Virus record (IMG/VR): IMGVR_UViG_3300020455_000008 | Span: 1-64,000 of that record | DNA: 64,000 nt | Origin: a virus | Strand: one strand, 5' to 3' | Shown here: piece after piece, positions 1 through 64,000 of the stretch | Position numbering within the stretch: the stretch's first letter is position 1 | How the letters are laid out: each line of letters starts with the position of its first letter | Notes under the pieces: model-generated | What the model was told of the DNA's origin: nothing | What the model saw: the letters and a program-made list of their open reading frames with translations, nothing else | The model's database searches: none | Translations under genes and position numbers: made by a program

Positions 1-52
1 ACAGTGTTATACGATAGATAATAAATTTAGTTTTTAAAGAAAATAGACCCAC

Positions 53-1438
53 ATGATAGATCAACAAGAGTATGAGCAAAGATATTATGGCAAGTTCTAT
101 GGCAAGCGTAGGGCTATTGTAGTAGATAACCAAGACCCCGAACGCAGAGGTCGAATTCGTGTAGAGAATAGTGAGCTTTATGGGGTAAGTAAGTCTCCTT
201 GGGCTATGCCCTGCTTCCCTTTTTATGGGGGGCGAGACTGCGGTTTTTTTGCAGTTCCTCCAATAGGCACTTGTGTGTGGATTGAGTGTGAAGAGGGGTT
301 GCCCTCTTTTCCTATCTATTCGGGCGGTTACTTTGATATTGTGCGTGACGGTCACTTTTCGGATGGCTCAGAGATAGAAAGAAGCCCAGACTTTCAAGGA
401 GAGCCATCTACTGTACCTGCACATGGCAGGGGTGATTATGATGGCTCTGACTTTGGGGGATTAAAAGGGAGATATGGTGTGCCTTCAACCTCCTTTGAGG
501 GAGATTATGGTGAGGTGACGATTCTTCAAACCAAGACAGGTCACAAGCTAGAATTTGATGATACGGAGGGGGCAGAGCGTATTCAGATTCACCATGCTGG
601 TGGTGCTCATATTGAGATTATGCCCGATGGTTCAGTCAATATTGCTACAGAGGGTAAGATCTTAACTAGATCGGCATACCGAGAAGAGGTAGTTCTAAAT
701 AATAGAAGAGAGGTAGTGGGTGGGCATGAGGAGGTAGTAGAGGGGGATAACTCTGTGACGATTACTGGGAACTCATCTTCTACAGTAACAGGTGGATCAA
801 CCGTTAATCTTGGTCAGTTGACCACAGATATTAATGGCCCGCTAACTATGACCTCTAGTGTTCTAAAAGCTTCTGTAGATAACCTATTTGAGCTGAGTAC
901 AGGCGGAGATATATCCATGAACTCTTTTGGGGATATGGACTTAATCTCTGCGGGTACAGCACTTTTCAGTGCGTCTAATGCAGTTAGTGTTCCTTCGGGG
1001 TTGTTTATCGATGACTCGTTAGTCTTACAAGGGTTGAATGGTAACCTTACTCTATTTAGTTCAGATCATGGCGGTTTACAGAAGTATGGAGTTAATCTGA
1101 GGGGTGGTTTACCCGCAGCGAGTGGTGGTCATGTCTATTTAGGTAACTTAACGAGTACGGCTTCTCTTTTGGGAGTAACAAGTATACCATTGCTGAAAGA
1201 GCCAGTGGTAATGGGTACACAGTTACAGCTTTTCTTAGAAAGTATTCTAACGGCCTTAGACGCTTTCTTTGCGCTCACTAATACGGGTGGAAGTACTCCA
1301 GGCTTTGGTGGGCCTAATCCGATATTGGCCACAGCTTCGGTTACAGCGCAAACGGCCTTGACGACTGCGAGAACCACCTTTATGAATACAGCTAACCCAT
1401 TGATACTCTCAGAGTGTGTATATTTAAGTAAGGTTTAG
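53..1438 (+). CDS. Baseplate spike/hub protein (gp5/VgrG/gpV OB-fold)
   Basis: Motifs YYGK..AIVVDNQDPERRGRIRV, WAMPC, PPIGTCVWIECEEG, TKTGHKLEFDDTEGAERIQIHH, then beta-helix-like repeats. Confidence 0.9.
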   Translation: MIDQQEYEQRYYGKFYGKRRAIVVDNQDPERRGRIRVENSELYGVSKSPWAMPCFPFYGGRDCGFFAVPPIGTCVWIECEEGLPSFPIYSGGYFDIVRDGHFSDGSEIERSPDFQGEPSTVPAHGRGDYDGSDFGGLKGRYGVPSTSFEGDYGEVTILQTKTGHKLEFDDTEGAERIQIHHAGGAHIEIMPDGSVNIATEGKILTRSAYREEVVLNNRREVVGGHEEVVEGDNSVTITGNSSSTVTGGSTVNLGQLTTDINGPLTMTSSVLKASVDNLFELSTGGDISMNSFGDMDLISAGTALFSASNAVSVPSGLFIDDSLVLQGLNGNLTLFSSDHGGLQKYGVNLRGGLPAASGGHVYLGNLTSTASLLGVTSIPLLKEPVVMGTQLQLFLESILTALDAFFALTNTGGSTPGFGGPNPILATASVTAQTALTTARTTFMNTANPLILSECVYLSKV

Positions 1439-1442
1439 AGAT

Positions 1443-1772
1443 ATGGCATTAAATGTAGATCAATTAGCGACTGCGCTTGCCCAAGTAGATATTAACTTAG
1501 TTAATCAAGCCTATATTGAGAAGGGTGTTACGCCCCCTACAATTGACTCGGCAACACAAGCGAGTATTGAAGCGAGAGCCGAAGGATATGCTCAAGCGAT
1601 TTACACTTGGATCTTAACGGCTACTGTCAACACTACGGTGAATACTAATCTCAGTACTTTGCACCCATCGGGTACGATTAATGTGGTGGGTACAGCCGCA
1701 GCCCAAACCAATCCTGCGCCTGTGGTAGGGAGTGGTACGGGAAGTGGTACTGGAGTGGGTACTCTTTCATAA
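1443..1772 (+). CDS. Hypothetical baseplate-associated protein
   Basis: 109-aa ORF directly after the spike gene; Gly-rich C-terminus. Confidence 0.6.
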   Translation: MALNVDQLATALAQVDINLVNQAYIEKGVTPPTIDSATQASIEARAEGYAQAIYTWILTATVNTTVNTNLSTLHPSGTINVVGTAAAQTNPAPVVGSGTGSGTGVGTLS

Positions 1773-1837
1773 GTGTATGCGCATAAAAATGTGTAACCCT
1801 ACTTTTAAATGCGCATAAAAGTGCATAAATGGCCTAT

Positions 1838-1857
1838 AAATAGTTTTCAAAAACTTT
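1838..1857. promoter_or_regulatory. Palindromic operator-like motif AGTTTT-NN-AAAACT
   Basis: AAATAGTTTTCAAAAACTTT in an intergenic gap; about 9 copies in the window. Confidence 0.6.
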
Positions 1858-1867
1858 GGTGTGTTTT

Positions 1868-2179
1868 ATGAATGAGCTAGATATAAAAAAGATAGAAAAC
1901 TCTTTAGTTCCCCCTTGGGAAGCGAAGGGTTTAGGTGCTGAAGAATATGCCCATGACCTTACTGAGCGTTGGAAAGGAATTAATGATATAGTCAATGGTA
2001 GACGTGAGGACACTTCAATAGTAAAATCAACTATCCAAGACACTATAGAGTTTATAGTATGGGTCAGCGCCAAGAAGGAGTTATCTTCTGCGGTGGCTTT
2101 ACTAAGAGCGCAAATGATACAGGCAAGGTCAAAAAATGAGCATAAAATCACAAAAAAAGGGGCTATTGAGGGAAGCTAA
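1868..2179 (+). CDS. Hypothetical protein
   Basis: Co-oriented ORF overlapping the next gene; ATG at 1868. Confidence 0.55.
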   Translation: MNELDIKKIENSLVPPWEAKGLGAEEYAHDLTERWKGINDIVNGRREDTSIVKSTIQDTIEFIVWVSAKKELSSAVALLRAQMIQARSKNEHKITKKGAIEGS

Positions 2180-3668
2180 TTATGAAGACTATATAGAGAG
2201 CAATCCAAACTTTGAGGTAAAATGGGGCTTCAATACAGGAGATGGCTTAGAGCTGTTAGGATTAGATGGATTAGTAGACGCTACGTTAGATGTGATAAAT
2301 CCTTTTCTTACGGGTGTTAATACCTTTATAGAGTTATTAGATATAATAGTAGACTTATTAGGAACAGTAGCAGGGTTTTTGTTTGACGTATTTTTCGCAG
2401 TAACCTTAGCCATAAGAGAAGCCTTAGAGTCTGTTATAAACCTTTTTACGGGTTTATCTCTCAACTGCATTTTACACTTCCCTCAAACTACTAAAAGCCG
2501 AAGAAATCCCGATGAGATCATGTACGATCTTGGTATGGCGTACCTAGATCCGACAGATCCAAAAAGACCTATAACGGTTCAAGAGACTTTTGGTGTGGCG
2601 TTGGTTGCTTTATGGAGTTTGCCTAACCTAGATAGGTTAATGTTACAGTTTAATCGGATAAACAAGCTATTTAGTGGTGTGTTGGAAACTAACATACCGT
2701 TAGATACTCGATTCAGCGCTTTAGAATCAAGGTATCAAGATTTAATTTCTCCGAAAGAACATCCTATAGATTCGGATTCTGATACCCTATACTTTAGCTA
2801 TAAAGCTCACGATAACTTTATAGGAGCTTATGACGAGTATAAGGTGGTTGTGGCAAACAAAGAGATATTAACAGATAATCCTAAATGTTTTATTGCCAAA
2901 AGAGATGAACAAATAGAAAAGTACTATGTAGTGCTTGGCCCCATAACTCCAAACAAGAGTAACCTTGATGAAGAGTTATTTAATTTATCAGTGCTAGTTA
3001 ATAATGGGGCTTATACCGCACAGAGGTTTATTCCAAATGCTATGACAGACTCCGTTTTGAGCCATCTTACTTACTTAAACCCTAGTTTAAGTGGGCAAGC
3101 TCCCAACTTTTCTTTCGCACTTCAACTAACGCAACTATCTTTTATACAAACGACTGTTAATACTTTGGCGGGGTGGGCTTTAACTGTTGAAAAGGGTAGG
3201 TCTTATGCGGATAGGTACAGAGCAATACTTGAGGTGGCTCAGAGAAGATTAAATAGAATAGCTGACCAAACACAGCAGCTTGTCAATGCAATCTCTGCTC
3301 TAGCGGCATTTCTCTCCTTTGGTAGTGGGGCAAGCGTGGTGCTGTGTAGTGGCACTGGTAAGGCTCAAGATTTTGCTAATGCATTAATCAACTCACCCTT
3401 ACACCCTAACTACCCAAGAGGTGATTTATCGGATATTAACCACAATGTGTCCAAACAGTCTTCAGATGTTACCCGAGATATTGAGCAAGCCGCAAAACCT
3501 TTATTGTATAGCGGAGGGGCATTATTACACTTTGGAGTTTCTGACACAGGAACGGAGAGGATAGAAGCGCTCAATAAGCTGTTACGTGTAATGTTTAAAG
3601 AATTATCTGCTGCTGAGTTAAGGGATAATACGTTTGAGCCTATTGGTAGCCGTTTTCAAGATCTATAA
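2136..3668 (+). CDS. Hypothetical virion/baseplate-region protein
   Basis: 510-aa ORF between spike and gp25 genes. Confidence 0.65.
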   Translation: MSIKSQKKGLLREANYEDYIESNPNFEVKWGFNTGDGLELLGLDGLVDATLDVINPFLTGVNTFIELLDIIVDLLGTVAGFLFDVFFAVTLAIREALESVINLFTGLSLNCILHFPQTTKSRRNPDEIMYDLGMAYLDPTDPKRPITVQETFGVALVALWSLPNLDRLMLQFNRINKLFSGVLETNIPLDTRFSALESRYQDLISPKEHPIDSDSDTLYFSYKAHDNFIGAYDEYKVVVANKEILTDNPKCFIAKRDEQIEKYYVVLGPITPNKSNLDEELFNLSVLVNNGAYTAQRFIPNAMTDSVLSHLTYLNPSLSGQAPNFSFALQLTQLSFIQTTVNTLAGWALTVEKGRSYADRYRAILEVAQRRLNRIADQTQQLVNAISALAAFLSFGSGASVVLCSGTGKAQDFANALINSPLHPNYPRGDLSDINHNVSKQSSDVTRDIEQAAKPLLYSGGALLHFGVSDTGTERIEALNKLLRVMFKELSAAELRDNTFEPIGSRFQDL

Positions 3669-3682
3669 GATAGGAGAGTCAT

Positions 3683-4048
3683 ATGCCAAAGTTAAAGGGT
3701 TTATCCTTCCCCATAAAATTCTCTCCTAGAGGTTCATTAACCACTTCTGAGGGTGTTGATAAGATCAAAGAGAATATTAAGGCCATTGCCTTAACATCTT
3801 TGGGAGAAAGATTAATGAGTCCAAATGTGGGCACTATGGGTTATACTCACTTATTTAGAAATATGGGTGAGGGTGAAATCGGATTACTAAAACACCACCT
3901 ACGTCTAGGTATAGAAGCGGGTGAAAACAGGGTGACTATTTTAGATATAAATATCTCTCGCCCAGAGCAAGATGGGCAACTATTGGTAAGCCTATCCTTC
4001 CAAATTATAACAAGCACAGAATTTGATAATCTATCATTCTATATTTAG
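3683..4048 (+). CDS. Baseplate wedge protein, gp25/GPW family
   Basis: GLSFP...IKENIKAIALTSLGERLMSPNVG, E.RV signature; RBS AGGAG. Confidence 0.9.
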   Translation: MPKLKGLSFPIKFSPRGSLTTSEGVDKIKENIKAIALTSLGERLMSPNVGTMGYTHLFRNMGEGEIGLLKHHLRLGIEAGENRVTILDINISRPEQDGQLLVSLSFQIITSTEFDNLSFYI

Positions 4049-4058
4049 GAGATAAGTC

Positions 4059-5951
4059 ATGCCTATAAGAAATCAGCCCACATCATTAGGTGGTTTACCC
4101 ATACAGATTGATTATACAGCTAGGGATTATGAAGCAATTCGTAATGAGTTATTAACCTTAGCTACACAGTTATCTCCCGAATGGACAGATCGACAGCCTG
4201 GGGATATAGGGGTGACTCTCTTAGAAGCAGTCTCTTATGTGACTGATATACTCTCTTATCAACTAGATCGAGTGCAAAATGAGTCGTATCTAGCCACTGC
4301 TCAAACAAGAGAATCGGTAGTCAATATATTAAGGCTTATTGGTTACGAGTTAAAACCTGCTACACCTGCGACTGTAAATATGGTGATTGTCACAAATCAG
4401 AATAATGTGACATTGCCTGCAACCTTTAGAGTATTCACAGATAGCACAGAACAAGTTGCTTCTTTAGAGTACCGTTTGAGCCAACCTGTTACCTTGGCAA
4501 CTGCTGGTATTCACTGTGTAAGTAGCGACTCAACTGCGGTTCAAAGGTTAGAGGGTATTCCTCCAACATCAACAAATCCCAACTTAGTCTTTACTGCGGG
4601 TCAACGAGTTACTGATAACCAGTCTAGTGACGGTACGGCCAATCAAGTATTTCTACTAAGTCAATCACCTGTATGTGTTGACGCTGAGGGTATTACAGTA
4701 CTTGTGGGCGGTGTTACCTACGAGGGTAGAACTTCATTTTTAGGTACAGATCCTAATGATGAAGTGTTTATTTATAAGTTCTTATCCACTGAAGAAGCTA
4801 TTGTCATATTTGGTGATGGTGTTAATGGTAAGATACCACCAAATACTCATAGTATCGCTATTACTTATAGAATTGATGGTGGTGAGGAGACAAACAGGGC
4901 AGGTGCTCGGACAATAAATCAGTTTGACTCGGTAAATGGAGTCGTCAGAGTTTATAACGTCAATCAACCATCGGGCGGGGCAGATCCCGAAGACATTATT
5001 AGTGCAAAGAAGAACGCTCCGTTATCATTAAGGGCTTTAGATCGTTGTGTTACGCTTGAAGACTTTGAAACAATGGCAAAGTTGACACCGAATGTGGGCA
5101 TAAGAACGGCTAGGGCTGTTCAAGGAAGCGGGCCATTAGAGGTTGAGGTGTATGTAGCAACCGAGGGTGACAATCCTATCCCTACGGGTGAGTGGTACTC
5201 TGAGTTACAGAATGGGCATGGAGATATAGGGGTAGTTGGTAGATGGTTAAACCAAAAGAAACCCGTACCTACTAAGCTATTTGTGTATGCGCCTACTCAA
5301 GTAAAGCCTTATTTTGAAGCTACCATATACGTCCATCAGAATCTTAGAAGAGATACTGTGAAGTCCGATGTTGACCTAGCACTTCAAGGATTATTTAACC
5401 AAATCACTAGTGACTTTGGCGAGGGGATTCCTTTGTCTGCTATCTTACAGACAGTAGAGAATACGAGGGGTGTAGATTATGTAACTGCTACTGCTTTCCA
5501 TAGGCTGCCCTCTATGCATTGGTTAAGTGGAGATAGACAAGCTTTTGATGACGCAACTTTTACTCTAAGTGGCTTAAATACACAGACCTTAAAACAGGAT
5601 TATAGAATAGAGTGGGTGAGTTCTACTCAGTATAGACTAAGGGCTATAGGCCAGGGCTTTATTAGAGATGTAAATGGGCAAGTCGTAGAGTATACTCAAG
5701 GTGCAAGCGCTTCAGTATCATTCTTTAATGATGAGAATAATCAAACATTGGCCACACGAGAGGTTCAGTTTACATTGAGTGTTAGTACGGGCACACCTAC
5801 ACCTAACGAGGGTGATATTTGGGAGTTCTCGGTTGATAACTACTTAGGTAATATTGAAGCAAAGCCACATGAGTTAATCGCTTCTCCTATTCAAAACGAT
5901 TTTACTCTAAATAGCGCTGAAATTGTTTTGAACTTTGAAGGAGGTATTTGA
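4059..5951 (+). CDS. Baseplate J/gp6-like protein
   Basis: DYTARDYE, PEWTD...DIGVTLLE, FGDGVNGKIP, GGADPE, RCVTLEDFE motifs. Confidence 0.92.
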   Translation: MPIRNQPTSLGGLPIQIDYTARDYEAIRNELLTLATQLSPEWTDRQPGDIGVTLLEAVSYVTDILSYQLDRVQNESYLATAQTRESVVNILRLIGYELKPATPATVNMVIVTNQNNVTLPATFRVFTDSTEQVASLEYRLSQPVTLATAGIHCVSSDSTAVQRLEGIPPTSTNPNLVFTAGQRVTDNQSSDGTANQVFLLSQSPVCVDAEGITVLVGGVTYEGRTSFLGTDPNDEVFIYKFLSTEEAIVIFGDGVNGKIPPNTHSIAITYRIDGGEETNRAGARTINQFDSVNGVVRVYNVNQPSGGADPEDIISAKKNAPLSLRALDRCVTLEDFETMAKLTPNVGIRTARAVQGSGPLEVEVYVATEGDNPIPTGEWYSELQNGHGDIGVVGRWLNQKKPVPTKLFVYAPTQVKPYFEATIYVHQNLRRDTVKSDVDLALQGLFNQITSDFGEGIPLSAILQTVENTRGVDYVTATAFHRLPSMHWLSGDRQAFDDATFTLSGLNTQTLKQDYRIEWVSSTQYRLRAIGQGFIRDVNGQVVEYTQGASASVSFFNDENNQTLATREVQFTLSVSTGTPTPNEGDIWEFSVDNYLGNIEAKPHELIASPIQNDFTLNSAEIVLNFEGGI

Positions 5952-7189
5952 TGGCTACCCATGAGTATTGGCAATTTGCTTTTGTTGGGGAGTCTTACGC
6001 AGGTACGGAGTCTGTACCCAGCTTAGGTCGTAACGTACCACTAAGAGTTGAGGTTAGTAACTTACCCGATGGGACAGAGCTGATTGCTGATGATAACAAT
6101 GCACATACGGTGAGTGGTGATCATTTACGTGTGTACTATGCGATTCCATTACTTCCCGACCCTACAGGCTATGTTTTAACGGGCAAACTAAAGATATTAA
6201 GAAAGCTAAAAGAGTTCCCCAGAGCACACGATGACAGTGAAGCTGAAATAGTTCTAACGGAGGATAATACGAGTACTATTAGTACTCTTACTAGGGGTGA
6301 ATATCGTCTAAAACTAGACCAACTAGATGATATTGATTCTACTAAAGCAGATGTTTGGTATTACACTATTTTTTATGAAGCCGAAGATAGCCCCACAACT
6401 ACTACTTGGATTTACTCACCACTGAATGGGCATAATCGAGGATTTGCACTTAAAAATTTAAGTACGAGTACTTTTGGTGACCAGCTTTTCCGCTACTTCC
6501 CAAGTGGTCTTAGAGTCGTAGATAAAAAAGAAGGTAATGATACTCTATACAAGCTCTCTCAAATATTTGGTAGGGTGATTGATGAGGTCAGTGAGAGACT
6601 GGATCAATTTAGTCAAAAGAGATTTTTACCGATGGAGGTAGACGCTGCCTTTATTCCTTATATAGACCAATTATTAGGATGGCCTACTAACTTTGAGTTA
6701 GGCGAGTTAAGGAGAAGAAGGGAAACGCTTAATGCGATTAGTCTTTGGAAATCCAAGGGCACGAACAATGCGTTTGAGTTAGCCTTACAAGAGCTAACAG
6801 GGTGGAATGTAGAGCTATATAAAGGTTACGACTATGTGGTCACTACTGCAACCGTAGAAGATACCTTAGATCCAAACAATGCGCCTTTAGGTTGGGTTGA
6901 GCTAGAAGATGGGGTGTGGGCGAATCAAGTCAATGATATTGTTTTTAATGGTACACCAGACTTATCGGGTAGCCCCCCTCCTTTTACACAGGGTTCAAAA
7001 GATAATAATTTTAGGGTAATGTTTGATTCTACGAGTTGGGTAAATACCTATGGGGTACTTGTATATATGGTAGCCGCATTATCGAGTTCAGCATTACCTC
7101 AAGACTTAGCTTCTGCTAAGATTGTTCGTTTACTAGACTACTTAGCCATACATTATGCAAACTTTGAAGTACAGCAAGCACCAGCATAA
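5951..7189 (+). CDS. Tail/baseplate wedge protein with P2 gpI-like domain
   Basis: FIPYIDQLLGW...RRR..LNAISLWKSKGT..AFELALQELTGW; follows baseplate J. Confidence 0.8.
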   Translation: MATHEYWQFAFVGESYAGTESVPSLGRNVPLRVEVSNLPDGTELIADDNNAHTVSGDHLRVYYAIPLLPDPTGYVLTGKLKILRKLKEFPRAHDDSEAEIVLTEDNTSTISTLTRGEYRLKLDQLDDIDSTKADVWYYTIFYEAEDSPTTTTWIYSPLNGHNRGFALKNLSTSTFGDQLFRYFPSGLRVVDKKEGNDTLYKLSQIFGRVIDEVSERLDQFSQKRFLPMEVDAAFIPYIDQLLGWPTNFELGELRRRRETLNAISLWKSKGTNNAFELALQELTGWNVELYKGYDYVVTTATVEDTLDPNNAPLGWVELEDGVWANQVNDIVFNGTPDLSGSPPPFTQGSKDNNFRVMFDSTSWVNTYGVLVYMVAALSSSALPQDLASAKIVRLLDYLAIHYANFEVQQAPA

Positions 7190-7227
7190 AGGCAAAAACA
7201 AAGGTATCAGAAACTAGGAGTAACTAC

Positions 7228-10200
7228 ATGGCTTCCAAACCAAATATAAGTAATCCAAATTATGCTTTTAATAAAGATAAGCAGTACACACAGGTTGTTT
7301 TCCAACAGGGTAAGCCTATATTAGATGTAGATCTAAATGATATGAGTAATGCCCTTCATGCTCAGAATACCTCTGCCTTAGCAGAAAAGATGGGTTATGG
7401 GCCTTCTCAAATTGACTTTAGAGAATGGGCAATGACCGCAGTCGATACTAAAAACCCTCAAGATGACCGAAATAAGACAAACTTTGCGATTACTTTAGGA
7501 AGGCTTGATACTTACAAAGGTGTAATCGACTTACATGAGTTAAGGGCTGCTAACGTAGACTCAAGGGTGATCTTTGACTATGGGTTGATTGTTGATAATA
7601 GTGAAACAGATGGCGGAGATCGTGAGTATGCCAATTACATCCTTAAAGGAAGTGTAACTGCGGGAAGCTCAACTACTGTTATAAAAGATGAGCATAAGAA
7701 TTTTAAACCCGATCCCGTAAATGAAAATAAAGGATTAAGACTTACGGGATATACACATAATGAGACAATTGAACCGTATAGTACTATTAACCCTATTACT
7801 AATCCAAGCGAGTCTAGGAGCACTAAGTTTGCTAAGGTTACTCTTTCAGAGAGCGCTTGCCGACTTAGGTTTATAAGTGGGAATTTGGATGGTCAAGAAC
7901 AGTTAATTTCTGACGTTGCCGATGGTGAAATTACGGTGAGTGCTCCGTTTGGCGCTATTCCTAATGAGGGTTCACAATATGTGATATTACCGCCCAACAC
8001 TCTACAAGAATACCGAAATCTTTATAATGCAACGACAAGTCAAGCTACTAGTACCCACAAAGGTTTAAGTAACCTTCCTCAGTTGATCACCTATGTTCAA
8101 GTTTTTGAAGAGGATGTATCAGCAAGTGAGGACAGTAGTATTCAATCTAATGCATTAGGTGTAGAGACTACACATAGAACACAATTAAGATGGTGCGTGA
8201 GAGTCGCTAAACTGATCACTTCCCAAGAGGGAGATAATGACGGAACTAACTATCTAACTGACTTAAATATCGAGCATATATATACATTGCTTGAGTCCAA
8301 TCGTTTAGTAGAACACCAAGCACTTGCTGACGCTACGGACGATAAGGCTACTAACGAAGAGGGGGCACTACAGACTCAATATTGGCGGGAGTCTGTTGGA
8401 GCAACCGTCCCCACTGCTGCTAAGATCTTAAAAAGAGAGTCACCGTATCTTGAGCTAGGTTTAACTCCTGCTCACTTCTTTAACTCCGAAGAGTATACCT
8501 TAGATCGTTTATATTGGTCTTTCCTAAAGGCGCTCTTACTACAATCTAGTGGATTTAGTTTTAATGACTTTGTAGTCCTTAATGCATTTCATAGTGAGAC
8601 TAAAACTAATGCAGCCGCATTAGCGAATGATGAAACACTAAGTGAGTATTTTTATCCCGCAGCGCAAACGGATACTACTGCTAGTCCAATTGTTCATGCT
8701 TTCCTTTCAGTAGGAAATAGCTTTGTAAGGGCCACAAACGACACTAACGCACAACCAGCTCGTTTTATGTCTCCGCCAAGAGTGTTCCATACACACGCTG
8801 ACTTATCTGTAGATAATATGAAGAGTCGAACCCTTCATGGCTTACGAGGTGGGATTCTATATGGAGATAATGCGCCCTTAGTCTTTAACTCTCCTTCAGC
8901 CCACTTCTCATTTGTAGATCAGATGGTATTGGGCATGAGTGGTATTGGTTCTGCTTTAGGTGAAACGGCTGAGGGGTATAGAATCCCTTCTGCAATTGAT
9001 TATACATTAAATAACTCTAACGCAAGTGTAGCCCAAGCGGGTTATGGTGTGGGTGCAATCAAGATGTTGTCACCTATATCTGCGAGTACGATAAGCACAG
9101 GCCATGCAGATGGCACATTCTTAACAGGCTCATCTTCTTACCTTTTAAGAGACAAAGGGAACAGATCTTCACATACCGTTAATGCTACGGATAGTGACTT
9201 AGGTTGGTCTTTATATAAACAAGAGAATAGTAACTTAACAGCGAATACTTTGTCAGACTTCTCGATTAGAGGGTGGGATGAGGGTATTGCCCAAGCGATT
9301 GCTTTCCAACAAGGGATTAACTTTAGGAAGTTAGCGATTAAGACCACTGCTCATAAGAGCATGGATCTGTTTACGATTAGTGAGACACCGAGACAGCAAG
9401 CAGATCAGCATGATCAACTTGTAGTTAATACTTCTAGTACTGCCTTTCAAATTCCCGTTAATCAATCACAGACTAAAAATGGCAACTTGTTTTTAGATTC
9501 ATATAGTGGAAATGTATTGAATCCAAGTAACTTTATTCCTGCGAATATATCTCGATTTGATCCTAAGCCTTTATTACAGCAGTATCAAGCTACGGGTGGA
9601 ATTAAAGGATTTGATCAGTCAAGTGGTGCAGATATAAAATATGGGCCTTGGAATAGGTTTGATAGGGAAGATATAGGCACTCATTTAGACCCTGCACTAG
9701 ATGACGCTAATGCGCCTACGTATTCAATGGACTTGTGGCATAATCGATGTACGGCCATGAGACTAAGATACCATGTAGGAGACTTCTACCCAGGCGCTGA
9801 GGATGGCAGAGGAGTACCACGTAATGAGTTAGTGGACTCTTTAAACCTATTTGTGAAGGTAGAGCCTTTGAGCTTGGCTCATTGGATGACTATGCCTAAG
9901 CACCAACACTCTATCTTAGAGAACTCAATTAACTTTGCAGAGGGTATCGAAGCTTTACTAAAAGTATCTCACGGTCTTGGAGATACACAGAAATTGGTAA
10001 ATAGTAGTGGTGTGGCATTAATCCAACAAGACTCACCTATTAACAATGGGGAGTTCCCTTTGTACGTAAACCCCACGGTAGGTAACTCCGATCCAACCAA
10101 CTTACCATTTGAGCATTACAAGCAACCGTTCGTGCATTGGTATCACCCTGCTATGCATAAGATTAAGTCACCGCACCCCGATGATAATAATAATCCGTAT

Positions 10201-12150
10201 GACGCAAGCTATACAACAGATGTAACGGTCTATCCTAAGTTTGGTCGTAGGTCTTTGATTATCCCAGCTCTTGTACCTTCTAAGTTTGGAACGCACACCA
10301 CCACTAATCTTAATCCTGACATAACTGTGCCTATTACACAAAATCAACAAACAGGTGACGCTTATCCTCCGTTGGTTGGTACAGACACAGCGACTACGGT
10401 CAAAGGTCAATTAACTGTAGGGATTGAAGATGAAACACAACAGTTTACAGTAAGTAAGTCAATACTTCCTTATCCATATCATGGCTCAGAACCCGATGAC
10501 TTTGGGCTTCTCACGATTACTGCTGATGATAGTACTCAATTTACTTTTAGAAAAAATCAAATTACGTTTCCTGCTGTAGGTACAAATGGGGATGAGATAA
10601 CGCCTGGGCCTGTATTTTTACCCGCAAGTAGGTTGTATGCAGAGCAGTCGGGAGGTGATACTAAAGCTGAAGTAGGCTTTAATCCGTTCCTTACCAACTT
10701 CACTGAAACCATGTGGAATGATGTAAATGACTTAGAGGATAACTTTCCTTATGATGAAAGATTTACTCACTATCAAATGGAAGCGGGTGGAGCAAACAAC
10801 GTACCTGCTAACTTAGCTAGAGACTTTGATTCGTGGTCTGTGCCTGTTTTAAAGGCTGCTATTAATACGACTACCGTAGCAGGTATTGTAAAACTAGTAC
10901 GCACCTCTTTTACTACTGGATTAGCAGATACAACACTTAGCGCTGATTACTCAGAATTCTTTACTATGCCTACCAATGTATTTAACAACTACACAAGTGG
11001 GTATGACGCAAACCAAGTGCCTGCAATAGGGCCAGATAATCCTGTAGATACCTTATTTATGGGTGATCTCGGTACGGCACTAGGCGGATTTTCAAATAGA
11101 GAAGGTTTTATTAGTCCTTTGAACTTTGGAGTACCTATGCGTGTTAATGTAGGGGTAATGCCAAATGGAATGGTGGACTCCACAGTGAACGTAAGAGATT
11201 CTTTTGATCATGCAATTTTTTATATGAATTTTAATGAAAATATAACTCATTCGATAATAGATACCTTTAATGCTATACAAGAAATGGGTCTTCAACAGAA
11301 GTTGATGTGGAATTGCTCTTTCAGAGTTTTACATACTCGTCCAAGTGGTATGGAATCAAGTGTAACTTCTACTGCACCTAAGAGTATTACAGAGGTGTTC
11401 TTAGCGCATGATCGTACCAATGGTAATATGACTAAAATTGAGTTCCCTGCACCAAGCAATGTGCATAGAAAGCCCTTTATTCACTTAATGTCTATGCACC
11501 CCGCAACTTCAAATAATTTCCCTAATAAGGCTAAAATGAGTCACTTATACCCTATGGTCAGTGATTCTACGGGTGGGCCACATGGATCAACCCTTATAAA
11601 TGGTGATTATGCTTATACAGATAGTCAAGTTAAGACTGCTTCTATGGGTGATACGTATGCAGCAGACCCTTTTGATACAATGTTAAATGACGCTGTATTT
11701 GGTACAACCAACACGCCTATTAGAAGCACTGAGAACTTACAGAAAAATAGTGGTATTGAGATTGATCTTTTGAATGAGTTAAACACGATTCACGATACTG
11801 TGGGTCAGTATTCGCTTAATTTAACAGGAAATGTAAATTCTACACTTACTTCGATTAGCCAAACTATGCCTACTGCGAATGAGCTAACTCTGCCTGGTGA
11901 CCATGAGTTAGTCTTTGTTCTCTACACAGGGCATTATGGGGCTAAGATGTTTGATACTAATGATGAGGTAGATGTTCAATACATACCACCAGTTGCAGGC
12001 TGTCACTTAACCGCTACTCTTGAGATCAATCGTCCTTCAGAGAGAGTTAGTTCAACTGATGACAAGAACATCCACTACGGTGCGGTTATGAACACTACAA
12101 ATGATCCAATTAAAACTTATGCTATCCCTAGCACCAAATCATCTTCATAA
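7228..12150 (+). CDS. Large tail/baseplate protein with N-terminal DUF6519-type domain
   Basis: N-terminal F..DKQYTQVVFQQGKPILDVDLND and later VETTHRTQLRW; 1640 aa. Confidence 0.75.
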   Translation: MASKPNISNPNYAFNKDKQYTQVVFQQGKPILDVDLNDMSNALHAQNTSALAEKMGYGPSQIDFREWAMTAVDTKNPQDDRNKTNFAITLGRLDTYKGVIDLHELRAANVDSRVIFDYGLIVDNSETDGGDREYANYILKGSVTAGSSTTVIKDEHKNFKPDPVNENKGLRLTGYTHNETIEPYSTINPITNPSESRSTKFAKVTLSESACRLRFISGNLDGQEQLISDVADGEITVSAPFGAIPNEGSQYVILPPNTLQEYRNLYNATTSQATSTHKGLSNLPQLITYVQVFEEDVSASEDSSIQSNALGVETTHRTQLRWCVRVAKLITSQEGDNDGTNYLTDLNIEHIYTLLESNRLVEHQALADATDDKATNEEGALQTQYWRESVGATVPTAAKILKRESPYLELGLTPAHFFNSEEYTLDRLYWSFLKALLLQSSGFSFNDFVVLNAFHSETKTNAAALANDETLSEYFYPAAQTDTTASPIVHAFLSVGNSFVRATNDTNAQPARFMSPPRVFHTHADLSVDNMKSRTLHGLRGGILYGDNAPLVFNSPSAHFSFVDQMVLGMSGIGSALGETAEGYRIPSAIDYTLNNSNASVAQAGYGVGAIKMLSPISASTISTGHADGTFLTGSSSYLLRDKGNRSSHTVNATDSDLGWSLYKQENSNLTANTLSDFSIRGWDEGIAQAIAFQQGINFRKLAIKTTAHKSMDLFTISETPRQQADQHDQLVVNTSSTAFQIPVNQSQTKNGNLFLDSYSGNVLNPSNFIPANISRFDPKPLLQQYQATGGIKGFDQSSGADIKYGPWNRFDREDIGTHLDPALDDANAPTYSMDLWHNRCTAMRLRYHVGDFYPGAEDGRGVPRNELVDSLNLFVKVEPLSLAHWMTMPKHQHSILENSINFAEGIEALLKVSHGLGDTQKLVNSSGVALIQQDSPINNGEFPLYVNPTVGNSDPTNLPFEHYKQPFVHWYHPAMHKIKSPHPDDNNNPYDASYTTDVTVYPKFGRRSLIIPALVPSKFGTHTTTNLNPDITVPITQNQQTGDAYPPLVGTDTATTVKGQLTVGIEDETQQFTVSKSILPYPYHGSEPDDFGLLTITADDSTQFTFRKNQITFPAVGTNGDEITPGPVFLPASRLYAEQSGGDTKAEVGFNPFLTNFTETMWNDVNDLEDNFPYDERFTHYQMEAGGANNVPANLARDFDSWSVPVLKAAINTTTVAGIVKLVRTSFTTGLADTTLSADYSEFFTMPTNVFNNYTSGYDANQVPAIGPDNPVDTLFMGDLGTALGGFSNREGFISPLNFGVPMRVNVGVMPNGMVDSTVNVRDSFDHAIFYMNFNENITHSIIDTFNAIQEMGLQQKLMWNCSFRVLHTRPSGMESSVTSTAPKSITEVFLAHDRTNGNMTKIEFPAPSNVHRKPFIHLMSMHPATSNNFPNKAKMSHLYPMVSDSTGGPHGSTLINGDYAYTDSQVKTASMGDTYAADPFDTMLNDAVFGTTNTPIRSTENLQKNSGIEIDLLNELNTIHDTVGQYSLNLTGNVNSTLTSISQTMPTANELTLPGDHELVFVLYTGHYGAKMFDTNDEVDVQYIPPVAGCHLTATLEINRPSERVSSTDDKNIHYGAVMNTTNDPIKTYAIPSTKSSS

Positions 12151-12161
12151 GGAGTTATATT

Positions 12162-12530
12162 ATGGAAGAGATAATGAAACATATCATTAGTGAAGTCATC
12201 CCAGTCTTGGGTGCGCTTCTTACAGCTTTAGCCACATATGGTGTATCTTTATTGACTAAGCGCTTTAAGATTCAACTGAGTGAAGAGCATAAGGTGCTCA
12301 CTCGAATCGCAGTACGCAAGGCCATAAGTGGTGCTGAAGAATGGGCATATCGTAAGGGTAAGATCGAAGACCGTTCAGTGAATGGCGCAGAGAAAGCTCA
12401 GTGGGTACATAACCGAGTCAAGAAAGCCTTCCCTAACTTAGCGAGTGATGAGTTAGATCTTCTAATCGATGAAGAGTTAGGCTCGATTAAGGGCGTAGGC
12501 TCAAGTGGCGAACAAGGGCTAGACGTTTGA
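12162..12530 (+). CDS. Holin, LL-H-like
   Basis: One N-terminal TM, then AVRKAISGAEE..GAEK...LDLLIDE pattern. Confidence 0.6.
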   Translation: MEEIMKHIISEVIPVLGALLTALATYGVSLLTKRFKIQLSEEHKVLTRIAVRKAISGAEEWAYRKGKIEDRSVNGAEKAQWVHNRVKKAFPNLASDELDLLIDEELGSIKGVGSSGEQGLDV

Positions 12531-12745
12531 TTACTATACTAACTAGTATCTTCTCTACACTAATCCCTATTCTATTGAAGTATTTATCTGATAGAATAGA
12601 GACTCCGAGTGTTGAGGAGAAACAGAATGAAATCAAACAACTCTATAGAGCAAAAACAGTTACCCAAGTTGCTGTTAGTTGGAAGCGCCATGATAATGAG
12701 CTTGAGCGCTTGTTGCTTAAAGCCAAAACCAAACGTAGACGATAA
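12527..12745 (+). CDS. Membrane-anchored protein, possible i-spanin
   Basis: N-terminal hydrophobic helix and helical tail; overlaps the lipoprotein gene. Confidence 0.45.
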   Translation: MITILTSIFSTLIPILLKYLSDRIETPSVEEKQNEIKQLYRAKTVTQVAVSWKRHDNELERLLLKAKTKRRR

Positions 12746-12890
12746 CGTAATAGTTATTGAAAACAATAGTATGGTAGCTAACCCCGATGGCACATTTACT
12801 GTGTCGAAGGGTTGGATGATTAAGCGCATGGAGATGGAGCGCAAACTAGGCGAAGCTTTGAATATGTGTATAGAAGGAGAGCAAGAATGA
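12627..12890 (+). CDS. Lipoprotein, possible o-spanin
   Basis: Hydrophobic signal ending in lipobox LSAC; starts inside the preceding gene in another frame. Confidence 0.5.
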   Translation: MKSNNSIEQKQLPKLLLVGSAMIMSLSACCLKPKPNVDDNVIVIENNSMVANPDGTFTVSKGWMIKRMEMERKLGEALNMCIEGEQE

Positions 12891-13240
12891 TCTCGGGTAT
12901 CTATAACATGACGATTGAGCAAGGCTCGACTTTCAAACTAGCTTTATATTGGAAGAATAGTGCGAACCAAGCCATTTCCTTAACGAACTATACTGCCAAA
13001 ATGCAGATTAGGGCTTCAACGGGCGCAAGTGTTACTCTATTAGAGTTATCTAGTTCTGACTCGGATCAGATTCAGATCTATGGGAATCAAGGGGCAATAA
13101 ACTTAACGATTGGTTATGCCCAAACACAAAATTTACCACCCTCAGTAGCAGTTTATGACCTTGAGGTCACCTCACCAGAGGGGGTGCGAACTAAACTATT
13201 AAAAGGTCGATGTAGAATTGAGGGAGAAGTCACACGATGA
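12887..13240 (+). CDS. Tail-fibre-associated Ig/BppU-like protein
   Basis: YNMTIEQGSTF...LTNYTAKMQIR...VYDLEV...KLLKG pattern common beside phage fibre genes. Confidence 0.7.
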   Translation: MISGIYNMTIEQGSTFKLALYWKNSANQAISLTNYTAKMQIRASTGASVTLLELSSSDSDQIQIYGNQGAINLTIGYAQTQNLPPSVAVYDLEVTSPEGVRTKLLKGRCRIEGEVTR

Positions 13241-14013
13241 AAGTAGACGTATATCCAAATATAAATAATGTTGAAGTGTATGAGAATCCAATCTCTGTAC
13301 CCGTAGAGGCCACATGGGAGAAGGCTACCTTTACAGTACCTACCCCAGTCGTCAGCACTTTTGATCTTGGTCGAGAGGTTGCGACTGATCGTGATGGAGA
13401 CTTCGTTCTCCAACTGACCGTAGATGGTGTAAATAAGACATATGGTACAGACTTTACATTTTCGGGTACTGTCTTAACATGGGTGAACGCAACCCCTTTG
13501 ACTGCGGGTGCAGTGTTGATTGTTTGGTACTCTCCAAAAAGTGCATATGGTAGTGTTCCAGGGTCGGGAGAAGTTACTTCCTTAACTCACTTAAACGATG
13601 TGACCATTACGGGTAGTTTAGCGGGTCAACTCCTTGTAAAGGATGGAAATGGTCAATTTGTAAATCGTTTCCTAACTGCGGGTAGTAATGTATCAATCAC
13701 TTCTGACGCAAATGCTGTGACTCTAAGTAGTAACCCAACTCTACCTATGTCTTTATTGACTGCCAATGTAACTGCTGAGGTGCAGAAGTCGTATCTAATG
13801 AACACTTCTGCTTCGGCATTAACAGTTACGTTACCAGCTACGGCTAATCTTGGAGATACGATTCAAATATCTAGGTTTGGCGGTGAAGATCTAACAGTGG
13901 CTAGGAATGGGCACAATATTAATGGAGCAACATCGGATCTCATCATAGTGAATCTGAATAGTGTTGTTCTAAGATATGCAGATCCCACCATCGGTTGGTT
14001 TCAAGTGATATAA
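13237..14013 (+). CDS. Tail fibre-like protein
   Basis: LTHLNDVTIT repeat and C-terminal TVTLPA...GD...RNGHNING domain shared with 14457..18260. Confidence 0.7.
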   Translation: MKVDVYPNINNVEVYENPISVPVEATWEKATFTVPTPVVSTFDLGREVATDRDGDFVLQLTVDGVNKTYGTDFTFSGTVLTWVNATPLTAGAVLIVWYSPKSAYGSVPGSGEVTSLTHLNDVTITGSLAGQLLVKDGNGQFVNRFLTAGSNVSITSDANAVTLSSNPTLPMSLLTANVTAEVQKSYLMNTSASALTVTLPATANLGDTIQISRFGGEDLTVARNGHNINGATSDLIIVNLNSVVLRYADPTIGWFQVI

Positions 14014-14023
14014 TCACAACTTA

Positions 14024-14032
14024 TGTTATACT
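14024..14032 (+). promoter_or_regulatory. Extended -10 promoter element
   Basis: TGTTATACT (TGnTATACT) upstream of RBS GGAGG and ORF 14059. Confidence 0.4.
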
Positions 14033-14058
14033 ATGCGCTAAAATAATGGAGGACAGTT

Positions 14059-14445
14059 ATGCCCGCTAATAAAGTCAGTTACCCTACGCAAGAGGGTCGA
14101 TATAGAGCAGTACACGATATTACTGCAAATGCTTCTACCGATTGGACAGATATTTCTTCAGATGACTTCTACAGTATTGTATCGGGTCAAGCGATTGCTG
14201 CTGGTAAAGTCATGGTCACAATTAATATTGCAGTCGAAGGTACAGACCCTTTGTTTATTAAGTTTAGGCCAAGAACAGCCGCCAATGATAGCACCTCATA
14301 CACAGAAGGTGTGCTCAAGGTGCATAGCGGTTACCTAGACAACCCTGTAAACCTACATGGCGGGACTGTCAAAACTATCTCATACAAAAAAACTAATGCT
14401 AATACCTCCGCACAGATCATTTGCGGATTTGTTGATCTACCATAG
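14059..14445 (+). CDS. Hypothetical structural protein
   Basis: 128-aa ORF with strong RBS in the fibre region. Confidence 0.65.
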   Translation: MPANKVSYPTQEGRYRAVHDITANASTDWTDISSDDFYSIVSGQAIAAGKVMVTINIAVEGTDPLFIKFRPRTAANDSTSYTEGVLKVHSGYLDNPVNLHGGTVKTISYKKTNANTSAQIICGFVDLP

Positions 14446-14456
14446 GGAGCGCATAT

Positions 14457-17400
14457 ATGACTATTTATTTAACACCACCATCGGGCGGAGGTGCGGCAAG
14501 CGTACCTTCAGCTACCACGACTGTAGAGGGTAAAGTACGTTTAGCAACTACAACAGAAGCTCAAGACGTAAACAACGAAACCCTTGCTGTTACGCCAAAA
14601 GCTCTTAATGCACAGATCAACAGTGCGATTGTTGGCGGTATCGAATACAAAGGTTCGATTGACGCTGCTAACATACCCACTGCATTAGTTAATGCTAACC
14701 AAGGTGACTTTTATAAGATCAGTGTAGCCAATGCGAGTGTAGCGGGTACTGACTGGGATATTGGTGATAATCTTATCGTTAATACGGATATGGGTAGCAC
14801 ATTTGACGCTGCTAAAATCGATAAAATTGATAGTACAGACGCAGACTTAGCAACCGTAGCAACGAGTGGTAGTTTCGGAGACTTATTGAATGTACCAACT
14901 GCGTCTGCCACAGTTCAAGGTATTGTAGAGTTAGCTACAGATTCCGAAACAGCAACAGGTACAGATTCAGCAAGGGCAGTAACTCCTGCGGGTTTAAGCA
15001 GTGTTTTGGGTGATTACTCACAAACTTTGGAGGTGATTCCTACAACTAGTCATGTGTCCGCTACACTAAATAAGGCTTACTATATAACTGCAAGTGCAGG
15101 TGCGGCTGTCACTTTAACTTTACCATCTGTATCTTCTGCAAGTTCGGGTGACGTAGTTGTGGTGACTCGCAAAAATAGCGGTAACCTTACTATAGTCCAA
15201 AATGGAAGTGACACTGGTTCTCTTGTAAACTATGGTAGTACAGGAGGGGGTTCTACACACACTATTAGTAATAATGGGCAAGAGCTATTTATTCGATTTA
15301 ACTCTGTAGGTAGTAATTGGTTTATCTTTGAAACTGCAAACCATGCAGTCGCAACTAGTGGTGATTACACCGATCTTACGAATAAACCTACGTCAGATGA
15401 CATAACATCAGATCATACAGGCGTAAACTATACGGGTGCTCAAAATGCAAGTATCACTACACACCTATCGGGTATTGATCAAGCAATCGCTAACGCACTG
15501 GGTGGCACTTCAGACAAAATTGAAGAGGGGCAAGCTAAGGTAGAAGTTGTCGATACCGCAGGTAATGATGACGCTACTATTCAATTTTGGGCGGACCCAA
15601 ATAATGATGGCACAAGCGAAAAGATATGGGAGTTTGATAAGGATGGACATCTTATTCCCGATGTTAATGCTACCTATGATATTGGTAAAGCTGATAAGAA
15701 GGTTCGTCACCTATTCCTATCAGATAATTCTCTTCAGTTTGGTGCTTCCAACTCTAATGCAATTACAGGTACAGTAAGTGCAACGAGTACTCACCTAAAG
15801 TATAAAAGTGTAAACTTGGCTACTGAAGACTATGTAGATACTCAACTTGGTGATTATACAGAGTCTACCGCACTTGCTACAGTAGCAACGAGTGGTAGTT
15901 TTGCGGACTTATCGAACGTACCCACTGCTTCAGATTCAGCACAAGGTATCGTGGAGTTAGCAGATAATACCGAAACCGCAACGGGTACAAATTCAACAAA
16001 GGCCGTAACCCCTGCGGGTTTAACGCATAAACTAGGTGATTACACTCCTACTAGTGGTTTATCAACGGTAGCAACAAGCAACGATTATAATGATCTAGAC
16101 AATGAACCTACACTAGGTACGGCTGCTGCACTTGATCATGGTACAGGTGCTAATCAAATTGTTAAACTAGATGTTAACTCAAAACTGCCTGCTGTCGATG
16201 GTTCAGCTCTCATTAACTTACCAAGTGGTAGTAGCTTTAGTACTCGAATAGAATCGGGTGCTACTGTAACTGCGGTAGCAAATGAGTTCTTGTTCTTAAC
16301 AAATAATAGCTCTTCGGGAATAGATGTTACTTTACCAGCTAACCCAAGTGAGGGAGACTTTGTTGCACTCAGTAAACAAAGTTCAACTAACTCAAGTGCG
16401 AATGAAGATCCAACGGGTGGAACATCTGTTGTTGAGATATTTGAGGGAGCTACCAAGCTCAGAACTATAGACTTACCGAGTGGTCAAGGCACTGTCTTTA
16501 TTGTGTACGATAGCACTACCTCAGCATGGACTTTTCCTACCACTGGGTTAAATGTTGTTGAGGACTCAAATACTTTCGTAACTCCTTTTGCTACCGCCTT
16601 TGGGAATAAAGCATATATACTAACTCGTAATGGCAATGTGGAGTTTTATTGTCCACAAGCTTCTCAAGTCATAGAAGGCAGGAAGCAACGTATATATAAG
16701 GCTTATGCTGGCACATTAACTATTTTGAGTTATAACGGTTCTGCTACTGAGATTTACGATCCTTTAACCAACTCAAATGTAGCTTCATTAGTAGTTGCAG
16801 GCCATGGTTGCTTTGTCGATATTTTGAGAAACGCTAGTGGACAATATATTGTGAGTGCTCCTTTGCAGGGCGCTTTGCTCAAGGATATATCAAATGTAAA
16901 CATTACAAATATTCAAGCAAATCAGACGTTATCTTGGGATGGTACAAACAGTCAATGGATTAATAGTACAGCTTCATCGGGTGGGGCTTCACAACTCGAT
17001 GGCTTGAGTGATGTAACAATAACCTCAGCAAGCGCTGGGCAAGTTCTAAGGCACAATAACTCTAACTTTGTCAATGCTCAACTTGCATATTCTGACCTGT
17101 CGGGTACACCTACACTAGGTACGGCTGCTGAACTTGATCATGGTACAAGTGCTAACCAAATTGTTAGATTAGATGGTTCGGGTAAACTGCCCCAAGTAGA
17201 TGGTTCAGCTCTTACTAACTTACCTAGTGGTAGTAGCTTTAGCGCAAGAACTATTTCAAATAATGTAGCAATTACTGCCAACAAAAATGAGTTTATATTT
17301 TTTAAAGTCTCGGCTTGGATAACTCCGCATAATTTAACTTTGCCTTCTAATCCAAGTGATGGAGACTTTGTTGCTCTCAGTCGGCAAAGCTCGGATTTGT

Positions 17401-18260
17401 CTAGTGCAAATGAGGCCCCTCAAAATCATTCTTCTATTGTTGATATATATGAGGGTTCTACTAAACTTAGAACTATTAGTGTAGACGCAGATACGGGTAC
17501 GATATTTATCGTATATGATGGCGCTAGTGGCACTGGATGGAGGTTTCCTACTACTGGTACGGATGTTACAGAACATACAAGTCAAAGTGTCCTTAATTTT
17601 GGTTCTTTATTTGGTGCCTCCTTACAGCTTCTTACTTATAACGGGGATGTAACTTATAAGTTATATGACGCTAGTTACCTAATAGAAGGACGAAGACAAA
17701 GGCTTTACAAAACTAGACCAGGTAGTCTTACCATTGAGACTAACAATAGCTTGTCAAACATAATTTATGACCCAAATACTAATACATATGTGAATAGCGT
17801 GACGGTTGCGGGTCATGGTTGTTTTGTTGATATTTTTATAAATAAAGATAATCAATATATTGTGAGTGCTCCTTTGCAGGGCGCTTTGCTCAAGGATATA
17901 TCAAATGTAAATATTACAAATATTCAAGCAAATCAGACGTTATCTTGGGATGGTACAAATAGTCAATGGATTAATAGAACAGCGGGATGGAATTTTTCAG
18001 CTATCACATCAAATACAACTGCTCAAGCAGGCTATCATTACTCCTGTGGTGCGGGGGATGAAACATTTACAGTCACCTTGCCTAATTCAGGTGTTGTTGC
18101 AGGGCAAGAAATACGAGTAAAGAATGTAGGTACAGGGACGATTACTATAGCTAGGAATGGACATAATATTGAAGGCGCTGCTAGTAATTATACTTTAGAC
18201 GCTCAATTTAGTTCGATTACTTTGGTTTGGAATGGGTCTAACAATTGGGAGCTTGTCTAA
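14457..18260 (+). CDS. Long tail fibre protein with internal duplications
   Basis: GIVELAT/AVTP fibre repeats, ATVATSGS repeats, two ~335-aa homologous modules, C-terminal TLP...RNG domain. Confidence 0.85.
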   Translation: MTIYLTPPSGGGAASVPSATTTVEGKVRLATTTEAQDVNNETLAVTPKALNAQINSAIVGGIEYKGSIDAANIPTALVNANQGDFYKISVANASVAGTDWDIGDNLIVNTDMGSTFDAAKIDKIDSTDADLATVATSGSFGDLLNVPTASATVQGIVELATDSETATGTDSARAVTPAGLSSVLGDYSQTLEVIPTTSHVSATLNKAYYITASAGAAVTLTLPSVSSASSGDVVVVTRKNSGNLTIVQNGSDTGSLVNYGSTGGGSTHTISNNGQELFIRFNSVGSNWFIFETANHAVATSGDYTDLTNKPTSDDITSDHTGVNYTGAQNASITTHLSGIDQAIANALGGTSDKIEEGQAKVEVVDTAGNDDATIQFWADPNNDGTSEKIWEFDKDGHLIPDVNATYDIGKADKKVRHLFLSDNSLQFGASNSNAITGTVSATSTHLKYKSVNLATEDYVDTQLGDYTESTALATVATSGSFADLSNVPTASDSAQGIVELADNTETATGTNSTKAVTPAGLTHKLGDYTPTSGLSTVATSNDYNDLDNEPTLGTAAALDHGTGANQIVKLDVNSKLPAVDGSALINLPSGSSFSTRIESGATVTAVANEFLFLTNNSSSGIDVTLPANPSEGDFVALSKQSSTNSSANEDPTGGTSVVEIFEGATKLRTIDLPSGQGTVFIVYDSTTSAWTFPTTGLNVVEDSNTFVTPFATAFGNKAYILTRNGNVEFYCPQASQVIEGRKQRIYKAYAGTLTILSYNGSATEIYDPLTNSNVASLVVAGHGCFVDILRNASGQYIVSAPLQGALLKDISNVNITNIQANQTLSWDGTNSQWINSTASSGGASQLDGLSDVTITSASAGQVLRHNNSNFVNAQLAYSDLSGTPTLGTAAELDHGTSANQIVRLDGSGKLPQVDGSALTNLPSGSSFSARTISNNVAITANKNEFIFFKVSAWITPHNLTLPSNPSDGDFVALSRQSSDLSSANEAPQNHSSIVDIYEGSTKLRTISVDADTGTIFIVYDGASGTGWRFPTTGTDVTEHTSQSVLNFGSLFGASLQLLTYNGDVTYKLYDASYLIEGRRQRLYKTRPGSLTIETNNSLSNIIYDPNTNTYVNSVTVAGHGCFVDIFINKDNQYIVSAPLQGALLKDISNVNITNIQANQTLSWDGTNSQWINRTAGWNFSAITSNTTAQAGYHYSCGAGDETFTVTLPNSGVVAGQEIRVKNVGTGTITIARNGHNIEGAASNYTLDAQFSSITLVWNGSNNWELV
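16107..17977 (+). repeat. Two ~1-kb direct repeats within the fibre gene
   Basis: 16842-16966 matches 17853-17977 (125 bp, 2 mismatches); 16107-16165 is similar to 17109-17167. Confidence 0.9.
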
Positions 18261-18298
18261 GTTCGTTAACAAAATTTACAGACTAGGAGTCTATTTAA

Positions 18299-19159
18299 AT
18301 GAGTCACAATACAGTAAAAATAGGAACTTCTTCCCCTAACGCAACGGGATCAATTTCTCCATCTTTAAGCGACTTGTCACTTGGGTCAGCCGCTTCCTCC
18401 GATACTACTGACTTTTTACAGGTATCAAATAACTTAAGTGATGTAACGGCAGCCACCGCTAGGGGTAACCTCGGCCTTGGCTCTGCGGCCGAAAGTGCCA
18501 CTACTGACTTTTTAAGTGCTACGGGGCCTATTGCACTAGGTGGAAACTTAGATGTTGGGTCTAGTGATATAACTTCAAGTTCTAATGCCAATATTGAATT
18601 TGCTCCGCATGGCAATGGAAAAGTGACTATCAAGGGTAATACGGGTGGCAGTGGTCAAATTGTTCTCAATTGCGAGGACAACTCTCATGGAGTCACCCTA
18701 AAAGGGCCGCCACATTCAGCAAGTGCAACCTATACACTTACACTTCCTAATGCATTAGGAAGTGCTGATGATGTGTTGAAAACTGACGCTTCGGGCAATT
18801 TATCGTGGACTGCTCAAAGTAGTGGTGGTGGTGGAGGATCAGCACCTGTCGTTTCAGAGCAAAATAGCGCTGCAACTCTATCTGCGCCCGCTTCTAGTGG
18901 AATACTCGAACAAATTTACACGATAAGCAGCTCAAGTGCTGTAACGCTAACTTTACCTTCTGCAACATCAACAAATATGGGTGAGGGGTTTAAATACCAG
19001 TTCAAGCGGCTAGGTACAGGCGCTGTGACTATCCAATGTGCTACTAATGAGTTCATCGACCATAGTGCACAGACAAACTTCTCCATTGGTGCTCAATACG
19101 ACTCGATCACTCTAGTAGCAAATGGAACTAGTCCAAACGCTTCTTGGTTATTAATTTAG
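18299..19159 (+). CDS. Tail fibre-like protein
   Basis: NNLSDV..ATARGNLGLG, LNCEDNSHGV.LKGPPHS, YTLTLP, LKTDASGNLSW motifs. Confidence 0.8.
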   Translation: MSHNTVKIGTSSPNATGSISPSLSDLSLGSAASSDTTDFLQVSNNLSDVTAATARGNLGLGSAAESATTDFLSATGPIALGGNLDVGSSDITSSSNANIEFAPHGNGKVTIKGNTGGSGQIVLNCEDNSHGVTLKGPPHSASATYTLTLPNALGSADDVLKTDASGNLSWTAQSSGGGGGSAPVVSEQNSAATLSAPASSGILEQIYTISSSSAVTLTLPSATSTNMGEGFKYQFKRLGTGAVTIQCATNEFIDHSAQTNFSIGAQYDSITLVANGTSPNASWLLI

Positions 19160-19169
19160 GGGGTTATTT

Positions 19170-19637
19170 ATGTCGTATGTAGCACCCGATACAACAACAG
19201 GTTTTAGCACTAAAAGACTTCAAATTGCTGAGGTGGCAATTAGTGGACAGCCCACCGTTAATAATTATTTTACATGGCACAGTGTCGTTGCGGACTGTTT
19301 TGACGCTAGTCCAAACATTGATCCAAACGACAGTACCATCCTCATTTTAGACGCTGGTCACTACCTGGGGCGGGTTACACTAGCTATAACTAGGAGTGGC
19401 TATACTACATATGAGAACTATCAGTTTAAACTAGAAGCTGATGGAAGTCTGGTGGGCAGAAGGGGGCAAACATCGTGGCATGATAGTCACACAGCGGATT
19501 TTGCCGAGGCGGACTTTAGCAGCGGGCAGACCATACGTCTAAAGCTTAAATGTATAGATTACTTAAACAACTACCCTAGTTTATTAACGAATGGGGTCAA
19601 CGAATCAAGGTTATACTTATGGAGATCTGAACTATGA
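19170..19637 (+). CDS. Small fibre-associated protein (MSY paralogue 1)
   Basis: Starts MSYV; LILDAGHY; ends RLYLWRSEL. Confidence 0.65.
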   Translation: MSYVAPDTTTGFSTKRLQIAEVAISGQPTVNNYFTWHSVVADCFDASPNIDPNDSTILILDAGHYLGRVTLAITRSGYTTYENYQFKLEADGSLVGRRGQTSWHDSHTADFAEADFSSGQTIRLKLKCIDYLNNYPSLLTNGVNESRLYLWRSEL

Positions 19638-20080
19638 GTTATTTTTCTAATAAACTGCACTCAATCTCCCCATTTGCACAGGACTATATGTCCAGTTCGT
19701 GGCAATCAAATACTCAACAGTGGGATGTGTCTACTCAGACCTGGTTGAACACAAATGTTGGAGTTGGACATGGTTTCACAGGGAAGGGTTACGTTTGGGG
19801 GTTAATGTCGGGTGTACTGCATAATTTCGCATGGGCCAACTATACTGTTGCGGATTCTGTATCGGGTGGTGGTGGTGCGGGTCGGAATACGACCTCAACG
19901 GTAGATCAAAATTTATGGGGGTTATGTAGTAATCTTGCAAACTCGATGGCCCATGTAGGCGATCACACGTTTATGAATTACGGCTCAGATACCAGCTGGT
20001 GTCGTGTTTACTCATACTATTCAACAGCTCATGCTGCTGAGTCTGCCTCTCGTATTAATGTCATTAGGATAGAGCCATGA
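19634..20080 (+). CDS. Small fibre-associated protein (MSY paralogue 2)
   Basis: ATGA-coupled; starts MSYF; ends RINVIRIEP. Confidence 0.6.
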   Translation: MSYFSNKLHSISPFAQDYMSSSWQSNTQQWDVSTQTWLNTNVGVGHGFTGKGYVWGLMSGVLHNFAWANYTVADSVSGGGGAGRNTTSTVDQNLWGLCSNLANSMAHVGDHTFMNYGSDTSWCRVYSYYSTAHAAESASRINVIRIEP

Positions 20081-20583
20081 GTTATGTACCAAGTCATAGA
20101 GTAAGTGCATCAGAAGCCCTTGCGCCACCAAACGCCCTTGTTTACATTCCATCTACGACAAATACCTCGTATGTAACAACTGGGAACGTGCCACTAAACA
20201 CTCCTACTGTTTGGTTTGGCTCGTGGATGCCCTCGATAACAAATAATATTATAACGTTACCTAGCGGTTATTATTATTTTGTTGAATCTGCACAGGCTGT
20301 GTATTATGGCACATCAAAACACGCTTATATAAATATAAACGTTTATGATGAAACAAATAGCCAAAACATAGGGAACTTAGGTAAATGTGTTTACTGGGAT
20401 TTGGGTAGGCAGTCTAACAATAACAGAGATAACGCTGCTTTCGCATTTATAGATTGTGTGAGTTCGGGTATTGATATATCAATAAAAGCTCACAGCAACA
20501 ATGGTATATACTCAATCAATTATACAGATACCGTAGGTTATGCGGGCCTAGGTAGAACAATTATTTGGAGACTAGATCCTTGA
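20077..20583 (+). CDS. Small fibre-associated protein (MSY paralogue 3)
   Basis: ATGA-coupled; starts MSYV; ITLPSGYYY; ends RTIIWRLDP. Confidence 0.65.
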   Translation: MSYVPSHRVSASEALAPPNALVYIPSTTNTSYVTTGNVPLNTPTVWFGSWMPSITNNIITLPSGYYYFVESAQAVYYGTSKHAYININVYDETNSQNIGNLGKCVYWDLGRQSNNNRDNAAFAFIDCVSSGIDISIKAHSNNGIYSINYTDTVGYAGLGRTIIWRLDP

Positions 20584-20630
20584 TAGATTACAGTGCTTTA
20601 GGATTGTTTTATATTTTTAATACGCATAAG

Positions 20631-20650
20631 AAAAGTTTTTGAAAACTTTT
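20631..20650. promoter_or_regulatory. Operator-like palindrome AGTTTT-NN-AAAACT
   Basis: AAAAGTTTTTGAAAACTTTT in an intergenic gap. Confidence 0.6.
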
Positions 20651-20664
20651 TATAGGGGGGTCTT

Positions 20665-21018
20665 GTGAGATATTGGAAGCCTTGGTTTTTTGAGAATAGT
20701 AAAATCCCCGTATGGTTAAGCAAGTTGACCCCCATTGAGATTAGTGCGATTACTTTATTCTGTTTTGTGTTCTCTAGGAGAGAGATCTCTGAAAGAACTA
20801 AACGGCATGAGACTATACATTTCCAACAGTTCCTAGAGACTGGTATTATTGGTTTTATCCTAATCTACTACACAGACTATCTTTTTAAGCTGATCAAATA
20901 TCGAGATGGCAAAAAGGCTTATCGTATGATCTGTTTTGAACAAGAAGCATATGATAATGACGACTATGAAGATTACTTAGATAGAAGAAAAAGGTTTGCT
21001 TGGTTAGGTCGTAAGTAG
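20665..21018 (+). CDS. HExxH-containing protein (zincin-like)
   Basis: RHETIHFQQ...Y..ICFEQEAY motif. Confidence 0.65.
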   Translation: MRYWKPWFFENSKIPVWLSKLTPIEISAITLFCFVFSRREISERTKRHETIHFQQFLETGIIGFILIYYTDYLFKLIKYRDGKKAYRMICFEQEAYDNDDYEDYLDRRKRFAWLGRK

Positions 21019-21114
21019 TTCTGAGATACTAGGGTCGCTCTTATATATAATATATAATATAAGATATACTTTATTATAAGGGAGAGCACTTCAGTTCTCA
21101 GAAAAGGAAAACCA

Positions 21115-22044
21115 ATGTCATCTAGTGTTAGGCATACTAGAGCTTCGGCTTGCTCATATAATCTAAAGTCTTCAAAATCTATTGGTTGGTTATCTGCCAT
21201 GCCCGAAAGTGCAATGGACTGTTATCCAGGCTTAGGGGAAGATCCTAGTAGCAGTGAGTTAGCAGAAGCCGTAGAACAGTTTCAGCTTGAGAATGACCTT
21301 ATTGTTGATGGGAAGCTTGGGCGTGGTACTTGGGGCTTAATATTAAAAACCTTTAACCATATCGCAAATGAGGACTCCTTTTGGACGATTAATGACCAAA
21401 GGGTAGGGGTGCAGACTGACGACAGAGTAAAAATGGTCAATTTTGATCAACCCAAGGGTCTTGACCTGCATAGGTTTGGCCACTTCTCTAGCAGGAAGAG
21501 CAGGAATCCACACTTAATCGTTGTTCACTGGGGCGGTCTTGATCCTCATCACTGTTATCGAGTATTCAGTTCCCCCGACAGAGAGGTGTCTAGTCACGCA
21601 GGTATTGGCTTAGACATTGATGGGTCACCTACCATCTATCAATACCTCGACCTAAACCACAAGGCTTGGCATGGAGGATGGGTGAACTCTTACTCAGTGG
21701 GTATCGATATTTGCCAGCAACCCTCCCTCAAGTGGAAGGATCATTATGAAAAGAAGGGTTATATAGTTCCCGTAAAACAAAATGATACAGGTCGTGGCGA
21801 TAAACGTGTTCTAAGTCTTAGCCTTGGAGTTGCGCTTGCTACTAGAGAAGCAGTAAAGACCTTGTGTTCTGTTTTAGATATACCGTATCAGTTCCCTATG
21901 CACTCTGATGGGTCATACAACCATAATGTTCTTAGCAAGGACTATCTACTAAATGGTTTTACTGGTGTGGTAGGCCATCATCACTTAACTGCCAAAAAAT
22001 GGGATTGCGCTTGCTGGTGGGAGGATATATTCGATGAGCGTTAG
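21115..22044 (+). CDS. Endolysin: peptidoglycan-binding domain plus N-acetylmuramoyl-L-alanine amidase
   Basis: AVEQFQ...LIVDGKLGRGTW (PG_binding_1); IVVHW, SSH, AWHGG.VN..SVGIDI, GHHH...KWD (Amidase_2). Confidence 0.88.
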   Translation: MSSSVRHTRASACSYNLKSSKSIGWLSAMPESAMDCYPGLGEDPSSSELAEAVEQFQLENDLIVDGKLGRGTWGLILKTFNHIANEDSFWTINDQRVGVQTDDRVKMVNFDQPKGLDLHRFGHFSSRKSRNPHLIVVHWGGLDPHHCYRVFSSPDREVSSHAGIGLDIDGSPTIYQYLDLNHKAWHGGWVNSYSVGIDICQQPSLKWKDHYEKKGYIVPVKQNDTGRGDKRVLSLSLGVALATREAVKTLCSVLDIPYQFPMHSDGSYNHNVLSKDYLLNGFTGVVGHHHLTAKKWDCACWWEDIFDER

Positions 22045-22297
22045 TGATGAGCAGTTAATAGCGAAAAGCGTTCAGTATTCAGCAAGCGGTTTTGTAAACA
22101 AGTTTGAAGAAGACTGTAATGCAAGTTTATTGAGTGTTACGACTTTGAATAAGATTAACTTTGAAAAGCAAAAGGATATTGTGGTCTTACACAAGATGGG
22201 CGGTGGGGCTTTACCCTATAAAGTAGGCTCTTGGGAACAGACTAGAGAAGTAAGAGGTTCACTTGTCTCAATTGGGGTGTATAAAAAACATAGATAA
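22034..22297 (+). CDS. Hypothetical protein
   Basis: 87-aa ORF with RBS GAGG overlapping the endolysin stop. Confidence 0.55.
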   Translation: MSVSDEQLIAKSVQYSASGFVNKFEEDCNASLLSVTTLNKINFEKQKDIVVLHKMGGGALPYKVGSWEQTREVRGSLVSIGVYKKHR

Positions 22298-22366
22298 ATT
22301 TTATTGACGTTTTGTAGGCAAGGGTATATGTCTTTGGTTAGTCAAGGTTTCGACAAAGGAGAAGAC

Positions 22367-22588
22367 ATGGTACGCCTAGACAGTAAAAAAAATAAACTTG
22401 TGCTCGATCTTAAGCATGATACAGGTAAGCAACTTGCCGCAATGGTTCTGCAAGCCATTTACTTGTATGGCGCTGAATCTGAAGAGGACAAAGCTATCCT
22501 TCGGCAAATGGAGAGGATGATAAAGGGTGAAGAACCTTCAGTGACAGTTGATCTAAAAGATTACTTGAAGGGTGGTAAGAATGATTGA
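22367..22588 (+). CDS. Hypothetical protein
   Basis: RBS AAGGAG before ATG 22367; TTGACG upstream at 22304. Confidence 0.6.
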   Translation: MVRLDSKKNKLVLDLKHDTGKQLAAMVLQAIYLYGAESEEDKAILRQMERMIKGEEPSVTVDLKDYLKGGKND

Positions 22589-23429
22589 GTTCTCTAGCCT
22601 AAGTGCTGAAGGGTTCCTGCCTGTCAGTCGAGTATTTCTTACTAATTATCGAAGTTTAAATATCAGTATGGAAGAAGCTATGCTGGTATTGCATTTATTG
22701 GATCATAGTTGGTTTGGTAACAGAGAGTTCCCTAGTGCAGAGTATTTTGCAAAGAAGACAGGTAAAAGTGGTCAAACAGTTAGGGCTTATCTTCGTTCAC
22801 TCAGTCACAAAGGCTACTTAATACCTATTCGCTCTGAAACAGGTGATAAGACCTTTGATTACAGTCCACTTCTAGGCGCACTAAAGGACTTAGCTGGTGT
22901 TCCCGTTGCTGAAGAAGAGAAGCCAAAACCTATGCATGACGAGTCTCCCAAAGATCCACTTAAAGAGCTGATAGATACGTCAATGGCTATGGCAAAAGAC
23001 AAGTCTAAGAAAAGAGCGCCTGTGCAGACGAAACCCGCACATTGGCGCAGATTGCAAGCGTTTAACGACAAGACTCCCGAACAATATAATGCTAAAGATA
23101 TGGAGTTTGTTATGGCTCAAGAATGGCGTAAGAAATGGCAGTCTCCGCCCCCACGATTCTTTGGTCGGGATATGAAGCATACCAAGGATCTGATCAGTAT
23201 TTATGGTGCAGATGTCGTTTCTGATGTAATCACTAAGTGTGTAGCTGACTGGGAGTCAATTGCGCCTAAGTTTAATATTAAGGGCTACCCTAGTATGCCC
23301 ATATTTTGGGGGTTTCGTAACTCCATATTCCCGTTAATGATAGATGGCGAACTTGACAACAAGCCCTCGTGGGGCAGTCAGTTTAGCGATACAGAAGACA
23401 CTCCCGATGGGGGTGAGATAGGATGGTAA
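22581..23429 (+). CDS. Replication initiator-like protein (DnaD N-terminal/wHTH)
   Basis: FLTNYRSLNISMEEAMLVLHL...FPS...AKKTGKS..TVRAYLRSL..KGYL; precedes a DnaC-like loader. Confidence 0.7.
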   Translation: MIEFSSLSAEGFLPVSRVFLTNYRSLNISMEEAMLVLHLLDHSWFGNREFPSAEYFAKKTGKSGQTVRAYLRSLSHKGYLIPIRSETGDKTFDYSPLLGALKDLAGVPVAEEEKPKPMHDESPKDPLKELIDTSMAMAKDKSKKRAPVQTKPAHWRRLQAFNDKTPEQYNAKDMEFVMAQEWRKKWQSPPPRFFGRDMKHTKDLISIYGADVVSDVITKCVADWESIAPKFNIKGYPSMPIFWGFRNSIFPLMIDGELDNKPSWGSQFSDTEDTPDGGEIGW

Positions 23430-23430
23430 A

Positions 23431-23718
23431 ATGTCTTTTACTGAAACACAAAAAATAGGAATTGTCGTTAATGATGATCCAACAAATCACCTACACCGTT
23501 TATATGCTATGCGGATAGAAGTCGGTGACAGATACAGTAAATATTTTATATTAGACCAAGTAAGAAGCGGCAAAAGAGCTACTCTCAGACGAGAGAGAGT
23601 ACTAACCGTTGACCTCCCAAGACAAGCAAGAGAAGCTGCAAGAAAGTGGCGTATTCTCAGACAAAATATCGAGGTGTTAAATGAGGACAGTGAATCCAAA
23701 ACCAAGAAATCTAAATGA
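23431..23718 (+). CDS. Hypothetical protein
   Basis: Tightly packed ORF in the replication operon. Confidence 0.55.
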   Translation: MSFTETQKIGIVVNDDPTNHLHRLYAMRIEVGDRYSKYFILDQVRSGKRATLRRERVLTVDLPRQAREAARKWRILRQNIEVLNEDSESKTKKSK

Positions 23719-24304
23719 GGAAACTCTACACCGAATGAACATAGGTAGACGGTACTGGTCTGCTGAAATGTCACAGGTAGAAGAATCTCCCGCTAAAACT
23801 ATATTCAGACGCTATGCACAAGACCTTACAACTAACTATGACCAAGGTTGGGGGATTTTCTTATATGGTTCTAACGGTATAGGGAAGACATATACAGCCT
23901 GTGCCTTTTTGAAAGAGATACAAAAGAGAGGTTACTCTACCTACTGTGTTCTAGCCGATGTTCTGAAGGTTGCGTACATCGATGGTCAACGATTCGACCA
24001 AGACAACTCTGTTGTCCAGCGTGTAGAGTCAGTCGATTTTCTTCTCCTAGAGGATCTTGGGAAGGAGTATTCAGGTAAGGGGAGTGGTTTTGCTGAGTTA
24101 TGTTTTGAGAATATGCTCAGAAAACGCTCTAGGGAGTGCTTACCTACAATTGTGACCACCAACCTATCTCCCAAAGCCTTTCAAGAGCGCTACAAGCAAT
24201 CTGCGGCTTCTTTGGCTATGGAATGTATGGTTGCTTGTCAAATGAAGGGCGCTGATCGTAGGAAGGTTGCGGGTAGCGTCAAGACTCAGGAGCTATCTGT
24301 ATGA
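23681..24304 (+). CDS. DnaC/IstB-like AAA+ helicase loader
   Basis: Walker A GSNGIGKT, Walker B LLLEDLG, PTIVTTNL, G.DRR. Confidence 0.9.
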   Translation: MRTVNPKPRNLNEETLHRMNIGRRYWSAEMSQVEESPAKTIFRRYAQDLTTNYDQGWGIFLYGSNGIGKTYTACAFLKEIQKRGYSTYCVLADVLKVAYIDGQRFDQDNSVVQRVESVDFLLLEDLGKEYSGKGSGFAELCFENMLRKRSRECLPTIVTTNLSPKAFQERYKQSAASLAMECMVACQMKGADRRKVAGSVKTQELSV

Positions 24305-24651
24305 TGAGGGGTAACATAGCCAACACTGTTGTGCCCACCTTGTGGATTCACTCTGATTGTGTATTGGAATACACAGGGAGGTGGCTATACATTGGTACGA
24401 AACAGTATTCTAAGAAGAATGAAAGTTGGTTATGGGGCGTGAGCTACCTTCTTAGACCAGTTATTGTATACATAGACCAAGAACCTAATAAGTTGTTATC
24501 TGATTATGATAGCTTGCAATTCACGAACTTTAAAGAGTGTCGTGACACGCTAAGGCGTAATCACCGAGCAGTCGAAATGGTAGTGGCAGATCCTAACTTG
24601 GTCTGCTCTGAGACTGTATTATTTACATCAAGTTTGAAAAGATATTGTTAA
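24301..24651 (+). CDS. Hypothetical protein
   Basis: ATGA-coupled ORF between loader and helicase. Confidence 0.55.
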   Translation: MMRGNIANTVVPTLWIHSDCVLEYTGRWLYIGTKQYSKKNESWLWGVSYLLRPVIVYIDQEPNKLLSDYDSLQFTNFKECRDTLRRNHRAVEMVVADPNLVCSETVLFTSSLKRYC

Positions 24652-24654
24652 GAC

Positions 24655-25881
24655 ATGGATATTGAAAAAAGAATCATCGACAAATGCGCTGAGTCACCCA
24701 AGCTGTATGCAGAAGCGATTGACATGGCAGTCATACCCGAAATGTTCAATGGGATGTATGCTGAGATATGGGAGTTCTCAGTCAACTACTTAAAAGTACA
24801 TGGTGTTGGGCCGACTGATGAAGCCATTAATAATCAGTTCAATGATTACATTTGGGATTTCCCTGCGCCTGAACCACTGACATACTACGTAGAGCAGTTA
24901 AAGAGAAAACACGCCTTTAATCTTACGCTAACTGGTATACAGAGTGCTTATGACAACCTAAATAAGCGAGAAGTAGAGAAGGCAGTCGATCACCTACGTG
25001 ACGCTCTTAGGAAGATCGAGGACGCTACCGCAAGTGAAGCAGATCTTGACTGGGGTGCTTCTGCTGAACAGCGATATAACGATTACCTAGAGATCCAAAG
25101 CAAGGGCGGTATTGATGGTTATCGAACCCCATTTAATACCTTGGATGAAGCTACCCAAGGTTGGCATGACGGTGAGTTTATTCTTGTTGTTGCAAGGCAG
25201 GGTGTGGGTAAGACCTGGTTGACCAACATTATGGCCCATAAGAACTATCGTGATGGTTTGAAGGTTCTATACTTCACAAAAGAAATGCCTAGTAATCAAG
25301 TTGCACGTCGCTTTGACGCTCTCGAATATAATCTCCCTTACCAAGATCTAAGAAGCGGTAAGTTAAACTCATTTAGGGAAGCTGAGTGGAGGGATAAGGT
25401 ACAAGAGGGTTTGCCCATAGGTCAGATGGTGATTGTAGGTGAGGAAACAGGCGGTGTCTCCCAAGTAGCCGCAAAGATCGAACGCCATAGGCCTGATATT
25501 ATTTTTATCGATGGTATGTATCTGATGGACGATGACCAAAGAGCTAGAGATAACTGGTTAAAGATCAGTAATATTTCAAGAGATATGAAGCGACTAGCTA
25601 AAAGAGTGATGATACCTATTATTGCTACGGTTCAGTTTAATCGTAGTGCAGACAATGCTAAGGGTGACGCTTCTAATATTGCTTATGGTGATATTGCTAA
25701 GGACGCAGATATTATATTGGGTTTATTCCAAGACGAAGACCAACGTCTTGATAAGCGTATGACACTACGTGTCCTAAAACAGAGAGAGGGTAGTAGACCA
25801 GAGATCGAGTTAGACTGGGATATGGATAATATGAAGTTTGCTGAGGTAGCCCAAGACCCATTCAAGGCGGTAGACTTCTAA
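24655..25881 (+). CDS. dnaB: DnaB-like replicative helicase
   Basis: ARQGVGKT, TKEM, IFIDGMYLM, QFNR, DADIILGL, KQREG. Confidence 0.92.
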   Translation: MDIEKRIIDKCAESPKLYAEAIDMAVIPEMFNGMYAEIWEFSVNYLKVHGVGPTDEAINNQFNDYIWDFPAPEPLTYYVEQLKRKHAFNLTLTGIQSAYDNLNKREVEKAVDHLRDALRKIEDATASEADLDWGASAEQRYNDYLEIQSKGGIDGYRTPFNTLDEATQGWHDGEFILVVARQGVGKTWLTNIMAHKNYRDGLKVLYFTKEMPSNQVARRFDALEYNLPYQDLRSGKLNSFREAEWRDKVQEGLPIGQMVIVGEETGGVSQVAAKIERHRPDIIFIDGMYLMDDDQRARDNWLKISNISRDMKRLAKRVMIPIIATVQFNRSADNAKGDASNIAYGDIAKDADIILGLFQDEDQRLDKRMTLRVLKQREGSRPEIELDWDMDNMKFAEVAQDPFKAVDF

Positions 25882-26846
25882 TGAGTAAACAAGAAACAGT
25901 ATTTGACATATTAACCAAGAGCAACTTTAGGCCAAAGTTGGGTGCTGAGAATATTAGTATCCCTTGCCCTCTAGCTCCGTATACTCCACTACATAAAAAC
26001 AATTATGACAGTAGACCTAGTATGGGTATCAGGGTAACCGATACCGCAGTTTTGGTGAACTGCTTTACTTGTGGGTTCAAGAGTGGACAGCTCTCCTATC
26101 TTTATAGCCGTTTAGCTCACCATGATAATAGCTGGCAACCTGCACTACAGGCTGTGCAAGATATGGAGTCTAAATATCTAGGAGATGGACTGAATAGTCT
26201 GAAGCATATGGGATATTATAAGCAGTCGGTACAAGAGGATAAACCTTTAGATGAATCTCTGTTTGAGCCTTACTCAAGAAAGTTTGCGCCTTATCTACAA
26301 AAGCGGGGAATCACGCTAGAAACGGGTAAGCGTTGGGGTGTTGGTGTTGACCGAGAACAAAAAAGGGCTGTAATACCCGTAAGGGATACACAAGGGCAAT
26401 TATGGGGTGCTGTAGGTAGGTCGTATAATGGCGCTAAACCGAAGTATTTAAACTACTGGGAGATGAAGAAGGGTGCTCATTTGTTGGGTGCTCAGTTGAT
26501 AACTCAGGCTAAGACTACTGTGATAGTCGAGGGTAGCCTAGACGCTATGTTAGCAGATCAAGCTCTGAGACAAGCGGGTTACGCAGACGATTATAACGTA
26601 GTAAGCATATTAGGTGCTTCAATGTCTGAAGCACAAGCCCATAAAATAGTAGCCTGTTCTAACGCCATAGTAGTTGCACTAGACGCAGACGAAGCTGGTC
26701 AACGTGGTGTTACTCGAATAAAAGACTTACTTGGTAGCAGATTACTCACTAGATATGCACACATAAGCTCTGTAAATAAGAAGGACTTTGGTGAGTGTTC
26801 GCCAAGTCAAATAGTAGAAGTTATTCTCGGAGCTTCTTTAATATAA
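25881..26846 (+). CDS. DNA primase (zinc-binding plus TOPRIM)
   Basis: CP...H...CFTC; VGR; PKY; VEGSLD; LDADEAG; KD. Confidence 0.9.
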   Translation: MSKQETVFDILTKSNFRPKLGAENISIPCPLAPYTPLHKNNYDSRPSMGIRVTDTAVLVNCFTCGFKSGQLSYLYSRLAHHDNSWQPALQAVQDMESKYLGDGLNSLKHMGYYKQSVQEDKPLDESLFEPYSRKFAPYLQKRGITLETGKRWGVGVDREQKRAVIPVRDTQGQLWGAVGRSYNGAKPKYLNYWEMKKGAHLLGAQLITQAKTTVIVEGSLDAMLADQALRQAGYADDYNVVSILGASMSEAQAHKIVACSNAIVVALDADEAGQRGVTRIKDLLGSRLLTRYAHISSVNKKDFGECSPSQIVEVILGASLI

Positions 26847-26847
26847 A

Positions 26848-26892
26848 TTGTTTTTGAAAACTATTGATTAATACCTATTTTGCGGGTACAAA
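26848..26892 (+). promoter_or_regulatory. Operator-like palindrome abutting a sigma70-like promoter
   Basis: TTGTTTTTGAAAACTATT overlaps TTGATT-N17-TACAAA upstream of SSB. Confidence 0.5.
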
Positions 26893-26929
26893 GAAACCTC
26901 CACCAACATAGATGACGAAAGGTTCAGAG

Positions 26930-27703
26930 ATGAGTTGGTATAATAATGACGCTGGGTTCGTACAGAACCAACCTAAGAAATACACCAAACGATTTTGGAT
27001 GCCGAATAACACAGATCGTTTGATTACATTCATTGATACGCCCATAGTGGAGTTCGATGGCGTAAAAATTCAAACACCCTTCAAGTACAACGAGTACCAA
27101 ATACAGCTAAACGGCAGTTGGAAGAACTGGTTTACACAACCTATTGACCCTAGCCAAGATGTTCTGAAAGAAATGGGATATAAGGCAAGTAAAGTTGCAG
27201 TTCTTACTGTTATCGATCATGCCGAATGGACAGACCGAAATGGTGCGGTACATAAGGATGAGCTTTCTCTTTACGTTGTAAAGAGATCACAACCTATTTG
27301 GGCGCAACTCGAAAAGATCATTGCAAGAGAGGGTGACCTCAGTGGTAAGACCTTCAGAGTCCATCGTATGGGAGACAAAAGCCCTGGCAGTGGTTCAATG
27401 CTTGAGAAGTATGAACAAAACTTTCCATTAGACCCTAACGTACATAAGCCCTTCAACTACCTAGAGCTTCTAAAGCCAAAGAGTAAAGAAGAACTCGAAG
27501 CTTTATTTAACCCCGATATGAATGACCCATTCAAGCAGAGTTCTTCATCTAACTCTTCGGGTGCAGATTGGAGTCAAAGTACTAATAATAGTTGGAGTCA
27601 ACAAGGTCAGACTCAAGCCCAAAATGCTGGTTGGGGCACTCCCGATCAAAGTCGAGTGTTTGGCGCAACCAGCAATGGATCAAGTGATCCTATTCCCTTC
27701 TAA
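26930..27703 (+). CDS. Single-stranded DNA-binding protein (gp32-like)
   Basis: Located between primase and polymerase; RFW start motif; low-complexity tail ending DPIPF. Confidence 0.75.
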   Translation: MSWYNNDAGFVQNQPKKYTKRFWMPNNTDRLITFIDTPIVEFDGVKIQTPFKYNEYQIQLNGSWKNWFTQPIDPSQDVLKEMGYKASKVAVLTVIDHAEWTDRNGAVHKDELSLYVVKRSQPIWAQLEKIIAREGDLSGKTFRVHRMGDKSPGSGSMLEKYEQNFPLDPNVHKPFNYLELLKPKSKEELEALFNPDMNDPFKQSSSSNSSGADWSQSTNNSWSQQGQTQAQNAGWGTPDQSRVFGATSNGSSDPIPF

Positions 27704-27813
27704 GCTGCCTAGCTCATAGGTTTCTCCAACACTACAGGGGGGCATGGGTGTGCTTAGAATTTAGATGTCCCATCTATCCGCCCTTCGGGGCATTTACCAT
27801 TAAAAGGAATCAA

Positions 27814-29640
27814 ATGCAGAGTTCTATACTGACCACAAGTTCTCAGATTGCAAATGTACTATCATTTATCGAGGGGCATACCGAGTTTGCCTTTGATACC
27901 GAAACCGATGGCCTTTCTTGGGATAGGCGGTGGATAGGTTTCAGTTTTGCAGTAAAAATAGGCGATGTATATACGGGCTGGTATATACCCCTTTACCATG
28001 AGAAGGGAGATGATCTATTTTCTCCTATTCCTAGTAATGCACCTCTTGATTGTGCAGACAAGCTTATACGTGAGATTTTTAAACCCGCAAATAAGGTGTG
28101 GATTCATAACGCTAAGTTTGATTTGAAAGTTTTACGCAACGAGGGCTATGATGTAGAAAATCTTTCATGTGAGATATTGGACACCATATGTGTGTCTTGG
28201 TTGCTTGAACCTGAGCGTATGGGAGGGCATGGCTTAAAGAGTCTAGTGCCCACCATATTACACAAAGATATGGGTTCATTTGAGCAGTTTAAGCTATACA
28301 AGAAAAACTCATACGCACCAATAGGTACGATGGGTAAATACGCAATAGAGGACGCTGTGCTTTTATTAGAACTAGCTCATGCTTTATACCCTTGTTTATC
28401 CGATCCATTAAAGAAGGTTTTCCATGAGCTAGAAATGCCTTTAGTTCTTATTATGGAAGAGGTGGAGCATTATGGGTTTAGGCTAGACGTAGATACCCTA
28501 AAAGAGCTAGGAGTTGCTTTGAAAGATAAAGTAGATCACATAGAAAAAGACTTTAAAAAACTTTTTGGAGATCATGCTCAGATTGCTTCTACTCAATGGC
28601 TATCTAATAATCTAGTTGGTAACATATGGGGTATCAGGGGGGAGCTTAGTAAAAATGGCAAATATTCAACGGACGCAAATGCGTTAGAAGCTTGGGCTTC
28701 GGGTGAAGTTGTGGGTACAAGTAAAGTTGGCAGTAAGGTTGCCAAAAAAGTATTAGAGTATAGAAAAGCTTCAAAGCTGTATTCTACCTACTGTAAAAAG
28801 CTTGTAGATACTGCCGACTCAAAAGGTAGGATTCATGGATCATTTAATCAGTGGGGTACGGGTACGGGTAGATTTAGCTCTAGTAAGCCGAACCTACAGA
28901 ATATCCCTAGTGGACGTAGCAAAGAAGGCGATCTAATCCGTAGAGCGTTTATCGCAGAAGATGGTTACAAGCTGATTGTAGCTGACTACTCACAAGTAGA
29001 GCTTAGGGTTACTGCCCATCTAAGCGGTGATCCTATAATGACTAAAATCTACCAAGAGAATGGCGATATACACCAAATGACAGCAGACGCTTGTAACTGC
29101 GCTAGATTTGACGCTAAGGCAATCAACTTTGGATTGATCTATAAAATGGGAGCTAAAACTCTTAGTGGTCAGATAGATAAAACACCAGCAGAAGCTCAAG
29201 ACTACATAGACAAGTACTTTGAGAACTACAGAGGTGTAGCCGAGTTCCAGGACAAGCTGATTGCAGAATGTCGTAAGCGAGGATACACTTGGACGATTAC
29301 TGGTCGTAGACGACCGCTTAGAAACATAGATAGTTCTAATTTTGGTCTAAAGAACGCAGATGAGCGTAAAGCGATTAATACACAAGTGCAGGGTAGTGCT
29401 GCTGATATTATCAAAATTGGTATGCGTAACTTCTATAGAACACTAAGAGAACAAGGTTATAGTTCTGAAGACTTCAGAATTATTGGTCAGGTTCACGATG
29501 AGGTGGTTGTAGAAGTTAAAGAAAACCTTGCTGAACTAGTGTGCAATACTTTGCAGCACGAAATGGAAAATGCCGTAAAGTTAAATGTACCTTTGATTGC
29601 TGAACCTAGTATTGGTGACTCTTGGGGAGAAGCAAAGTGA
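27814..29640 (+). CDS. polA: DNA polymerase family A with 3'-5' exonuclease
   Basis: FDTET, HNAKFD, YAIED; TGRFSSSKPNLQNIP, ADYSQVELR, AKAINFGLIY, QVHDE. Confidence 0.96.
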   Translation: MQSSILTTSSQIANVLSFIEGHTEFAFDTETDGLSWDRRWIGFSFAVKIGDVYTGWYIPLYHEKGDDLFSPIPSNAPLDCADKLIREIFKPANKVWIHNAKFDLKVLRNEGYDVENLSCEILDTICVSWLLEPERMGGHGLKSLVPTILHKDMGSFEQFKLYKKNSYAPIGTMGKYAIEDAVLLLELAHALYPCLSDPLKKVFHELEMPLVLIMEEVEHYGFRLDVDTLKELGVALKDKVDHIEKDFKKLFGDHAQIASTQWLSNNLVGNIWGIRGELSKNGKYSTDANALEAWASGEVVGTSKVGSKVAKKVLEYRKASKLYSTYCKKLVDTADSKGRIHGSFNQWGTGTGRFSSSKPNLQNIPSGRSKEGDLIRRAFIAEDGYKLIVADYSQVELRVTAHLSGDPIMTKIYQENGDIHQMTADACNCARFDAKAINFGLIYKMGAKTLSGQIDKTPAEAQDYIDKYFENYRGVAEFQDKLIAECRKRGYTWTITGRRRPLRNIDSSNFGLKNADERKAINTQVQGSAADIIKIGMRNFYRTLREQGYSSEDFRIIGQVHDEVVVEVKENLAELVCNTLQHEMENAVKLNVPLIAEPSIGDSWGEAK

Positions 29641-30905
29641 AAGGTTGGGCATTAAAAAGATCTTGGACGGCCTTTGATCAAGAAGCTTTAACCTTTGGCG
29701 AAGCAGAGTATCGATGTGAGTGCTATATTGAGACAGATGAGGGCTTGCTCGTTCCAAGAGCATATGAGTCCTTCTCTAATCCCGATGATAGTATCACTCT
29801 AGGTGGCCAGTTAAGTGACTTATCTCCCATATCTTTAAGACCCGAACAAGTGCCCGCAGTCAACGCTATGCTAAAAGTGTTTCACGCTCCAGGCACAGGG
29901 GCTATATTGTTTGCTCCTTGTGGAAAGGGTAAAACGGTAATGGGTCTTGAGATATTAAGAAGACTAAAAAGAAAGGCTCTAGTGCTAGTCCATAAAAGCT
30001 TTCTAGTAGACCAGTGGGTAGATAGAGCAAAGACCTTTTTACCTAAAGCGAAAGTTGGGCTGTGGCAAAGAGATCAAGTGCCTACGGGTGATGAAGACAT
30101 TGTGATTGGGATGGTGCAGTCTATTGTAAACCCAAAGAGAGATTACCCATCTAACCTGTATGAGATGTTCGGCACATTGATTGCAGATGAAACTCATAGG
30201 TACGCAGCGCCCATGTGGCAAGAAGCAATTAGCAACTTTACTGCTAGTTATCGAATAGGTTTAACCGCAACTCCAGAGCGTAAAGATGGATTACATCATG
30301 TATTCTATTCACATATTGGTCCGATTGCTTACTATATGGAAGGTCATAAAAGGTTGCCATTAATATGGCGAATCGACACAGAAACGGTGTTTCCTCAGCG
30401 ATCCTATCTTTTGTATAATGGAGAAGTCAATACTTCTAAGCTTGTCACTATGATCTCACAAGTAGAGCCAAGGACAGACAGAATAGTAGATTTTGCAATA
30501 AGGGCCTTAAATAAGGGAAGAAAGGTGCTTATTCTCTCAGAGAGGGTTGCGCACACAAAGGAAATGAATGAGCTGTTAAAGAGCAAGCTGAGTGATGATA
30601 TGGCTAGTGCTTTATACATAGGAGGTATGAAGCAATCTGAGAGAGAAAAGGCAAGCGAAGCTGATGTGATATGCGGTACATATGCAATGGCGCAAGAGGG
30701 ATTGGATATACCAGCACTAGATACATTGATTCTAGCTACGCCCAAAACATCCATTACCCAAAGTGTGGGTCGCATACTCAGAGATTCTCCCGACAAGAAA
30801 GACCCAGTAGTGGTAGACTTTGTAGACTCTGCTATTCCAATTCTTATGGCGTATTGGGGCGCTAGAAAAAAGACTTACAAAAAATTAGGATATAATTTCT
30901 TTTGA
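29622..30905 (+). CDS. Superfamily 2 helicase (DExH)
   Basis: PCGKGKT, DETH, GLTATPER, EGLDIP, QSVGRILR. Confidence 0.92.
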   Translation: MGRSKVKGWALKRSWTAFDQEALTFGEAEYRCECYIETDEGLLVPRAYESFSNPDDSITLGGQLSDLSPISLRPEQVPAVNAMLKVFHAPGTGAILFAPCGKGKTVMGLEILRRLKRKALVLVHKSFLVDQWVDRAKTFLPKAKVGLWQRDQVPTGDEDIVIGMVQSIVNPKRDYPSNLYEMFGTLIADETHRYAAPMWQEAISNFTASYRIGLTATPERKDGLHHVFYSHIGPIAYYMEGHKRLPLIWRIDTETVFPQRSYLLYNGEVNTSKLVTMISQVEPRTDRIVDFAIRALNKGRKVLILSERVAHTKEMNELLKSKLSDDMASALYIGGMKQSEREKASEADVICGTYAMAQEGLDIPALDTLILATPKTSITQSVGRILRDSPDKKDPVVVDFVDSAIPILMAYWGARKKTYKKLGYNFF

Positions 30906-30930
30906 CATACCATGTATTGGTATCTATGGT
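30902..30930 (+). promoter_or_regulatory. Sigma70-like promoter
   Basis: TTGACA-N17-TATGGT upstream of RBS AGGAG and ORF 30951. Confidence 0.55.
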
Positions 30931-30950
30931 GGTTGTGAAAGGAGAGTTTT

Positions 30951-31307
30951 ATGAAAGAACTCATTTACGAGTACCATGCGATTCAATCTCAAATAAGAGG
31001 TCTTGAGCAGAAAAAAAAAGACCTAAAGTTTAGGATTGACTTAGCGCTAAGTGCAGAAGACACAAACAAATATGAAGACAGTCATTATAGTGCTGTATTA
31101 TCTCAACACCAAAGAGTTAAGTATGACCTAGAAGGTATTGAGCACTTACTTTTACATAAAGGTATACCTGTTGATCGCTTTATTGAGACTAAAGTAGACC
31201 TAAAGAAAGTAGAATCTTTAATAGCAGAGGGTTATGTAGACCCTTCTGAGCTTGTAGACTTTGCCGAAGTCAAGACAATAAAAACATTAACAGTAAAGGA
31301 AACTTAA
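30951..31307 (+). CDS. Hypothetical protein
   Basis: Strong RBS; N-terminal coiled coil. Confidence 0.65.
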   Translation: MKELIYEYHAIQSQIRGLEQKKKDLKFRIDLALSAEDTNKYEDSHYSAVLSQHQRVKYDLEGIEHLLLHKGIPVDRFIETKVDLKKVESLIAEGYVDPSELVDFAEVKTIKTLTVKET

Positions 31308-31861
31308 TGTCTAAGGACAAAAGAGAATACCAGCGAGATTACTATGCTGAGAATAAAGATCGCATTAAAGCTCAGAGAAGAAATCGTTACAAAAGCGATG
31401 ATGAATATCGTGCAGAATTTAATCGCAAGCGAAGAATAAAAAGAAACAAAATGTTACTGCCCGAGAGTTACGACTCTCTATATGTAGAGGAAGAGGTTAC
31501 AGACGTGTCATTTGATTGTATGATGAAGGTGCTGAGTGCAGACCAAACCCAGTCCTGTGTATGTAAGATGTATACGATGAATGGTGTAGCGCTACAAGTT
31601 AGGGTCAACAAAGATAAGCTCGTACACTGGGTATATCTAAAGAAACTGCCTAATGCGAAATATAGGAATGGTAGTAACTGGAGACTCTACACTGAATATG
31701 AAGTAGAACTACTGAAGAGAGCATTTAAGCATTTCAGAAAGAAAGCTTCTTTAGATAATAGGAAGTTCACTCTGACCAAGGAGATGACTGCTTATATATT
31801 TAAAAAGTTTGACAGCTTAACGGGTGGTATACCCGAAGACAAATTTACAAAAGAAGGATAA
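31307..31861 (+). CDS. Putative DNA-binding protein (MerR-like HTH)
   Basis: Basic REYQRDYY repeats; YTMNGVA...LVHW...NWRLYTEYEVELLK. Confidence 0.55.
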   Translation: MSKDKREYQRDYYAENKDRIKAQRRNRYKSDDEYRAEFNRKRRIKRNKMLLPESYDSLYVEEEVTDVSFDCMMKVLSADQTQSCVCKMYTMNGVALQVRVNKDKLVHWVYLKKLPNAKYRNGSNWRLYTEYEVELLKRAFKHFRKKASLDNRKFTLTKEMTAYIFKKFDSLTGGIPEDKFTKEG

Positions 31862-31866
31862 AGACA

Positions 31867-32082
31867 ATGAGTAAAGATACAGTACAAGAGAAAGCAAAAG
31901 TTAGAGCTGGAGCTTCTATTAAAATTAACTTGGGTAACTATGAGAGCGCGGGTGTTGAAGCAAGTATTGAGTTGCCTTGTGATATACAAGATGTGCCTAA
32001 AGAGTTTGAACGTGCTTGGGCTGAGGTTTACAGGCAACTAGATCTAAGAGTCGCTGAAATTAAAAAAGGGCGTAACCAATGA
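31867..32082 (+). CDS. Hypothetical phage protein
   Basis: INLGNYES motif common in small phage proteins near recA. Confidence 0.6.
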   Translation: MSKDTVQEKAKVRAGASIKINLGNYESAGVEASIELPCDIQDVPKEFERAWAEVYRQLDLRVAEIKKGRNQ

Positions 32083-33206
32083 GCTTTAAAGACTTAATAA
32101 AAAGTATTAACAAGCGCTATGGTGATGACTGTTTTGTGCAAGCGTCACAGTCAGAAAAGCTTAATACACGTAAGAGGATTGAAACTGGTATATTGTCTTT
32201 TGACTTAGCTTTAGGTGGTGGCATACCTCTTGGTACGATTATTACATTAAAAGGAGAATACTCAAGTGGTAAAAGCGCACTTGCTCATAGGATTGGTGCT
32301 AGTTTCCAGCGTACTTGTCGCAACTGCGGTAACCCTTTGGTACTGTGGAACGAGATTATACAAGATGGCGCTGAAGTAGCCTGTTGTGATAACCCCGAGC
32401 CTATGCGTGTGGTGTGGTTTGACGCTGAGGGTTCATATCAAAATGCATGGGCAGAACGACTAGGTATGGAGAGTGAGAATACTTATGTAATTCGTACCGA
32501 GTTTGCGGAGCAGGGCATTGATATTGCTGACTCTGTAATCAGAAGCGGTGAATGCGATTTGTTGGTTGTAGACTCAGTAGCGCACTTGACTCCCTCAGTG
32601 GAGATAGAGCAAAGCTCAGAAAAGTGGCAAATGGGTGTCCAAGCTCGATTGATGAACAAAGCTATGCGGAAATGGGTGTCTGCTCAAAATGCAGTTGGTA
32701 TGAGTCGAGTAGTACCTCCTACTATCCTACTTATTAATCAAATCCGTATGAAACTTGGGGTTGTGTATGGTTCTCCCGAAACTTCGCCTGGGGGGAAAGG
32801 TATAGACTTTGCGTCTAGCGTAATATGCAAAGTGAAACGCAAGGGTTTTATGGAAGACAAAAGTGGCTCTGCGCCCTTTGGACAAGACATGGAAGTTACC
32901 ATGCAAAAGAATAAGACAGCCCCCCCAAATAGATCCTGTCTGTTCAGTCTCTATTTTAGAGACTCTATGCCATATGTAGCTGGAGCGAGTAACTTTGCAG
33001 AGCAGCTTGTATCAGTCGGTGAATATTGGAAGCTGATTGAAAAAGGTGGAGCTTGGTACACACTACCAAATGGTGAAAAATACCAAGGTTTAACCAAGAC
33101 AGCCGAAGCGCTTGCTAATGACGAGCCTGTCATGTTCGATCTCAAGGACGAAGTATGGAGAAGAGAAGTCGATTGGATGGGTGGAGATTCTTATGAAGAA
33201 GACTAG
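32079..33206 (+). CDS. recA: RecA/UvsX recombinase
   Basis: FDLALGGGIP, GEYSSGKS, DAE, VVDSVA, QARLM, INQIRMKLG..YGSPETSPGGK, KNK.APP. Confidence 0.95.
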   Translation: MSFKDLIKSINKRYGDDCFVQASQSEKLNTRKRIETGILSFDLALGGGIPLGTIITLKGEYSSGKSALAHRIGASFQRTCRNCGNPLVLWNEIIQDGAEVACCDNPEPMRVVWFDAEGSYQNAWAERLGMESENTYVIRTEFAEQGIDIADSVIRSGECDLLVVDSVAHLTPSVEIEQSSEKWQMGVQARLMNKAMRKWVSAQNAVGMSRVVPPTILLINQIRMKLGVVYGSPETSPGGKGIDFASSVICKVKRKGFMEDKSGSAPFGQDMEVTMQKNKTAPPNRSCLFSLYFRDSMPYVAGASNFAEQLVSVGEYWKLIEKGGAWYTLPNGEKYQGLTKTAEALANDEPVMFDLKDEVWRREVDWMGGDSYEED

Positions 33207-33615
33207 TCTTGGATCTAAGCGGCCTATGCCAAATGTCTTTGATGATAACGAACCTAAGTGCAATAAGAGTCGATCAGTCGTACATGAAGATCGTTTGCAA
33301 GGGGTTCTTAGGAGCAAGTCTACACCTAACAGTGGGGCTTTGCCCGAAATTAGCTACAAAGGCGATCTTCAAGATGGCTTGTTTGTTTGGCAAGCAAAAC
33401 TAACAGATAAGGCTCGATTCACAATTACATCTGATGTACTTGTAGAGTTACAGAGACAGGCAAGCTTGAATTCTAAATGGCCTGGAGTTGCTTTGACCAT
33501 AGAAGGATTACCTAATCACATCGAGAAGGATTGGGTTATGTTACCCGCTTCAGTCTTCGGTGAGATTATTGACTTATACCACCAACACACTATCAATAGT
33601 TTTCAAAAACTTTAA
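33193..33615 (+). CDS. PD-(D/E)XK-like Holliday junction resolvase/nuclease
   Basis: HE.R...TPNSGA....KGD.......QAK.T pattern. Confidence 0.65.
   Translation: MKKTSLGSKRPMPNVFDDNEPKCNKSRSVVHEDRLQGVLRSKSTPNSGALPEISYKGDLQDGLFVWQAKLTDKARFTITSDVLVELQRQASLNSKWPGVALTIEGLPNHIEKDWVMLPASVFGEIIDLYHQHTINSFQKL
33595..33613. promoter_or_regulatory. Operator-like palindrome upstream of parB
   Basis: AATAGTTTTCAAAAACTTT, identical to the copy at 1839-1857. Confidence 0.6.
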
Positions 33616-33626
33616 AAGGACAGACA

Positions 33627-34535
33627 ATGAACGTACAAGACATAAGCATACAAGATATAGATACTGACATTATTGTAAACTGCCGTAAAAACGTGTCAGT
33701 GGACGACTTGGTTGAGTCCATTCGAAAAACAGGGGTACAGATACCTATTGGTGTGTGTCTCCAAGAGAATGGCCGATATGGGCTAATTTATGGATTCCGC
33801 AGATATACTGCTTGCAACGAATTGGCTTTAGACACTATTCCAGCAAGAATTGTAGATAACCAAGAGCAAGCAGACTTGCTCGTCATGAATCTTCAAGAGA
33901 ATGTCAGTCGTAAGAACTTGACTCCGATGGAAGAAGCTCTCGCTATACAGCGTATAGTCAATGCGGGTCGTGATGTAGACCAATTCAGAACTGCGCTTGG
34001 TTGGTCGAAAACCATAATTACTCAGCGCCTTGGGTTGCTAGAGTTAAGCGCACCTCTTCAGTCAGCACTTGAGAAAGACTCAATCTCTGTTCGACAAGCA
34101 AATACTATTCAAGAAGCAGAGGAGAATATGCACCCTGAACTTATCGAGCTTGCAGAAAATGGCTGCACAGCAAGAGCTTTGAAGGATGAAGTCGATAGTC
34201 TTTCTTCTTTTGTACCCGTAGAAGACGATACACAAGAGCTTGTACTGAGCGATGATGATAATGAAGGAGATGACAACTACTTAAAAGAGATTGAGAAAGA
34301 AGACGCTAAAGCACTTTCAGAAGCGAACTCTAATCTAGTCAAGAGTAGTCTGCTAGATGTTGGTGCTAAGTGTATCGATGACCAACACGCTTGGTTTGCC
34401 TTTCAGATTGCTATTAACAGTATTGAGTTTGACCGATTGCCAAAAGCAGAACTTGGTGCATTAGTAAATGCGATGAACACCCTAGCGGGTGAGCATGGTC
34501 TTAACGCTTGGGGCGAAGGGTCTATGCGTAAATGA
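33627..34535 (+). CDS. parB: ParB/Spo0J-family protein
   Basis: LVESIRKTGVQIPI.V, GFRRY.A, ENVSRKNLTPMEEA, then HTH. Confidence 0.88.
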   Translation: MNVQDISIQDIDTDIIVNCRKNVSVDDLVESIRKTGVQIPIGVCLQENGRYGLIYGFRRYTACNELALDTIPARIVDNQEQADLLVMNLQENVSRKNLTPMEEALAIQRIVNAGRDVDQFRTALGWSKTIITQRLGLLELSAPLQSALEKDSISVRQANTIQEAEENMHPELIELAENGCTARALKDEVDSLSSFVPVEDDTQELVLSDDDNEGDDNYLKEIEKEDAKALSEANSNLVKSSLLDVGAKCIDDQHAWFAFQIAINSIEFDRLPKAELGALVNAMNTLAGEHGLNAWGEGSMRK

Positions 34536-35359
34536 GCTTAACCAATATCATTAAGAACCTTCACAACTCTGGTGGAAACCCTTCACTTTCTGCGGAGATT
34601 GAGAAGCACTTTCTCCGCAAAGCCAATGAGTTTGACCAAGATAGGTTTGAAGATAAACTTACACGCTTCCATCCAAGTCAGATTAGTTACTGGGGTGTGT
34701 GCCCAAGGGCTTATTATCTAACGATGAAGCGAGATGAGCTTGGTATTGCCATTAAACGCCCTGACCCCCATCCTACTTCTCTTCTTAGGATATTTGAACA
34801 TGGGCATAGTATACACGCCATGTATCAAGATAAGGTTCTTGGTCAAGCGGGTATATTGTATGGGAAATGGGAGCTTAATGGGGAAGTGATTGAAGGCTTC
34901 CAACCTTCCGAAGAATGGAAGTATGTAGAACCTAGAATATGGTGGACTGAGAAAAGAATATCGGGTTACTGTGATGGTTTTCTACAGATCAATAGTAAGT
35001 GGTACTTGTTAGAAGTTAAATCATCGGGAGATCAACCTTTTAGGTATCTAAAGCGAAGTGGTCAACCAAGAGAATATCATACTAGGCAAGCACAAATATA
35101 TATGAGTGCTCCGCATGACCTTCAGATTAAACCTAAATTTGAGGGTGCGTTTATCTTATACGTGAATAAAGACACTGGCGAAGAACTTGATCTATTTATC
35201 AAAAATGATCCAAGCCGAATACAGCCTTTGATGGATCAAATAGATGAAGCAATTGACTCTTTAGAACTGCCTACTATTCCTATGCGTGTCGATGATTGTA
35301 AGACTAGTAAATCAAAACGTGCTAAAGACTGCATTGCTTGTAGTGTATGTTTTACTTGA
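34532..35359 (+). CDS. Cas4-like PD-(D/E)XK exonuclease
   Basis: HPSQI...CPR, G..IH, GYCDG, EVKS, QAQIY, C-terminal Cys cluster. Confidence 0.8.
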   Translation: MSLTNIIKNLHNSGGNPSLSAEIEKHFLRKANEFDQDRFEDKLTRFHPSQISYWGVCPRAYYLTMKRDELGIAIKRPDPHPTSLLRIFEHGHSIHAMYQDKVLGQAGILYGKWELNGEVIEGFQPSEEWKYVEPRIWWTEKRISGYCDGFLQINSKWYLLEVKSSGDQPFRYLKRSGQPREYHTRQAQIYMSAPHDLQIKPKFEGAFILYVNKDTGEELDLFIKNDPSRIQPLMDQIDEAIDSLELPTIPMRVDDCKTSKSKRAKDCIACSVCFT

Positions 35360-35367
35360 GGTGAGCT

Positions 35368-35832
35368 ATGGTAGATCAAAAAGTAATTGATTTTGGTACT
35401 CATAGTAGAGAGCTTCTATCTAGTTTAGGACTTCATGCACCCTCTCACCCTAGCACTGAATTAATATTCCCAAATGATCTAGGGAAGCTGAGTGATGACG
35501 AGGTAAGTGCTCATCTATCATACTGGGCAAGTATGACTGCTTACGCACATCAAAAAGTTTCTGTGCTTGAAGGGGCTTTGGTTTTAGCAAAGAGTGATTA
35601 TGAATTAGAATATGACCTAAGGTTATATAACAAGCCAGGTAACAGTGTTTCAGAACGCAAGATAGGGTTAGGTGCTTCCAAAGTTCTGAGAAACATGAAA
35701 GTACGTATCGCAGTTATCGAAGCCGATCTGAAGGTGTTAAAATCTATCCTAGTAGGGTATGATCTCAAGAACTCAGCAGTGAGTAGAGAAATTACAAGAC
35801 GTAACAACGAGAGGAACTTGAGGGATGGATAA
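35368..35832 (+). CDS. Helical protein, possibly UvsY-like recombination mediator
   Basis: Coiled-coil with C-terminal VSREITRR in the recombination module. Confidence 0.45.
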   Translation: MVDQKVIDFGTHSRELLSSLGLHAPSHPSTELIFPNDLGKLSDDEVSAHLSYWASMTAYAHQKVSVLEGALVLAKSDYELEYDLRLYNKPGNSVSERKIGLGASKVLRNMKVRIAVIEADLKVLKSILVGYDLKNSAVSREITRRNNERNLRDG

Positions 35833-36103
35833 TGACACAAAAGAGATAAACTTAAGAGTTGCGGGTCGTAGCGACCCTAGCTCAGTGGCGGGTAGTACCG
35901 TCAAAAACATAAATGAAAATAGAAGCGTAACACTAACTGCCATTGGTGCTGGTGCTGTTAATCAGATGTTAAAGGCTGTAACCATTGCACGTTCAATGGC
36001 AGCAAGCAGTGGCTCAGACCTTTACTTTACTAGTGGCTTTGCTACCGAAATTATAAATGGAGAAGAGAAGACTGCTATGCGGATCTTCGTAAAGAAAAGA
36101 TAA
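35825..36103 (+). CDS. spoVS: SpoVS (stage V sporulation protein S)-family protein
   Basis: LRVAGRSDPSSVAG...AIGAGAVNQ..KAVTIAR...F....INGEEKTAM. Confidence 0.88.
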   Translation: MDNDTKEINLRVAGRSDPSSVAGSTVKNINENRSVTLTAIGAGAVNQMLKAVTIARSMAASSGSDLYFTSGFATEIINGEEKTAMRIFVKKR

Positions 36104-36426
36104 TGTTTACAGTAACGTATAAAATGCAAATGCCTAGTGGTATTTTGATTTTCGAGATAGATCTAATGATAGAGCGTTTAAATGAGGGTGTAGGCTATGA
36201 AGCGCCACTTTTAAAACAAGCCCTAACTGATTGGTGGGAAGACCCTAACTCACCACGAAGAAGCCCTGAAGAGGCTTGTTTGGGAGCGTGGGCTACGGTC
36301 ACTGACCACCTAGTCGCTAAACGAGAGCACCCTAGAGTCCAGTGTTCTCGGATAAGCGTAGACACTTCAGGACAAAAAATAACCTTTCAACCCACAGAAG
36401 ACGTTTGGAGTGATGTAAATGTCTGA
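36103..36426 (+). CDS. Hypothetical protein
   Basis: TAATG-coupled ORF. Confidence 0.6.
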   Translation: MFTVTYKMQMPSGILIFEIDLMIERLNEGVGYEAPLLKQALTDWWEDPNSPRRSPEEACLGAWATVTDHLVAKREHPRVQCSRISVDTSGQKITFQPTEDVWSDVNV

Positions 36427-36829
36427 ATACAGAGAAAATGACGATAATGTTGAAGTAGAAACTCTTGAGACTGCTTCTGAAGAGACACAAGAAGAGACAC
36501 AAGAGACAGACTTTAATCCTACTAATCCCGATCTCACTGAGAATCAGATTGACGATGACATTGTGACCGCAGTGTTACTTGTTAAAAATCGACAAGGGGC
36601 TGTGCTGCCAGTGACCAATCTTCAATCCCTGAAGATGGATAGGCAAGCTAATGCACATGAGGTTCTGAGAATGTGTGCAGATGTTCAAGATCAAATCAGT
36701 GCGATTCGAGTAGTTGGGGAGCTTGCCCAAATCTTCCAACATCTTAACCAGCAGAGTCTCAGCACAGTGGCTAATCTGTTAAATGTAAAAATGAATGAGA
36801 GTGTGGGTGCAACCAGCTCTGAGAGTTGA
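36419..36829 (+). CDS. Hypothetical acidic protein
   Basis: 136-aa ORF with RBS GGAG. Confidence 0.6.
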   Translation: MSEYRENDDNVEVETLETASEETQEETQETDFNPTNPDLTENQIDDDIVTAVLLVKNRQGAVLPVTNLQSLKMDRQANAHEVLRMCADVQDQISAIRVVGELAQIFQHLNQQSLSTVANLLNVKMNESVGATSSES

Positions 36830-36871
36830 TTGTAATATGCTATAGTGACATACTGTCAATAGGAGGTCACT

Positions 36872-37261
36872 ATGGCAAAGAAATATAAAGATGAATGGTT
36901 TATTCCCCCACAGGGAGTACGCAACTCTGCTGAACGAGGTCTAAAGAACCGCAAAAAATATGGTAGGGGTGGACTCTCTAATAAACAGGCTTCAGAGCAA
37001 GGTATTGGCTCGGGTGTCCAACGTGCTGTCAATCTCAAGAATGGGAACAAGGTCTCTCCACAAACAATTAAGCGCATGAAAAGCTTCTTTGCTAGGCATG
37101 AGAAGAATAAAAACTCTCGTAAGCCCGATGGTACACCTGGTGCTGGGAAAATAGCTTGGGATCTTTGGGGTGGGAATCAAGGTAAGCGTTGGGCTGAATC
37201 TGTTGACCGAAAAATGAAAAGAGCAGATGAACAAGCTAAGAAGTCCAAAATTAAACGATAG
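36872..37261 (+). CDS. Conserved basic phage protein
   Basis: PPQGVRNSAERGL..R...GRGG...RMKSFFARH...IAWDLWGG..G..WA domain; RBS AGGAGG; upstream TGCTATAGT. Confidence 0.75.
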   Translation: MAKKYKDEWFIPPQGVRNSAERGLKNRKKYGRGGLSNKQASEQGIGSGVQRAVNLKNGNKVSPQTIKRMKSFFARHEKNKNSRKPDGTPGAGKIAWDLWGGNQGKRWAESVDRKMKRADEQAKKSKIKR

Positions 37262-37272
37262 AAAGTATCTAT

Positions 37273-37420
37273 AAAATCTATCGATAAAATTTAACTAAGA
37301 ATTTTACGGTAAAATCTATCGATAGATTTTTTCATTTTGGTAACTTTGTATAAAATCTATCGATGAATTTTATACAAGCCGCTTATAATATATATATATA
37401 TATAAGATAAACTATATAAG
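37273..37420. repeat. Three palindromic AAAATCTATCGAT boxes plus AT-rich tract
   Basis: Copies at 37273, 37311 (perfect 20-bp palindrome) and 37352, followed by a (TA)n run. Confidence 0.85.
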
Positions 37421-37428
37421 AGTAGACA

Positions 37429-38811
37429 ATGAAAATTTATCTGAGTGGAGTAGTGAGGAAAGATCGCTTAGGTCTTTTGATTGAAGCTGGTATTCAAAAC
37501 GTGGTTATTGACTACTCAGTAGCTAAGGGCTTCTCAGTTCAAGAGTTTGAGCAGATTGCCAATCACTTTGATAGCATAATGTTAGAATATGACCTCTCCA
37601 GTCAGTGGTCTAAGATCAAATATCTGTGGACCAGCTCAGACTTACGTCATGCAAAAGATATTGAAAAGCATGGTTCACTAGAAGAAGCACAAACTTATCA
37701 CATACAGAGAATCACTAAACGTGTAGCAGATTACTTTATCTTTGCTCAGTCTATTCAGCACGTAGTGGACGTGGTATGGACACCCCATTTACCTATTGAG
37801 TATGAGTTTGAACCTAACGAAAGTATTGAACAGCAAAAAATAGGGAGACTAAAAAAAGTTTTCAAAAACTTTTCTGACTATATTTACAACTGTTCTCACA
37901 TAGGTATTCCCAATGATGTTGGGTTACAAGACGTTAAAGACGAAATAAAGCCCCATATTGCTTCTCTAAAGTCGTTTGGGATAAAAACACATAGGTGGGG
38001 TAGGGCTGACAAAGAAACAGCTCTCACAGGCCTATTTTGGAGTTCGTCCTCTTCTAACTGGGTAAGTGGGTCAAAACATGGGGTCACTTTTGAGTACGTA
38101 GGAAATCTAAAGCTAACTACGTATCATGGGTCTAAGGGTTCGGGTAAACAGATTAGAACTAAGCTCAAATCAAAATGTGAAACAATTGGACTTGACCACA
38201 ATCTCTTAATGAACGATGACCGTAAGACTGTAAATTTATGGAATCTACATCAATGGAAGCTTTTGTCTAAAGATGTAGATTTTGTTAGTGGGTACTGGTC
38301 GACGAGGGAGCGGGATGTGAAAGATAAACAGCTTAGTGTTATACAAAATAACTCAAATTCTCAGCTTGCAACTCAAGACCAAATTGGCTCATACTTACGG
38401 AATTGTAATTCATGCTACCTAAGCGCAACTTGCCCAGTATACGAGTCGGATTCGACTTGTAAGATAACGTCTACACCGAAGGTTGAGACACCTAATGACG
38501 TGCAGGCTCTACTCAATCAAGTGATTCAGATCCAAGGGGAGAGAGTTCTTTTTGCTTCTATGTCAGAGCGAATTCAGAACGCTGGAATCAACCCCGAAGT
38601 CTCCAAGGAAATGGAGACACTTACAAAACTAATGAAAGACGCTAAAGAGATCACCTCCGTTGGTGGGGGTGACGAAGTTACGATTCGAGCTAAGGGGTCG
38701 GGTGTCATATCGAGATTGTTTGGCGGATATGGGCGCAGTGGTGGTGGTTCAAAACCATCTACATCGGAGACTATAATAGATGTCTCCCCAATGGAGTCAA
38801 AGGATGACTAG
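37429..38811 (+). CDS. Hypothetical protein, possible degenerate TGT/DpdA-like barrel plus Cys4 domain
   Basis: MKIYLSG start; KTHRWG; SSSSNWVSGSKHG; CNSCYLSATCP......C. Confidence 0.45.
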   Translation: MKIYLSGVVRKDRLGLLIEAGIQNVVIDYSVAKGFSVQEFEQIANHFDSIMLEYDLSSQWSKIKYLWTSSDLRHAKDIEKHGSLEEAQTYHIQRITKRVADYFIFAQSIQHVVDVVWTPHLPIEYEFEPNESIEQQKIGRLKKVFKNFSDYIYNCSHIGIPNDVGLQDVKDEIKPHIASLKSFGIKTHRWGRADKETALTGLFWSSSSSNWVSGSKHGVTFEYVGNLKLTTYHGSKGSGKQIRTKLKSKCETIGLDHNLLMNDDRKTVNLWNLHQWKLLSKDVDFVSGYWSTRERDVKDKQLSVIQNNSNSQLATQDQIGSYLRNCNSCYLSATCPVYESDSTCKITSTPKVETPNDVQALLNQVIQIQGERVLFASMSERIQNAGINPEVSKEMETLTKLMKDAKEITSVGGGDEVTIRAKGSGVISRLFGGYGRSGGGSKPSTSETIIDVSPMESKDD

Positions 38812-41788
38812 AAAATACTTCAGAAACGATCTAGGAGAACTTGTTTATCTACGCTCATATGCACGTTGGCTTGAGTCTGAGCATAGACGAGAGACTTGGA
38901 ATGAAACCGTCAGTCGTGTAATGAGTTTCTTGTTTAAGGATTCACCCGTCCAGCAAGAAGAGATAGACCTCATCGAAGAAATGATTTTAGAGCAGCAAGT
39001 TATGCCTTCTATGCGTTCATTGTGGGCGAGTGGAGACTTTGCTTCTGTTGATAATACTGCAATCTATAACTGCTCATTCCTACCCATCGATAACCTAAGA
39101 GCCTTCTGTGAGTTAATATACATCCTAATGCAAGGTACAGGCGTAGGTTTTTCGGTAGAGGGTAAGTTTGTTAATAAGCTACCTACTGTAGCCCAAATAG
39201 ATGATACGCAGGTCGCTTCCCATCAAGTGGGGGATAGTGCTACTGGTTGGGCAGACGCAGTTTTTTTCGTAGTTACTCATGCGTGGAAGGGCTACGGCTC
39301 TATTGAGCTAGACTACTCACTTGTTAGGCCAAGAGGTAGTCGCTTAGTTACCAAGGGTGGAAGAGCAAGTGGCCCAGAGCCATTGAAAGCTGCCATCGAG
39401 TTCTTGATTGAGACTATCTACTCTGCTGAGGGAAGACAGCTCACAACCCTAGAAGTTTACGATATGTGTTGCTCTTTAGCAGAAGTAGTAGTCGTAGGGG
39501 GTGTTAGACGTTCAGCTATGATCTCGTTTAGCGATCCCGATGATGAGTCAATGCGTCACGCCAAAGATTGGAAACGAGGTAACTTCCCACTCAAACGATA
39601 TATGAGTAATAACAGTGCGTACTTCCAAGAAAGGCCAAGCAAAGAGGTCTTCGATAGGGAGTGGACACAACTCGCAGAGTCGGGGAGTGGTGAACGAGGT
39701 CTATCTATAGACAACTGGCATAGATATGCCCCAAGACCACAGGGTGGCACTCGATCTAACCCCTGCGTGACAGGCGATACTAGAGTTATGACAGAGGATG
39801 GCTTTATTCAGATAAAAGACTTCCTTAATGACCCTAAGACTTTAGTGATCGATTCTCGATTTGGTACTGAGAAGCAGGGTTATACTAGTGATAAAGGCGC
39901 TTTCATCACGGGTGAAAAGCAAGTGTTTAAATTAACTACAAAGCAAGGTTACGAAGTTAAGCTAACGGCAGATCACCGAGTTATGACCTCTAAGGGTTGG
40001 GTAGAAGCAAAAGATCTTGAGCTAGGTGATAAAATTCACATATGTAATAATGGCGGGATGTTTGGGTCTGAGGGCAATGAGGAGATAGGTGCTATTGCGG
40101 GGTGGTATGCAGGTGATGGAACTATTGCTGATGGAAGCCCAAGGTTATACTTCTACCACGAAGATAGAACTCTTACTTCTTACTTCAAGAGCTGCATAGA
40201 GAGCGTTGTGGGGCACGAGGTTAATATCTCTGAATATCTTCCTACCAAGCGAGAGCACATAGAATCGGCTTCTTTGAGAGACTACTTGCCTACTGATGAC
40301 CGAACTAAAGTTCCAGAGATAATTTGGAGAGGAACAGAAAAATGCCAAAAGTCTTATCTGTCGGCTCTGTTCTCAGCAGATGGCTGTGTGCTAGGCGACT
40401 TGAAAAAGGGCGCTTCCATTCGACTGCACTCAACTAAAATTGGTCATCTGAAGGACGTGCAGCAAATATTATTAAACTTTAATGTTTATTCAAAGATATA
40501 CACAGGTCGAATGAAAGAGGGCTTTAGGATAATGCCCGATGGTAAGGGGGGGTTGAAGAACTATTACTGTAAGGAATCAGCAGAGCTGATGATCTCTTGT
40601 AAAAGTTTGGTCACATTTTCACAAAGGATTGGGTTTATGCGACAGGATAAGCAAGAAGCCCTTAACTCGATTATTGACTCTTACAAGAGAAGACCTAATG
40701 CAGATAAGTTTGTCGCAGACTTTACGGGGCTTGAGCCTTTGGGGGTAGAGACTGTGTATGATTTGACTGAAGAGACTACACATTCCTTTATTGCAAATGG
40801 ATTAGTCGTCCATAACTGCCATGAAATTGGTTTAAGATTTAGAGAATCAAATGACCCTTGGTCGGGCGAAGGTGGGGGCGGTCAGTTCTGCAATCTCAGT
40901 GCTGTAGTTGTTCGCCCTGAAGACACATTAGATACACTAAAGCTAAAGGTGAGACTTGCTACGATCATTGGTTGTACTCAAGCTCAATTTACTAATTTTC
41001 CATATTTGCGCCCCGCCTGGAGAGAGCTATGTGAAGAGGATAGATTAATTGGTGTGGACCTAACTGGTCAATGTGACCATCCAACTCTGTTAGATAATGT
41101 AGAAAACCTATCCATATTAAACGATGTGGCAATCTCTACAGCTAGTGAACTTTCTGAAATGTTGGGTATTAATATGCCAGCAGCAGTAACTTGCGGTAAA
41201 CCAAGTGGCAACACCTCCCAAATGGTGGATTGTGCAAGTGGTTTCCATCCTCGTTACAGTGATTATTATTTTAGGCACGTTCGAGTTAGTGCAGATGATC
41301 CACTCTCAGCATTATTGAAGTCTGAAGGTGTACCTATGTTTCCTGAAGTAGGTCAAGAGAATCTTGATGAAAAAGATGTTAAAACATGGGTAGCACGTTT
41401 CCCCGTTAAGTCACCTAGTGGTTCGATGACTCGTAACGATGAGAGTTCATTTGATCAAATGGAGCGTTATCTGACAATAATGAAGGGTTGGTGTAGGGAT
41501 CGAGGTCACAATCAATCAGCTACCATTTATGTAAAAGAGGACGACTGGGGTAAGGTGGGTGAATGGGTTTGGGATAACTTTGACGACATCGTTGGGCTAT
41601 CATTCCTACCTTACGATGGCGGTAACTATAAATTAGCGCCCTACGAAGAGATCTCTCAAGATGAATATGAGGACTGCATATTAGACTTCCCAAATATTGA
41701 TTTCCAAAAGCTTTCTGAATTTGAAGATTTTGATCAAGGACAAGGTTCTACTGAGTTAGCTTGCACAGGTGGAACGTGTGAACTATAG
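38804..41788 (+). CDS. nrdJ: Class II (adenosylcobalamin) ribonucleotide reductase precursor with intein
   Basis: RRETWNETV.R, PSMR, YNCSF, GTGVGFS, GGVRRSA, NP/C.EI, FCNLS, KPSGN, APYEEI, C-terminal CTGGTC. Confidence 0.95.
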   Translation: MTRKYFRNDLGELVYLRSYARWLESEHRRETWNETVSRVMSFLFKDSPVQQEEIDLIEEMILEQQVMPSMRSLWASGDFASVDNTAIYNCSFLPIDNLRAFCELIYILMQGTGVGFSVEGKFVNKLPTVAQIDDTQVASHQVGDSATGWADAVFFVVTHAWKGYGSIELDYSLVRPRGSRLVTKGGRASGPEPLKAAIEFLIETIYSAEGRQLTTLEVYDMCCSLAEVVVVGGVRRSAMISFSDPDDESMRHAKDWKRGNFPLKRYMSNNSAYFQERPSKEVFDREWTQLAESGSGERGLSIDNWHRYAPRPQGGTRSNPCVTGDTRVMTEDGFIQIKDFLNDPKTLVIDSRFGTEKQGYTSDKGAFITGEKQVFKLTTKQGYEVKLTADHRVMTSKGWVEAKDLELGDKIHICNNGGMFGSEGNEEIGAIAGWYAGDGTIADGSPRLYFYHEDRTLTSYFKSCIESVVGHEVNISEYLPTKREHIESASLRDYLPTDDRTKVPEIIWRGTEKCQKSYLSALFSADGCVLGDLKKGASIRLHSTKIGHLKDVQQILLNFNVYSKIYTGRMKEGFRIMPDGKGGLKNYYCKESAELMISCKSLVTFSQRIGFMRQDKQEALNSIIDSYKRRPNADKFVADFTGLEPLGVETVYDLTEETTHSFIANGLVVHNCHEIGLRFRESNDPWSGEGGGGQFCNLSAVVVRPEDTLDTLKLKVRLATIIGCTQAQFTNFPYLRPAWRELCEEDRLIGVDLTGQCDHPTLLDNVENLSILNDVAISTASELSEMLGINMPAAVTCGKPSGNTSQMVDCASGFHPRYSDYYFRHVRVSADDPLSALLKSEGVPMFPEVGQENLDEKDVKTWVARFPVKSPSGSMTRNDESSFDQMERYLTIMKGWCRDRGHNQSATIYVKEDDWGKVGEWVWDNFDDIVGLSFLPYDGGNYKLAPYEEISQDEYEDCILDFPNIDFQKLSEFEDFDQGQGSTELACTGGTCEL
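39764..40816 (+). mobile_element. Intein with LAGLIDADG homing endonuclease (351 aa)
   Basis: Starts CVTGDT; block B LTADH; IAGWYAGDG and LSALFSADG; ends VYDL...HSFIANGLVVHN followed by Cys. Confidence 0.95.
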
Positions 41789-41844
41789 AAACTGTAAGAA
41801 ATCTCAGTTATTATGCAACGTCAATATATTTTTGAGGTTGTGTA

Positions 41845-43266
41845 ATGAAATGGTTAAAAAAGAGACAGGCGGCTGAAGCACTAGGTATACCACCAAGACG
41901 TGTGAGGACTTTGGCAGACAAGGGAGCACTGCCTGTTCGATACGAAGGTCACCATAAATACTATGGTATTATTGATTCTAATGAAGATGTTGAAGAGATA
42001 GAAACTAAAGCTAAAGCAGAGTTTTTTGAAAAACCTTCAGACAAGTACATATTCGATACTTCCAGTGATACATACTTGTTTTTTGGTCTACCCGATCAGC
42101 CACCCGTTGTTCGTGTGAGTCGAGAAAGGGTAGACTCACTGATTAGAGATTATTCTAATGAAACTGGTGGCGCTACTATAAACCAACTTGCGGGAAAATA
42201 TGAGCTTTCAAGAGCTACAATAAAGTCTATAATTTCTTGGCTTGGTAAAACGCACGACTCTGCACCGTTTTCTGACGAGACTTTAGCTATGACAGAAGAA
42301 GATGAGTTAGCAACATCTGTCCTAAAGGCTAAAGAGCAACGTGTACTTGTGAAAGCGCAAAAAAAACGGTTACGAAGACATGAAGCAGTATTAGATAATG
42401 AAGATTGGATTCGCCATTTTCTCAAAGATTTGATGAATACTATACCTGAACACAAAGCTGCTAAACCTAAGAAAAAGAAAAGATCATCTAGTAACCCATA
42501 CATAGCTGTTTTGGGTTTAACAGATCTACATATAGGTAAGAGAGGGATTGATGGTTTCAACTCTCAAGTGGCCGCAGATAGAGCGATTAGAACTGTAACC
42601 GAAGCTGCGAAGTCTGCGAACTCTATGTGGGGCACTCCCGAGTACTTTGTGATAACGTGTGGTAGTGATATGTTGCACGTAGATAACTACCAGGGAACTA
42701 CCCAAAAAGGTACACCAATGGACACCGACATAGACGCTGTAGATATGATGTCTATCGCATATCGAACAATGGAGTATCTAGTGTTGCACTTACAGAGCTA
42801 CGCACCCGTAAAAGTTGTGGCTATGACAGGTAACCACGACCGTATGTTAAGCGCATTGCTAGGCATGATGATTGACGCTAGATTCCATGATGATGATAGT
42901 ATTGAAGTTTTAGACGGTAGTCGTGGAAGTGCATATATTCGGTATGGCGACTCGCTTCTCGGTTTCAATCATGGTGACTCTATCAAGCCCCATAATCTAC
43001 CTAGTGTAATGTCTGCTGAACGCCCAAAGGACTGGGGGGAGTGTGATGGTAACTGGGAATGGTTCTGTGGGCATTTACACTCATTAGTCTTAAGAGTTAG
43101 TGAGTATAATGGTTGTCGAGTGTGGACAATGCCCGCACTCAGTGGTACTGATAGATGGCATAAGTTAAACGGTTACTCCTTCAATAGAAAACAACTAGCT
43201 ATGTTTAGAGTAGAACCTAAAAATGGTGTGACCGCTATAGAATTAATTGAAGGTACTGATGAGTAA
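41845..43266 (+). CDS. N-terminal HTH plus calcineurin-like metallophosphoesterase
   Basis: AAEALGIPPRRVRTL HTH; TDLHIG, GSD, GNHD, HGD, GHLH. Confidence 0.82.
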   Translation: MKWLKKRQAAEALGIPPRRVRTLADKGALPVRYEGHHKYYGIIDSNEDVEEIETKAKAEFFEKPSDKYIFDTSSDTYLFFGLPDQPPVVRVSRERVDSLIRDYSNETGGATINQLAGKYELSRATIKSIISWLGKTHDSAPFSDETLAMTEEDELATSVLKAKEQRVLVKAQKKRLRRHEAVLDNEDWIRHFLKDLMNTIPEHKAAKPKKKKRSSSNPYIAVLGLTDLHIGKRGIDGFNSQVAADRAIRTVTEAAKSANSMWGTPEYFVITCGSDMLHVDNYQGTTQKGTPMDTDIDAVDMMSIAYRTMEYLVLHLQSYAPVKVVAMTGNHDRMLSALLGMMIDARFHDDDSIEVLDGSRGSAYIRYGDSLLGFNHGDSIKPHNLPSVMSAERPKDWGECDGNWEWFCGHLHSLVLRVSEYNGCRVWTMPALSGTDRWHKLNGYSFNRKQLAMFRVEPKNGVTAIELIEGTDE

Positions 43267-43903
43267 TATTGAAGTTTTAGATAAAGGTTTTGTAAAACTA
43301 ATAGATGTGATGGGTTCGGATAAAAGCGTAGTCAACTCAGCTAGGATAAGCTTTGCAAAACAAGTAGAAGATATTGGTGCTAGGGATGAAAAACTCATTC
43401 GTTACCTATGGGAGCATAAGCACACTAGCCCCTTTCGTCATGCTACATTACAATTTCATATTAAAGCGCCGCTCTTTGTATTACGTCAGTGGATGAAACA
43501 CCAAGTGGGCTGCGCATGGAATGAAGTGAGTGGGAGGTATGTCGAGTTCAATAGTGAATTCTATCTGCCTAATAATTGGCGTGAGCAACATGAGTCAAAT
43601 AAACAGGGTTCAAAAGGATCTGTTGATGATCAAGAAAAAGCTGGGCTTACCTATGTTGACTCTATGCATTTCTCTATCAATCGTTACTTAGAGCTTTTAG
43701 ATCTAGGAGTGTGTAAAGAGCAAGCGAGGATGGTGCTGCCGCTATCGTTGTATACGGAGTGTTATTGGACCGCAAGTTTACAAGCAGTTATGCATTTCCT
43801 TGAGCTACGAGAGGACTCCCACTCACAGTGGGAGATACAGCAATACGCTAATGCAGTACGCTCTTTAAGTTCCTCTCATTTTCCAATAACTCTATCTCTG
43901 TAA
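43259..43903 (+). CDS. thyX: FAD-dependent thymidylate synthase
   Basis: HTSPF, PLFVLRQW.KH....WNEVSGRY, EQARMVLP, LR...H.QWEI. Confidence 0.93.
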   Translation: MSNIEVLDKGFVKLIDVMGSDKSVVNSARISFAKQVEDIGARDEKLIRYLWEHKHTSPFRHATLQFHIKAPLFVLRQWMKHQVGCAWNEVSGRYVEFNSEFYLPNNWREQHESNKQGSKGSVDDQEKAGLTYVDSMHFSINRYLELLDLGVCKEQARMVLPLSLYTECYWTASLQAVMHFLELREDSHSQWEIQQYANAVRSLSSSHFPITLSL

Positions 43904-43943
43904 TCTGATAAAATCTCTCGTAACATTTTATGAGGGAGATTCT

Positions 43944-44819
43944 ATGTTTGATCTTGCACAACTAATTGTTGAACCTACAGAGATTGACCAATTTTATAGA
44001 ACGGGAGTGATTGAGAATACAGAAGCCAATGAGTTACCTAACTACTTTTTTTGTCTTCGTACAGAAGATGGTAAACAGAGTGCGTTAGGATACTACAATG
44101 ATGAGACTAGTTATTTAGAATTATTGAAGACAAAAGAGCTTCAGTATCAGGGTTTTAAACCAAGGGATGGAGCGCAATCTTGTCTATTTTGGGCATTGAA
44201 AAGGAATGATTTGATCGTAGGTCTTGGTAGTGCGGGTACGGGTAAAACGACAGTAGCCCTTGCATATGCATTAAATGAGTTACATCGTAATGCTAAGGAC
44301 ATTGTTTTGTGTAAGCCTACCACTTTTGTGGGGATGAAAAGCAATGCGATAGGTGCAATCCCAGGCGATCATAGAGAAAAGCTTGAGGGCTACATGGACA
44401 GTTATTTTACTGCTATGAAAAAGATTATGGGGGAGACATTCGAACATCACCTCTACCAGCTTGAAGAAGAGGGTAGGATTCTGTTTAAGCCATTCGAGTT
44501 GCTGAGAGGGCAGCACTTTGAGAATAGTGTCGTCATTATCGATGAAGCACAGAATACGACACCACATGAGTTATTAACAGCTATCTCAAGGGTAGGTGCG
44601 CATAGTACACTAATCATTCTTGGTGATCCTGATCAGATTGACTCGGGCTTAGGTCGTGAAGAAACTGGTCTATGGAAACTCATTCATAGTGACTCATTTG
44701 GTGAGTGTCCTTTTGCAGTCGGTATTAAGCTAACAGCGCAGTATCGCAGTGCAATGGCTCAATTAGCACAAGAGGTTATTGAAGAGTTAAGGGCTGAAAA
44801 AGAAGAGAATGAAAAATAA
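43944..44819 (+). CDS. phoH: PhoH-family ATPase
   Basis: GSAGTGKT, IGAIPG...EK, LRG, IIDEAQN, GDPDQID, RS. Confidence 0.9.
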   Translation: MFDLAQLIVEPTEIDQFYRTGVIENTEANELPNYFFCLRTEDGKQSALGYYNDETSYLELLKTKELQYQGFKPRDGAQSCLFWALKRNDLIVGLGSAGTGKTTVALAYALNELHRNAKDIVLCKPTTFVGMKSNAIGAIPGDHREKLEGYMDSYFTAMKKIMGETFEHHLYQLEEEGRILFKPFELLRGQHFENSVVIIDEAQNTTPHELLTAISRVGAHSTLIILGDPDQIDSGLGREETGLWKLIHSDSFGECPFAVGIKLTAQYRSAMAQLAQEVIEELRAEKEENEK

Positions 44820-44825
44820 ATTAAA

Positions 44826-44862
44826 AATAGTTATTGAAAACTCTTTTTAGATGGGGTATCTC
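44826..44862 (+). promoter_or_regulatory. Promoter whose -35 lies inside the operator-like palindrome
   Basis: AATAGTTATTGAAAACT containing TTGAAA-N17-TATCTC. Confidence 0.5.
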
Positions 44863-44925
44863 TTGTAAGTCAACAGCGACAATCACTAACGATAAGACCT
44901 ACGGGTCAAGAAAGAGAACAAAAGA

Positions 44926-45153
44926 ATGATTGAGGTTTACCCAACTTTACAAGCCGTTATCTTTAACGGAAAAAACGGACTAAACAATAAACTTGTTTAT
45001 AACTATATTGTTCGCAATGAAGAGAAAAAGCTTACTTTTACTGAAATTTGTTCTGCTGTTTCTTCTGAATACTCAGGAGGTCGCAAAAAACTAACTCCTT
45101 TTAAAGTAGCACTTGCTATTCGTGCCCTACGCCAAGCGGGCCTAGTTACATAA
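44926..45153 (+). CDS. Hypothetical protein (possible wHTH)
   Basis: Leader GACC-TACG-GGTC hairpin plus AAGAAAGAGAA. Confidence 0.6.
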   Translation: MIEVYPTLQAVIFNGKNGLNNKLVYNYIVRNEEKKLTFTEICSAVSSEYSGGRKKLTPFKVALAIRALRQAGLVT

Positions 45154-45188
45154 AGAAACAACCTACGGGTTAAGAAAGAGAAAATAAG

Positions 45189-45428
45189 ATGAAAAATACA
45201 AATTTACTAAAACAATATTATGCCGCAATGAAAATACTTGAAAAAGTAGGTGATGAAGAAACTCGTCAAGCCGTTGAACCGCTTCTACATTTATTGATTC
45301 AAAACGATAGTAAGCTAAAAAGGGTTCAAGGTCAGCTCAGAGACCTAATGGCTGCGGCTGGTATGTTTGAACATGAGGGTATGAAGTGTGACCTTATGGT
45401 CAGAGGATGGGAAAAGAAAGACAACTAA
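45189..45428 (+). CDS. Hypothetical protein
   Basis: Leader AACC-TACG-GGTT hairpin plus AAGAAAGAGAA. Confidence 0.6.
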   Translation: MKNTNLLKQYYAAMKILEKVGDEETRQAVEPLLHLLIQNDSKLKRVQGQLRDLMAAAGMFEHEGMKCDLMVRGWEKKDN

Positions 45429-45472
45429 GACAAGAACCCGTAAGACAATAAAACAAATAGAAAGACACAACA

Positions 45473-45844
45473 ATGAATAACAAACAACTGACACCCAACT
45501 TGATTCCTTTATTACAGAAAAACTTAGGCGAAAACTTAGGAGGAGTAGGGTTTAGCCGTAAACGTAAATATAACCCTTTGGGTACGTATTCTAACGAGTC
45601 TAAATCATCTAACGAGTCTCTTATGGGTAGGCACTTCTCGTTCATAATAATAGCGGTAGACGCAGACAATAACTGTGTTTGGCTAGAAGGCCGAAGCAGT
45701 GAAAGTTCAAATACTCACAATAACCGTTATCATGGCAGTGTTTGCGTAGAGCTAGATGGTTGTATGTCGAGAAGAGATATAGCTCAAAGAGGTGCAGATC
45801 AATCCCCCGACTTTTACAAAGATGAAGTTGCTGGGTCATATTGA
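45473..45844 (+). CDS. Hypothetical protein
   Basis: Related A-rich leader AGAAAGACA. Confidence 0.55.
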   Translation: MNNKQLTPNLIPLLQKNLGENLGGVGFSRKRKYNPLGTYSNESKSSNESLMGRHFSFIIIAVDADNNCVWLEGRSSESSNTHNNRYHGSVCVELDGCMSRRDIAQRGADQSPDFYKDEVAGSY

Positions 45845-45860
45845 AAGTGTTGGTAAGGTA

Positions 45861-46409
45861 ATGACAATGTCGGTTAGCAAATATGATTCAAATGGTCTTT
45901 GCTGGCAAAGAGGTAGAGCTTTTGAAGATAATCTGAAGGATCTATTTATCAAAAAGGGCTACAAGGTTAGACCATCCACCCAGGAAGAGGACTATAAGCT
46001 TCATGCTGACTTTTGGGCATACTCAGACACATGGGGTAGGTGGTTAAGCGTGGACGCAAAAGCAATGAAGCGCATACAGAGAAATGGTGAGTTACAAGAT
46101 GAGTTCACATATGTAGAGTGGAAAAATACTGCGGGTTATGCGGGTTGGTTATTGTGCGGTGCCGATGTAGTTGCATTTGAGCGCAGACGCAGCATAGTTC
46201 TTGCAGTCAGACATAGGCTAAAGGATTGGTGCTCTGAGAGAGTAGATCGCAGTAAAACAGTAGACTCTCCAGCTCAATCATTATACTGTTCATACTCAAG
46301 AACTGGTAGGGAAGATGAGATCAGTATGATACGCATATCTGATATACCTATCGCCTTGACGACCATATGGATTACAGATGACAGAGAAGCCCCAAACGAT
46401 ATACCTTGA
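45861..46409 (+). CDS. Putative PD-(D/E)XK nuclease-fold protein
   Basis: GRAFE...ED...HADF...VDAK...YVEWKN..GYAGWL...AD..AFE. Confidence 0.6.
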   Translation: MTMSVSKYDSNGLCWQRGRAFEDNLKDLFIKKGYKVRPSTQEEDYKLHADFWAYSDTWGRWLSVDAKAMKRIQRNGELQDEFTYVEWKNTAGYAGWLLCGADVVAFERRRSIVLAVRHRLKDWCSERVDRSKTVDSPAQSLYCSYSRTGREDEISMIRISDIPIALTTIWITDDREAPNDIP

Positions 46410-46686
46410 ACCAAAAGAGACATACGATCAATGTATCCTCAAAATTGAGGATGGTATTGTTTATTACTGCGTAGACTCAATACTAAACATATTGACTGAC
46501 GATTTTGAGTCGTGGGTCAAAGACAGCCCAAGTTTCTCAGAACAAGATGAGAGTTACGAATATCAAGCTATAACACTAGCGTTAGAATGGTTTGATCACA
46601 ATATGCACAGTGCATATCTTGGTAGGTATTCACCTAGATATGTATTTAACACAGAAGACATGGAAAATAATGAATGTGGATCATAG
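46378..46686 (+). CDS. Conserved hypothetical phage protein
   Basis: ALEWFDHNM..AYLG..SP motif. Confidence 0.65.
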   Translation: MTEKPQTIYLEPKETYDQCILKIEDGIVYYCVDSILNILTDDFESWVKDSPSFSEQDESYEYQAITLALEWFDHNMHSAYLGRYSPRYVFNTEDMENNECGS

Positions 46687-48034
46687 CGAAAAACTTACCC
46701 ATATATCCCTCTGCACAGGCTACGGGGGGATTGATCTTGGACTCAAACGAGCTATCGGATCAGTTAGCACAGTCTGTTATGTGGAGATCGAAGCCTTCGT
46801 CATCGAAAACTTGGTTGCGAAGATTGAAGCGGAAATCATCGACCCCGCGCCTATTTTCACAAACCTTAAAACCTTCCCTTGGGAACACTTTAGTGGACGA
46901 GTGGACATCCTCAGTGGAGGGTTTCCTTGTCAACCATTTAGTGCCGCAGGAAGAAGGGGCGGAGATGAAGATCCCCGACACCTGTGGCCATACATTGTCG
47001 ATGGAATCAAACGGCTTGGAAGACCTCCCATTGTTTTCTTCGAGAACGTGGAGGGAATCCTCAGCTCAAAGCTCAAGGGTGACCAATGGTCAGACCCCGA
47101 AGGAACACCCGTTTTGCTTCATGTCCATCGAGAGCTGGAAAGATTGGGTTACAGAGCAACGTCAAGCGTATTCTCAGCGGCTGAAGTTGGCGCAACACAC
47201 AGAAGAAAAAGGGTCTTTATTCTCGGTGTCAGAAATGACCTCTCAGACAAAGGTAGGGAATGGATCACTCAAAGCATGGGCAACACCAAGGGCGAGCAAA
47301 ATAGGTTCAGAGAACTTGGAGAAGTGGAAGAAGAGAGCAGAGAAAGGTCAAGTCAGCACAATGCCACTCGGTTTACAAGTGGAGGTTTCAGAACAGCATA
47401 CCCCGCACCAAGGGGAGCAGAGCAATACCCCTATGAGCCACCAAGAACTCAATTGGGCAACTCCCAACACGATGGATCACCTATCCCCGAAAAGTGCGGA
47501 AACCCTAATGAGACAGGCCACAACTGTCAGAAAGGGCCGCAAATATCCATCGAATCTGAGAGAGCAGGTCGATCCGAAGTCTATGCAAATATACAAGGAA
47601 ACGAACTGGGCAACCCCCACGTCAAGGGATTGGAAGGGGGCGTACTCAGAGGAGGGTCTGATCTTAAATCCAAAATGGGTTGCACTATTACCCGATCAAG
47701 TAAAAGAGAATCAGAAAATGTGGACAACCCCGATCAGTCGAGATTGTTACGAGATAGAAATGAAACAACAAATACCGAATCGGAAAGACGGGAAGACTCG
47801 CTTAGACACGATGCCGAGACAGATTCATCATCAAGAGGGGTACAAGGGGAAATTGAATCCGAGGTGGGTGGAAATGTTGATGGGTTTACCCATTGGATGG
47901 ACTATGCCGAGTTGTACGAATCCTGTGATAGTAGAATTGACGAGCTTAGGATGTTGGGAAACGGAGTTGTACCTGACACCGCCAAAAGAGCCTTCACAGT
48001 TTTGTGGCAAATCTTACGTAGAGGAAGATATTAA
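46670..48034 (+). CDS. DNA (cytosine-5)-methyltransferase, catalytic (alpha-like) chain
   Basis: Motif I SLCTGYGG, IV GGFPCQPFS, VI ENVEG, VIII HRRKRVF, X LGNGVVP; no motif IX in this frame. Confidence 0.9.
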   Translation: MNVDHSEKLTHISLCTGYGGIDLGLKRAIGSVSTVCYVEIEAFVIENLVAKIEAEIIDPAPIFTNLKTFPWEHFSGRVDILSGGFPCQPFSAAGRRGGDEDPRHLWPYIVDGIKRLGRPPIVFFENVEGILSSKLKGDQWSDPEGTPVLLHVHRELERLGYRATSSVFSAAEVGATHRRKRVFILGVRNDLSDKGREWITQSMGNTKGEQNRFRELGEVEEESRERSSQHNATRFTSGGFRTAYPAPRGAEQYPYEPPRTQLGNSQHDGSPIPEKCGNPNETGHNCQKGPQISIESERAGRSEVYANIQGNELGNPHVKGLEGGVLRGGSDLKSKMGCTITRSSKRESENVDNPDQSRLLRDRNETTNTESERREDSLRHDAETDSSSRGVQGEIESEVGGNVDGFTHWMDYAELYESCDSRIDELRMLGNGVVPDTAKRAFTVLWQILRRGRY

Positions 48035-48056
48035 TGATAGTAATACTAATCAGTAG
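46674..48056 (+). CDS. Overlapping +1-frame methyltransferase partner (beta-like; TRD repeats plus motif IX)
   Basis: 460 codons without a stop; four W[AT]TP modules; GKLNPRWVEMLMGLPIGWT. Confidence 0.7.
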   Translation: MWIIAKNLPIYPSAQATGGLILDSNELSDQLAQSVMWRSKPSSSKTWLRRLKRKSSTPRLFSQTLKPSLGNTLVDEWTSSVEGFLVNHLVPQEEGAEMKIPDTCGHTLSMESNGLEDLPLFSSRTWRESSAQSSRVTNGQTPKEHPFCFMSIESWKDWVTEQRQAYSQRLKLAQHTEEKGSLFSVSEMTSQTKVGNGSLKAWATPRASKIGSENLEKWKKRAEKGQVSTMPLGLQVEVSEQHTPHQGEQSNTPMSHQELNWATPNTMDHLSPKSAETLMRQATTVRKGRKYPSNLREQVDPKSMQIYKETNWATPTSRDWKGAYSEEGLILNPKWVALLPDQVKENQKMWTTPISRDCYEIEMKQQIPNRKDGKTRLDTMPRQIHHQEGYKGKLNPRWVEMLMGLPIGWTMPSCTNPVIVELTSLGCWETELYLTPPKEPSQFCGKSYVEEDINDSNTNQ

Positions 48057-48107
48057 CTTAATGACGATACTCTTGTGTGCCGCAGTTCTAGCTGAATACC
48101 TAGACAC

Positions 48108-48449
48108 CTAGTCATCTTCATCTAAGTCCATATCAAAATCAACTTCATCTTGTAGCTCAATAATACCAACGTGCTCAAATTTATTGAGTTCTACCTCTTC
48201 GTAGATAATAACTTGCTTTAACTCTAACTCTTCTGCAATCTCTTCCATGACAGCTACACACCGATCTCTGTCATTAGAAATCATACACAGACCTTTTGCT
48301 ACGGGCTGGTAGAACAGATACAAATTAGCCCACATTGCTAACGGAACTATCAAAAACGCAGTGATCAGTGACGTGAATAAAATGCAGATGATCACATAAA
48401 TGACAAATAGAGCTTTTAGTAGATCGTCTTTATCAATATTAATCTCCAT
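48108..48449 (-). CDS. Hypothetical membrane protein
   Basis: Long N-terminal hydrophobic segment; RBS GGAGG. Confidence 0.6.
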   Translation of the reverse strand: MEINIDKDDLLKALFVIYVIICILFTSLITAFLIVPLAMWANLYLFYQPVAKGLCMISNDRDRCVAVMEEIAEELELKQVIIYEEVELNKFEHVGIIELQDEVDFDMDLDEDD

Positions 48450-49026
48450 CTATTACCTCCCGAATTGCTTTGAGAACTATAGGTTCAGCGTACGTAAACC
48501 ATTGGTCAAAATCATTTACTGCGGGTGCAATCTCTACTACCTTGACCCCCATTGCTTGCATACGCTCAAACCAGTCAATCAGTGCCTTAGACACTTCCAT
48601 CAATCCCTCTTCACCAATGATTTTACATACTGAATCTTCGGCTTCTAAGTTGTTTTGAGCTGCTGCTGGGATAGAATGGAAATAGACAATGAGATCGGGC
48701 AGCGGGTTAAGTTCCTCCATTCCAAGCGTCATGTCTTTGAACAAGTCAATCTCAGCCTGGGCAAGCTCATCTGTCTTAGCCAATGCTCTAGCGTAATCAT
48801 AACAAGCCCATACACTACGCTCATGTAGTGTAACTCCATTTGACTCTCTCCAGTTCTCCATATTCTGAGTAAGGGCGTAAGTCCAACTTTTGATTCCATT
48901 GAACGGTGGGGCGGCTACACCCACTTTTACAGTATCAAACTTAAAGTCACTCTCTGTAATAAACTTGTTAGTAAATTTTGGCATATTACTGCCCCATATC
49001 CCCTCAAACACAATACGCTTTGTCAT
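48439..49026 (-). CDS. Deoxynucleoside-kinase-like protein, degenerate P-loop
   Basis: RIVFEGIWGS, HERSVW, PDLIVYF; no Walker A Lys. Confidence 0.65.
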   Translation of the reverse strand: MTKRIVFEGIWGSNMPKFTNKFITESDFKFDTVKVGVAAPPFNGIKSWTYALTQNMENWRESNGVTLHERSVWACYDYARALAKTDELAQAEIDLFKDMTLGMEELNPLPDLIVYFHSIPAAAQNNLEAEDSVCKIIGEEGLMEVSKALIDWFERMQAMGVKVVEIAPAVNDFDQWFTYAEPIVLKAIREVIDGD

Positions 49027-49176
49027 TACTTGTCCTTTTTAGGCTTTATTCTGCGTTTTAACGAATGTTTTAGGCTTAATCAAGGTGGATACACCTGTGT
49101 ATTAGATAACAGCCTTTAAAACTTAAAATATGAGTTTTTAAATAAGTAACAAATCATACTTCTTATTGATCTGTAT

Positions 49177-49198
49177 TGATATAATACAATTTCGGAGG
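49177..49198 (+). promoter_or_regulatory. Extended -10 promoter and RBS of the cyclase operon
   Basis: TGATATAAT at 49177-49185 and GGAGG at 49194-49198. Confidence 0.55.
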
Positions 49199-49204
49199 TG
49201 CATT

Positions 49205-49459
49205 ATGTATGATCTATCACATCTATCAACAGATAAATATGTAGTTGACAAACTTAGAGATTTTTCTGAAGAACTGGATCTTGATGAAACAATATGCGCT
49301 ATCTGCGGACTAAGCCCCGACAAATGCCCATGTTACGTACATCCACCTCACTCATGCACGTATGAAGACTGTGACTGTGCTTGTGATGACCCTGAGATAA
49401 CCTGTTCATGCTGCATAGTAGAACTATGTGATTGTGAGAAGAAAAATGGAGTTCAATAA
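49205..49459 (+). CDS. Small Cys-rich protein (13 Cys, metallothionein-like spacing)
   Basis: CAIC..CPC..C..CDCAC..CSCC..CDC; strong RBS. Confidence 0.7.
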   Translation: MYDLSHLSTDKYVVDKLRDFSEELDLDETICAICGLSPDKCPCYVHPPHSCTYEDCDCACDDPEITCSCCIVELCDCEKKNGVQ

Positions 49460-50294
49460 TAGAATTCTAGCAATTGTACTCTTAGATATTATCGGCAGCA
49501 CTGCGTTTGTAGAACGGTATGGCGCTAGAAAAGCAGCAGAATGGTTACAGTATCACGATAGACTCACTCGATCACTACTATATAAATTTAATGGTCGAGA
49601 GATAGATAGATCGGATGGATTCCTTCTTAGTTTTGATCGTCCTATAGACGCTGTTAATTTCTGCTTGCACTACCAGCAATCAATTCCCAAAAAAACTAAG
49701 TTGCAGACTCGTATTGGTATGCATTGGGGAAAAATTGTAGAAGTTGTTCAAGATGAAAAATTTACTAATGTTGGAGCTAAGAGCATTGAACTTGAAGGTC
49801 TAGCTAAAAATATTACTGCTCGTACTATGTCTTTGTGTGGAGCGGGTCAAGTTTTGTTGACTAAAGAAGCTATGATAGCTGTGCAGAGTAGAACTAATCG
49901 CTTTACTCCATCAGGTACACGTTATGCGTGTGTAGGTCTCTATCGCTTCAAGGGCGTAAAGAAACCACAACAGATCTATGCCGTGGGTGCAACGATTGAC
50001 TCTCTGCAACCCCCACCCTCTTCAGACAAAGTAAAGCGACTAGGTGGAGCTAAAAAGATCCGCAGCCGAATGAGAGATAGACAGTTAAAAGATCATATCT
50101 CTTGGGTATTTTACAGATTAGCCTTTATTTGTGCTATTTATTTAGGTCTATTCTTTTGGCCATTTATATCTACTGAAAGCGCAAGGATTACATGGGGTAT
50201 AGATCACATTTTTTGGTGGATAGATGATGTCAAGAATTTCTTTAGCATTGTCATCGAAGCATACAAAACAGTTAGAAGGGATCTAGGATTTTGA
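49446..50294 (+). CDS. Class III nucleotide cyclase with C-terminal membrane segment
   Basis: LLDIIGST and RSDGF catalytic Asps, RIGMHWG, G...N..AR, GQVLLT, FKGV; hydrophobic C-terminus. Confidence 0.88.
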   Translation: MEFNNRILAIVLLDIIGSTAFVERYGARKAAEWLQYHDRLTRSLLYKFNGREIDRSDGFLLSFDRPIDAVNFCLHYQQSIPKKTKLQTRIGMHWGKIVEVVQDEKFTNVGAKSIELEGLAKNITARTMSLCGAGQVLLTKEAMIAVQSRTNRFTPSGTRYACVGLYRFKGVKKPQQIYAVGATIDSLQPPPSSDKVKRLGGAKKIRSRMRDRQLKDHISWVFYRLAFICAIYLGLFFWPFISTESARITWGIDHIFWWIDDVKNFFSIVIEAYKTVRRDLGF

Positions 50295-50740
50295 TTGATG
50301 AACATGGTAATGATTTAGACCCCAAAGCTCGAAGAGGTTGGTGGTTCAGTGTGGTATTTTTACTTATCATTGTAGGCTTAATACTCTTCCTCACTTACGT
50401 CAAAATCGTAGACGAGAATCGTGATGTATTGATCGGCATTTTGGGTGTCTTAACTGGCTCTATCAGCTCAATGATGGCCATTGCCAGTGGTAGAGATCCA
50501 AGTGAAGTAGAAGAGTTGAAAGAGGAGCTGTCAAGAGCTAACGCAGACAGAGAAGCACTTATAGCCAGGCTAAGAGATTCACAGATCCAGCTTCAGATCA
50601 AAAATGAACAGATCGGTGACCTACAGACCGCAGTGATTGATAAGCTGTCTATGTTTGCGGGGGAGAAAGTCATACGTAAAAAAGCGCCTGAAGAAGTGAT
50701 ACTTGATCCTGACATTGAAGCATGGCTACCCAAGTCGTAA
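50291..50740 (+). CDS. Two-TM membrane protein with coiled-coil tail
   Basis: WWFSVVFLLIIVGLILFLTYV and VLIGILGVLTGSISSMMAIA, then heptad region; TTGA overlap with cyclase stop. Confidence 0.75.
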   Translation: MIDEHGNDLDPKARRGWWFSVVFLLIIVGLILFLTYVKIVDENRDVLIGILGVLTGSISSMMAIASGRDPSEVEELKEELSRANADREALIARLRDSQIQLQIKNEQIGDLQTAVIDKLSMFAGEKVIRKKAPEEVILDPDIEAWLPKS

Positions 50741-50759
50741 AAGTTTTTGAAAACTATTT
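50739..50759. repeat. 21-bp direct repeat, left of the methyltransferase
   Basis: AAAAGTTTTTGAAAACTATTT, identical to 52190-52210. Confidence 0.85.
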
Positions 50760-52179
50760 ATAGTATACCTTTGAACAGTGGTAGGTCTTCTAAGTCTTTC
50801 TTCTTGACTTCGACTTCCTCAGCTTGACCACCCCAGTAAGCTATGCGCTTCTTAGCAATCTCAACGTACTCCTCGTTAAGCTCAATGCCAATCGCATTCA
50901 CTCCTTCTACAGCGCAAGCGCACAGGGTAGACCCACTGCCTAAAAATGGCTCTAAAACAGTGCCATCCTTTGGGCAGACTAAACGCAGGCAGTACTTCAT
51001 TAAATCAAGTGGCTTGACCGTTGGGTGGTGATTAGCCCTCTTACCCGATGGCGTTCTAGTTTTCTCTAACGACCCGTCTATACGACCATTTAATGTACCA
51101 AAGTTTTTCTTCTCTAAATCTTGTAGTCCAGCTTCTTTCTCTTTCTTACTTGCTTTCGATGTATAGAAGAACCTACTTGCCCCACCCTTATCTCCGTACC
51201 CTTCTGAACCATAAGCCTTCCAGCCTACACCATCCTCGACTGAGGAGAGCTGCCCCTTGCCAGCTACTCCCCAAGCCCGACTCTTCTTCCCAGCTCTACC
51301 ACTTTTCTGAATACCGCTTTGTTGATCGACCGCAAGTGCAGCTTCCTCATCTAGTATAACATTGGCAGGGAAACGACCTTTGGGTTTGTGCATTTGAATT
51401 TTACTACCGACTTTTGCTATGTGACCTGTCCACCCACTTTCCTTATAAGAAGCAGTTTTCTGTTCATGCATTTGGGTGAAGTCGATATTTTCACTGTTAT
51501 CATATTGCACTCTAGTATCATCGATATTGATTGCACCTACGCCCCACGTCATTACATTGTCTGCAATAGATCCTTCGGGTGGTTTTCTAATCATTATGAT
51601 GGGTTCATACGCTGGCTTGAGTGCAGTACCCCAACCCTCCCACTTCTCAGCTTCGGGGCATTTAGCTTGGTACTCTTCGACAGGATTTGACGTTAGTTTG
51701 TTTTTCTCTTCTACATCACTAGCTTGATACTGACTCGCAGTGGGGATTGCTCTACCCCTATTAGGGTGACCAAACTTCTTATCAATCGCTAATGATACGT
51801 TATGACTTTTTGGGAACCCACTGCCGTACAGGTACATCAAAGTATCCCTCACCTCGAACCCAGCTAAGCGCAAACTAATACTCATTAGGTCTTGGGTTCT
51901 TGAGGAAGCGAATACTAAACCATGCGCTCCAGGCTTTAGGACTCTGTATACTTCTTTCCACAAACTGGGAGGAGGCACCCAACTATCCCAAGACTTATTC
52001 ATAAACCCCTTACCCTTGGGTGTCCAAGACTCTCCACTTGTCCATGCTCTTAAGCAATCTTCTACATTCTTCGATGAGGTATTCCCCATACCGTAGGGCG
52101 GATCAGTGATTAAGCAGTCTAGTGAGTTGTCGTCTAATGTCTTAAGTATCTCTTCAGAGTCTCCATTTAGTATTTGCAT
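50758..52179 (-). CDS. DNA amino-methyltransferase (N6A/N4C, beta class)
   Basis: ITDPPY near the N-terminus, GSGFPKS, ALKPAYEPI, HPTVKP, EPFLGSGST; ATG at 52179. Confidence 0.92.
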   Translation of the reverse strand: MQILNGDSEEILKTLDDNSLDCLITDPPYGMGNTSSKNVEDCLRAWTSGESWTPKGKGFMNKSWDSWVPPPSLWKEVYRVLKPGAHGLVFASSRTQDLMSISLRLAGFEVRDTLMYLYGSGFPKSHNVSLAIDKKFGHPNRGRAIPTASQYQASDVEEKNKLTSNPVEEYQAKCPEAEKWEGWGTALKPAYEPIIMIRKPPEGSIADNVMTWGVGAINIDDTRVQYDNSENIDFTQMHEQKTASYKESGWTGHIAKVGSKIQMHKPKGRFPANVILDEEAALAVDQQSGIQKSGRAGKKSRAWGVAGKGQLSSVEDGVGWKAYGSEGYGDKGGASRFFYTSKASKKEKEAGLQDLEKKNFGTLNGRIDGSLEKTRTPSGKRANHHPTVKPLDLMKYCLRLVCPKDGTVLEPFLGSGSTLCACAVEGVNAIGIELNEEYVEIAKKRIAYWGGQAEEVEVKKKDLEDLPLFKGIL

Positions 52180-52189
52180 TGTCTCTCTC

Positions 52190-52210
52190 AAAAGTTTTTG
52201 AAAACTATTT
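52190..52210. repeat. 21-bp direct repeat, right of the methyltransferase
   Basis: AAAAGTTTTTGAAAACTATTT just upstream of the MTase start. Confidence 0.85.
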
Positions 52211-52801
52211 TTAGGTGGTGGCCCGCACAAATGAGTAGATCTGCTCTAGTAGTTTCTCAGACCAATACTCTCTCTCAAGGCCCATGATTTTAGGGGATTG
52301 AACTCTAAGTACCTGAACGCCCTTAGACTCCATTAACCCTAGCCACGTTTCATACAATTCGTCAAGAGCCACAAACTGAGTATTCGATAAGGGTGAGTGA
52401 CTAGCCGCACACTCAAAATACACAATGAGCGTTGGGAGCTGTATATCATCTGACATAAGATTGTCATAAAACATCTTCAATCGCTGGTAGTCCTCATCAC
52501 TCATACCAAGTCTCTCTCTATACTCCCACAGCGCAAAGGTCATCGCTGACCATACAGATCTCTCATAGAATGTAATCGGCACATGAGATCCCCACTGCTC
52601 ACCTAAATGCCACTGAGAAAAAAGCGCAAGCATATAGCTCTCCCACTTCTCTATATCCCAATCTCCATCTAATACACTCTCCTCCTCTCCCCATATCAAA
52701 CGACTCACACCTAAGTTCTCCAGCTCCCACATAAATGCTCCCACTCCACTACCCACTATACCCTCAATCGAAATCCTAGAAAAAGCGCGCAAAGAATACA
52801 T
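52211..52801 (-). CDS. Deoxynucleoside-kinase-like protein, degenerate P-loop
   Basis: RISIEGIVGSGV, YERSVWS, PTLIVYF, L.ELYETW; no Walker A Lys. Confidence 0.65.
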   Translation of the reverse strand: MYSLRAFSRISIEGIVGSGVGAFMWELENLGVSRLIWGEEESVLDGDWDIEKWESYMLALFSQWHLGEQWGSHVPITFYERSVWSAMTFALWEYRERLGMSDEDYQRLKMFYDNLMSDDIQLPTLIVYFECAASHSPLSNTQFVALDELYETWLGLMESKGVQVLRVQSPKIMGLEREYWSEKLLEQIYSFVRATT

Positions 52802-53094
52802 ATGACCCCCTAATAACTAATTATCTATACCCCAGTATACCATAAGACTAAATATCCCTTACCCTCATACATAAACACACTCATCACATACACTAAACAA
52901 TAATAACAACACTCTCACTCATACAATCATCATACACTCCTCAAATATACAACAATCCCCAACAAAACATACCCCAAACCCCCTACTATACATCATCCCA
53001 TAGAAAAACCAATCTCCCCATCGTAATATACATAACACCACCACTTGAGTGTTAGCGCCCTTCGCAAACCTTTGGAATCATTAAGTTTTTCGGA

Positions 53095-53200
53095 GTTGAC
53101 AAAAGTGTCAACCGATGAGGTGATTTTGGTGAGTTGGAGAGCTTTAGAAAAGTGAAAATCCTAACATTCAGTAACTCTCGAATATCGAATGTTAGGATTT
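53095..53200. repeat. Two inverted repeats
   Basis: GTTGACA-N4-TGTCAAC (53095-53112) and AAATCCTAACATTC-N17-GAATGTTAGGATTT (53156-53200). Confidence 0.75.
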
Positions 53201-53410
53201 CAAAAGTATTTTATGGCTCATCACCCAGCAAAACAGGTGCGAAATTGCCCCTAAACAGCAAAATGCTACTTATAAGTACCCATAAAACCATGATTCACCT
53301 AAAATAGGTGTATTTAAAAAACAGTGACTCTCACGACATCGAGTCTCCACTTTTACGGGGGGTAAATACAAGAAAAAATAGGGGGTTGTAGGTGTTTGTC
53401 CTACGTTACC

Positions 53411-53647
53411 CTAAGCAGTGATCTTCCAGTGCGCTTCGCCTTCCTCATCGTAGCTGCGAGTGATTGAGTAATACTGCTCATCCTCATAGTACTCGACAAT
53501 AAAAGTCTCAGTGTGTTTGCGCTCTATGACTCTAACGAGTCTCCAATTAGGAAATGGATCAGACAGGTATGCTGCTAGAAAGCTTTCTAGCGCCTGTGTC
53601 TCTTCATAGTCTATCGTATACCGAGTGGTCACTAGTGTATCTCCCAT
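53411..53647 (-). CDS. Hypothetical protein
   Basis: Last gene of a coupled minus-strand operon. Confidence 0.55.
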   Translation of the reverse strand: MGDTLVTTRYTIDYEETQALESFLAAYLSDPFPNWRLVRVIERKHTETFIVEYYEDEQYYSITRSYDEEGEAHWKITA

Positions 53648-54216
53648 GACTTTGGGATGAGAGGGTACAATCTCTCTACGGCTTCAGGGAATGTCATACC
53701 CCAGCTCCACTGAGAGGGTGCGATCTCAACGGCCCATCCATCTGAGTACCCTTGACTTACAGGCTCATCTATATCCATGCCATCGATGAGATCTTGAAGC
53801 TCATCTTCTGTAGTGTACCTTATGTGCTGAGTAGGTAGACATTCATCCTCTCCGACTACCAGTATCTCTTCGAATGTGATGATGGGGGTAAAGGGGAAGC
53901 CGCTTGCATAGAACTGAGATCTAATTGCTTGGTATACTGCATGAGCGATAGCGGTTTCTCTATCATGCCCGATTCCAACGTAGTGAGCGCCATCAGGGGT
54001 ATGGGTATATACGCCAAACCCTCTCATAGCTTCTATGAACTCTAGGCCACACTCATCCATCTCCTCTTGGGAGAGGGGGCGGTCATATATAAATATGTAA
54101 TGAGGGGGGAGGGCGTTGTCTTCGACAACGTGATATGTCCAAAGCTTCTCTAGCTCATCGCTGACCGCCATATTATCGATTAGCTTTAGGAACTGAGGGT
54201 GTATATTAAAGGTCAT
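53632..54216 (-). CDS. Hypothetical protein
   Basis: 194 aa; TAATG-coupled to the upstream gene. Confidence 0.65.
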   Translation of the reverse strand: MTFNIHPQFLKLIDNMAVSDELEKLWTYHVVEDNALPPHYIFIYDRPLSQEEMDECGLEFIEAMRGFGVYTHTPDGAHYVGIGHDRETAIAHAVYQAIRSQFYASGFPFTPIITFEEILVVGEDECLPTQHIRYTTEDELQDLIDGMDIDEPVSQGYSDGWAVEIAPSQWSWGMTFPEAVERLYPLIPKSWEIH

Positions 54217-54485
54217 TACTTATTCTCCAGGTATGAGGGCTTCGGCATGAAGAGCCAAAAGGGAAAGGGTTGTGGTATCTCAAGTTTAGTCCAAGTGGAA
54301 TGGGCTTCAGTAGGGGTCATTTGTTCTACAAGTGCGAGGAGGTGTCTCCACAACTGGTGAGCGACAAGGTATGCGAGGTATGACTCCTCATTATCCTCTA
54401 CATCTGAGTAGCAAGTATTGAGTTGCGCCCATAGGTTGTCATTAGTGAGGTCTTCTACAAGTTCGTTTATTGTCATGTTATCCAT
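54216..54485 (-). CDS. Hypothetical protein
   Basis: Coupled operon member. Confidence 0.6.
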   Translation of the reverse strand: MDNMTINELVEDLTNDNLWAQLNTCYSDVEDNEESYLAYLVAHQLWRHLLALVEQMTPTEAHSTWTKLEIPQPFPFWLFMPKPSYLENK

Positions 54486-54486
54486 T

Positions 54487-54963
54487 TTAGAATCTCCAGT
54501 TAGGATATTTGATAGGGTGAGTTGGGTTTAGTTCTGTGATGAGCTTCATCATGCGCTCAGTGGTGTCTATTGAGTCAATGCCGCAGATGAAGCACTCGAT
54601 CATCTCTCTGCGTACACTCTCCTTCCATCCCTTCTGTAGAAGGATCTCTGACCAAGTGGCTCTTATGCCCTGCTCTGTTAGAGCGTATAATGTTTGTGCC
54701 ACTCTCTTGAAAGTAATTGCTCTACCGAACTCTCCACTCTCTGAGTAGAGTTTGTTGAGCGCCCAAAAGTGTCCAGCGACTGAGTGCTGGGATTCTAGTG
54801 TCCACTGACCGAACACTGAGGTGTTAGCCTGAACAGATCCACACTCAACTCTGTTACCAAGGAGGAGCGTAGTTCTGAAAGCTTCTCCCCATGTTATGTT
54901 GGGGTATGCTTTGCGGAGCTGGTGAGCGAAGCGATTGGTGTTAGCTGTAATGTGCTTTCTCAT
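54487..54963 (-). CDS. Hypothetical protein
   Basis: First gene after a minus-strand promoter; leader GAAAGAGA. Confidence 0.65.
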   Translation of the reverse strand: MRKHITANTNRFAHQLRKAYPNITWGEAFRTTLLLGNRVECGSVQANTSVFGQWTLESQHSVAGHFWALNKLYSESGEFGRAITFKRVAQTLYALTEQGIRATWSEILLQKGWKESVRREMIECFICGIDSIDTTERMMKLITELNPTHPIKYPNWRF

Positions 54964-55001
54964 TTTCTTGTCTCTTTCTGTGAGCCTTAACTACTTCTAT
55001 A

Positions 55002-55037
55002 CAATAACCTACCTATTAATAGTTTTCAATAACTATT
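55002..55037 (-). promoter_or_regulatory. Minus-strand promoter with overlapping operator-like palindrome
   Basis: On the minus strand AATAGTTATTGAAAACTATT contains TTGAAA-N17-TATTGT; same core as 44826. Confidence 0.55.
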
Positions 55038-55039
55038 TT

Positions 55040-56460
55040 CACATTCTGCAAAAAAAATACCACACCCCTTCGATGGTCGATGGGCGGGTAGTTGGGTAAG
55101 GTCAACCACTGGGTAGTGATGAGCCAACACTAAAAAAAGACCACCCCAGGGTAGAGGAGGTCATTACATATAAGACAGATGTTCAGTACTCAGATGAGCG
55201 CAGAGTAGTTTACCCATTTTCAAAATACCACCCATCCTTCCACCTACCTTTGGTAGAACAACCTCGATGAGGGGGTGAGGTTGCGTTATACGCTCATTTC
55301 TCTACCCCCGTTAATAGCCCTTGGATCTGTGGTCGGCTTAGACGAGCGCACAGGGCTAAATACGAACCCCACCAAAATCCACACTAGGGGTAAGGGTCAC
55401 TCATCGGTATACACAAGAGGGTACTGGGTAAGCGCCAAGTGGTGAGCAGCCATCACCCAAAAAATCCCATAGGGAAGGCCACCCCCTCCTCACCCTTCTA
55501 GGGATATGGATGAGAGGGGCTAAGGCCCAAAGGGCTAGAGAGGTGATTAGACGTTTCAAAGGCTTCCATATCTACTACTAACATAACTAGTTAAGCTCTC
55601 ATAGATGAGAGCGGGTTAATAATATATAACAGATGAGTCACCTCTCCACCCCCATAGAAACACAACCCTCTATGGGGCGCAACAGGAAACATACATACGT
55701 ATGATGAGTATACAGGGGGGAGGGTGTGATGAGCGCCGCCAAGGGTAAGGGCTAAAGGCAACCACTCACCTCAGCCCATAGGAGGTGTATACCGTATATA
55801 CACTAAAGGCAATAAGGCGCATAAAGGTGATGAGTGGATAACTCATCTACATACCAGTATCCCTCTATACACAGAGTGGATGAGCGCCCCGAAAAATTTT
55901 ACTAAGGGATTTAGCAATAAACGGTACTAAGGGATAAACTCTAAGAATTCATAAGGGATGAGTCTATTTATCATAAGTCGTCAAGCCCCGAAAAATTTTG
56001 GAAGAGCTTTTTGCAATAAACAATTACGTGCGCGCGCCCGCGCCCGCCCGCGCCCGCCCAGGCGCGCGTAGCAGCAGCCTTGGATGCCGTCATAGCGGGC
56101 TTTTTTGACGACACACCAGCAGCCCTAAAATAGCTTCGATGTCGTGAGAGTCGACGTTTGCGCACCAGTACTGAAAGGTCGTTCAGTACTGAACAAAATA
56201 CCATGTAAGACAAGAGACTACAAAGGGCCTGTATTACCTACTGAACAAGTAATCATGTAGTCTAGTCTCTCACCTTGTGACTATATAATTGATCTAAAAA
56301 GGGCCTGATCAAATTACTGTGTACTTGTTCAGTGTATCCACTTGTTCACACTACTGAACAAAGAAACAGTAAAATATGGCATTTACTTCTGGAATTTCGT
56401 TATGTACCTTATGTTTATCAAGTTCACTGTGAGCTTGTCTAATACATTCATCCTTAAGGG
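55040..56460. other. ~1.4-kb motif-dense non-coding region between divergent gene blocks (candidate origin/terminus/packaging region)
   Basis: No credible ORF; 13 GATGAG/CTCATC, 2x GCCCCGAAAAATTTT, GC-rich tract at 56027-56068, TGAACA cluster. Confidence 0.6.
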
Positions 56461-56468
56461 GATAACAC

Positions 56469-56588
56469 ATGATAAAAGATCTTAAATACTCTCTCTCTCA
56501 CTTTGGACTAGTTCCCACACTAGTTTTTGTCTCGCTTTATGCGCTTGTTCTCTTTTCATGGGCCTATGGCCTTTACACTAGCCTTTAA
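56469..56588 (+). CDS. Small membrane peptide (39 aa, absent from the ORF track)
   Basis: G-rich RBS; MIKDLKYSLSHFGLVPTLVFVSLYALVLFSWAYGLYTSL; stop overlaps the next RBS. Confidence 0.5.
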   Translation: MIKDLKYSLSHFGLVPTLVFVSLYALVLFSWAYGLYTSL

Positions 56589-56598
56589 GGAGGCGATT

Positions 56599-56889
56599 AT
56601 GATAACAAGTAAAGGAAAACAACGGTTAAAGCGTCACAATGAAAAGAGCGCTTTTAAGCGCTCTACGTGGGTATCGTCTTCTCACTCTGTCAACTTAGAG
56701 CGAGGTAAAAAGTATCTAGTTAAAGCAGGGTATAAACTAGGAACTGCTAACGATGGGTATTTCACTGATCAAGTAAAATTCGATGATGGCGAGACTATCA
56801 TTTTATATACGTCTGTAGACGCATATAAAGCCTTATTTAAAGCAAATATTGTCGCTTGGGAATTACAAGGCTACAATTATGATTATTGA
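56599..56889 (+). CDS. Hypothetical protein
   Basis: RBS AAGGAGG before ATG 56599. Confidence 0.65.
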   Translation: MITSKGKQRLKRHNEKSAFKRSTWVSSSHSVNLERGKKYLVKAGYKLGTANDGYFTDQVKFDDGETIILYTSVDAYKALFKANIVAWELQGYNYDY

Positions 56890-57604
56890 ACAATTGCGTG
56901 TCTTCGGAAACCTTGCGTTATTTGCACAAGCAAACAGGTTTAATAATAATCTTTCTAATCAGAAGATGAAAGCCGATCAATACAGCCTTGAAGGAGATTT
57001 CATTCAATATACTATTCTACCTCTTGAGCTTGTTAAATTAGGACAAATGAAGGGAAAAGGAATTACTCAATATGCACAAGATATAGCCTGCGCTTTAAGT
57101 TGTGAATTTACAGTCAGAAATGGGGGTGGCTGCTATGTCAACAATGAAATAAGAACAGCAATCAAAAGTGCGCATAAGGTACTTAATAGTCGTTCACTCA
57201 GTTTTAAAGCGTATAATCCTAAAATTCGCTTGACTGTTTGGGGTGATGTTGGGCGCTTAAACGCAGAGGGTAAAGCCTACATTTTAAACCTTGCTCAAAA
57301 TGCTGATAGACTAAGTTATACAGCTGATTTTCAAAAAGAAAGCATGCAAAAATTCAAGGGCTTTTTCTTGGCGAGTGTGCAGTCAATACCTCGGCTCTTA
57401 ACCGCTCAGTCGTTAGGATGGAAATCCTACATTGCAGATAGTGCGACTTATGAATTTGTAAAGGTTCAAGGAATTGAAAATTTATATAAATGTCCTCAAA
57501 ACAACAAGGGAGACGCGGTGAGATTCGGTTGTTCAACTTGTAAAATCGCGTGTAATGGCTTGCGATCTGTTGTCGCTTATAGCGTACACAGTCAAGCGTT
57601 ATGA
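56879..57604 (+). CDS. Gp88-like Cys-rich (radical-SAM-related) phage protein
   Basis: N.KM, C...C......GCY, IRL..WGD, SYT, LASV, A..LGW, CP...C..C..AC. Confidence 0.6.
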   Translation: MIIEQLRVFGNLALFAQANRFNNNLSNQKMKADQYSLEGDFIQYTILPLELVKLGQMKGKGITQYAQDIACALSCEFTVRNGGGCYVNNEIRTAIKSAHKVLNSRSLSFKAYNPKIRLTVWGDVGRLNAEGKAYILNLAQNADRLSYTADFQKESMQKFKGFFLASVQSIPRLLTAQSLGWKSYIADSATYEFVKVQGIENLYKCPQNNKGDAVRFGCSTCKIACNGLRSVVAYSVHSQAL

Positions 57605-57741
57605 GTACGCTTGAGATCGTCTTTACAATCGGTTTACTAATCACAGACTATAGACTCTTTTTATTATACCTAATACTTAGGTAAACACTTAAAAACACTA
57701 CACAAGGGCCTCGGCTGGAGGCTCCCCTTTAAGGAGGTAAC

Positions 57742-58104
57742 ATGAACACACTTTCGAGTAAAGCAATGAAGCGAGATCAAGACGAACTAAAACGAACTTT
57801 CGGAGGTGCTTTGAAGGGCCTTTATGAACTTGATTTTGATATGTATACTCAAGATGTGGAATTGTTGATTTGGCTATTTGAGCAAGAGAACGCAGAGGAA
57901 TTATATATTATCGAGTGTTTAACAAGCTTTGATATGTATGATGAGTATATAGCCGAATTACCCGAGGGCTATGAGGGAACAACCTCATACCCTAGATTGT
58001 CTATTCTTTGTTATTTGGGGAGGGTAATGACTAACGATCTAAGAAGAATGTTACTAAACGAACACTTTGCAGATATTAACAAGCGTAAAGCTATAAACAA
58101 CTAA
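57742..58104 (+). CDS. Hypothetical protein
   Basis: RBS AAGGAGGT. Confidence 0.65.
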   Translation: MNTLSSKAMKRDQDELKRTFGGALKGLYELDFDMYTQDVELLIWLFEQENAEELYIIECLTSFDMYDEYIAELPEGYEGTTSYPRLSILCYLGRVMTNDLRRMLLNEHFADINKRKAINN

Positions 58105-58140
58105 ACAACTAAACAACTAAACAAGGGCCCAAGGGCCCAA
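58094..58140. repeat. Short tandem repeats
   Basis: TAAACAAC nearly four times, then GGGCCCAA twice. Confidence 0.7.
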
Positions 58141-58153
58141 GAAAGAATTCATT

Positions 58154-58504
58154 ATGTTTATCTCAGCAAAACAACTTCAAAACATCATCGAAACAAACAA
58201 GCAGCAAGCGCAGCATATACAATATTTGACTACTCAAGTAGAAGCGCTTCAACACACAGTTAAAGAGCTAACAGAAGTTAGAAAGCTTCTTACTGATGAC
58301 GAGGTTGAGGCATTAACTGAACAACTCGTAAATAATGATGAATTTCAATACTCTTTGAGTGAATGGATTAATATATATCTCGGTGATAATATTGATGATT
58401 ATGTCAGTAGTTACATTGATAATCATCACTACATAATCACTGATCTAGTAGACGATAAAATAAACGAGATCTTTGAGGAGGTAACTATCAAAATAGAGAG
58501 ATAA
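58154..58504 (+). CDS. Hypothetical acidic coiled-coil protein
   Basis: 116-aa ORF ending before a terminator. Confidence 0.6.
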   Translation: MFISAKQLQNIIETNKQQAQHIQYLTTQVEALQHTVKELTEVRKLLTDDEVEALTEQLVNNDEFQYSLSEWINIYLGDNIDDYVSSYIDNHHYIITDLVDDKINEIFEEVTIKIER

Positions 58505-58533
58505 CAAGCAAAACAAAGAAACGACCTTTCAGG

Positions 58534-58569
58534 CCCTTGCTAGTCTCCACACTAGCAAGGGTTTTTTTT
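58534..58569 (+). terminator. Rho-independent terminator
   Basis: CCCTTGCTAGT-ctccac-ACTAGCAAGGG followed by T8. Confidence 0.9.
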
Positions 58570-58841
58570 GTCTTTTTGAATACCAACCCCCACCAACCCA
58601 CAAAAACCGTATTTTGCGTTTTAAGCCACGTTAAAACACTGGTCTATATCAATACAGTGGTTAGGTGGCTATCTTTCGTCTTACGTTAAAATATGAGCTA
58701 ATTTAACTATGTTCATTCTTTGGTTTGAGTCGGGCCTGTATGCTGCTAGCGATTAGAGAGAAGTTGACCCGTCAAACCAACTGAACAACTGTTCAGTTGC
58801 CCCAAGACACCCATCCCCCATACCTGCGCAAGCAACTTTTA

Positions 58842-58972
58842 CACTAATGTAAATTGAGTTGGGTTATGTCCACTATGCACTAATGTAAACTGAGATGAGT
58901 TATGTCCAACCATTATGCACTAATGTAAATTGAGAGGGTTTATGTCCAACCATTATGCACTAGGGTAAATTG
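58842..58972. repeat. 36-40-bp tandem repeat, about 3.4 copies
   Basis: CACTAATGTAAA.TGAG..G.TTATGTCCA(ACCA)TTATG units at 58842, 58878, 58918, 58958. Confidence 0.88.
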
Positions 58973-59056
58973 TGTTTGTATGATTGGGTATTGTGGGTTT
59001 GTGTGTATATATGTTTTATTAGTTGTGAGAATAGACAAGAGAGAGAGAGATAAGAT

Positions 59057-59932
59057 ATGATGACATTAAGAAGGGGAGACAAGGGTAGTTTTGTATTGTT
59101 TCTGCAAGAGCGATTGAATTTTCATGGTTTTTACACGAGTCAGGGTGGAGAGTTTAATGTGGGAACGGAGCGTACGTTAAAGGAGTTCCAGGTGTTATGG
59201 AATTTGGAGGTGAATGGTATATGTGGGGATGTGGAGTGGGGTTGTTTGTTGCAGAATTTTGGTTGGAGTCGTGGTGGTCATTTTGAGCGTAAGCGATTAC
59301 CTGAGTTATTATTGGAGCGAGTGGAGAAGGAGGGGGATGTGAGTGTGGAGTGTATGGGTGTATTGGGGGAGATGTTAGGATATTTGGGATGTGAGGAGCG
59401 TCCATTTGGTCGTAATCGTGGTAAGGAGGTATTGGAGTTGGTGCAGGGAACGTGTGTAACGGGTGAGCGTAGGTTATTGGGTAGTGAGTACAAGCGTCAT
59501 TGTGGTTTTAGTAATCTGAAGTATTTCCCATTATGGAGTGTGATTGGATTGAGTACGATCTTTGCGAAGTATTTTGAGGCGGATGATTGGAGTGAAGCGC
59601 CATTTGGTGATTGGTTGGGAACAGTAGACCAGTTATTGATATGGGGGGAGGGGCATGGTGTGTTGCGTGTTGGAGATTTGGGGTATTTGCGTCCAGGGGA
59701 GATCTTTGTGATAGGGATGGTGGATGTGGATTATAGTGTGCGTGGTTATGATGGGGGTGCACGTCCGAGGGGTGGTCATTGTGGTTTAGTGTTATGGGAT
59801 TGTGGAGATGGTACAGTGCAGACGGTGGAGTGTAATACAGCGAATGGTGTACGAGTGAGGAGGAGAAAGAAGTCTCAGTTGTATGGTGTGATCAATTGGG
59901 AGGGTGCATTGGAGGGGTTGGGATATGAGTGA
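59057..59932 (+). CDS. PG-binding plus CHAP-like amidase with altered catalytic motif
   Basis: LRRGDKGSFV..LQERL...TLKEFQ...L.VNGICG..EW; LGCEERP.GRNRG; GHCGLV; TVECNT. Confidence 0.72.
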   Translation: MMTLRRGDKGSFVLFLQERLNFHGFYTSQGGEFNVGTERTLKEFQVLWNLEVNGICGDVEWGCLLQNFGWSRGGHFERKRLPELLLERVEKEGDVSVECMGVLGEMLGYLGCEERPFGRNRGKEVLELVQGTCVTGERRLLGSEYKRHCGFSNLKYFPLWSVIGLSTIFAKYFEADDWSEAPFGDWLGTVDQLLIWGEGHGVLRVGDLGYLRPGEIFVIGMVDVDYSVRGYDGGARPRGGHCGLVLWDCGDGTVQTVECNTANGVRVRRRKKSQLYGVINWEGALEGLGYE

Positions 59933-60290
59933 TTATATATATGATCGTGAGTTATGTAGGGAGCGAGCGATTTGTTTGAAGTTGGGTGGTTTAACGATAC
60001 GGGAGGTGATGTCCGTTTTAGCGGATGAGGGTTATATGAATAGAGATACGGGTCGTGGTTATGGTTATGAGAGGGTGAGAGTATGGTGCAAGGGTATCTG
60101 TGACCAGCGTGGTTACCGTCATGTGCATTTACGTGGTATGAGTATAGAGGAGCGTAAGTTACATGATGAGCGTCAGCATGAGATCCGATTGCAGCGTGTA
60201 CGTGATTGGCGTGAGCGCAATATGGATCGAGTAAGGGAGTATGACCGCTGGTACTATGAGAATTTTAGGCGTGTGTTTCGCAATTCTTAG
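59925..60290 (+). CDS. Putative DNA-binding protein (recombinase-type HTH plus basic tail)
   Basis: GLTIREV..VLADEGY...TGR.Y...RV. Confidence 0.5.
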   Translation: MSDYIYDRELCRERAICLKLGGLTIREVMSVLADEGYMNRDTGRGYGYERVRVWCKGICDQRGYRHVHLRGMSIEERKLHDERQHEIRLQRVRDWRERNMDRVREYDRWYYENFRRVFRNS

Positions 60291-60324
60291 TACTTATTGA
60301 AAAGTATGAATAGGGGTGTGTGTA

Positions 60325-60675
60325 TTAGTTATATTTGAGTTCTTTAAATACGGCCAGTTGGAAGAGAACGTCAGCGACTTCTGCGTCTTCATCATTGTGG
60401 ATGATGAGTTGCAGGTATGTGGGGTATTCTTTAGCCATGATATGTAGTGCTTGGTGTAGATCCTGTAGTGTGATGATATGTATTTTGTTGTCTTCTATTT
60501 CGTGAATGATGAGTGACCAGTCTTTATTGAGTTCGAGTAGGTTTTGTTCTTTTGGTATTTTGGTAGTGGCCCAGTATGAGATACCAGCTTCGATGGCAGT
60601 TTCTAGGACTTCAGCGATTCTGTAGTTGGGTATGGTGTATTGTATATGAACGGTGCATGATGTGTGTGTTGTCAT
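60325..60675 (-). CDS. Conserved phage protein (EAGISYWA family)
   Basis: LETAIEAGISYWA...DAEVADVLFQLAVF.E..Y. Confidence 0.7.
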   Translation of the reverse strand: MTTHTSCTVHIQYTIPNYRIAEVLETAIEAGISYWATTKIPKEQNLLELNKDWSLIIHEIEDNKIHIITLQDLHQALHIMAKEYPTYLQLIIHNDEDAEVADVLFQLAVFKELKYN

Positions 60676-60974
60676 TAGTGTATGCCTTTAAGTATTTGGA
60701 TATAGTCTTGTTGTGTTTGTGTGTGTATTTGTTTGATTTGTTTGAGTACGGACTGTTTTTTATTGAGATGTAGGGTAGTGGGTAGTTTATGTTTAACTCT
60801 TTGGGCGCGCCATCGGTAGATATTGCTATCTAGGACGAAGAGGGCGAGTTGGTGTAGGTATGTTCGGTTGCTAGCGTGTGTATACTCTTGTGAGAAGGTG
60901 TGCCATAGATCTCGATCTTCGTGTGTCGTGTATTGTAAGAGTTCTTGGTAGTATTGTGTTTGTGTGTGTGTCAT
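60675..60974 (-). CDS. Hypothetical protein (T/H/Q-rich)
   Basis: TAATG-coupled; composition follows the local strand skew. Confidence 0.5.
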   Translation of the reverse strand: MTHTQTQYYQELLQYTTHEDRDLWHTFSQEYTHASNRTYLHQLALFVLDSNIYRWRAQRVKHKLPTTLHLNKKQSVLKQIKQIHTQTQQDYIQILKGIH

Positions 60975-60999
60975 GTTGTATATCCGTTAATAATGTCTT

Positions 61000-61353
61000 T
61001 TAGAGATACTGTAAGAGTTTAGCTCCGATTTCATGTGGGATGAGATCACAGGGCATAACGGTCATTGTTTCTTTGTGTGAGTGTGCTAGGTCATCGAGCC
61101 AACAGTTGTCTTCGATATACAGGGCACGATCGACAAAGAGGTGAACATCTACGCTGGTAAAGGATGTGGGGTAGAAGAAGAAGCTAATCTCTGTTCTTTC
61201 GTCATCTTTGTATGCAGTGATTCTGAGAGCTGGATCACTTGAGTCTCCTTGGATCTCAGTATTGATTTTTCCTGTGTAGTGTTGATTGAGGTATTCTACA
61301 ACTTCTTGTAGGAAGAGGTATTGCCCACTTTTCATATGATCTAGTAAGTTCAT
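61000..61353 (-). CDS. Hypothetical protein
   Basis: ATGA-coupled to the upstream gene. Confidence 0.6.
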   Translation of the reverse strand: MNLLDHMKSGQYLFLQEVVEYLNQHYTGKINTEIQGDSSDPALRITAYKDDERTEISFFFYPTSFTSVDVHLFVDRALYIEDNCWLDDLAHSHKETMTVMPCDLIPHEIGAKLLQYL

Positions 61354-61673
61354 TGTGCTTCATCCTTATTTGGGAAGTCGAAGCAGAGTGTAGACTTCGT
61401 GGGTGTATGTGTCATGGTGGTTGCCCCGTAGGGGTGGTTAGCGAGTCCAGAGATAGTTATGCCAGCCACAGTGGAGTTATATTTTGAGTTCCTTCTGCAT
61501 TTGATTTCGATGGTAGTATCGTTGACTTCAGATATTTTGACTTTCATTGCATTGGCGAGTGGTGTGATTGCTTCGACTAGGTGACCTTTAACGATAGTGG
61601 GATAGATCTCGTTAGGTGTTAAGCCTTGATCGATTAACTCATGTGCAGTGTGTAATAGGTGAGCGTATGACAT
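61350..61673 (-). CDS. Hypothetical protein
   Basis: RBS AAGGAG and upstream promoter. Confidence 0.6.
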   Translation of the reverse strand: MSYAHLLHTAHELIDQGLTPNEIYPTIVKGHLVEAITPLANAMKVKISEVNDTTIEIKCRRNSKYNSTVAGITISGLANHPYGATTMTHTPTKSTLCFDFPNKDEAQ

Positions 61674-61723
61674 TGTGTTCTCCTTAGAGAGTGTTTAGTA
61701 AAAAAGCACTAAGCTTGATACAA

Positions 61724-61752
61724 GATATACCCCACTATTTAAGGTAGGTCAA
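61724..61752 (-). promoter_or_regulatory. Sigma70-like promoter
   Basis: TTGACC-N17-TATATC on the minus strand. Confidence 0.5.
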
Positions 61753-61782
61753 TAGGGAAAAATAAAAATATTTTATATTGGC

Positions 61783-62274
61783 TTAATCCTGTTCCATTTC
61801 TTCAAAGCATTTCTCTTGGTTGAAGTATAAAATATCTGTGTATATATCGATGATATGTTGTGCATAGTTGTACTCTGATCGACCTTGTTTGCATTTCCCT
61901 TTAAGCCCTCTGTTGTACTGGGCAAGTGCTTTGCATTTCTTTTGGTTATTAAGGTCTAGGAATTTCTTGAGTGCCGTTATCCCTGCTTTAGTATAGTTGC
62001 ACTCACCTTCTTTTGGGCAGTGGTATTGAGGTAGAACACCTAATGGGCCTTTTGCGCCTTTATGGCTTGTGATATTCTCGAATCGAGTCTCATCATATGC
62101 GACTGAGATGGCGAGTATGGGGTCTACCTTTTGTTTGATGGCTTCCTTAGCAACTTCTTGGCAGATTGCCATTCGTTTTGGGATAGTCTTAGAGATTTTC
62201 TTTTGGTAGCTGATCGAAGCATTAGGTGACATGATATTCATCATAATGATCCAGCATAGGTTTGTTACGTTCAT
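61783..62274 (-). CDS. Lytic transglycosylase (SLT)-like protein
   Basis: VDPILAISVAYDETRF...SHKGAKGPLGV.P...ALAQYN.G. Confidence 0.75.
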   Translation of the reverse strand: MNVTNLCWIIMMNIMSPNASISYQKKISKTIPKRMAICQEVAKEAIKQKVDPILAISVAYDETRFENITSHKGAKGPLGVLPQYHCPKEGECNYTKAGITALKKFLDLNNQKKCKALAQYNRGLKGKCKQGRSEYNYAQHIIDIYTDILYFNQEKCFEEMEQD

Positions 62275-62663
62275 TGTGCTTCCTTTATTGTGACCTCAGT
62301 CCTTGGTTGGTTACTACGCTCTGCATAGTATTTGTATGCGTGAATGGTGCATACCTGAGCGTCATCTTTGAGTGTTTTATTAAGTGCGTCTAGTACGGCC
62401 TTGATGATATTGTCAAGGTCGGGTCTTTTAGTATGTTTGATGAGTCCATCGGGGTATTTCTTAGGCATAAGTCTTTGTGGTCTTGGGAAGACAGCAAGTA
62501 ATGTGACTTCTATAGGGCCTTGTATGTCTTGTTCTTTAATGAGTGCCTTGAGTGCGTTTTCGTAGTCCTTTGTTCTTTTGGGTGTGTATGCTCTACCGTT
62601 ACCGAATCTTGGTCTGCCTTTGGGTACAGGGGTGCCCATTAAGGTGATGGTAATAGGGTTCAT
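62271..62663 (-). CDS. rusA: RusA-family Holliday junction resolvase
   Basis: PVPKGRPR...YTPKRT; RPDLDNIIKAVLDAL...DDAQV...K.Y. Confidence 0.92.
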   Translation of the reverse strand: MNPITITLMGTPVPKGRPRFGNGRAYTPKRTKDYENALKALIKEQDIQGPIEVTLLAVFPRPQRLMPKKYPDGLIKHTKRPDLDNIIKAVLDALNKTLKDDAQVCTIHAYKYYAERSNQPRTEVTIKEAQ

Positions 62664-62881
62664 TCATTTTCCCACTTACGTACACCCCAGTATTGTCCAC
62701 CATTGGCTCTATCATCATCTAGGTAAACGATGGAATATCCGTTAGTGTTGAGGTAGGCGGTTGCAGCGTGGAAACAGTCAAAGTGTGCAAGTTGGTCTTT
62801 GTTTTCAGTATCGGGGTTATAAAGGGTAACCCATGTATATGGTCGGTCGGGTCTTGTGTCTTCAATAACTATTTCTTTCAT
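62660..62881 (-). CDS. Hypothetical protein
   Basis: ATGA-coupled chain of genes. Confidence 0.55.
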   Translation of the reverse strand: MKEIVIEDTRPDRPYTWVTLYNPDTENKDQLAHFDCFHAATAYLNTNGYSIVYLDDDRANGGQYWGVRKWENE

Positions 62882-63066
62882 AGTTTGACTCGCTTTCTGA
62901 CCATGTATAACTTTTGCTGTGGACCACCTTTTTTGATCATAATTTGTTTATTTGTTTTGGAGAACTGGGTGCCGTAGCCACGTTCGAGCCAAAGTTGGAT
63001 TTCTTTTTTAGCTTCCATGTAGTTGGGGGTAATCAAAATGATCTCCCAAGGGTTTGACTTTTTCAT
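62878..63066 (-). CDS. Hypothetical protein
   Basis: RBS AAGGA; coupled to the downstream gene. Confidence 0.5.
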   Translation of the reverse strand: MKKSNPWEIILITPNYMEAKKEIQLWLERGYGTQFSKTNKQIMIKKGGPQQKLYMVRKRVKL

Positions 63067-63202
63067 TTTTTTCCTTTCTGTGTGCGTACACTTATGGAAA
63101 TGTCTATAGCACTCATGTTGAATCTCTTCAAGATTTATTTCAACATACCAACGTGTGGGTTATAATATGTTAGATACTCACTAATACTTTTGGAGGTACG
63201 TA

Positions 63203-63463
63203 ATGAACGTCAATATGGACATGGTTTTTAAGGTGATGAGCGTAGGTTTGATTCCAGCTATGTTATGGGTCAACTCGCAGTCTGTAGATATTGCTTTGTT
63301 GAAGCGAGAGCTTGAGTCGAACAAGACTCGATTAGACAAGGTAGAAGCGCAACAATCTAAGATTTTACAGGGAGTCACAGATAATCAAATTGCTCTTAAA
63401 AGCATGACAGTGACTATGAACTTTATGAAAGATATTTTAACGGATATTAAAAATGCTAGGTAA
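63203..63463 (+). CDS. Small TM plus coiled-coil protein
   Basis: RBS GGAGGT; upstream TATAAT. Confidence 0.6.
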   Translation: MNVNMDMVFKVMSVGLIPAMLWVNSQSVDIALLKRELESNKTRLDKVEAQQSKILQGVTDNQIALKSMTVTMNFMKDILTDIKNAR

Positions 63464-63782
63464 CTTTTGGCGAGGTGTGGCATTGGTTGTTTTTTGGGTA
63501 TTATGTGCTTTTGTGTATCAGTCTTTGTTACATACAGACGATTACCAAAAGTCAGCCGCTAGTACAATGGATACCGCCCCTATGAAATCTGCTAAACGTG
63601 TTGTAAGGCGTAAGCGTAAGTTAAAGCGTAAACGTAAAACTAAGAAGCCGTATTTACTTGAAGTTAGAGTAAGGGACGCTAACCCTGTTGACATTCATCA
63701 AATGGAACAACAGTTAAATCAGATGAGTATAGATGTGATTGACCTAAAGGTTAGTCAGGGGATTCCCAATGGATATAAATGA
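63453..63782 (+). CDS. Membrane-anchored basic protein
   Basis: N-terminal TM and K/R-rich stretch. Confidence 0.55.
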   Translation: MLGNFWRGVALVVFWVLCAFVYQSLLHTDDYQKSAASTMDTAPMKSAKRVVRRKRKLKRKRKTKKPYLLEVRVRDANPVDIHQMEQQLNQMSIDVIDLKVSQGIPNGYK

Positions 63783-64000
63783 GTATCAAAATAAAGCAAG
63801 AGAGACCGCCTTGTACCCTACAGAGCATGGGCTTACCTACTGTACTTTAGGTTTAGCGGGTGAAGCGGGTGAAGTTGCGGATAAGATTAAGAAGATTATT
63901 CGTGATAAGAACTGTGTGGTGAGTGAAGAAGACCGCATGGAACTAGCAAAAGAATTAGGTGATGTATTTTGGTATTTAGCAAATCTCTCCTTTGAGCTAA
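63769..64000 (+). CDS. mazG: MazG-like nucleotide pyrophosphohydrolase (partial)
   Basis: MDINEYQ..A..TA.YP...LGLAGEAGEVADKIKK...ELGDVFWYLA; runs off the window end. Confidence 0.88.
   Translation, partial: MDINEYQNKARETALYPTEHGLTYCTLGLAGEAGEVADKIKKIIRDKNCVVSEEDRMELAKELGDVFWYLANLSFEL

Follow-up and report, generated by a model that had tools for sequence, protein, structure and literature searches.

A tail-anchored class III nucleotidyl cyclase and a two-helix membrane protein form a candidate signaling pair in uncultured marine phages

Introduction

XC_0250 of Xanthomonas campestris is a biochemically demonstrated guanylate cyclase with the architecture of the TIGR04510 family (PMC3770947). 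Its isolated cyclase domain yields cGMP and not cAMP, and cGMP of this type acts through a host-type cNMP-GGDEF protein (PMC3770947). The domain belongs to the same clade, by profile match and by phylogeny, as the phage protein described here. The closest solved structures, Rv1900c (LipJ) and Ma1120, are only ∼24% identical to the phage cyclase, have other domain partners, and were determined on constructs without a membrane anchor.

Two further kinds of system resemble the phage genes in layout or in the form of their products. Pycsar systems, which are found in bacterial defense islands, consist of a cyclase gene of the class III fold followed by a gene for a membrane protein, the effector (PycTM or PycTIR), which has a cNMP-binding domain; the cyclase product is cCMP or cUMP. 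Phage holins and antiholins are small proteins with two helices and a charged C-terminal part; holin genes adjoin that of the endolysin, and holins make the holes in the membrane that let endolysin out. Phages are known to degrade or sequester cyclic nucleotides on which bacterial defense systems depend. Our literature searches turned up no case of a phage producing a cyclic mononucleotide itself and pairing the enzyme with a dedicated membrane protein.

The window analyzed here is a 64,000-nt stretch of viral DNA, positions 1 to 64,000 of IMG/VR record IMGVR_UViG_3300020455_000008. The original prediction, made from the sequence alone, described within it an operon for a Cys-rich peptide, a class III cyclase, and a protein with two transmembrane segments (2-TM protein), a candidate second-messenger system.

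Locus organization

The three genes overlap on the plus strand (products of 84, 282, and 149 aa) and are flanked on both sides by minus-strand genes. The cyclase ATG lies 14 nt within the Cys-rich gene, and the TTG start of the 2-TM gene overlaps the cyclase stop by 4 nt. The open reading frames thus confirm a single phage-borne plus-strand unit of overlapping genes, as predicted, and the composition of the first product confirms 13 Cys among its 84 residues. The features are as follows.

48108-48449, minus strand: 113-aa membrane protein gene, upstream side
48439-49026, minus strand: dNK-like gene, upstream neighbor
49177-49185, plus strand: extended -10-like box TGATATAAT, 20 nt 5′ of the first start codon
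49195-49200, plus strand: ribosome-binding site GGAGGT of the Cys-rich gene, read from the sequence
49205-49459, plus strand: gene for the acidic, Cys-rich 84-aa protein (13 Cys and 3 His; ORF list and composition)
49446-50294, plus strand: gene for the tail-anchored class III nucleotidyl cyclase, 282 aa (TIGR04510, AlphaFold, Foldseek)
49446..50045, plus strand: cyclase catalytic domain, residues 1-200, predicted cytoplasmic, with D14, D57, N122, and R126
50097..50174, plus strand: cyclase membrane helix, residues 218-243 (Kyte-Doolittle; AlphaFold helix 214-242)
50291-50740, plus strand: gene for the 2-TM coiled-coil partner, 149 aa, TTG start
50327..50488, plus strand: two membrane helices of the 2-TM protein, residues 13-43 and 45-66 (Kyte-Doolittle, AlphaFold, alignment)
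50498..50656, plus strand: long helix of the 2-TM protein, residues 70-122, predicted cytoplasmic, containing ANADREALIARLRD (AlphaFold, alignment)
50758-52230, minus strand: N6/N4 DNA methylase gene, downstream neighbor
52211-52801, minus strand: second dNK-like gene, downstream side

A promoter of the form TGnTATAAT had been proposed for the unit. In an alignment with two relatives from the same genomic context (L048 and L006), TATAAT and GGAGGTG are kept while the flanks diverge, whereas the TG of the TGATATAAT box is not conserved. The full pattern occurs 4 times in the window against 3.95 expected, so that alone it is not above chance, and it is missing from the output of a consensus promoter scan that requires a -35 box.

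Each of the three reading frames is conserved elsewhere among viral contigs, which makes the arrangement more than a chance observation. The DNA of the region matched GenBank phages over a single 54-nt segment, located in the methylase gene, and L121 DNA matched nothing among them but a coiled-coil gene of Vibrio phages. The DNA sequencing runs that share sampled words with the stretch are labeled marine metagenomes; two of them may be its source, and X3, from a separate study, shares 0.70 of the words; no RNA run was listed among the runs sharing its sequence.

The cyclase

The 282-aa protein has the class III cyclase fold, and its catalytic residues are intact. A Foldseek search of the PDB with the AlphaFold model (pLDDT 89.4) gave 188 matches at an E value of ≤0.001, headed by Ma1120 and Rv1900c (E ∼1e-13; target-normalized TM-score, 0.85-0.90) and followed by guanylate and adenylate cyclases. 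The same two proteins were the best PDB matches by sequence (Rv1900c/LipJ, E of 2.5e-10; Ma1120, E of 2.4e-8). The Pfam family Guanylate_cyc (PF00211) scored 20.0 bits (E of 5.6e-4), where its cut-off is 21.9, and many database relatives of the protein carry a precomputed match to it. A fold search of BFVD returned 9 matches at an E value of ≤0.001, mostly giant-virus proteins of 14-20% identity and none from this cyclase family.

The catalytic positions fall in the motifs LLDIIGST (D14), RSDGF (D57), and KNITAR (N122 and R126), and all four residues are invariant in 41 relatives with 58-77% identity. Three of them, D14, D57, and R126, are also kept in 62/62 cellular relatives; the transition-state Asn, N122, is retained in the phage proteins but replaced in all 62 cellular ones. 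Two further residues, R89 and H93, show little or no variation in the 41 relatives. The protein has one hydrophobic stretch (residues 218-243, Kyte-Doolittle), AlphaFold gives helices at 214-242 and 258-279, and an amphipathic tail of ∼40 residues follows the membrane helix. A class III cyclase with both metal-binding Asp residues and a C-terminal anchor had been predicted, and the invariant D14 and D57 and the single C-terminal hydrophobic helix agree with that description. So does the place of the purine-selecting Lys, which had been noted as not evident: the canonical residue is absent, and I53 and D54 stand there instead, invariant in the 41 relatives. At the base-selecting positions, the protein departs from the canonical patterns of both adenylate and guanylate cyclases.

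Such noncanonical positions, together with the subthreshold Pfam score, could mean that the domain merely binds nucleotides or scaffolds a membrane complex and that no messenger is made; related mycobacterial domains are poor enzymes. The conservation of the four canonical catalytic positions and of R89 and H93 argues against a pseudoenzyme, as does the Asn that the phage clade retains and its cellular relatives have lost, and we regard this explanation as very unlikely.

Cellular relatives of the cyclase

The TIGR04510 profile matched residues 6-198 of the cyclase with an E value of 2.7e-46, over profile positions 4-204 of 814, and the score of 158.5 bits is far under the whole-protein cut-off of 400. 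In the cyclase tree, the phage sequences form a monophyletic clade (SH-aLRT 100) nested in the TIGR04510-like group, beside sequences of Xanthomonadales and Sumerlaeota. The phage clade and the TIGR04510-like sequences are split from the LipJ-like sequences (SH-aLRT 100), which form an outgroup-like branch. The columns E52-I53-D54-R55-S56-D57-G58-F59, A111-K112, and E115 are common to 48-62 of the 62 cellular relatives, giving TIGR04510 and phage cyclases the shared signature EIDRSDGF and GAKx[IV]ELEG. The resemblance proposed beforehand, to the "peptide modification system cyclase" family of xanthomonads, is borne out by profile match, signature, and tree.

Outside the domain, the phage and cellular proteins diverge. 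The cellular relatives, 23-48% identical over the aligned part, are mostly open frames of ∼840-1460 aa. The link to XC_0250 was made not with its own sequence but through a Tahibacter protein of the same architecture and neighborhood (L133; 879 aa; TIGR04510 score, 794.6 bits). Its gene adjoins a cNMP-binding/GGDEF gene, as in the XC_0250/XC_0249 arrangement, and SagB-like dehydrogenase and peptide genes lie nearby. None of these neighbors typical of TIGR04510 (cNMP-GGDEF, SagB-like dehydrogenase, and NHLP-like peptide genes) is found around the phage genes. A hydrophobic helix directly follows the domain in the phage protein, in Xanthomonadales-type proteins (L133, L134, L138, and L180), and in one from a MAG (L195). 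However, the phage protein, at 282 aa against ∼814-886 aa for TIGR04510 proteins, is missing the whole C-terminal part that contains the TPRs. It is tied instead to the 2-TM protein, the gene for which is missing at 67/67 cellular loci.

Kinship with the XC_0250/TIGR04510 clade makes GTP to cGMP the best guess for the reaction, which we put at about even odds. The modest identity of the phage cyclases to the cGMP-making clade, in the range given above, counts against a sure assignment, as do the Asn that the cellular relatives have replaced and the noncanonical base-selecting positions.

Linkage and distribution

It is the cyclase gene and the 2-TM gene that are conserved together. A 2-TM homolog adjoins the cyclase in 47/47 viral loci with room for it (50 were fetched from the cyclase side, and the other 3 end within the cyclase gene), and a cyclase adjoins the 2-TM gene in 71/71 loci that leave 900 nt or more for one. 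Co-occurrence of these two genes in other genomes is thus as the original prediction would have it, but conservation of the trio is not: of about 111 distinct contigs, only some 19-20 carry the Cys-rich gene. In 122/123 cyclase-first loci the paired genes abut or are separated by ≤50 nt, and no fused protein was seen. About 122 distinct viral contigs carrying the pair were fetched, representing at least three genome types: genomes of 73-85 kb, in which it lies among methylase and dNK genes; contigs of ∼35-37 kb, in which it is flanked by the terminase gene and a putative portal gene; and one 96.6-kb contig, in which the two genes stand in reverse order. At one locus a methylase is inserted between the two genes. 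Cyclase homologs also occur on contigs of 211 kb and 136 kb. In small phages the module stands beside genes whose translations, judged by eye, are ThyX-like or dCMP-deaminase-like.

Cyclase-less short relatives of the 2-TM protein exist, and the pair might therefore be chance neighbors, an ordinary lysis or membrane protein beside an unrelated moron. The linkage counts come close to refuting this, holding as they do over different contexts, including the reversed order and the methylase insertion. Moreover, the cyclase-linked 2-TM proteins form a subfamily with a conserved C-terminal tail of its own (L138, P140, and W145).

The pair is found only in viruses. Neither the 2-TM nor the Cys-rich gene occurs at any of the 67 cellular cyclase loci, and one genome each of 185,579 species held no close copy of the pair. 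A tblastn search of 50,697 GenBank phage records with the cyclase and the 2-TM gene gave no match, yet the pair is frequent, with 713 database clusters for the cyclase and 1447 for the 2-TM protein (21 for the Cys-rich protein), and it occurs in those genome types. Frequent and absent from GenBank phages, it represents an untouched piece of marine phage biology.

The membrane partner

The 2-TM protein has hydrophobic stretches at residues 13-43 and 45-66 (Kyte-Doolittle), the second of them Gly/Ser-rich and almost invariant, followed by a charged C-terminal helix. The coiled-coil form ascribed to it beforehand is matched in the AlphaFold model, of modest confidence (pLDDT 70, pTM 0.29), by one unbroken helix over residues 70-122, in which ANADREALIARLRD is a near-invariant stretch. 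Cyclase-linked relatives are 68-83% identical. Conservation is higher in the partner than in the enzyme (median identity, 74% versus 66%) and is unusual for a protein compared with membrane proteins of lysis cassettes. A fold search of BFVD with the model gave 0 matches at an E value of ≤0.001, a PDB profile search with the family gave nothing meaningful, and the ESM Atlas returned unnamed viral clusters only. Complex prediction for the cyclase and the 2-TM protein scored 0.00 in both runs, but as the controls were not folded, the score speaks neither for nor against an interaction.

The original prediction likened the module to the Pycsar layout (PycC plus PycTM), in which case the cyclase would sense a second infection or stress and its cNMP would open a membrane-disrupting 2-TM effector, as suicide or exclusion. 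A cyclase with a membrane protein is the Pycsar order, and the invariant Gly/Ser-rich second helix speaks for this reading. Weak matches to SLATT_fungal (Pfam) point the same way, in the window protein (18.0 bits against a cut-off of 26.5) and in 28/28 relatives at an E value of ≤0.1 (best, 4.9e-5); the NCBIfam SLATT model gave an E value of 0.021. However, these scores are subthreshold and are equaled by those of the AbrB membrane family (28/28 relatives; best, 1.6e-4); on such matches a pore-effector role is conceivable. The PADLOC PycC profiles did not match the window cyclase at an E value of ≤1 and matched only 4/41 and 1/41 relatives weakly, at best with an E value of 0.0042. Pfam detected no cNMP-binding domain in the 2-TM protein, the model of which is all helices, its ∼80 cytoplasmic residues being mostly one helix. 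The pair is also phage-encoded, absent from the cellular loci and from the species genomes searched. Judged by its sequences, the module is not Pycsar, and a Pycsar-like function of the pair is improbable.

The relatives of the 2-TM protein point instead to lysis. A profile search found cyclase-less relatives of ∼110-140 aa in 301 viral stretches (80 fetched, 0 with a cyclase), and a profile of these short lysis-cassette proteins matched the window protein with an E value of 4.9e-23. The short relatives lie directly upstream of an endolysin at 29/74 loci with room (18 M15-type and 11 amidase), with a PHROG holin within 1.5 kb at 17/74; at 18/74 they precede a head-morphogenesis gene instead. 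The position of these short members in lysis cassettes suggests that the partner is more a membrane protein of the lysis type than an effector of the Pycsar type. The lysis link comes from distant relatives, since the flanks of 129 cyclase-linked loci held no endolysin or holin homologs. The window 2-TM gene thus differs from holin genes, which it resembles in the form of its product. The sole endolysin candidate found in this phage is an Amidase_2 domain in 21115-22044, 28 kb from the 2-TM gene; searches of the genome for phrog_822, phrog_894, phrog_3427, Phage_lysozyme, and Peptidase_M15_4 gave no match. The 2-TM protein itself matched no PHROG holin family, only phrog_9990, of unknown function.

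Proposed role of the pair

The gene layout, the fold, the preserved catalytic residues, the linkage of the two genes, their restriction to viruses, and the kinship of both families are shown above; from these we infer what the pair makes and does, how it is placed in the membrane, and that its members are physically coupled. On balance we lean toward a phage-encoded, self-contained membrane signaling pair. The cyclase would hold the inner membrane by its one C-terminal helix, with the catalytic domain in the cytoplasm. It would most likely dimerize like other class III cyclases and convert an NTP to a cyclic mononucleotide. The 2-TM protein would be its obligate partner in the same membrane, derived from a phage family of lysis cassettes. 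As a regulator or transducer in trans, it may make the cyclase responsive to membrane state or to the lysis program; because it has no nucleotide-binding fold and belongs to a lysis-cassette family, such a coupling role is likelier than that of a cNMP-gated killer. Given a membrane-anchored cyclase-type enzyme that is always paired with a 2-TM protein of lysis-adjacent kin, such phages probably produce a second messenger of their own at the membrane of the host. The complete 84,945-bp phage genome gave no match to cNMP_binding or GAF domains; because the phage encodes no recognizable receptor, the signal may have the partner, the timing of lysis, or cNMP receptors of the host as its target.

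The lack of a receptor domain would also fit pure hijacking, in which a flood of cGMP or cAMP reprograms CRP/FNR-type, GAF, or cNMP-gated proteins of the host and the 2-TM protein only anchors, stabilizes, or tunes the enzyme, with no role in lysis. In this phage the module sits among genes for nucleotide metabolism and DNA modification, and the neighbors named by eye in small phages are of similar kind; cGMP of the XC_0250 type works through a host-type protein (PMC3770947). Hijacking leaves unexplained both the greater conservation of the partner and its membership in a lysis-cassette family. We consider it conceivable but rather unlikely.

Within the signaling-pair reading, a more specific form can be offered with comparable reserve, that of a split membrane guanylate cyclase. 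An XC_0250-type, tail-anchored subunit would work with a 2-TM transducer, recruited from the lysis cassette and acting in trans, and a cGMP pulse would report or set the membrane state and so time lysis or block superinfection. If true, uncultured marine phages that are abundant and of several genome types would have the first clock for lysis or infection that runs on a cyclic mononucleotide made by a phage. As a candidate for control of lysis or host takeover by a second messenger, the pair is open to test. The catalytic domain, being small, soluble, and well modeled, could serve to address substrate choice in XC_0250-type cyclases.

The Cys-rich protein

The product of the first gene contains 19 Asp and Glu residues and no hydrophobic segment. 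It had no match in Pfam, NCBIfam, PHROG, or the PDB, and its ESM Atlas scores were all <0.9, with distant rubredoxin- or zinc-ribbon-like leads at 0.75-0.76. A single-sequence pattern search of viral contigs found nothing; relatives there were recovered by alignment-based search. A correspondence to the precursor peptide of TIGR04510 systems was considered and rejected, as the small Tahibacter ORF is NHLP-like, has two Cys, and shows no similarity. The Cys/His pattern is kept in 9 aligned relatives, and the protein is probably an optional, zinc-binding accessory found next to this cyclase only.

An overlapping three-gene unit in a marine virus genome

The virus record (84,945 bp, of which the window covers bases 1 to 64000) has direct terminal repeats and is rated complete. 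Baseplate proteins, a DnaB-like helicase, a family A DNA polymerase, and a ribonucleotide reductase are encoded in the window, a gene content that identifies the source virus as a tailed phage. The sequencing runs (DNA) containing this stretch are labeled marine metagenomes, and some homologs of the cyclase and the 2-TM protein originate from Tara samples. The plus-strand unit at 49205-50740 consists of three genes, of which the second overlaps the first by 14 nt and the third by 4 nt.

Features of the plus-strand unit
Upstream of the Cys-rich gene, + strand: TGATATAAT box and GGAGGT ribosome site, read from the sequence
49205-49459, + strand: Cys-rich protein, 84 aa, 13 Cys, 3 His, acidic
49446-50294, + strand: cyclase, 282 aa, with LLDIIGST, RSDGF, and KNITAR; one hydrophobic segment (residues 218-243)
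50291-50740, + strand: 2-TM partner, 149 aa, TTG start, two hydrophobic segments, then a 53-residue helix (model)

The flanking minus-strand genes encode two dNK-like proteins, a small membrane protein, and an N6/N4 DNA methylase. The dNK-like genes (48439-49026 and 52211-52801, both minus strand) bracket the cyclase/methylase block and have relatives at the same positions in two related loci, L006 and L048; their products score 20.8 bits (below the cut-off) and 29.7 bits against Pfam dNK.

The cyclase and the 2-TM protein form a conserved pair

Of 50 viral loci fetched for the cyclase, 47 have room downstream, and all 47 contain the 2-TM gene; the remaining three break off within the cyclase. 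A search starting from the 2-TM gene matched 179 stretches, of which 80 were kept, 79 of them new. Among these 80, the cyclase was present in all 71 loci with at least 900 nt upstream and lay directly upstream of the 2-TM gene in 69 of them. In one related locus (L099) the order is reversed, with the cyclase downstream, and in another (L090) a methylase gene is inserted between the two. No fused form was seen among the fetched viral loci, and tblastn of the cyclase and the 2-TM protein gave no match in 50,697 GenBank phage records. Median identity to the window proteins is 74% for the partner versus 66% for the enzyme, making the partner the more conserved of the two.

The neighbors of the pair match those of the window in 73- to 85-kb genomes. 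On contigs of roughly 35 to 37 kb, the pair is flanked by the large terminase gene on one side and a putative portal gene on the other, and genes resembling ThyX or dCMP deaminase often precede it (small-contig neighbors were named by eye from translations). The gene inserted in L090 (2229-2942 of a 36-kb contig) encodes 237 aa and, by eye, resembles the methylase-like gene that precedes the cyclase in L007, another related locus.

A small ORF with 12 to 13 Cys just upstream of the cyclase was flagged in 23 of the 118 loci with room; of these, two resemble spurious antisense ORFs and two pairs share a contig, leaving 19 distinct contigs. L099 carries an additional version that is shorter and divergently oriented. 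The relatives span 54 to 84 aa, belong to a small family (21 clusters), and keep the pattern ETIC-x2-CGL, C-x-C, H-x2-H-x-C, C-x-C, C-x-CC, C-x-C. When the search was started from the Cys-rich protein, 10/11 viral loci fell on contigs from which the cyclase was already known, and a contig end truncates the eleventh. The protein is thus an accessory exclusive to this cyclase, and three arrangements of it occur. Its composition suggests that it binds zinc.

The cyclase groups with TIGR04510-like sequences

The cyclase falls narrowly short of the Pfam Guanylate_cyc cut-off (20.0 versus 21.9 bits). Among NCBIfam models, TIGR04510 matches residues 6-198 with an E value of 2.7e-46 and LipJ matches at 4.6e-14. 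By both sequence and fold, the cyclase domains of Rv1900c and Ma1120 are the closest solved structures; the fold search with the confident structural model (pLDDT, 89.4) gave TM-scores of 0.85 to 0.90, normalized to the target. The 41 relatives (58 to 77% identity) show no variation at the two metal-binding Asp residues, at the Asn/Arg pair, or in the unusual stretch G50-F59, REIDRSDGF. The same alignment bears out the original prediction that the usual purine-selecting Lys is missing.

A scan of one genome per species (185,579 species) yielded 67 cellular loci with 23 to 48% identity over the aligned part, roughly cyclase residues 10-199. These relatives are mostly open frames of roughly 840 to 1460 aa, and neither the partner nor the Cys-rich gene occurs in any of the 67 loci. 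In a tree of 77 rows, the phage cyclases form a single clade on a long stem (SH-aLRT, 100) inside the TIGR04510-like group, beside Xanthomonadales, Sumerlaeota, and two MAG sequences (86). The signature columns are common to 48 to 62 of 62 cellular relatives, whereas position 122 is Asn in all phage sequences and Pro, Ala, His, or Ser in 62/62 cellular ones. Several relatives from the subgroup beside the phage clade in the tree resemble the phage cyclase in having a hydrophobic helix directly after the domain.

Tahibacter encodes a full TIGR04510 protein (794.6 bits) whose gene has as neighbors a second TIGR04510 gene and genes for a cNMP-binding/GGDEF protein and a SagB-like dehydrogenase (TIGR04511). 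This arrangement is that described for XC_0250/XC_0249 of Xanthomonas campestris (PMC3770947). XC_0250, a protein of 886 aa, combines TPRs with a cyclase domain at residues 32-191; in isolation, this domain produces cGMP from GTP and does not act on ATP (PMC3770947). Because of this activity, cGMP is the best guess for the product of the phage enzyme, but no more than a guess in view of the distance to XC_0250-type cyclases and the difference at N122. Between the TIGR04510 and SagB-like dehydrogenase genes of the Tahibacter locus (L133, 7547-7837, minus strand) lies a 96-aa ORF that, read by eye, looks like an NHLP-type precursor peptide.

The partner belongs to a lysis-linked membrane family

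No Pfam family was assigned to the 2-TM partner. Weak SLATT_fungal matches occurred in 28/28 partner relatives (best, 4.9e-5) and weak AbrB matches were equally frequent; the partner was not counted as a SLATT protein. A partner profile found 118 proteins among 1.84 billion representatives, including a set of ~110 to 140 aa that shares the two helices and the GR(D/N)PxEV turn of the partner and has a VIDKLS motif at the C terminus. Conversely, a profile of six of these short relatives matched the window 2-TM gene (E value, 4.9e-23), the sole copy in the genome.

The short relatives were found in 301 viral stretches, and none of the 80 fetched contains a cyclase. Of the 74 loci with room, 29 have an endolysin gene immediately after the short relative (18 M15-type, phrog_894; 11 amidase, phrog_822) and 18 a head-morphogenesis gene; a PHROG holin (phrog_3427) lies within 1.5 kb downstream in 17. 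The family is thus a phage membrane family whose link to lysis cassettes is clear but not exclusive. Its cyclase-linked branch is a longer offshoot that is very conserved and carries a tail of its own (L138, P140, W145). A recurrent small-phage lysis cassette (loci L209-L288; e.g., L281, 3811-5294) comprises a 1-TM peptide of ~60 aa, a 2-TM coiled-coil protein of ~118 aa (the short relative of the 2-TM partner), an endolysin, a hydrophobic peptide of 47 aa, and a phrog_3427 holin.

The original prediction had likened the cyclase and 2-TM protein to the Pycsar layout; the Pycsar reading failed three defining tests. The partner has no cNMP-binding domain, and cNMP_binding and GAF gave no match in the whole phage genome. 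A serious rival is that the phage-made cyclic nucleotide acts purely by hijacking host signaling. In the mechanism that we propose as most likely, cGMP made by the phage itself would instead be coupled to the membrane or to the lysis program; the starting point is the pairing of an intact class III cyclase with a membrane protein of a lysis-linked family. The only endolysin candidate found in this phage lies 28 kb from the 2-TM gene. This 309-aa protein (21115-22044) has an Amidase_2 domain (38.3 bits), and its gene is preceded by one for a 117-aa protein with hydrophobic stretches. Neither a phage module of this kind nor TIGR04510 was found described in the full-text literature, with most subscription journals outside coverage; the enzyme class is known, and the phage-specific architecture and partner are undescribed.

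Upstream region and other genes of the window

A promoter ahead of the Cys-rich gene is plausible: TATAAT and GGAGGTG are kept in both relatives of the same context. The pattern of the TGATATAAT box occurs four times in the window versus 3.95 expected, not above chance, and the box was missed by a promoter scan requiring a -35 box. The 15-mer TATTYTGCGTTTTAA has exactly two copies in the window (49047-49061 and 58610-58624), one of them intergenic, just upstream of the operon. At up to two mismatches there are four matches, a number reached in no shuffle, and the 15-mer may be a phage regulatory element.

On the plus strand at 46592-48056, a 480-aa and a 460-aa reading frame overlap over nearly their full lengths; the former matches Pfam C-5 DNA methylase (E value, 1e-33), and the latter has no Pfam match and has tblastn relatives in other viral loci (35 to 58% identity). 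The 1002-aa ribonucleotide reductase (38780-41788) is matched in two stretches, and residues from about 329 to 573 match terminase-like and helicase-like PHROGs instead; this middle part may represent an insertion, for example an intein. The 460-aa product of 37429-38811 matches the PHROG queuine tRNA-ribosyltransferase family over its C-terminal part (E value, 1.7e-19) and may act in a DNA or tRNA base-modification pathway.

Follow-up and report, generated by a model that had tools for sequence, protein, structure and literature searches.

What could remove one base almost completely from a single strand of a phage genome, from one nucleotide to the next and regardless of the direction in which the genes run? 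The question is raised by an uncultured marine phage of 84,945 bp (the source data are contigs), in which two tracts of extreme and opposite base bias flank an island of about 6 kb. A sequence-only reading of the window, i.e., the 64,000-nucleotide stretch analyzed here, had taken the two arms as mirror images about a center near 56 kb and proposed strand-specific mutation at a bidirectional origin or at the edges of a collapsed long terminal repeat. As a whole this interpretation is partly supported, although the mirror picture about 56 kb is not.

Two tracts of one-strand base bias

The arms, the island and the genes of the right arm are as follows.

52211-52801, minus strand: dNK2, a deoxynucleoside-kinase-like gene (PF01712) with a paralogue at 48439-49026
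52802-53045, minus strand: non-coding dNK2 leader in the left arm, with 5 plus-strand G in 244 nt, the minus strand being near C-free
53046-58960, no strand: island between the arms, described as unskewed
58961-59056, plus strand: near-C-free leader, 1 C in 96 nt, 68% A+T, G/T-rich and then a purine-rich ribosome-binding stretch
59057-59932, plus strand: endolysin-like gene with an N-terminal PG_binding_1 domain (family match, 7 homologues)
59925-60290, plus strand: Arg-rich ORF with no assigned function, the first gene past the anchor in the relative L021
60325-63066, minus strand: eight genes, including phrog_2355 (60325-60675) and a RusA-like resolvase (62271-62663)
63067-63202, no strand: divergent promoter region, its TATAAT for the plus-strand late operon being conserved

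Recounting reproduced the earlier base counts exactly. On the plus strand the left tract holds no G at 52847-53002 and 2 G at 52847-53046; the right tract holds no C at 58961-59035 and 1 C at 58961-59056, the last C before it lying at 58960 and the following one at 59036. The reported sharpness of the inner edges was likewise confirmed, with the C-free tract running from 58961 and the left edge at 53046/53047. No further tract of extreme skew occurs in the 84.9-kb genome. The longest G-free run genome-wide (156 nt) and the runner-up (64 nt) both lie in the left arm, compared with a mean of 39.6 nt and a maximum of 57 nt for the longest run in 100 shuffles, and the top three C-free runs (80, 75 and 62 nt) all fall within 58961-59398 (shuffled mean 50.4, maximum 71). 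Absolute GC skew exceeds 0.35 in 6 of 169 non-overlapping 500-nt segments of the whole genome, namely 52501-53000 (-0.67), 64001-64500 (+0.37) and the four segments in 59001-61000 (+0.69, +0.65, +0.45 and +0.46).

The right-arm bias belongs to the DNA strand and not to protein composition, foreign DNA or misassembly. Four-fold sites of the two plus-strand genes (n=155) have a plus-strand composition of G.34, C.03, A.24 and T.40, and those of the eight minus-strand genes (n=332) one of G.32, C.04, A.25 and T.39. Bulk genes (n=7353), where neutral sites display no replication skew, have G.14, C.13, A.30 and T.43. Since both gene orientations share one composition, the bias sits on the DNA strand, which bears out the earlier view that it is independent of coding strand and reflects a force on DNA rather than on proteins. 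The same orientation-independent composition is repeated in G001, L011, L019 and L021. The endolysin-like gene has 0 C at 114 four-fold sites of its sense strand. Because the plus strand remains G-rich and C-poor, synonymous sites in the mRNAs of the minus-strand cluster are rich in C and poor in G, as they also are in G001, L008, L011, L019 and L021.

Within a few bases the bias climbs from near 0 to roughly 0.8. Across five lineages, third-position skew is -0.24 to +0.31 in the four 750-nt bins before the start and 0.69-0.84 in the first bin past it. Its decay, fitted as 0.80·exp(-d/4043 bp)+0.07 (standard error of the length 1058 bp), has a length of about 4 kb and crosses plus- and minus-strand genes alike. 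The outward fading noted earlier is real for both arms, but the right arm reaches about 5-7 kb at neutral sites, not 2 kb; its strongest part stops at about 63067-63202 and a weaker tail extends to about 65-66 kb. The left arm is shorter and fades within dNK2, which is skewed in its 5' half only (third-position plus-strand skew of -0.8 at 52517-52754 and -0.35 at 52177-52514). In G001, the sole, distant relative covering this region, the left-arm skew is missing and the dNK2 homologue is unbiased.

A conserved element at the right-arm boundary

The right-arm step coincides with a non-coding anchor element at 58.78-58.97 kb, composed of three blocks.

58778-58800, no strand: operator-like palindrome of two 10-nt arms, CAACTGAACA and its complement, the first conserved block
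58801-58841, plus strand: conserved C-rich block CCCCAAG … CCCC … GCAAnCAAC, directly 5' of the first TTTACACT box
58842-58972, plus strand: tandem repeat of 3.4 units of about 40 nt, TTTACACT/ATGCACT … GTTATGTCC (score 185)

The TTTACACT…GTTATGTCC motif is confined to a single locus per genome in both complete genomes, and motif and skew step co-occur in 9 of 9 boundary-covering loci (the window, L001, L008, L009, L011, L012, L013, L015 and L021). L021 carries no lysin gene, and its skew nevertheless begins at the motif. The number of 40-nt units ranges from 1 (L001, L011, L012, L013) through 2 (L021) and 3 (L008, L015) to 5 (L009). In the window, the array is the best-scoring tandem repeat; its last unit is without its C-containing half, and the C-free tract starts inside that unit, at 58961. 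Upstream of the motif, L008, L011, L012, L013, L001 and L015 share a TGTTCA or GTTCA half-site at a matching position, and related TGTTCA/CTGAACA half-sites also occur at 56187-56368. Conservation of the C-rich block was judged by eye, without formal alignment, in the window, L008, L009, L011, L012, L013, L001 and L015. Equivalent near-C-free leaders are found in all relatives, and the 7 homologues of the endolysin-like gene have identities of 47-97%.

Proposed strand displacement and its rivals

A near-C-free strand past a conserved element probably marks a site where a polymerase repeatedly peels the strand open. More specifically, we give a probability of roughly 40% to a fixed start from which the plus strand is displaced time and again and left single-stranded, in an R-loop or a D-loop. 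The anchor element would be this start, from which a polymerase would head rightward with a constant chance of stopping, and every passage would displace the plus strand, either in an R-loop behind RNA polymerase or in a D-loop at a unidirectional leading-strand start. The exposed strand would lose the amino bases C and A and gain T and G. Purifying selection on proteins would remove damaging changes and keep the genes functional, while proteins would drift to G/V/W/C/L/R-rich or T/H/Q-rich compositions; growing G content may further stabilize RNA:DNA hybrids and make the process self-reinforcing. The left arm, G/T-rich on the minus strand between 53045 and about 52200, could represent a second, shorter, younger and opposite-pointing case starting from the dNK2 promoter region.

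Several observations agree with displacement, among them the composition shared by both gene orientations, the step with its decay and the anchoring at the motif described above. The polarity, G > C together with T > A on a strand that runs 5'→3' away from the start, is, as previously proposed, that of a strand exposed single-stranded where synthesis starts; exposed strands show it in replication skew and in mitochondrial DNA as well (excerpted text of PMC3269012). An opposite-facing left arm that fades mid-gene fits a distance-dependent process, and tandem units followed by a stretch of 68% A+T look like iteron or promoter-plus-unwinding-element origins. The phage gene set includes a DnaD/HTH-type initiator, a DnaC-like loader, a DnaB helicase and a primase. 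Purifying selection is evident between the window and L008, with 11.8% of third positions differing vs. 2.4% at positions 1+2 in plus-strand genes, and 11.1% vs. 2.5% and 8.3% vs. 1.2% in minus-strand genes.

Each version also meets objections. Against RNA polymerase, the motif is a poor sigma-70 promoter, and dominant antisense transcription would be required over eight functional minus-strand genes with their own promoter; against replication, there is a second iteron-like array at 37266-37324 and the bulk genome lacks replication skew. Minus-strand island genes at 53632-54963 have a plus-strand four-fold skew of +0.65 with no start identified, which counts against displacement in general. 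Deamination predicts chiefly transitions, but third positions of the two plus-strand genes differ between the window and L008 by 17 transitions and 32 transversions (G/T 13, A/T 12), and this excess near the start speaks against a deamination-based form; farther out the ratio is 25:24 and then 24:12. Relative to a strand-symmetrized baseline, T changes by +.03, G by +.19 and A by -.12, and plus-strand purines amount to.57, not.50. As G rises by more than A falls, some pyrimidine-to-G flux, or selection for G, is needed, and the C deamination suggested earlier does not, on its own, account for a G gain about equal to the C loss with T barely up. Recent changes polarized by parsimony comprise 14 gains vs. 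6 losses of C and 33 losses vs. 19 gains of G, an outgroup 22-26% divergent biasing the counts the same way; such skew-eroding changes match a selection-maintained bias but are not decisive.

Selection on the transcript or on the exposed strand is a live rival to displacement. In its transcript form, which we regard as possible but rather doubtful, plus-sense RNA from the element would be kept poor in C and rich in G to escape Rho or a C-dependent RNase, above all in its untranslated parts: the 96-nt leader and 2.9 kb antisense to the minus-strand genes, a stretch it would have to traverse on its way to the late operon at 63203. A second case would be the 244-nt dNK2 leader. The available excerpts of PMC13323073 describe Rho binding to CC/UC dinucleotides on naked nascent RNA and effects of Rho avoidance on gene composition. 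The sharp onset beside the operator-like palindrome and past the strong terminator that closes the plus-strand island genes (58531-58564) suggests that a new transcription unit starts there. Leaders are the most fully C-free parts, no intrinsic terminator separates the convergent genes at 60290/60325, the strongest skew stops where plus-strand translation restarts, and recent changes erode the skew with frequent G/T/A transversions, as though C alone were barred. However, YC is no rarer than C depletion itself predicts (T precedes 26% of the remaining C, compared with 31% expected, and C precedes 12%, compared with 9%). Nor have Arg codons moved from CGN to AGR, even though those of Leu and Ser do without C: the lysin gene uses 16 CGN vs. 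7 AGR codons (bulk genes 379 vs. 443), and the CGN share is at least 57% in all 8 homologues. The bias also peaks in the translated lysin gene, where ribosomes should shield the RNA; eight functional minus-strand genes are forced into C-rich, G-poor mRNAs, ideal Rho substrates; U is abundant (T.39-.40), whereas Rho avoidance has been described as purine loading; and a host with Rho is presupposed.

Less probable again is selection at the DNA level, by which a plus strand exposed at an origin or on entry would be kept C-free and G-rich as functional, for a stable R-loop primer or easy unwinding, or, in a variant, because C in exposed DNA would invite attack by host C-specific deaminases, glycosylases or nucleases. 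It shares the geometric evidence with displacement, and both the eroding recent substitutions and the persistence of the domain across lineages with lysins just about 50% identical speak for it, as do R-loops serving as replication intermediates at T4 origins and ColE1 in the excerpted text of PMC12599619. G is unclustered, with GG at 0.82-0.93 of expectation, unlike R-loop initiation zones or G-quadruplexes; Arg CGN codons are retained, a decay length of 4 kb is long for a primer R-loop, and no defense or counter-defense gene was identified beside the domain. With no YC avoidance, CGN kept and G unclustered, the specific selection models each fail a test, a point in favor of displacement.

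A single bidirectional origin near 56 kb, or an island representing a collapsed long terminal repeat with the arms as its edges, is improbable. The arms are opposite in sign with the polarity of leading strands diverging from between them, and the island centers on a 1.5-kb non-coding field of degenerate repeats (54964-56526), between minus-strand genes (53411-54963) and variable plus-strand genes (56527-58504) in a right half that varies among relatives. Island contigs reach 1.5-2x the k-mer depth of flanking contigs in three runs, but such depths do not measure copy number, and a mixture of strains would account for them just as well. Yet the arms begin 3 kb off center with unskewed DNA between them, the left-half island genes carry the sign opposite to that predicted (+0.62 to +0.69 at four-fold sites), G001 lacks the left arm, and in all nine loci the right arm starts from an element of its own. 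The bulk-genome skew expected from such an origin is missing at neutral sites. Assemblies of L021 and the window cross the island unbroken, and relatives' contigs break at its center from tandem repeats and not from shared terminal sequence.

An assembly chimera, recent foreign DNA or amino-acid composition inherited with gene families was tested and is not supported, being by far the least probable cause: the sequence directly 5' of the element is mosaic among relatives (L008/window homology begins at 58787), but unitigs of runs X1/X2, possibly the source sample, span both edges, independent contigs of L008, L009, L011, L012, L013, L015, L021 and G001 span the homologous right edge, the skew is common to all relatives at lysin identities from 97% to about 47%, the bias peaks at four-fold sites, and RusA homologues of other phages lack it, with four-fold G.19/C.08 and G.37/C.40, whereas this phage group has G.00-.03/C.27-.35. 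Two of these causes, amino-acid composition conserved in orthologues elsewhere and chimeric junctions at the edges, had been named as refuting the earlier reading, and neither refutation held up.

Comparison with known systems

In the literature searched, we found no resemblance to such a start-anchored one-strand domain; the closest systems each share part of it. GC-skew R-loop zones, i.e., CpG-island promoters and immunoglobulin switch regions, carry non-template G skew from the start site (PMC3787257, in excerpts), and with R-loop-primed origins such as T4 oriF/oriG and ColE1 they share positive skew from a start at which the strand is exposed (excerpts of PMC3787257 and PMC12599619). The phage domain is alike in its G content of about 37-40% over >1 kb, its R-loop being putative, but differs in that G is unclustered and the bias runs antisense through eight genes. 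To our knowledge, kilobase-scale skew of this size has not been reported for T4 or ColE1. Origins of bacteria and huge phages likewise show G > C and T > A away from the start and arms opposite in sign. Here, however, the skew is not genome-wide (bulk four-fold skew about 0), its magnitude is several times above usual, and the arms lie 5.9 kb apart with an edge each, one of them lineage-specific.

Lambda ori is an iteron origin, and the primary origin of T7 consists of two promoters and an A+T-rich stretch. The element resembles both in its tandem direct repeats adjoining an A+T-rich stretch, and the phage also encodes an initiator, a helicase loader and a DnaB helicase; it differs in having a single unit in 4 of 9 lineages. 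We know of no origin reported with a kilobase-scale C-free wake on one strand. Rho-avoidance bias, as described in the excerpts of PMC13323073, shares C depletion in nascent RNA past a promoter and an effect on synonymous codons, but it is purine-rich, sense-strand and genome-wide, whereas the phage bias is local, graded and rich in G and U, lies antisense to eight genes and does not specifically avoid YC. In vertebrate mitochondrial DNA, the heavy strand becomes G/T-rich via strand-displacement replication (excerpted text of PMC3269012 and PMC4182315). The phage domain differs from it in being local (decay over about 4 kb in 85 kb), in its far sharper onset and in close-relative substitutions that are not transition-dominated; the two share a strand that is G/T-rich at neutral sites whatever the gene orientation, a bias graded from a fixed start and a shifted protein composition.

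Two skewed tracts and the genome that carries them

In the 84,945-bp phage record, of which the window is the first 64 kb, two tracts of opposite strand bias flank an island at 53046-58960. All base counts of the sequence-only reading were exact on recount. The G-free stretch of the plus strand at 52847-53002 (156 nt) is the longest in the genome, against a maximum of 57 in 100 shuffles, and the C-free stretch at 58961-59035 is bounded by C at 58960 and 59036. The inner edges, described earlier as sharp, are sharp to the base, with the last C at 58960 and G back at 53047. GC skew exceeds |0.35| in 6 of 169 non-overlapping 500-nt windows across the whole genome: one in the left arm (-0.67), four in 59001-61000 (+0.45 to +0.69) and one at 64001-64500 (+0.37). 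Within 59.1-60.0 kb, skew is 0.65-0.70 and G reaches 37-44%, and the minus strand of the left arm consists, over all sites, of G.35, C.07, T.36 and A.22. Homology between the two arms is limited to short low-complexity matches. The features referred to below are as follows.

53045 down to about 52200: left arm, the tract of opposite sign
52211-52801, minus strand: deoxynucleoside-kinase-like gene (dNK2)
58.78-58.97 kb, non-coding: element with a palindrome, a C-rich block and tandem 40-nt units
58961 onward: right arm, plus strand G/T-rich and nearly C-free
59057-59932, plus strand: endolysin-like PG_binding_1 gene (lysin)
60325-63066, minus strand: cluster of eight genes, including phrog_2355 and RusA
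63203 onward, plus strand: late operon

The record ends overlap, so that the assembly is circular, and the phage is a myovirus encoding tail sheath, baseplate, tape measure, portal, major head protein and large terminase. Its replication genes comprise a family-A DNA polymerase, a DnaB-like helicase, a primase and a UvsX-like recombinase, along with an initiator-like protein with HTH_36 and DnaD_N domains (22572-23429) and an IstB/DnaC-like loader gene (23681-24304). A RusA-like resolvase is also encoded; a phage RNA polymerase did not appear among the scanned proteins. Apart from an accessory region at 48.1-63.1 kb, almost every gene is on the plus strand. A megablast search with 52000-61500 in 50,697 phage records gave zero matches and the closest DNA-polymerase relative in the phage collection is only 36.5% identical; thus, no cultured relative or host is known. 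The runs holding the sequence are marine metagenomes (24 runs listed, none of them from RNA and all as assembled contigs). Rfam at permissive thresholds returned no matches in 52000-63500, and no tRNA genes were found in the window.

Several genes deserve mention in their own right. The bulk of the genome encodes, at 21115-22044, a second cell-wall hydrolase (Amidase_2 and PG_binding_1), so the main endolysin may be a protein other than the skewed PG_binding_1 product of 59057. The product of 37429-38811 resembles, in its C-terminal part, a queuine tRNA-ribosyltransferase (phrog_887) of the kind used by phages for 7-deazaguanines in DNA. A 1002-aa ribonucleotide reductase (38780-41788) matches its family in two separate stretches with extra weak terminase- and helicase-like family matches between them, an arrangement that suggests an inserted element such as an intein. 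A 490-aa DNA methyltransferase gene with a DPPY motif (50758-52230) is polymorphic in presence: a contig of runs X1/X2 links 50763 directly to 52191, skipping 1427 nt and with them this gene, and no homologue occurs in G001, an 81-kb relative that is syntenic across the whole genome. Two deoxynucleoside-kinase-like paralogues (48439-49026 and 52211-52801) lie 3 kb apart, and of the two only the latter, in its 5' half alone, falls within a skewed tract.

The possibility that the edges are chimera junctions was checked and set aside: both are crossed by unitigs of two runs, possibly from the source sample, with matching pieces in a third, independent sample, and the homologous right edge is spanned by independent contigs of relatives. 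A reading of the island as a terminal repeat is considered unlikely. Run contigs over 51021-58123 have k-mer depths 1.5-2x those of the flanks in three runs (18.1 vs 11-12, ~6-7 vs ~3 and 9.1 vs 3-6, which are not copy numbers), but a mixture of strains accounts for this equally well, and a variant without the methylase gene is present in the same run. The right domain as a collapsed terminal repeat gains no support from its 10.3-kb unitig, whose depth matches that of the left flank (11.8 vs 11.1; weak evidence).

The sequence-only reading held the skew to be independent of coding strand, and this is borne out at third codon positions, which carry an identical plus-strand bias whichever way the genes point. 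At four-fold degenerate sites, genes of both orientations are alike and differ from the genome bulk.

Plus-strand base composition at four-fold degenerate sites
Two plus-strand genes of the right arm (n=155): G.34, C.03, A.24, T.40
Eight minus-strand genes, 60325-63066 (n=332): G.32, C.04, A.25, T.39
Bulk plus-strand genes (n=7353): G.14, C.13, A.30, T.43

In the mRNAs of the minus-strand cluster, G accordingly accounts for.00-.09 and C for.17-.45 of four-fold sites. Since the two orientations are exact complements, which would not be expected of two independent codon-usage habits, the economical reading is one force acting on a single strand of the DNA, or on RNA copied from it. Compared with a strand-symmetric baseline, A changes by -.12, C by -.10 and G by +.19, with T hardly up. 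Genes within the skewed tracts include PG_binding_1 endolysin-like, deoxynucleoside-kinase-like, phrog_2355 and RusA genes. Between the window and L008, a relative that is 94% identical, third positions differ by 8-12% and positions 1+2 by 1.2-2.5%; on comparative sequence evidence, the skewed genes are real and constrained. In the lysin gene, leucine is encoded by 2 CTN vs 32 TTR codons and serine by 1 TCN vs 10 AGY, with arginine at 16 CGN vs 7 AGR (379 vs 443 in bulk genes).

A conserved element at the start of the right arm

A search with the lysin protein gave seven homologues of 47-97% identity, and DNA of these or of their neighbors was taken from viral and metagenome collections (L016 and L017, with only PG-binding domain matches at 36-40% identity, were left out). 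Nine loci cover the start of the right arm: the window, L001/G001, L008, L009, L011, L012, L013, L015 and L021. In all nine, the element occurs together with an abrupt rise in GC skew directly after it.

Element, non-coding and conserved: TGTTCA half-site or palindrome, then CCCCAAG…GCAAnCAAC, then TTTACACT, about 20 nt, and GTTATGTCC

The number of units varies, with one in four of the nine lineages and two to five at ~40-nt spacing in the other five; the window has 3.4 units of 40 nt, after which comes a leader of 68% A+T. Each complete genome holds one copy of the element, and the motif is absent from the left edge and from everywhere else in the genome. Upstream of the element, relatives carry differing genes that are unskewed. 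L021 lacks the lysin gene, and the next ORF directly after its element is equally skewed, which ties the skew to position and not to gene lineage. The skew could also have been shared by orthologues located elsewhere; this was checked with RusA homologues in three unrelated phage contigs (L022-L024, used as out-of-context controls only), which are unbiased. A sigma-70 promoter scan yielded 25 sites vs 27.4 expected, none of them convincing inside the element. Compared ungapped with its siblings in the window and L009, the last repeat unit shows A>G 9, A>T 9, C>G 4, T>G 4, T>A 4, C>T 3, G>T 3, C>A 1 and G>C 1, at 38-55% differing positions, where homology is too uncertain for these counts to be used.

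The profile of the right arm was drawn from third codon positions only, in 750-nt bins counted from the start, for the five lineages with enough sequence. Skew lies between -0.24 and +0.31 in the four bins upstream, reaches 0.69-0.84 in the first bin downstream in all five lineages and then falls smoothly, as fitted by 0.80·exp(-d/4.0 kb)+0.07. The G/T dominance reported for the right arm thus stands, and its extent of ~2 kb, which describes the raw skew, does not: the step and the 4.0-kb decay place the domain well beyond 2 kb at neutral sites, where it spans the entire minus-strand cluster and has a weak tail into the late operon. Within this domain, a palindrome at 60291-60314 fills the entire gap between the convergent genes (60290/60325) and is a variant of a palindrome dispersed through the genome, with relatives at 55012-55035 and 52190-52216. 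No intrinsic terminator was found between these two genes.

The left arm and the island

The left arm has the opposite orientation and covers a 244-nt leader and the 5' half of dNK2, fading in the middle of that gene from a third-position skew of -0.8 to about -0.35. It is missing in G001, the sole relative covering that side. The polarity noted earlier as that of an origin, with G>C and T>A on the outgoing strand, holds in both arms. A bidirectional origin at the island center, also proposed, is not supported: the left half of the island contains genes skewed with the same sign as the right arm, which is the wrong sign, and in place of a single switch point the arms stand 5.9 kb apart with unskewed DNA between them. 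Nor is the skew replichore-long, as bulk four-fold sites have G.14 and C.13 and the bias decays over ~4 kb.

Three minus-strand genes in the island (53632-54963) are G-poor and C-rich at four-fold sites, corresponding to a plus-strand skew of +0.62 to +0.69. The same type of skew recurs in G001 and L021; the neighboring gene at 53411-53647 is unbiased, and no start element was identified for the skew of these three genes. Adjacent to them lies a 1.5-kb non-coding field of degenerate repeats (54964-56526) with GATGAG motifs, C-run/G-run hairpins and TACTGAACAA half-sites. It contains a G/C-only tract at 56027-56068 (GCGCCCGCCC x3), which is dispensable, as 126 nt that include it are missing from a 92%-identical relative in run X7. 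The homologous place in L009, L011 and L012 is a regular tandem array with units of ~50-70 nt.

Contigs of six relatives end 2.7-4.4 kb upstream of the lysin gene, and the G001 record likewise ends at the homologue of the repeat field. Physical genome ends at the island center were considered and rejected in favor of an assembly effect, because L009, L011 and L012 end within their ~50-70-nt tandem repeats without a common terminal sequence. The right half of the island has been rearranged and exchanged among relatives, as 56849-57604 has its homologue in reversed orientation in G001 and L021, and the right half is not homologous in L008, L009 and L011.

Possible causes and comparison with known systems

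The right arm begins at a unique and conserved point, runs in a single direction, decays exponentially and disregards the genes it crosses. This geometry points to a processive machine that would set out from the element and expose the plus strand. Such a machine would move one way, and each passage would leave the plus strand exposed as an R-loop or D-loop. An excess of G over C together with T over A is the classical mark of an exposed strand. Recurrent displacement of the plus strand, as R-loop or D-loop, is our tentative choice for the primary cause, at a probability of roughly 0.4, also because three particular models of selection fared poorly in direct tests. Rho-type avoidance of YC is disfavored, as these dinucleotides are not specially depleted (the base before a remaining C is T in 26% of cases, with 31% expected, and C in 12%, with 9% expected). 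Selection for G clusters is not supported, the observed/expected GG ratio being 0.82-0.93 in three lineages vs 1.03 in the bulk. Selective C-free recoding sits poorly with arginine, which has not shifted to AGR, although leucine and serine are C-free.

A broader form of selection appears unlikely to us: unrelated tailed phages would carry start-anchored 'three-letter' domains in which the strand exposed first, be it displaced DNA or an RNA copy, is kept C-free as a counter-measure against host factors that need single-strand C (Rho, C-specific nucleases, or ssDNA cytosine deaminases with uracil excision). On this reading, the counter-measure would be previously undescribed. Polarized recent changes show C gains of 14 vs losses of 6 and G losses of 33 vs gains of 19, a trend that would erode the skew. 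Erosion is a prediction of a bias maintained by selection, and parsimony bias could give the same pattern; the counts are too small, and parsimony with a distant outgroup is biased (70 changes in plus-strand genes, with 36 unpolarizable, and 11 in the minus-strand cluster, with 106 ambiguous). In the most skewed genes, the window and L008 differ by 17 transitions vs 32 transversions, rich in G/T and A/T; as a baseline outside the domain, L018 is too distant, being only 78% identical.

The case for strand displacement is not closed, because T hardly rises, the differences are transversion-rich, recent changes tend to erode the skew and the machine may be either RNA polymerase or a replisome. 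The operator-like palindrome, with a terminator before it, speaks for a regulated promoter and hence RNA polymerase; in favor of an origin, and hence a replisome, are the tandem units, the A+T-rich leader and the presence of genes for an initiator and a loader. A separate candidate for an iteron-type origin is the 13-nt unit (TATCGATAAAATC) repeated 4.6 times at 37266-37324, in an intergenic gap of the replication module.

If the bias is mutational, the domain would be a natural record, readable from sequence, of the place at which a strand is kept open in an unculturable phage and of the distance over which this happens. It would further offer a way to locate origins or dominant promoters in metagenomic phage genomes, and an example of protein evolution steered by a local mutational field. 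If the bias is selective, it would reveal an unrecognized pressure on exposed phage nucleic acid, and, were the C-free reading true, the domain onset would pinpoint, by sequence alone, the first polymerase engagement on the phage genome. With the anchor element, polarity and decay length now defined in about ten lineages, the question is testable either way.

In the literature, supplementary files aside, we found no account of a kilobase-scale, motif-anchored phage domain depleted of C on one strand; one match to 'extreme GC skew' (PMC5649160) concerns contig filtering. Known systems that come nearest are mitochondrial strand-displacement asymmetry, R-loop GC-skew zones and origins, replication skew and the recently described Rho-avoidance bias (PMC13323073). 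With mitochondrial asymmetry the domain shares a gradient with distance from a fixed start and irrelevance of gene orientation. Of the mitochondrial excess of C-to-T and A-to-G, the shifts in C, A and G fit, but T is hardly up and recent differences are rich in transversions. R-loop zones have at least ~40% non-template G from the transcription start; here, G is 37-44% and skew 0.65-0.70, downstream of what is only a candidate start, and the G clusters of such zones (runs of at least 3 G beyond composition) are not enriched. GC skew from a bidirectional origin has the same polarity, here without a single switch point and without replichore-wide extent. Rho-avoidance is a feature of the sense strand, whereas the present bias lies on the antisense strand of eight genes; specific YC depletion, a further mark of Rho-avoidance, was not found here, and with respect to synonymous recoding, Leu and Ser move away from C and Arg is mostly CGN. 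Iteron-type phage origins have tandem direct repeats beside an A+T-rich stretch; the window may have such an arrangement, but of the nine lineages five have two to five units and four a single one. As in those origins, initiator and loader genes are encoded, plus a DnaB-like helicase and primase, with initiator binding putative. Since at least one defining feature failed for each testable family, we regard the domain as a form of strand asymmetry that is new, local and extreme and belongs to none of the families compared. Strand asymmetry is normally weak and genome-wide; here it is local, with skew up to 0.7-1.0, a start sharp to a single base, an exponential wake and a conserved anchor, and its strength suffices to reshape the amino-acid make-up of functional proteins.
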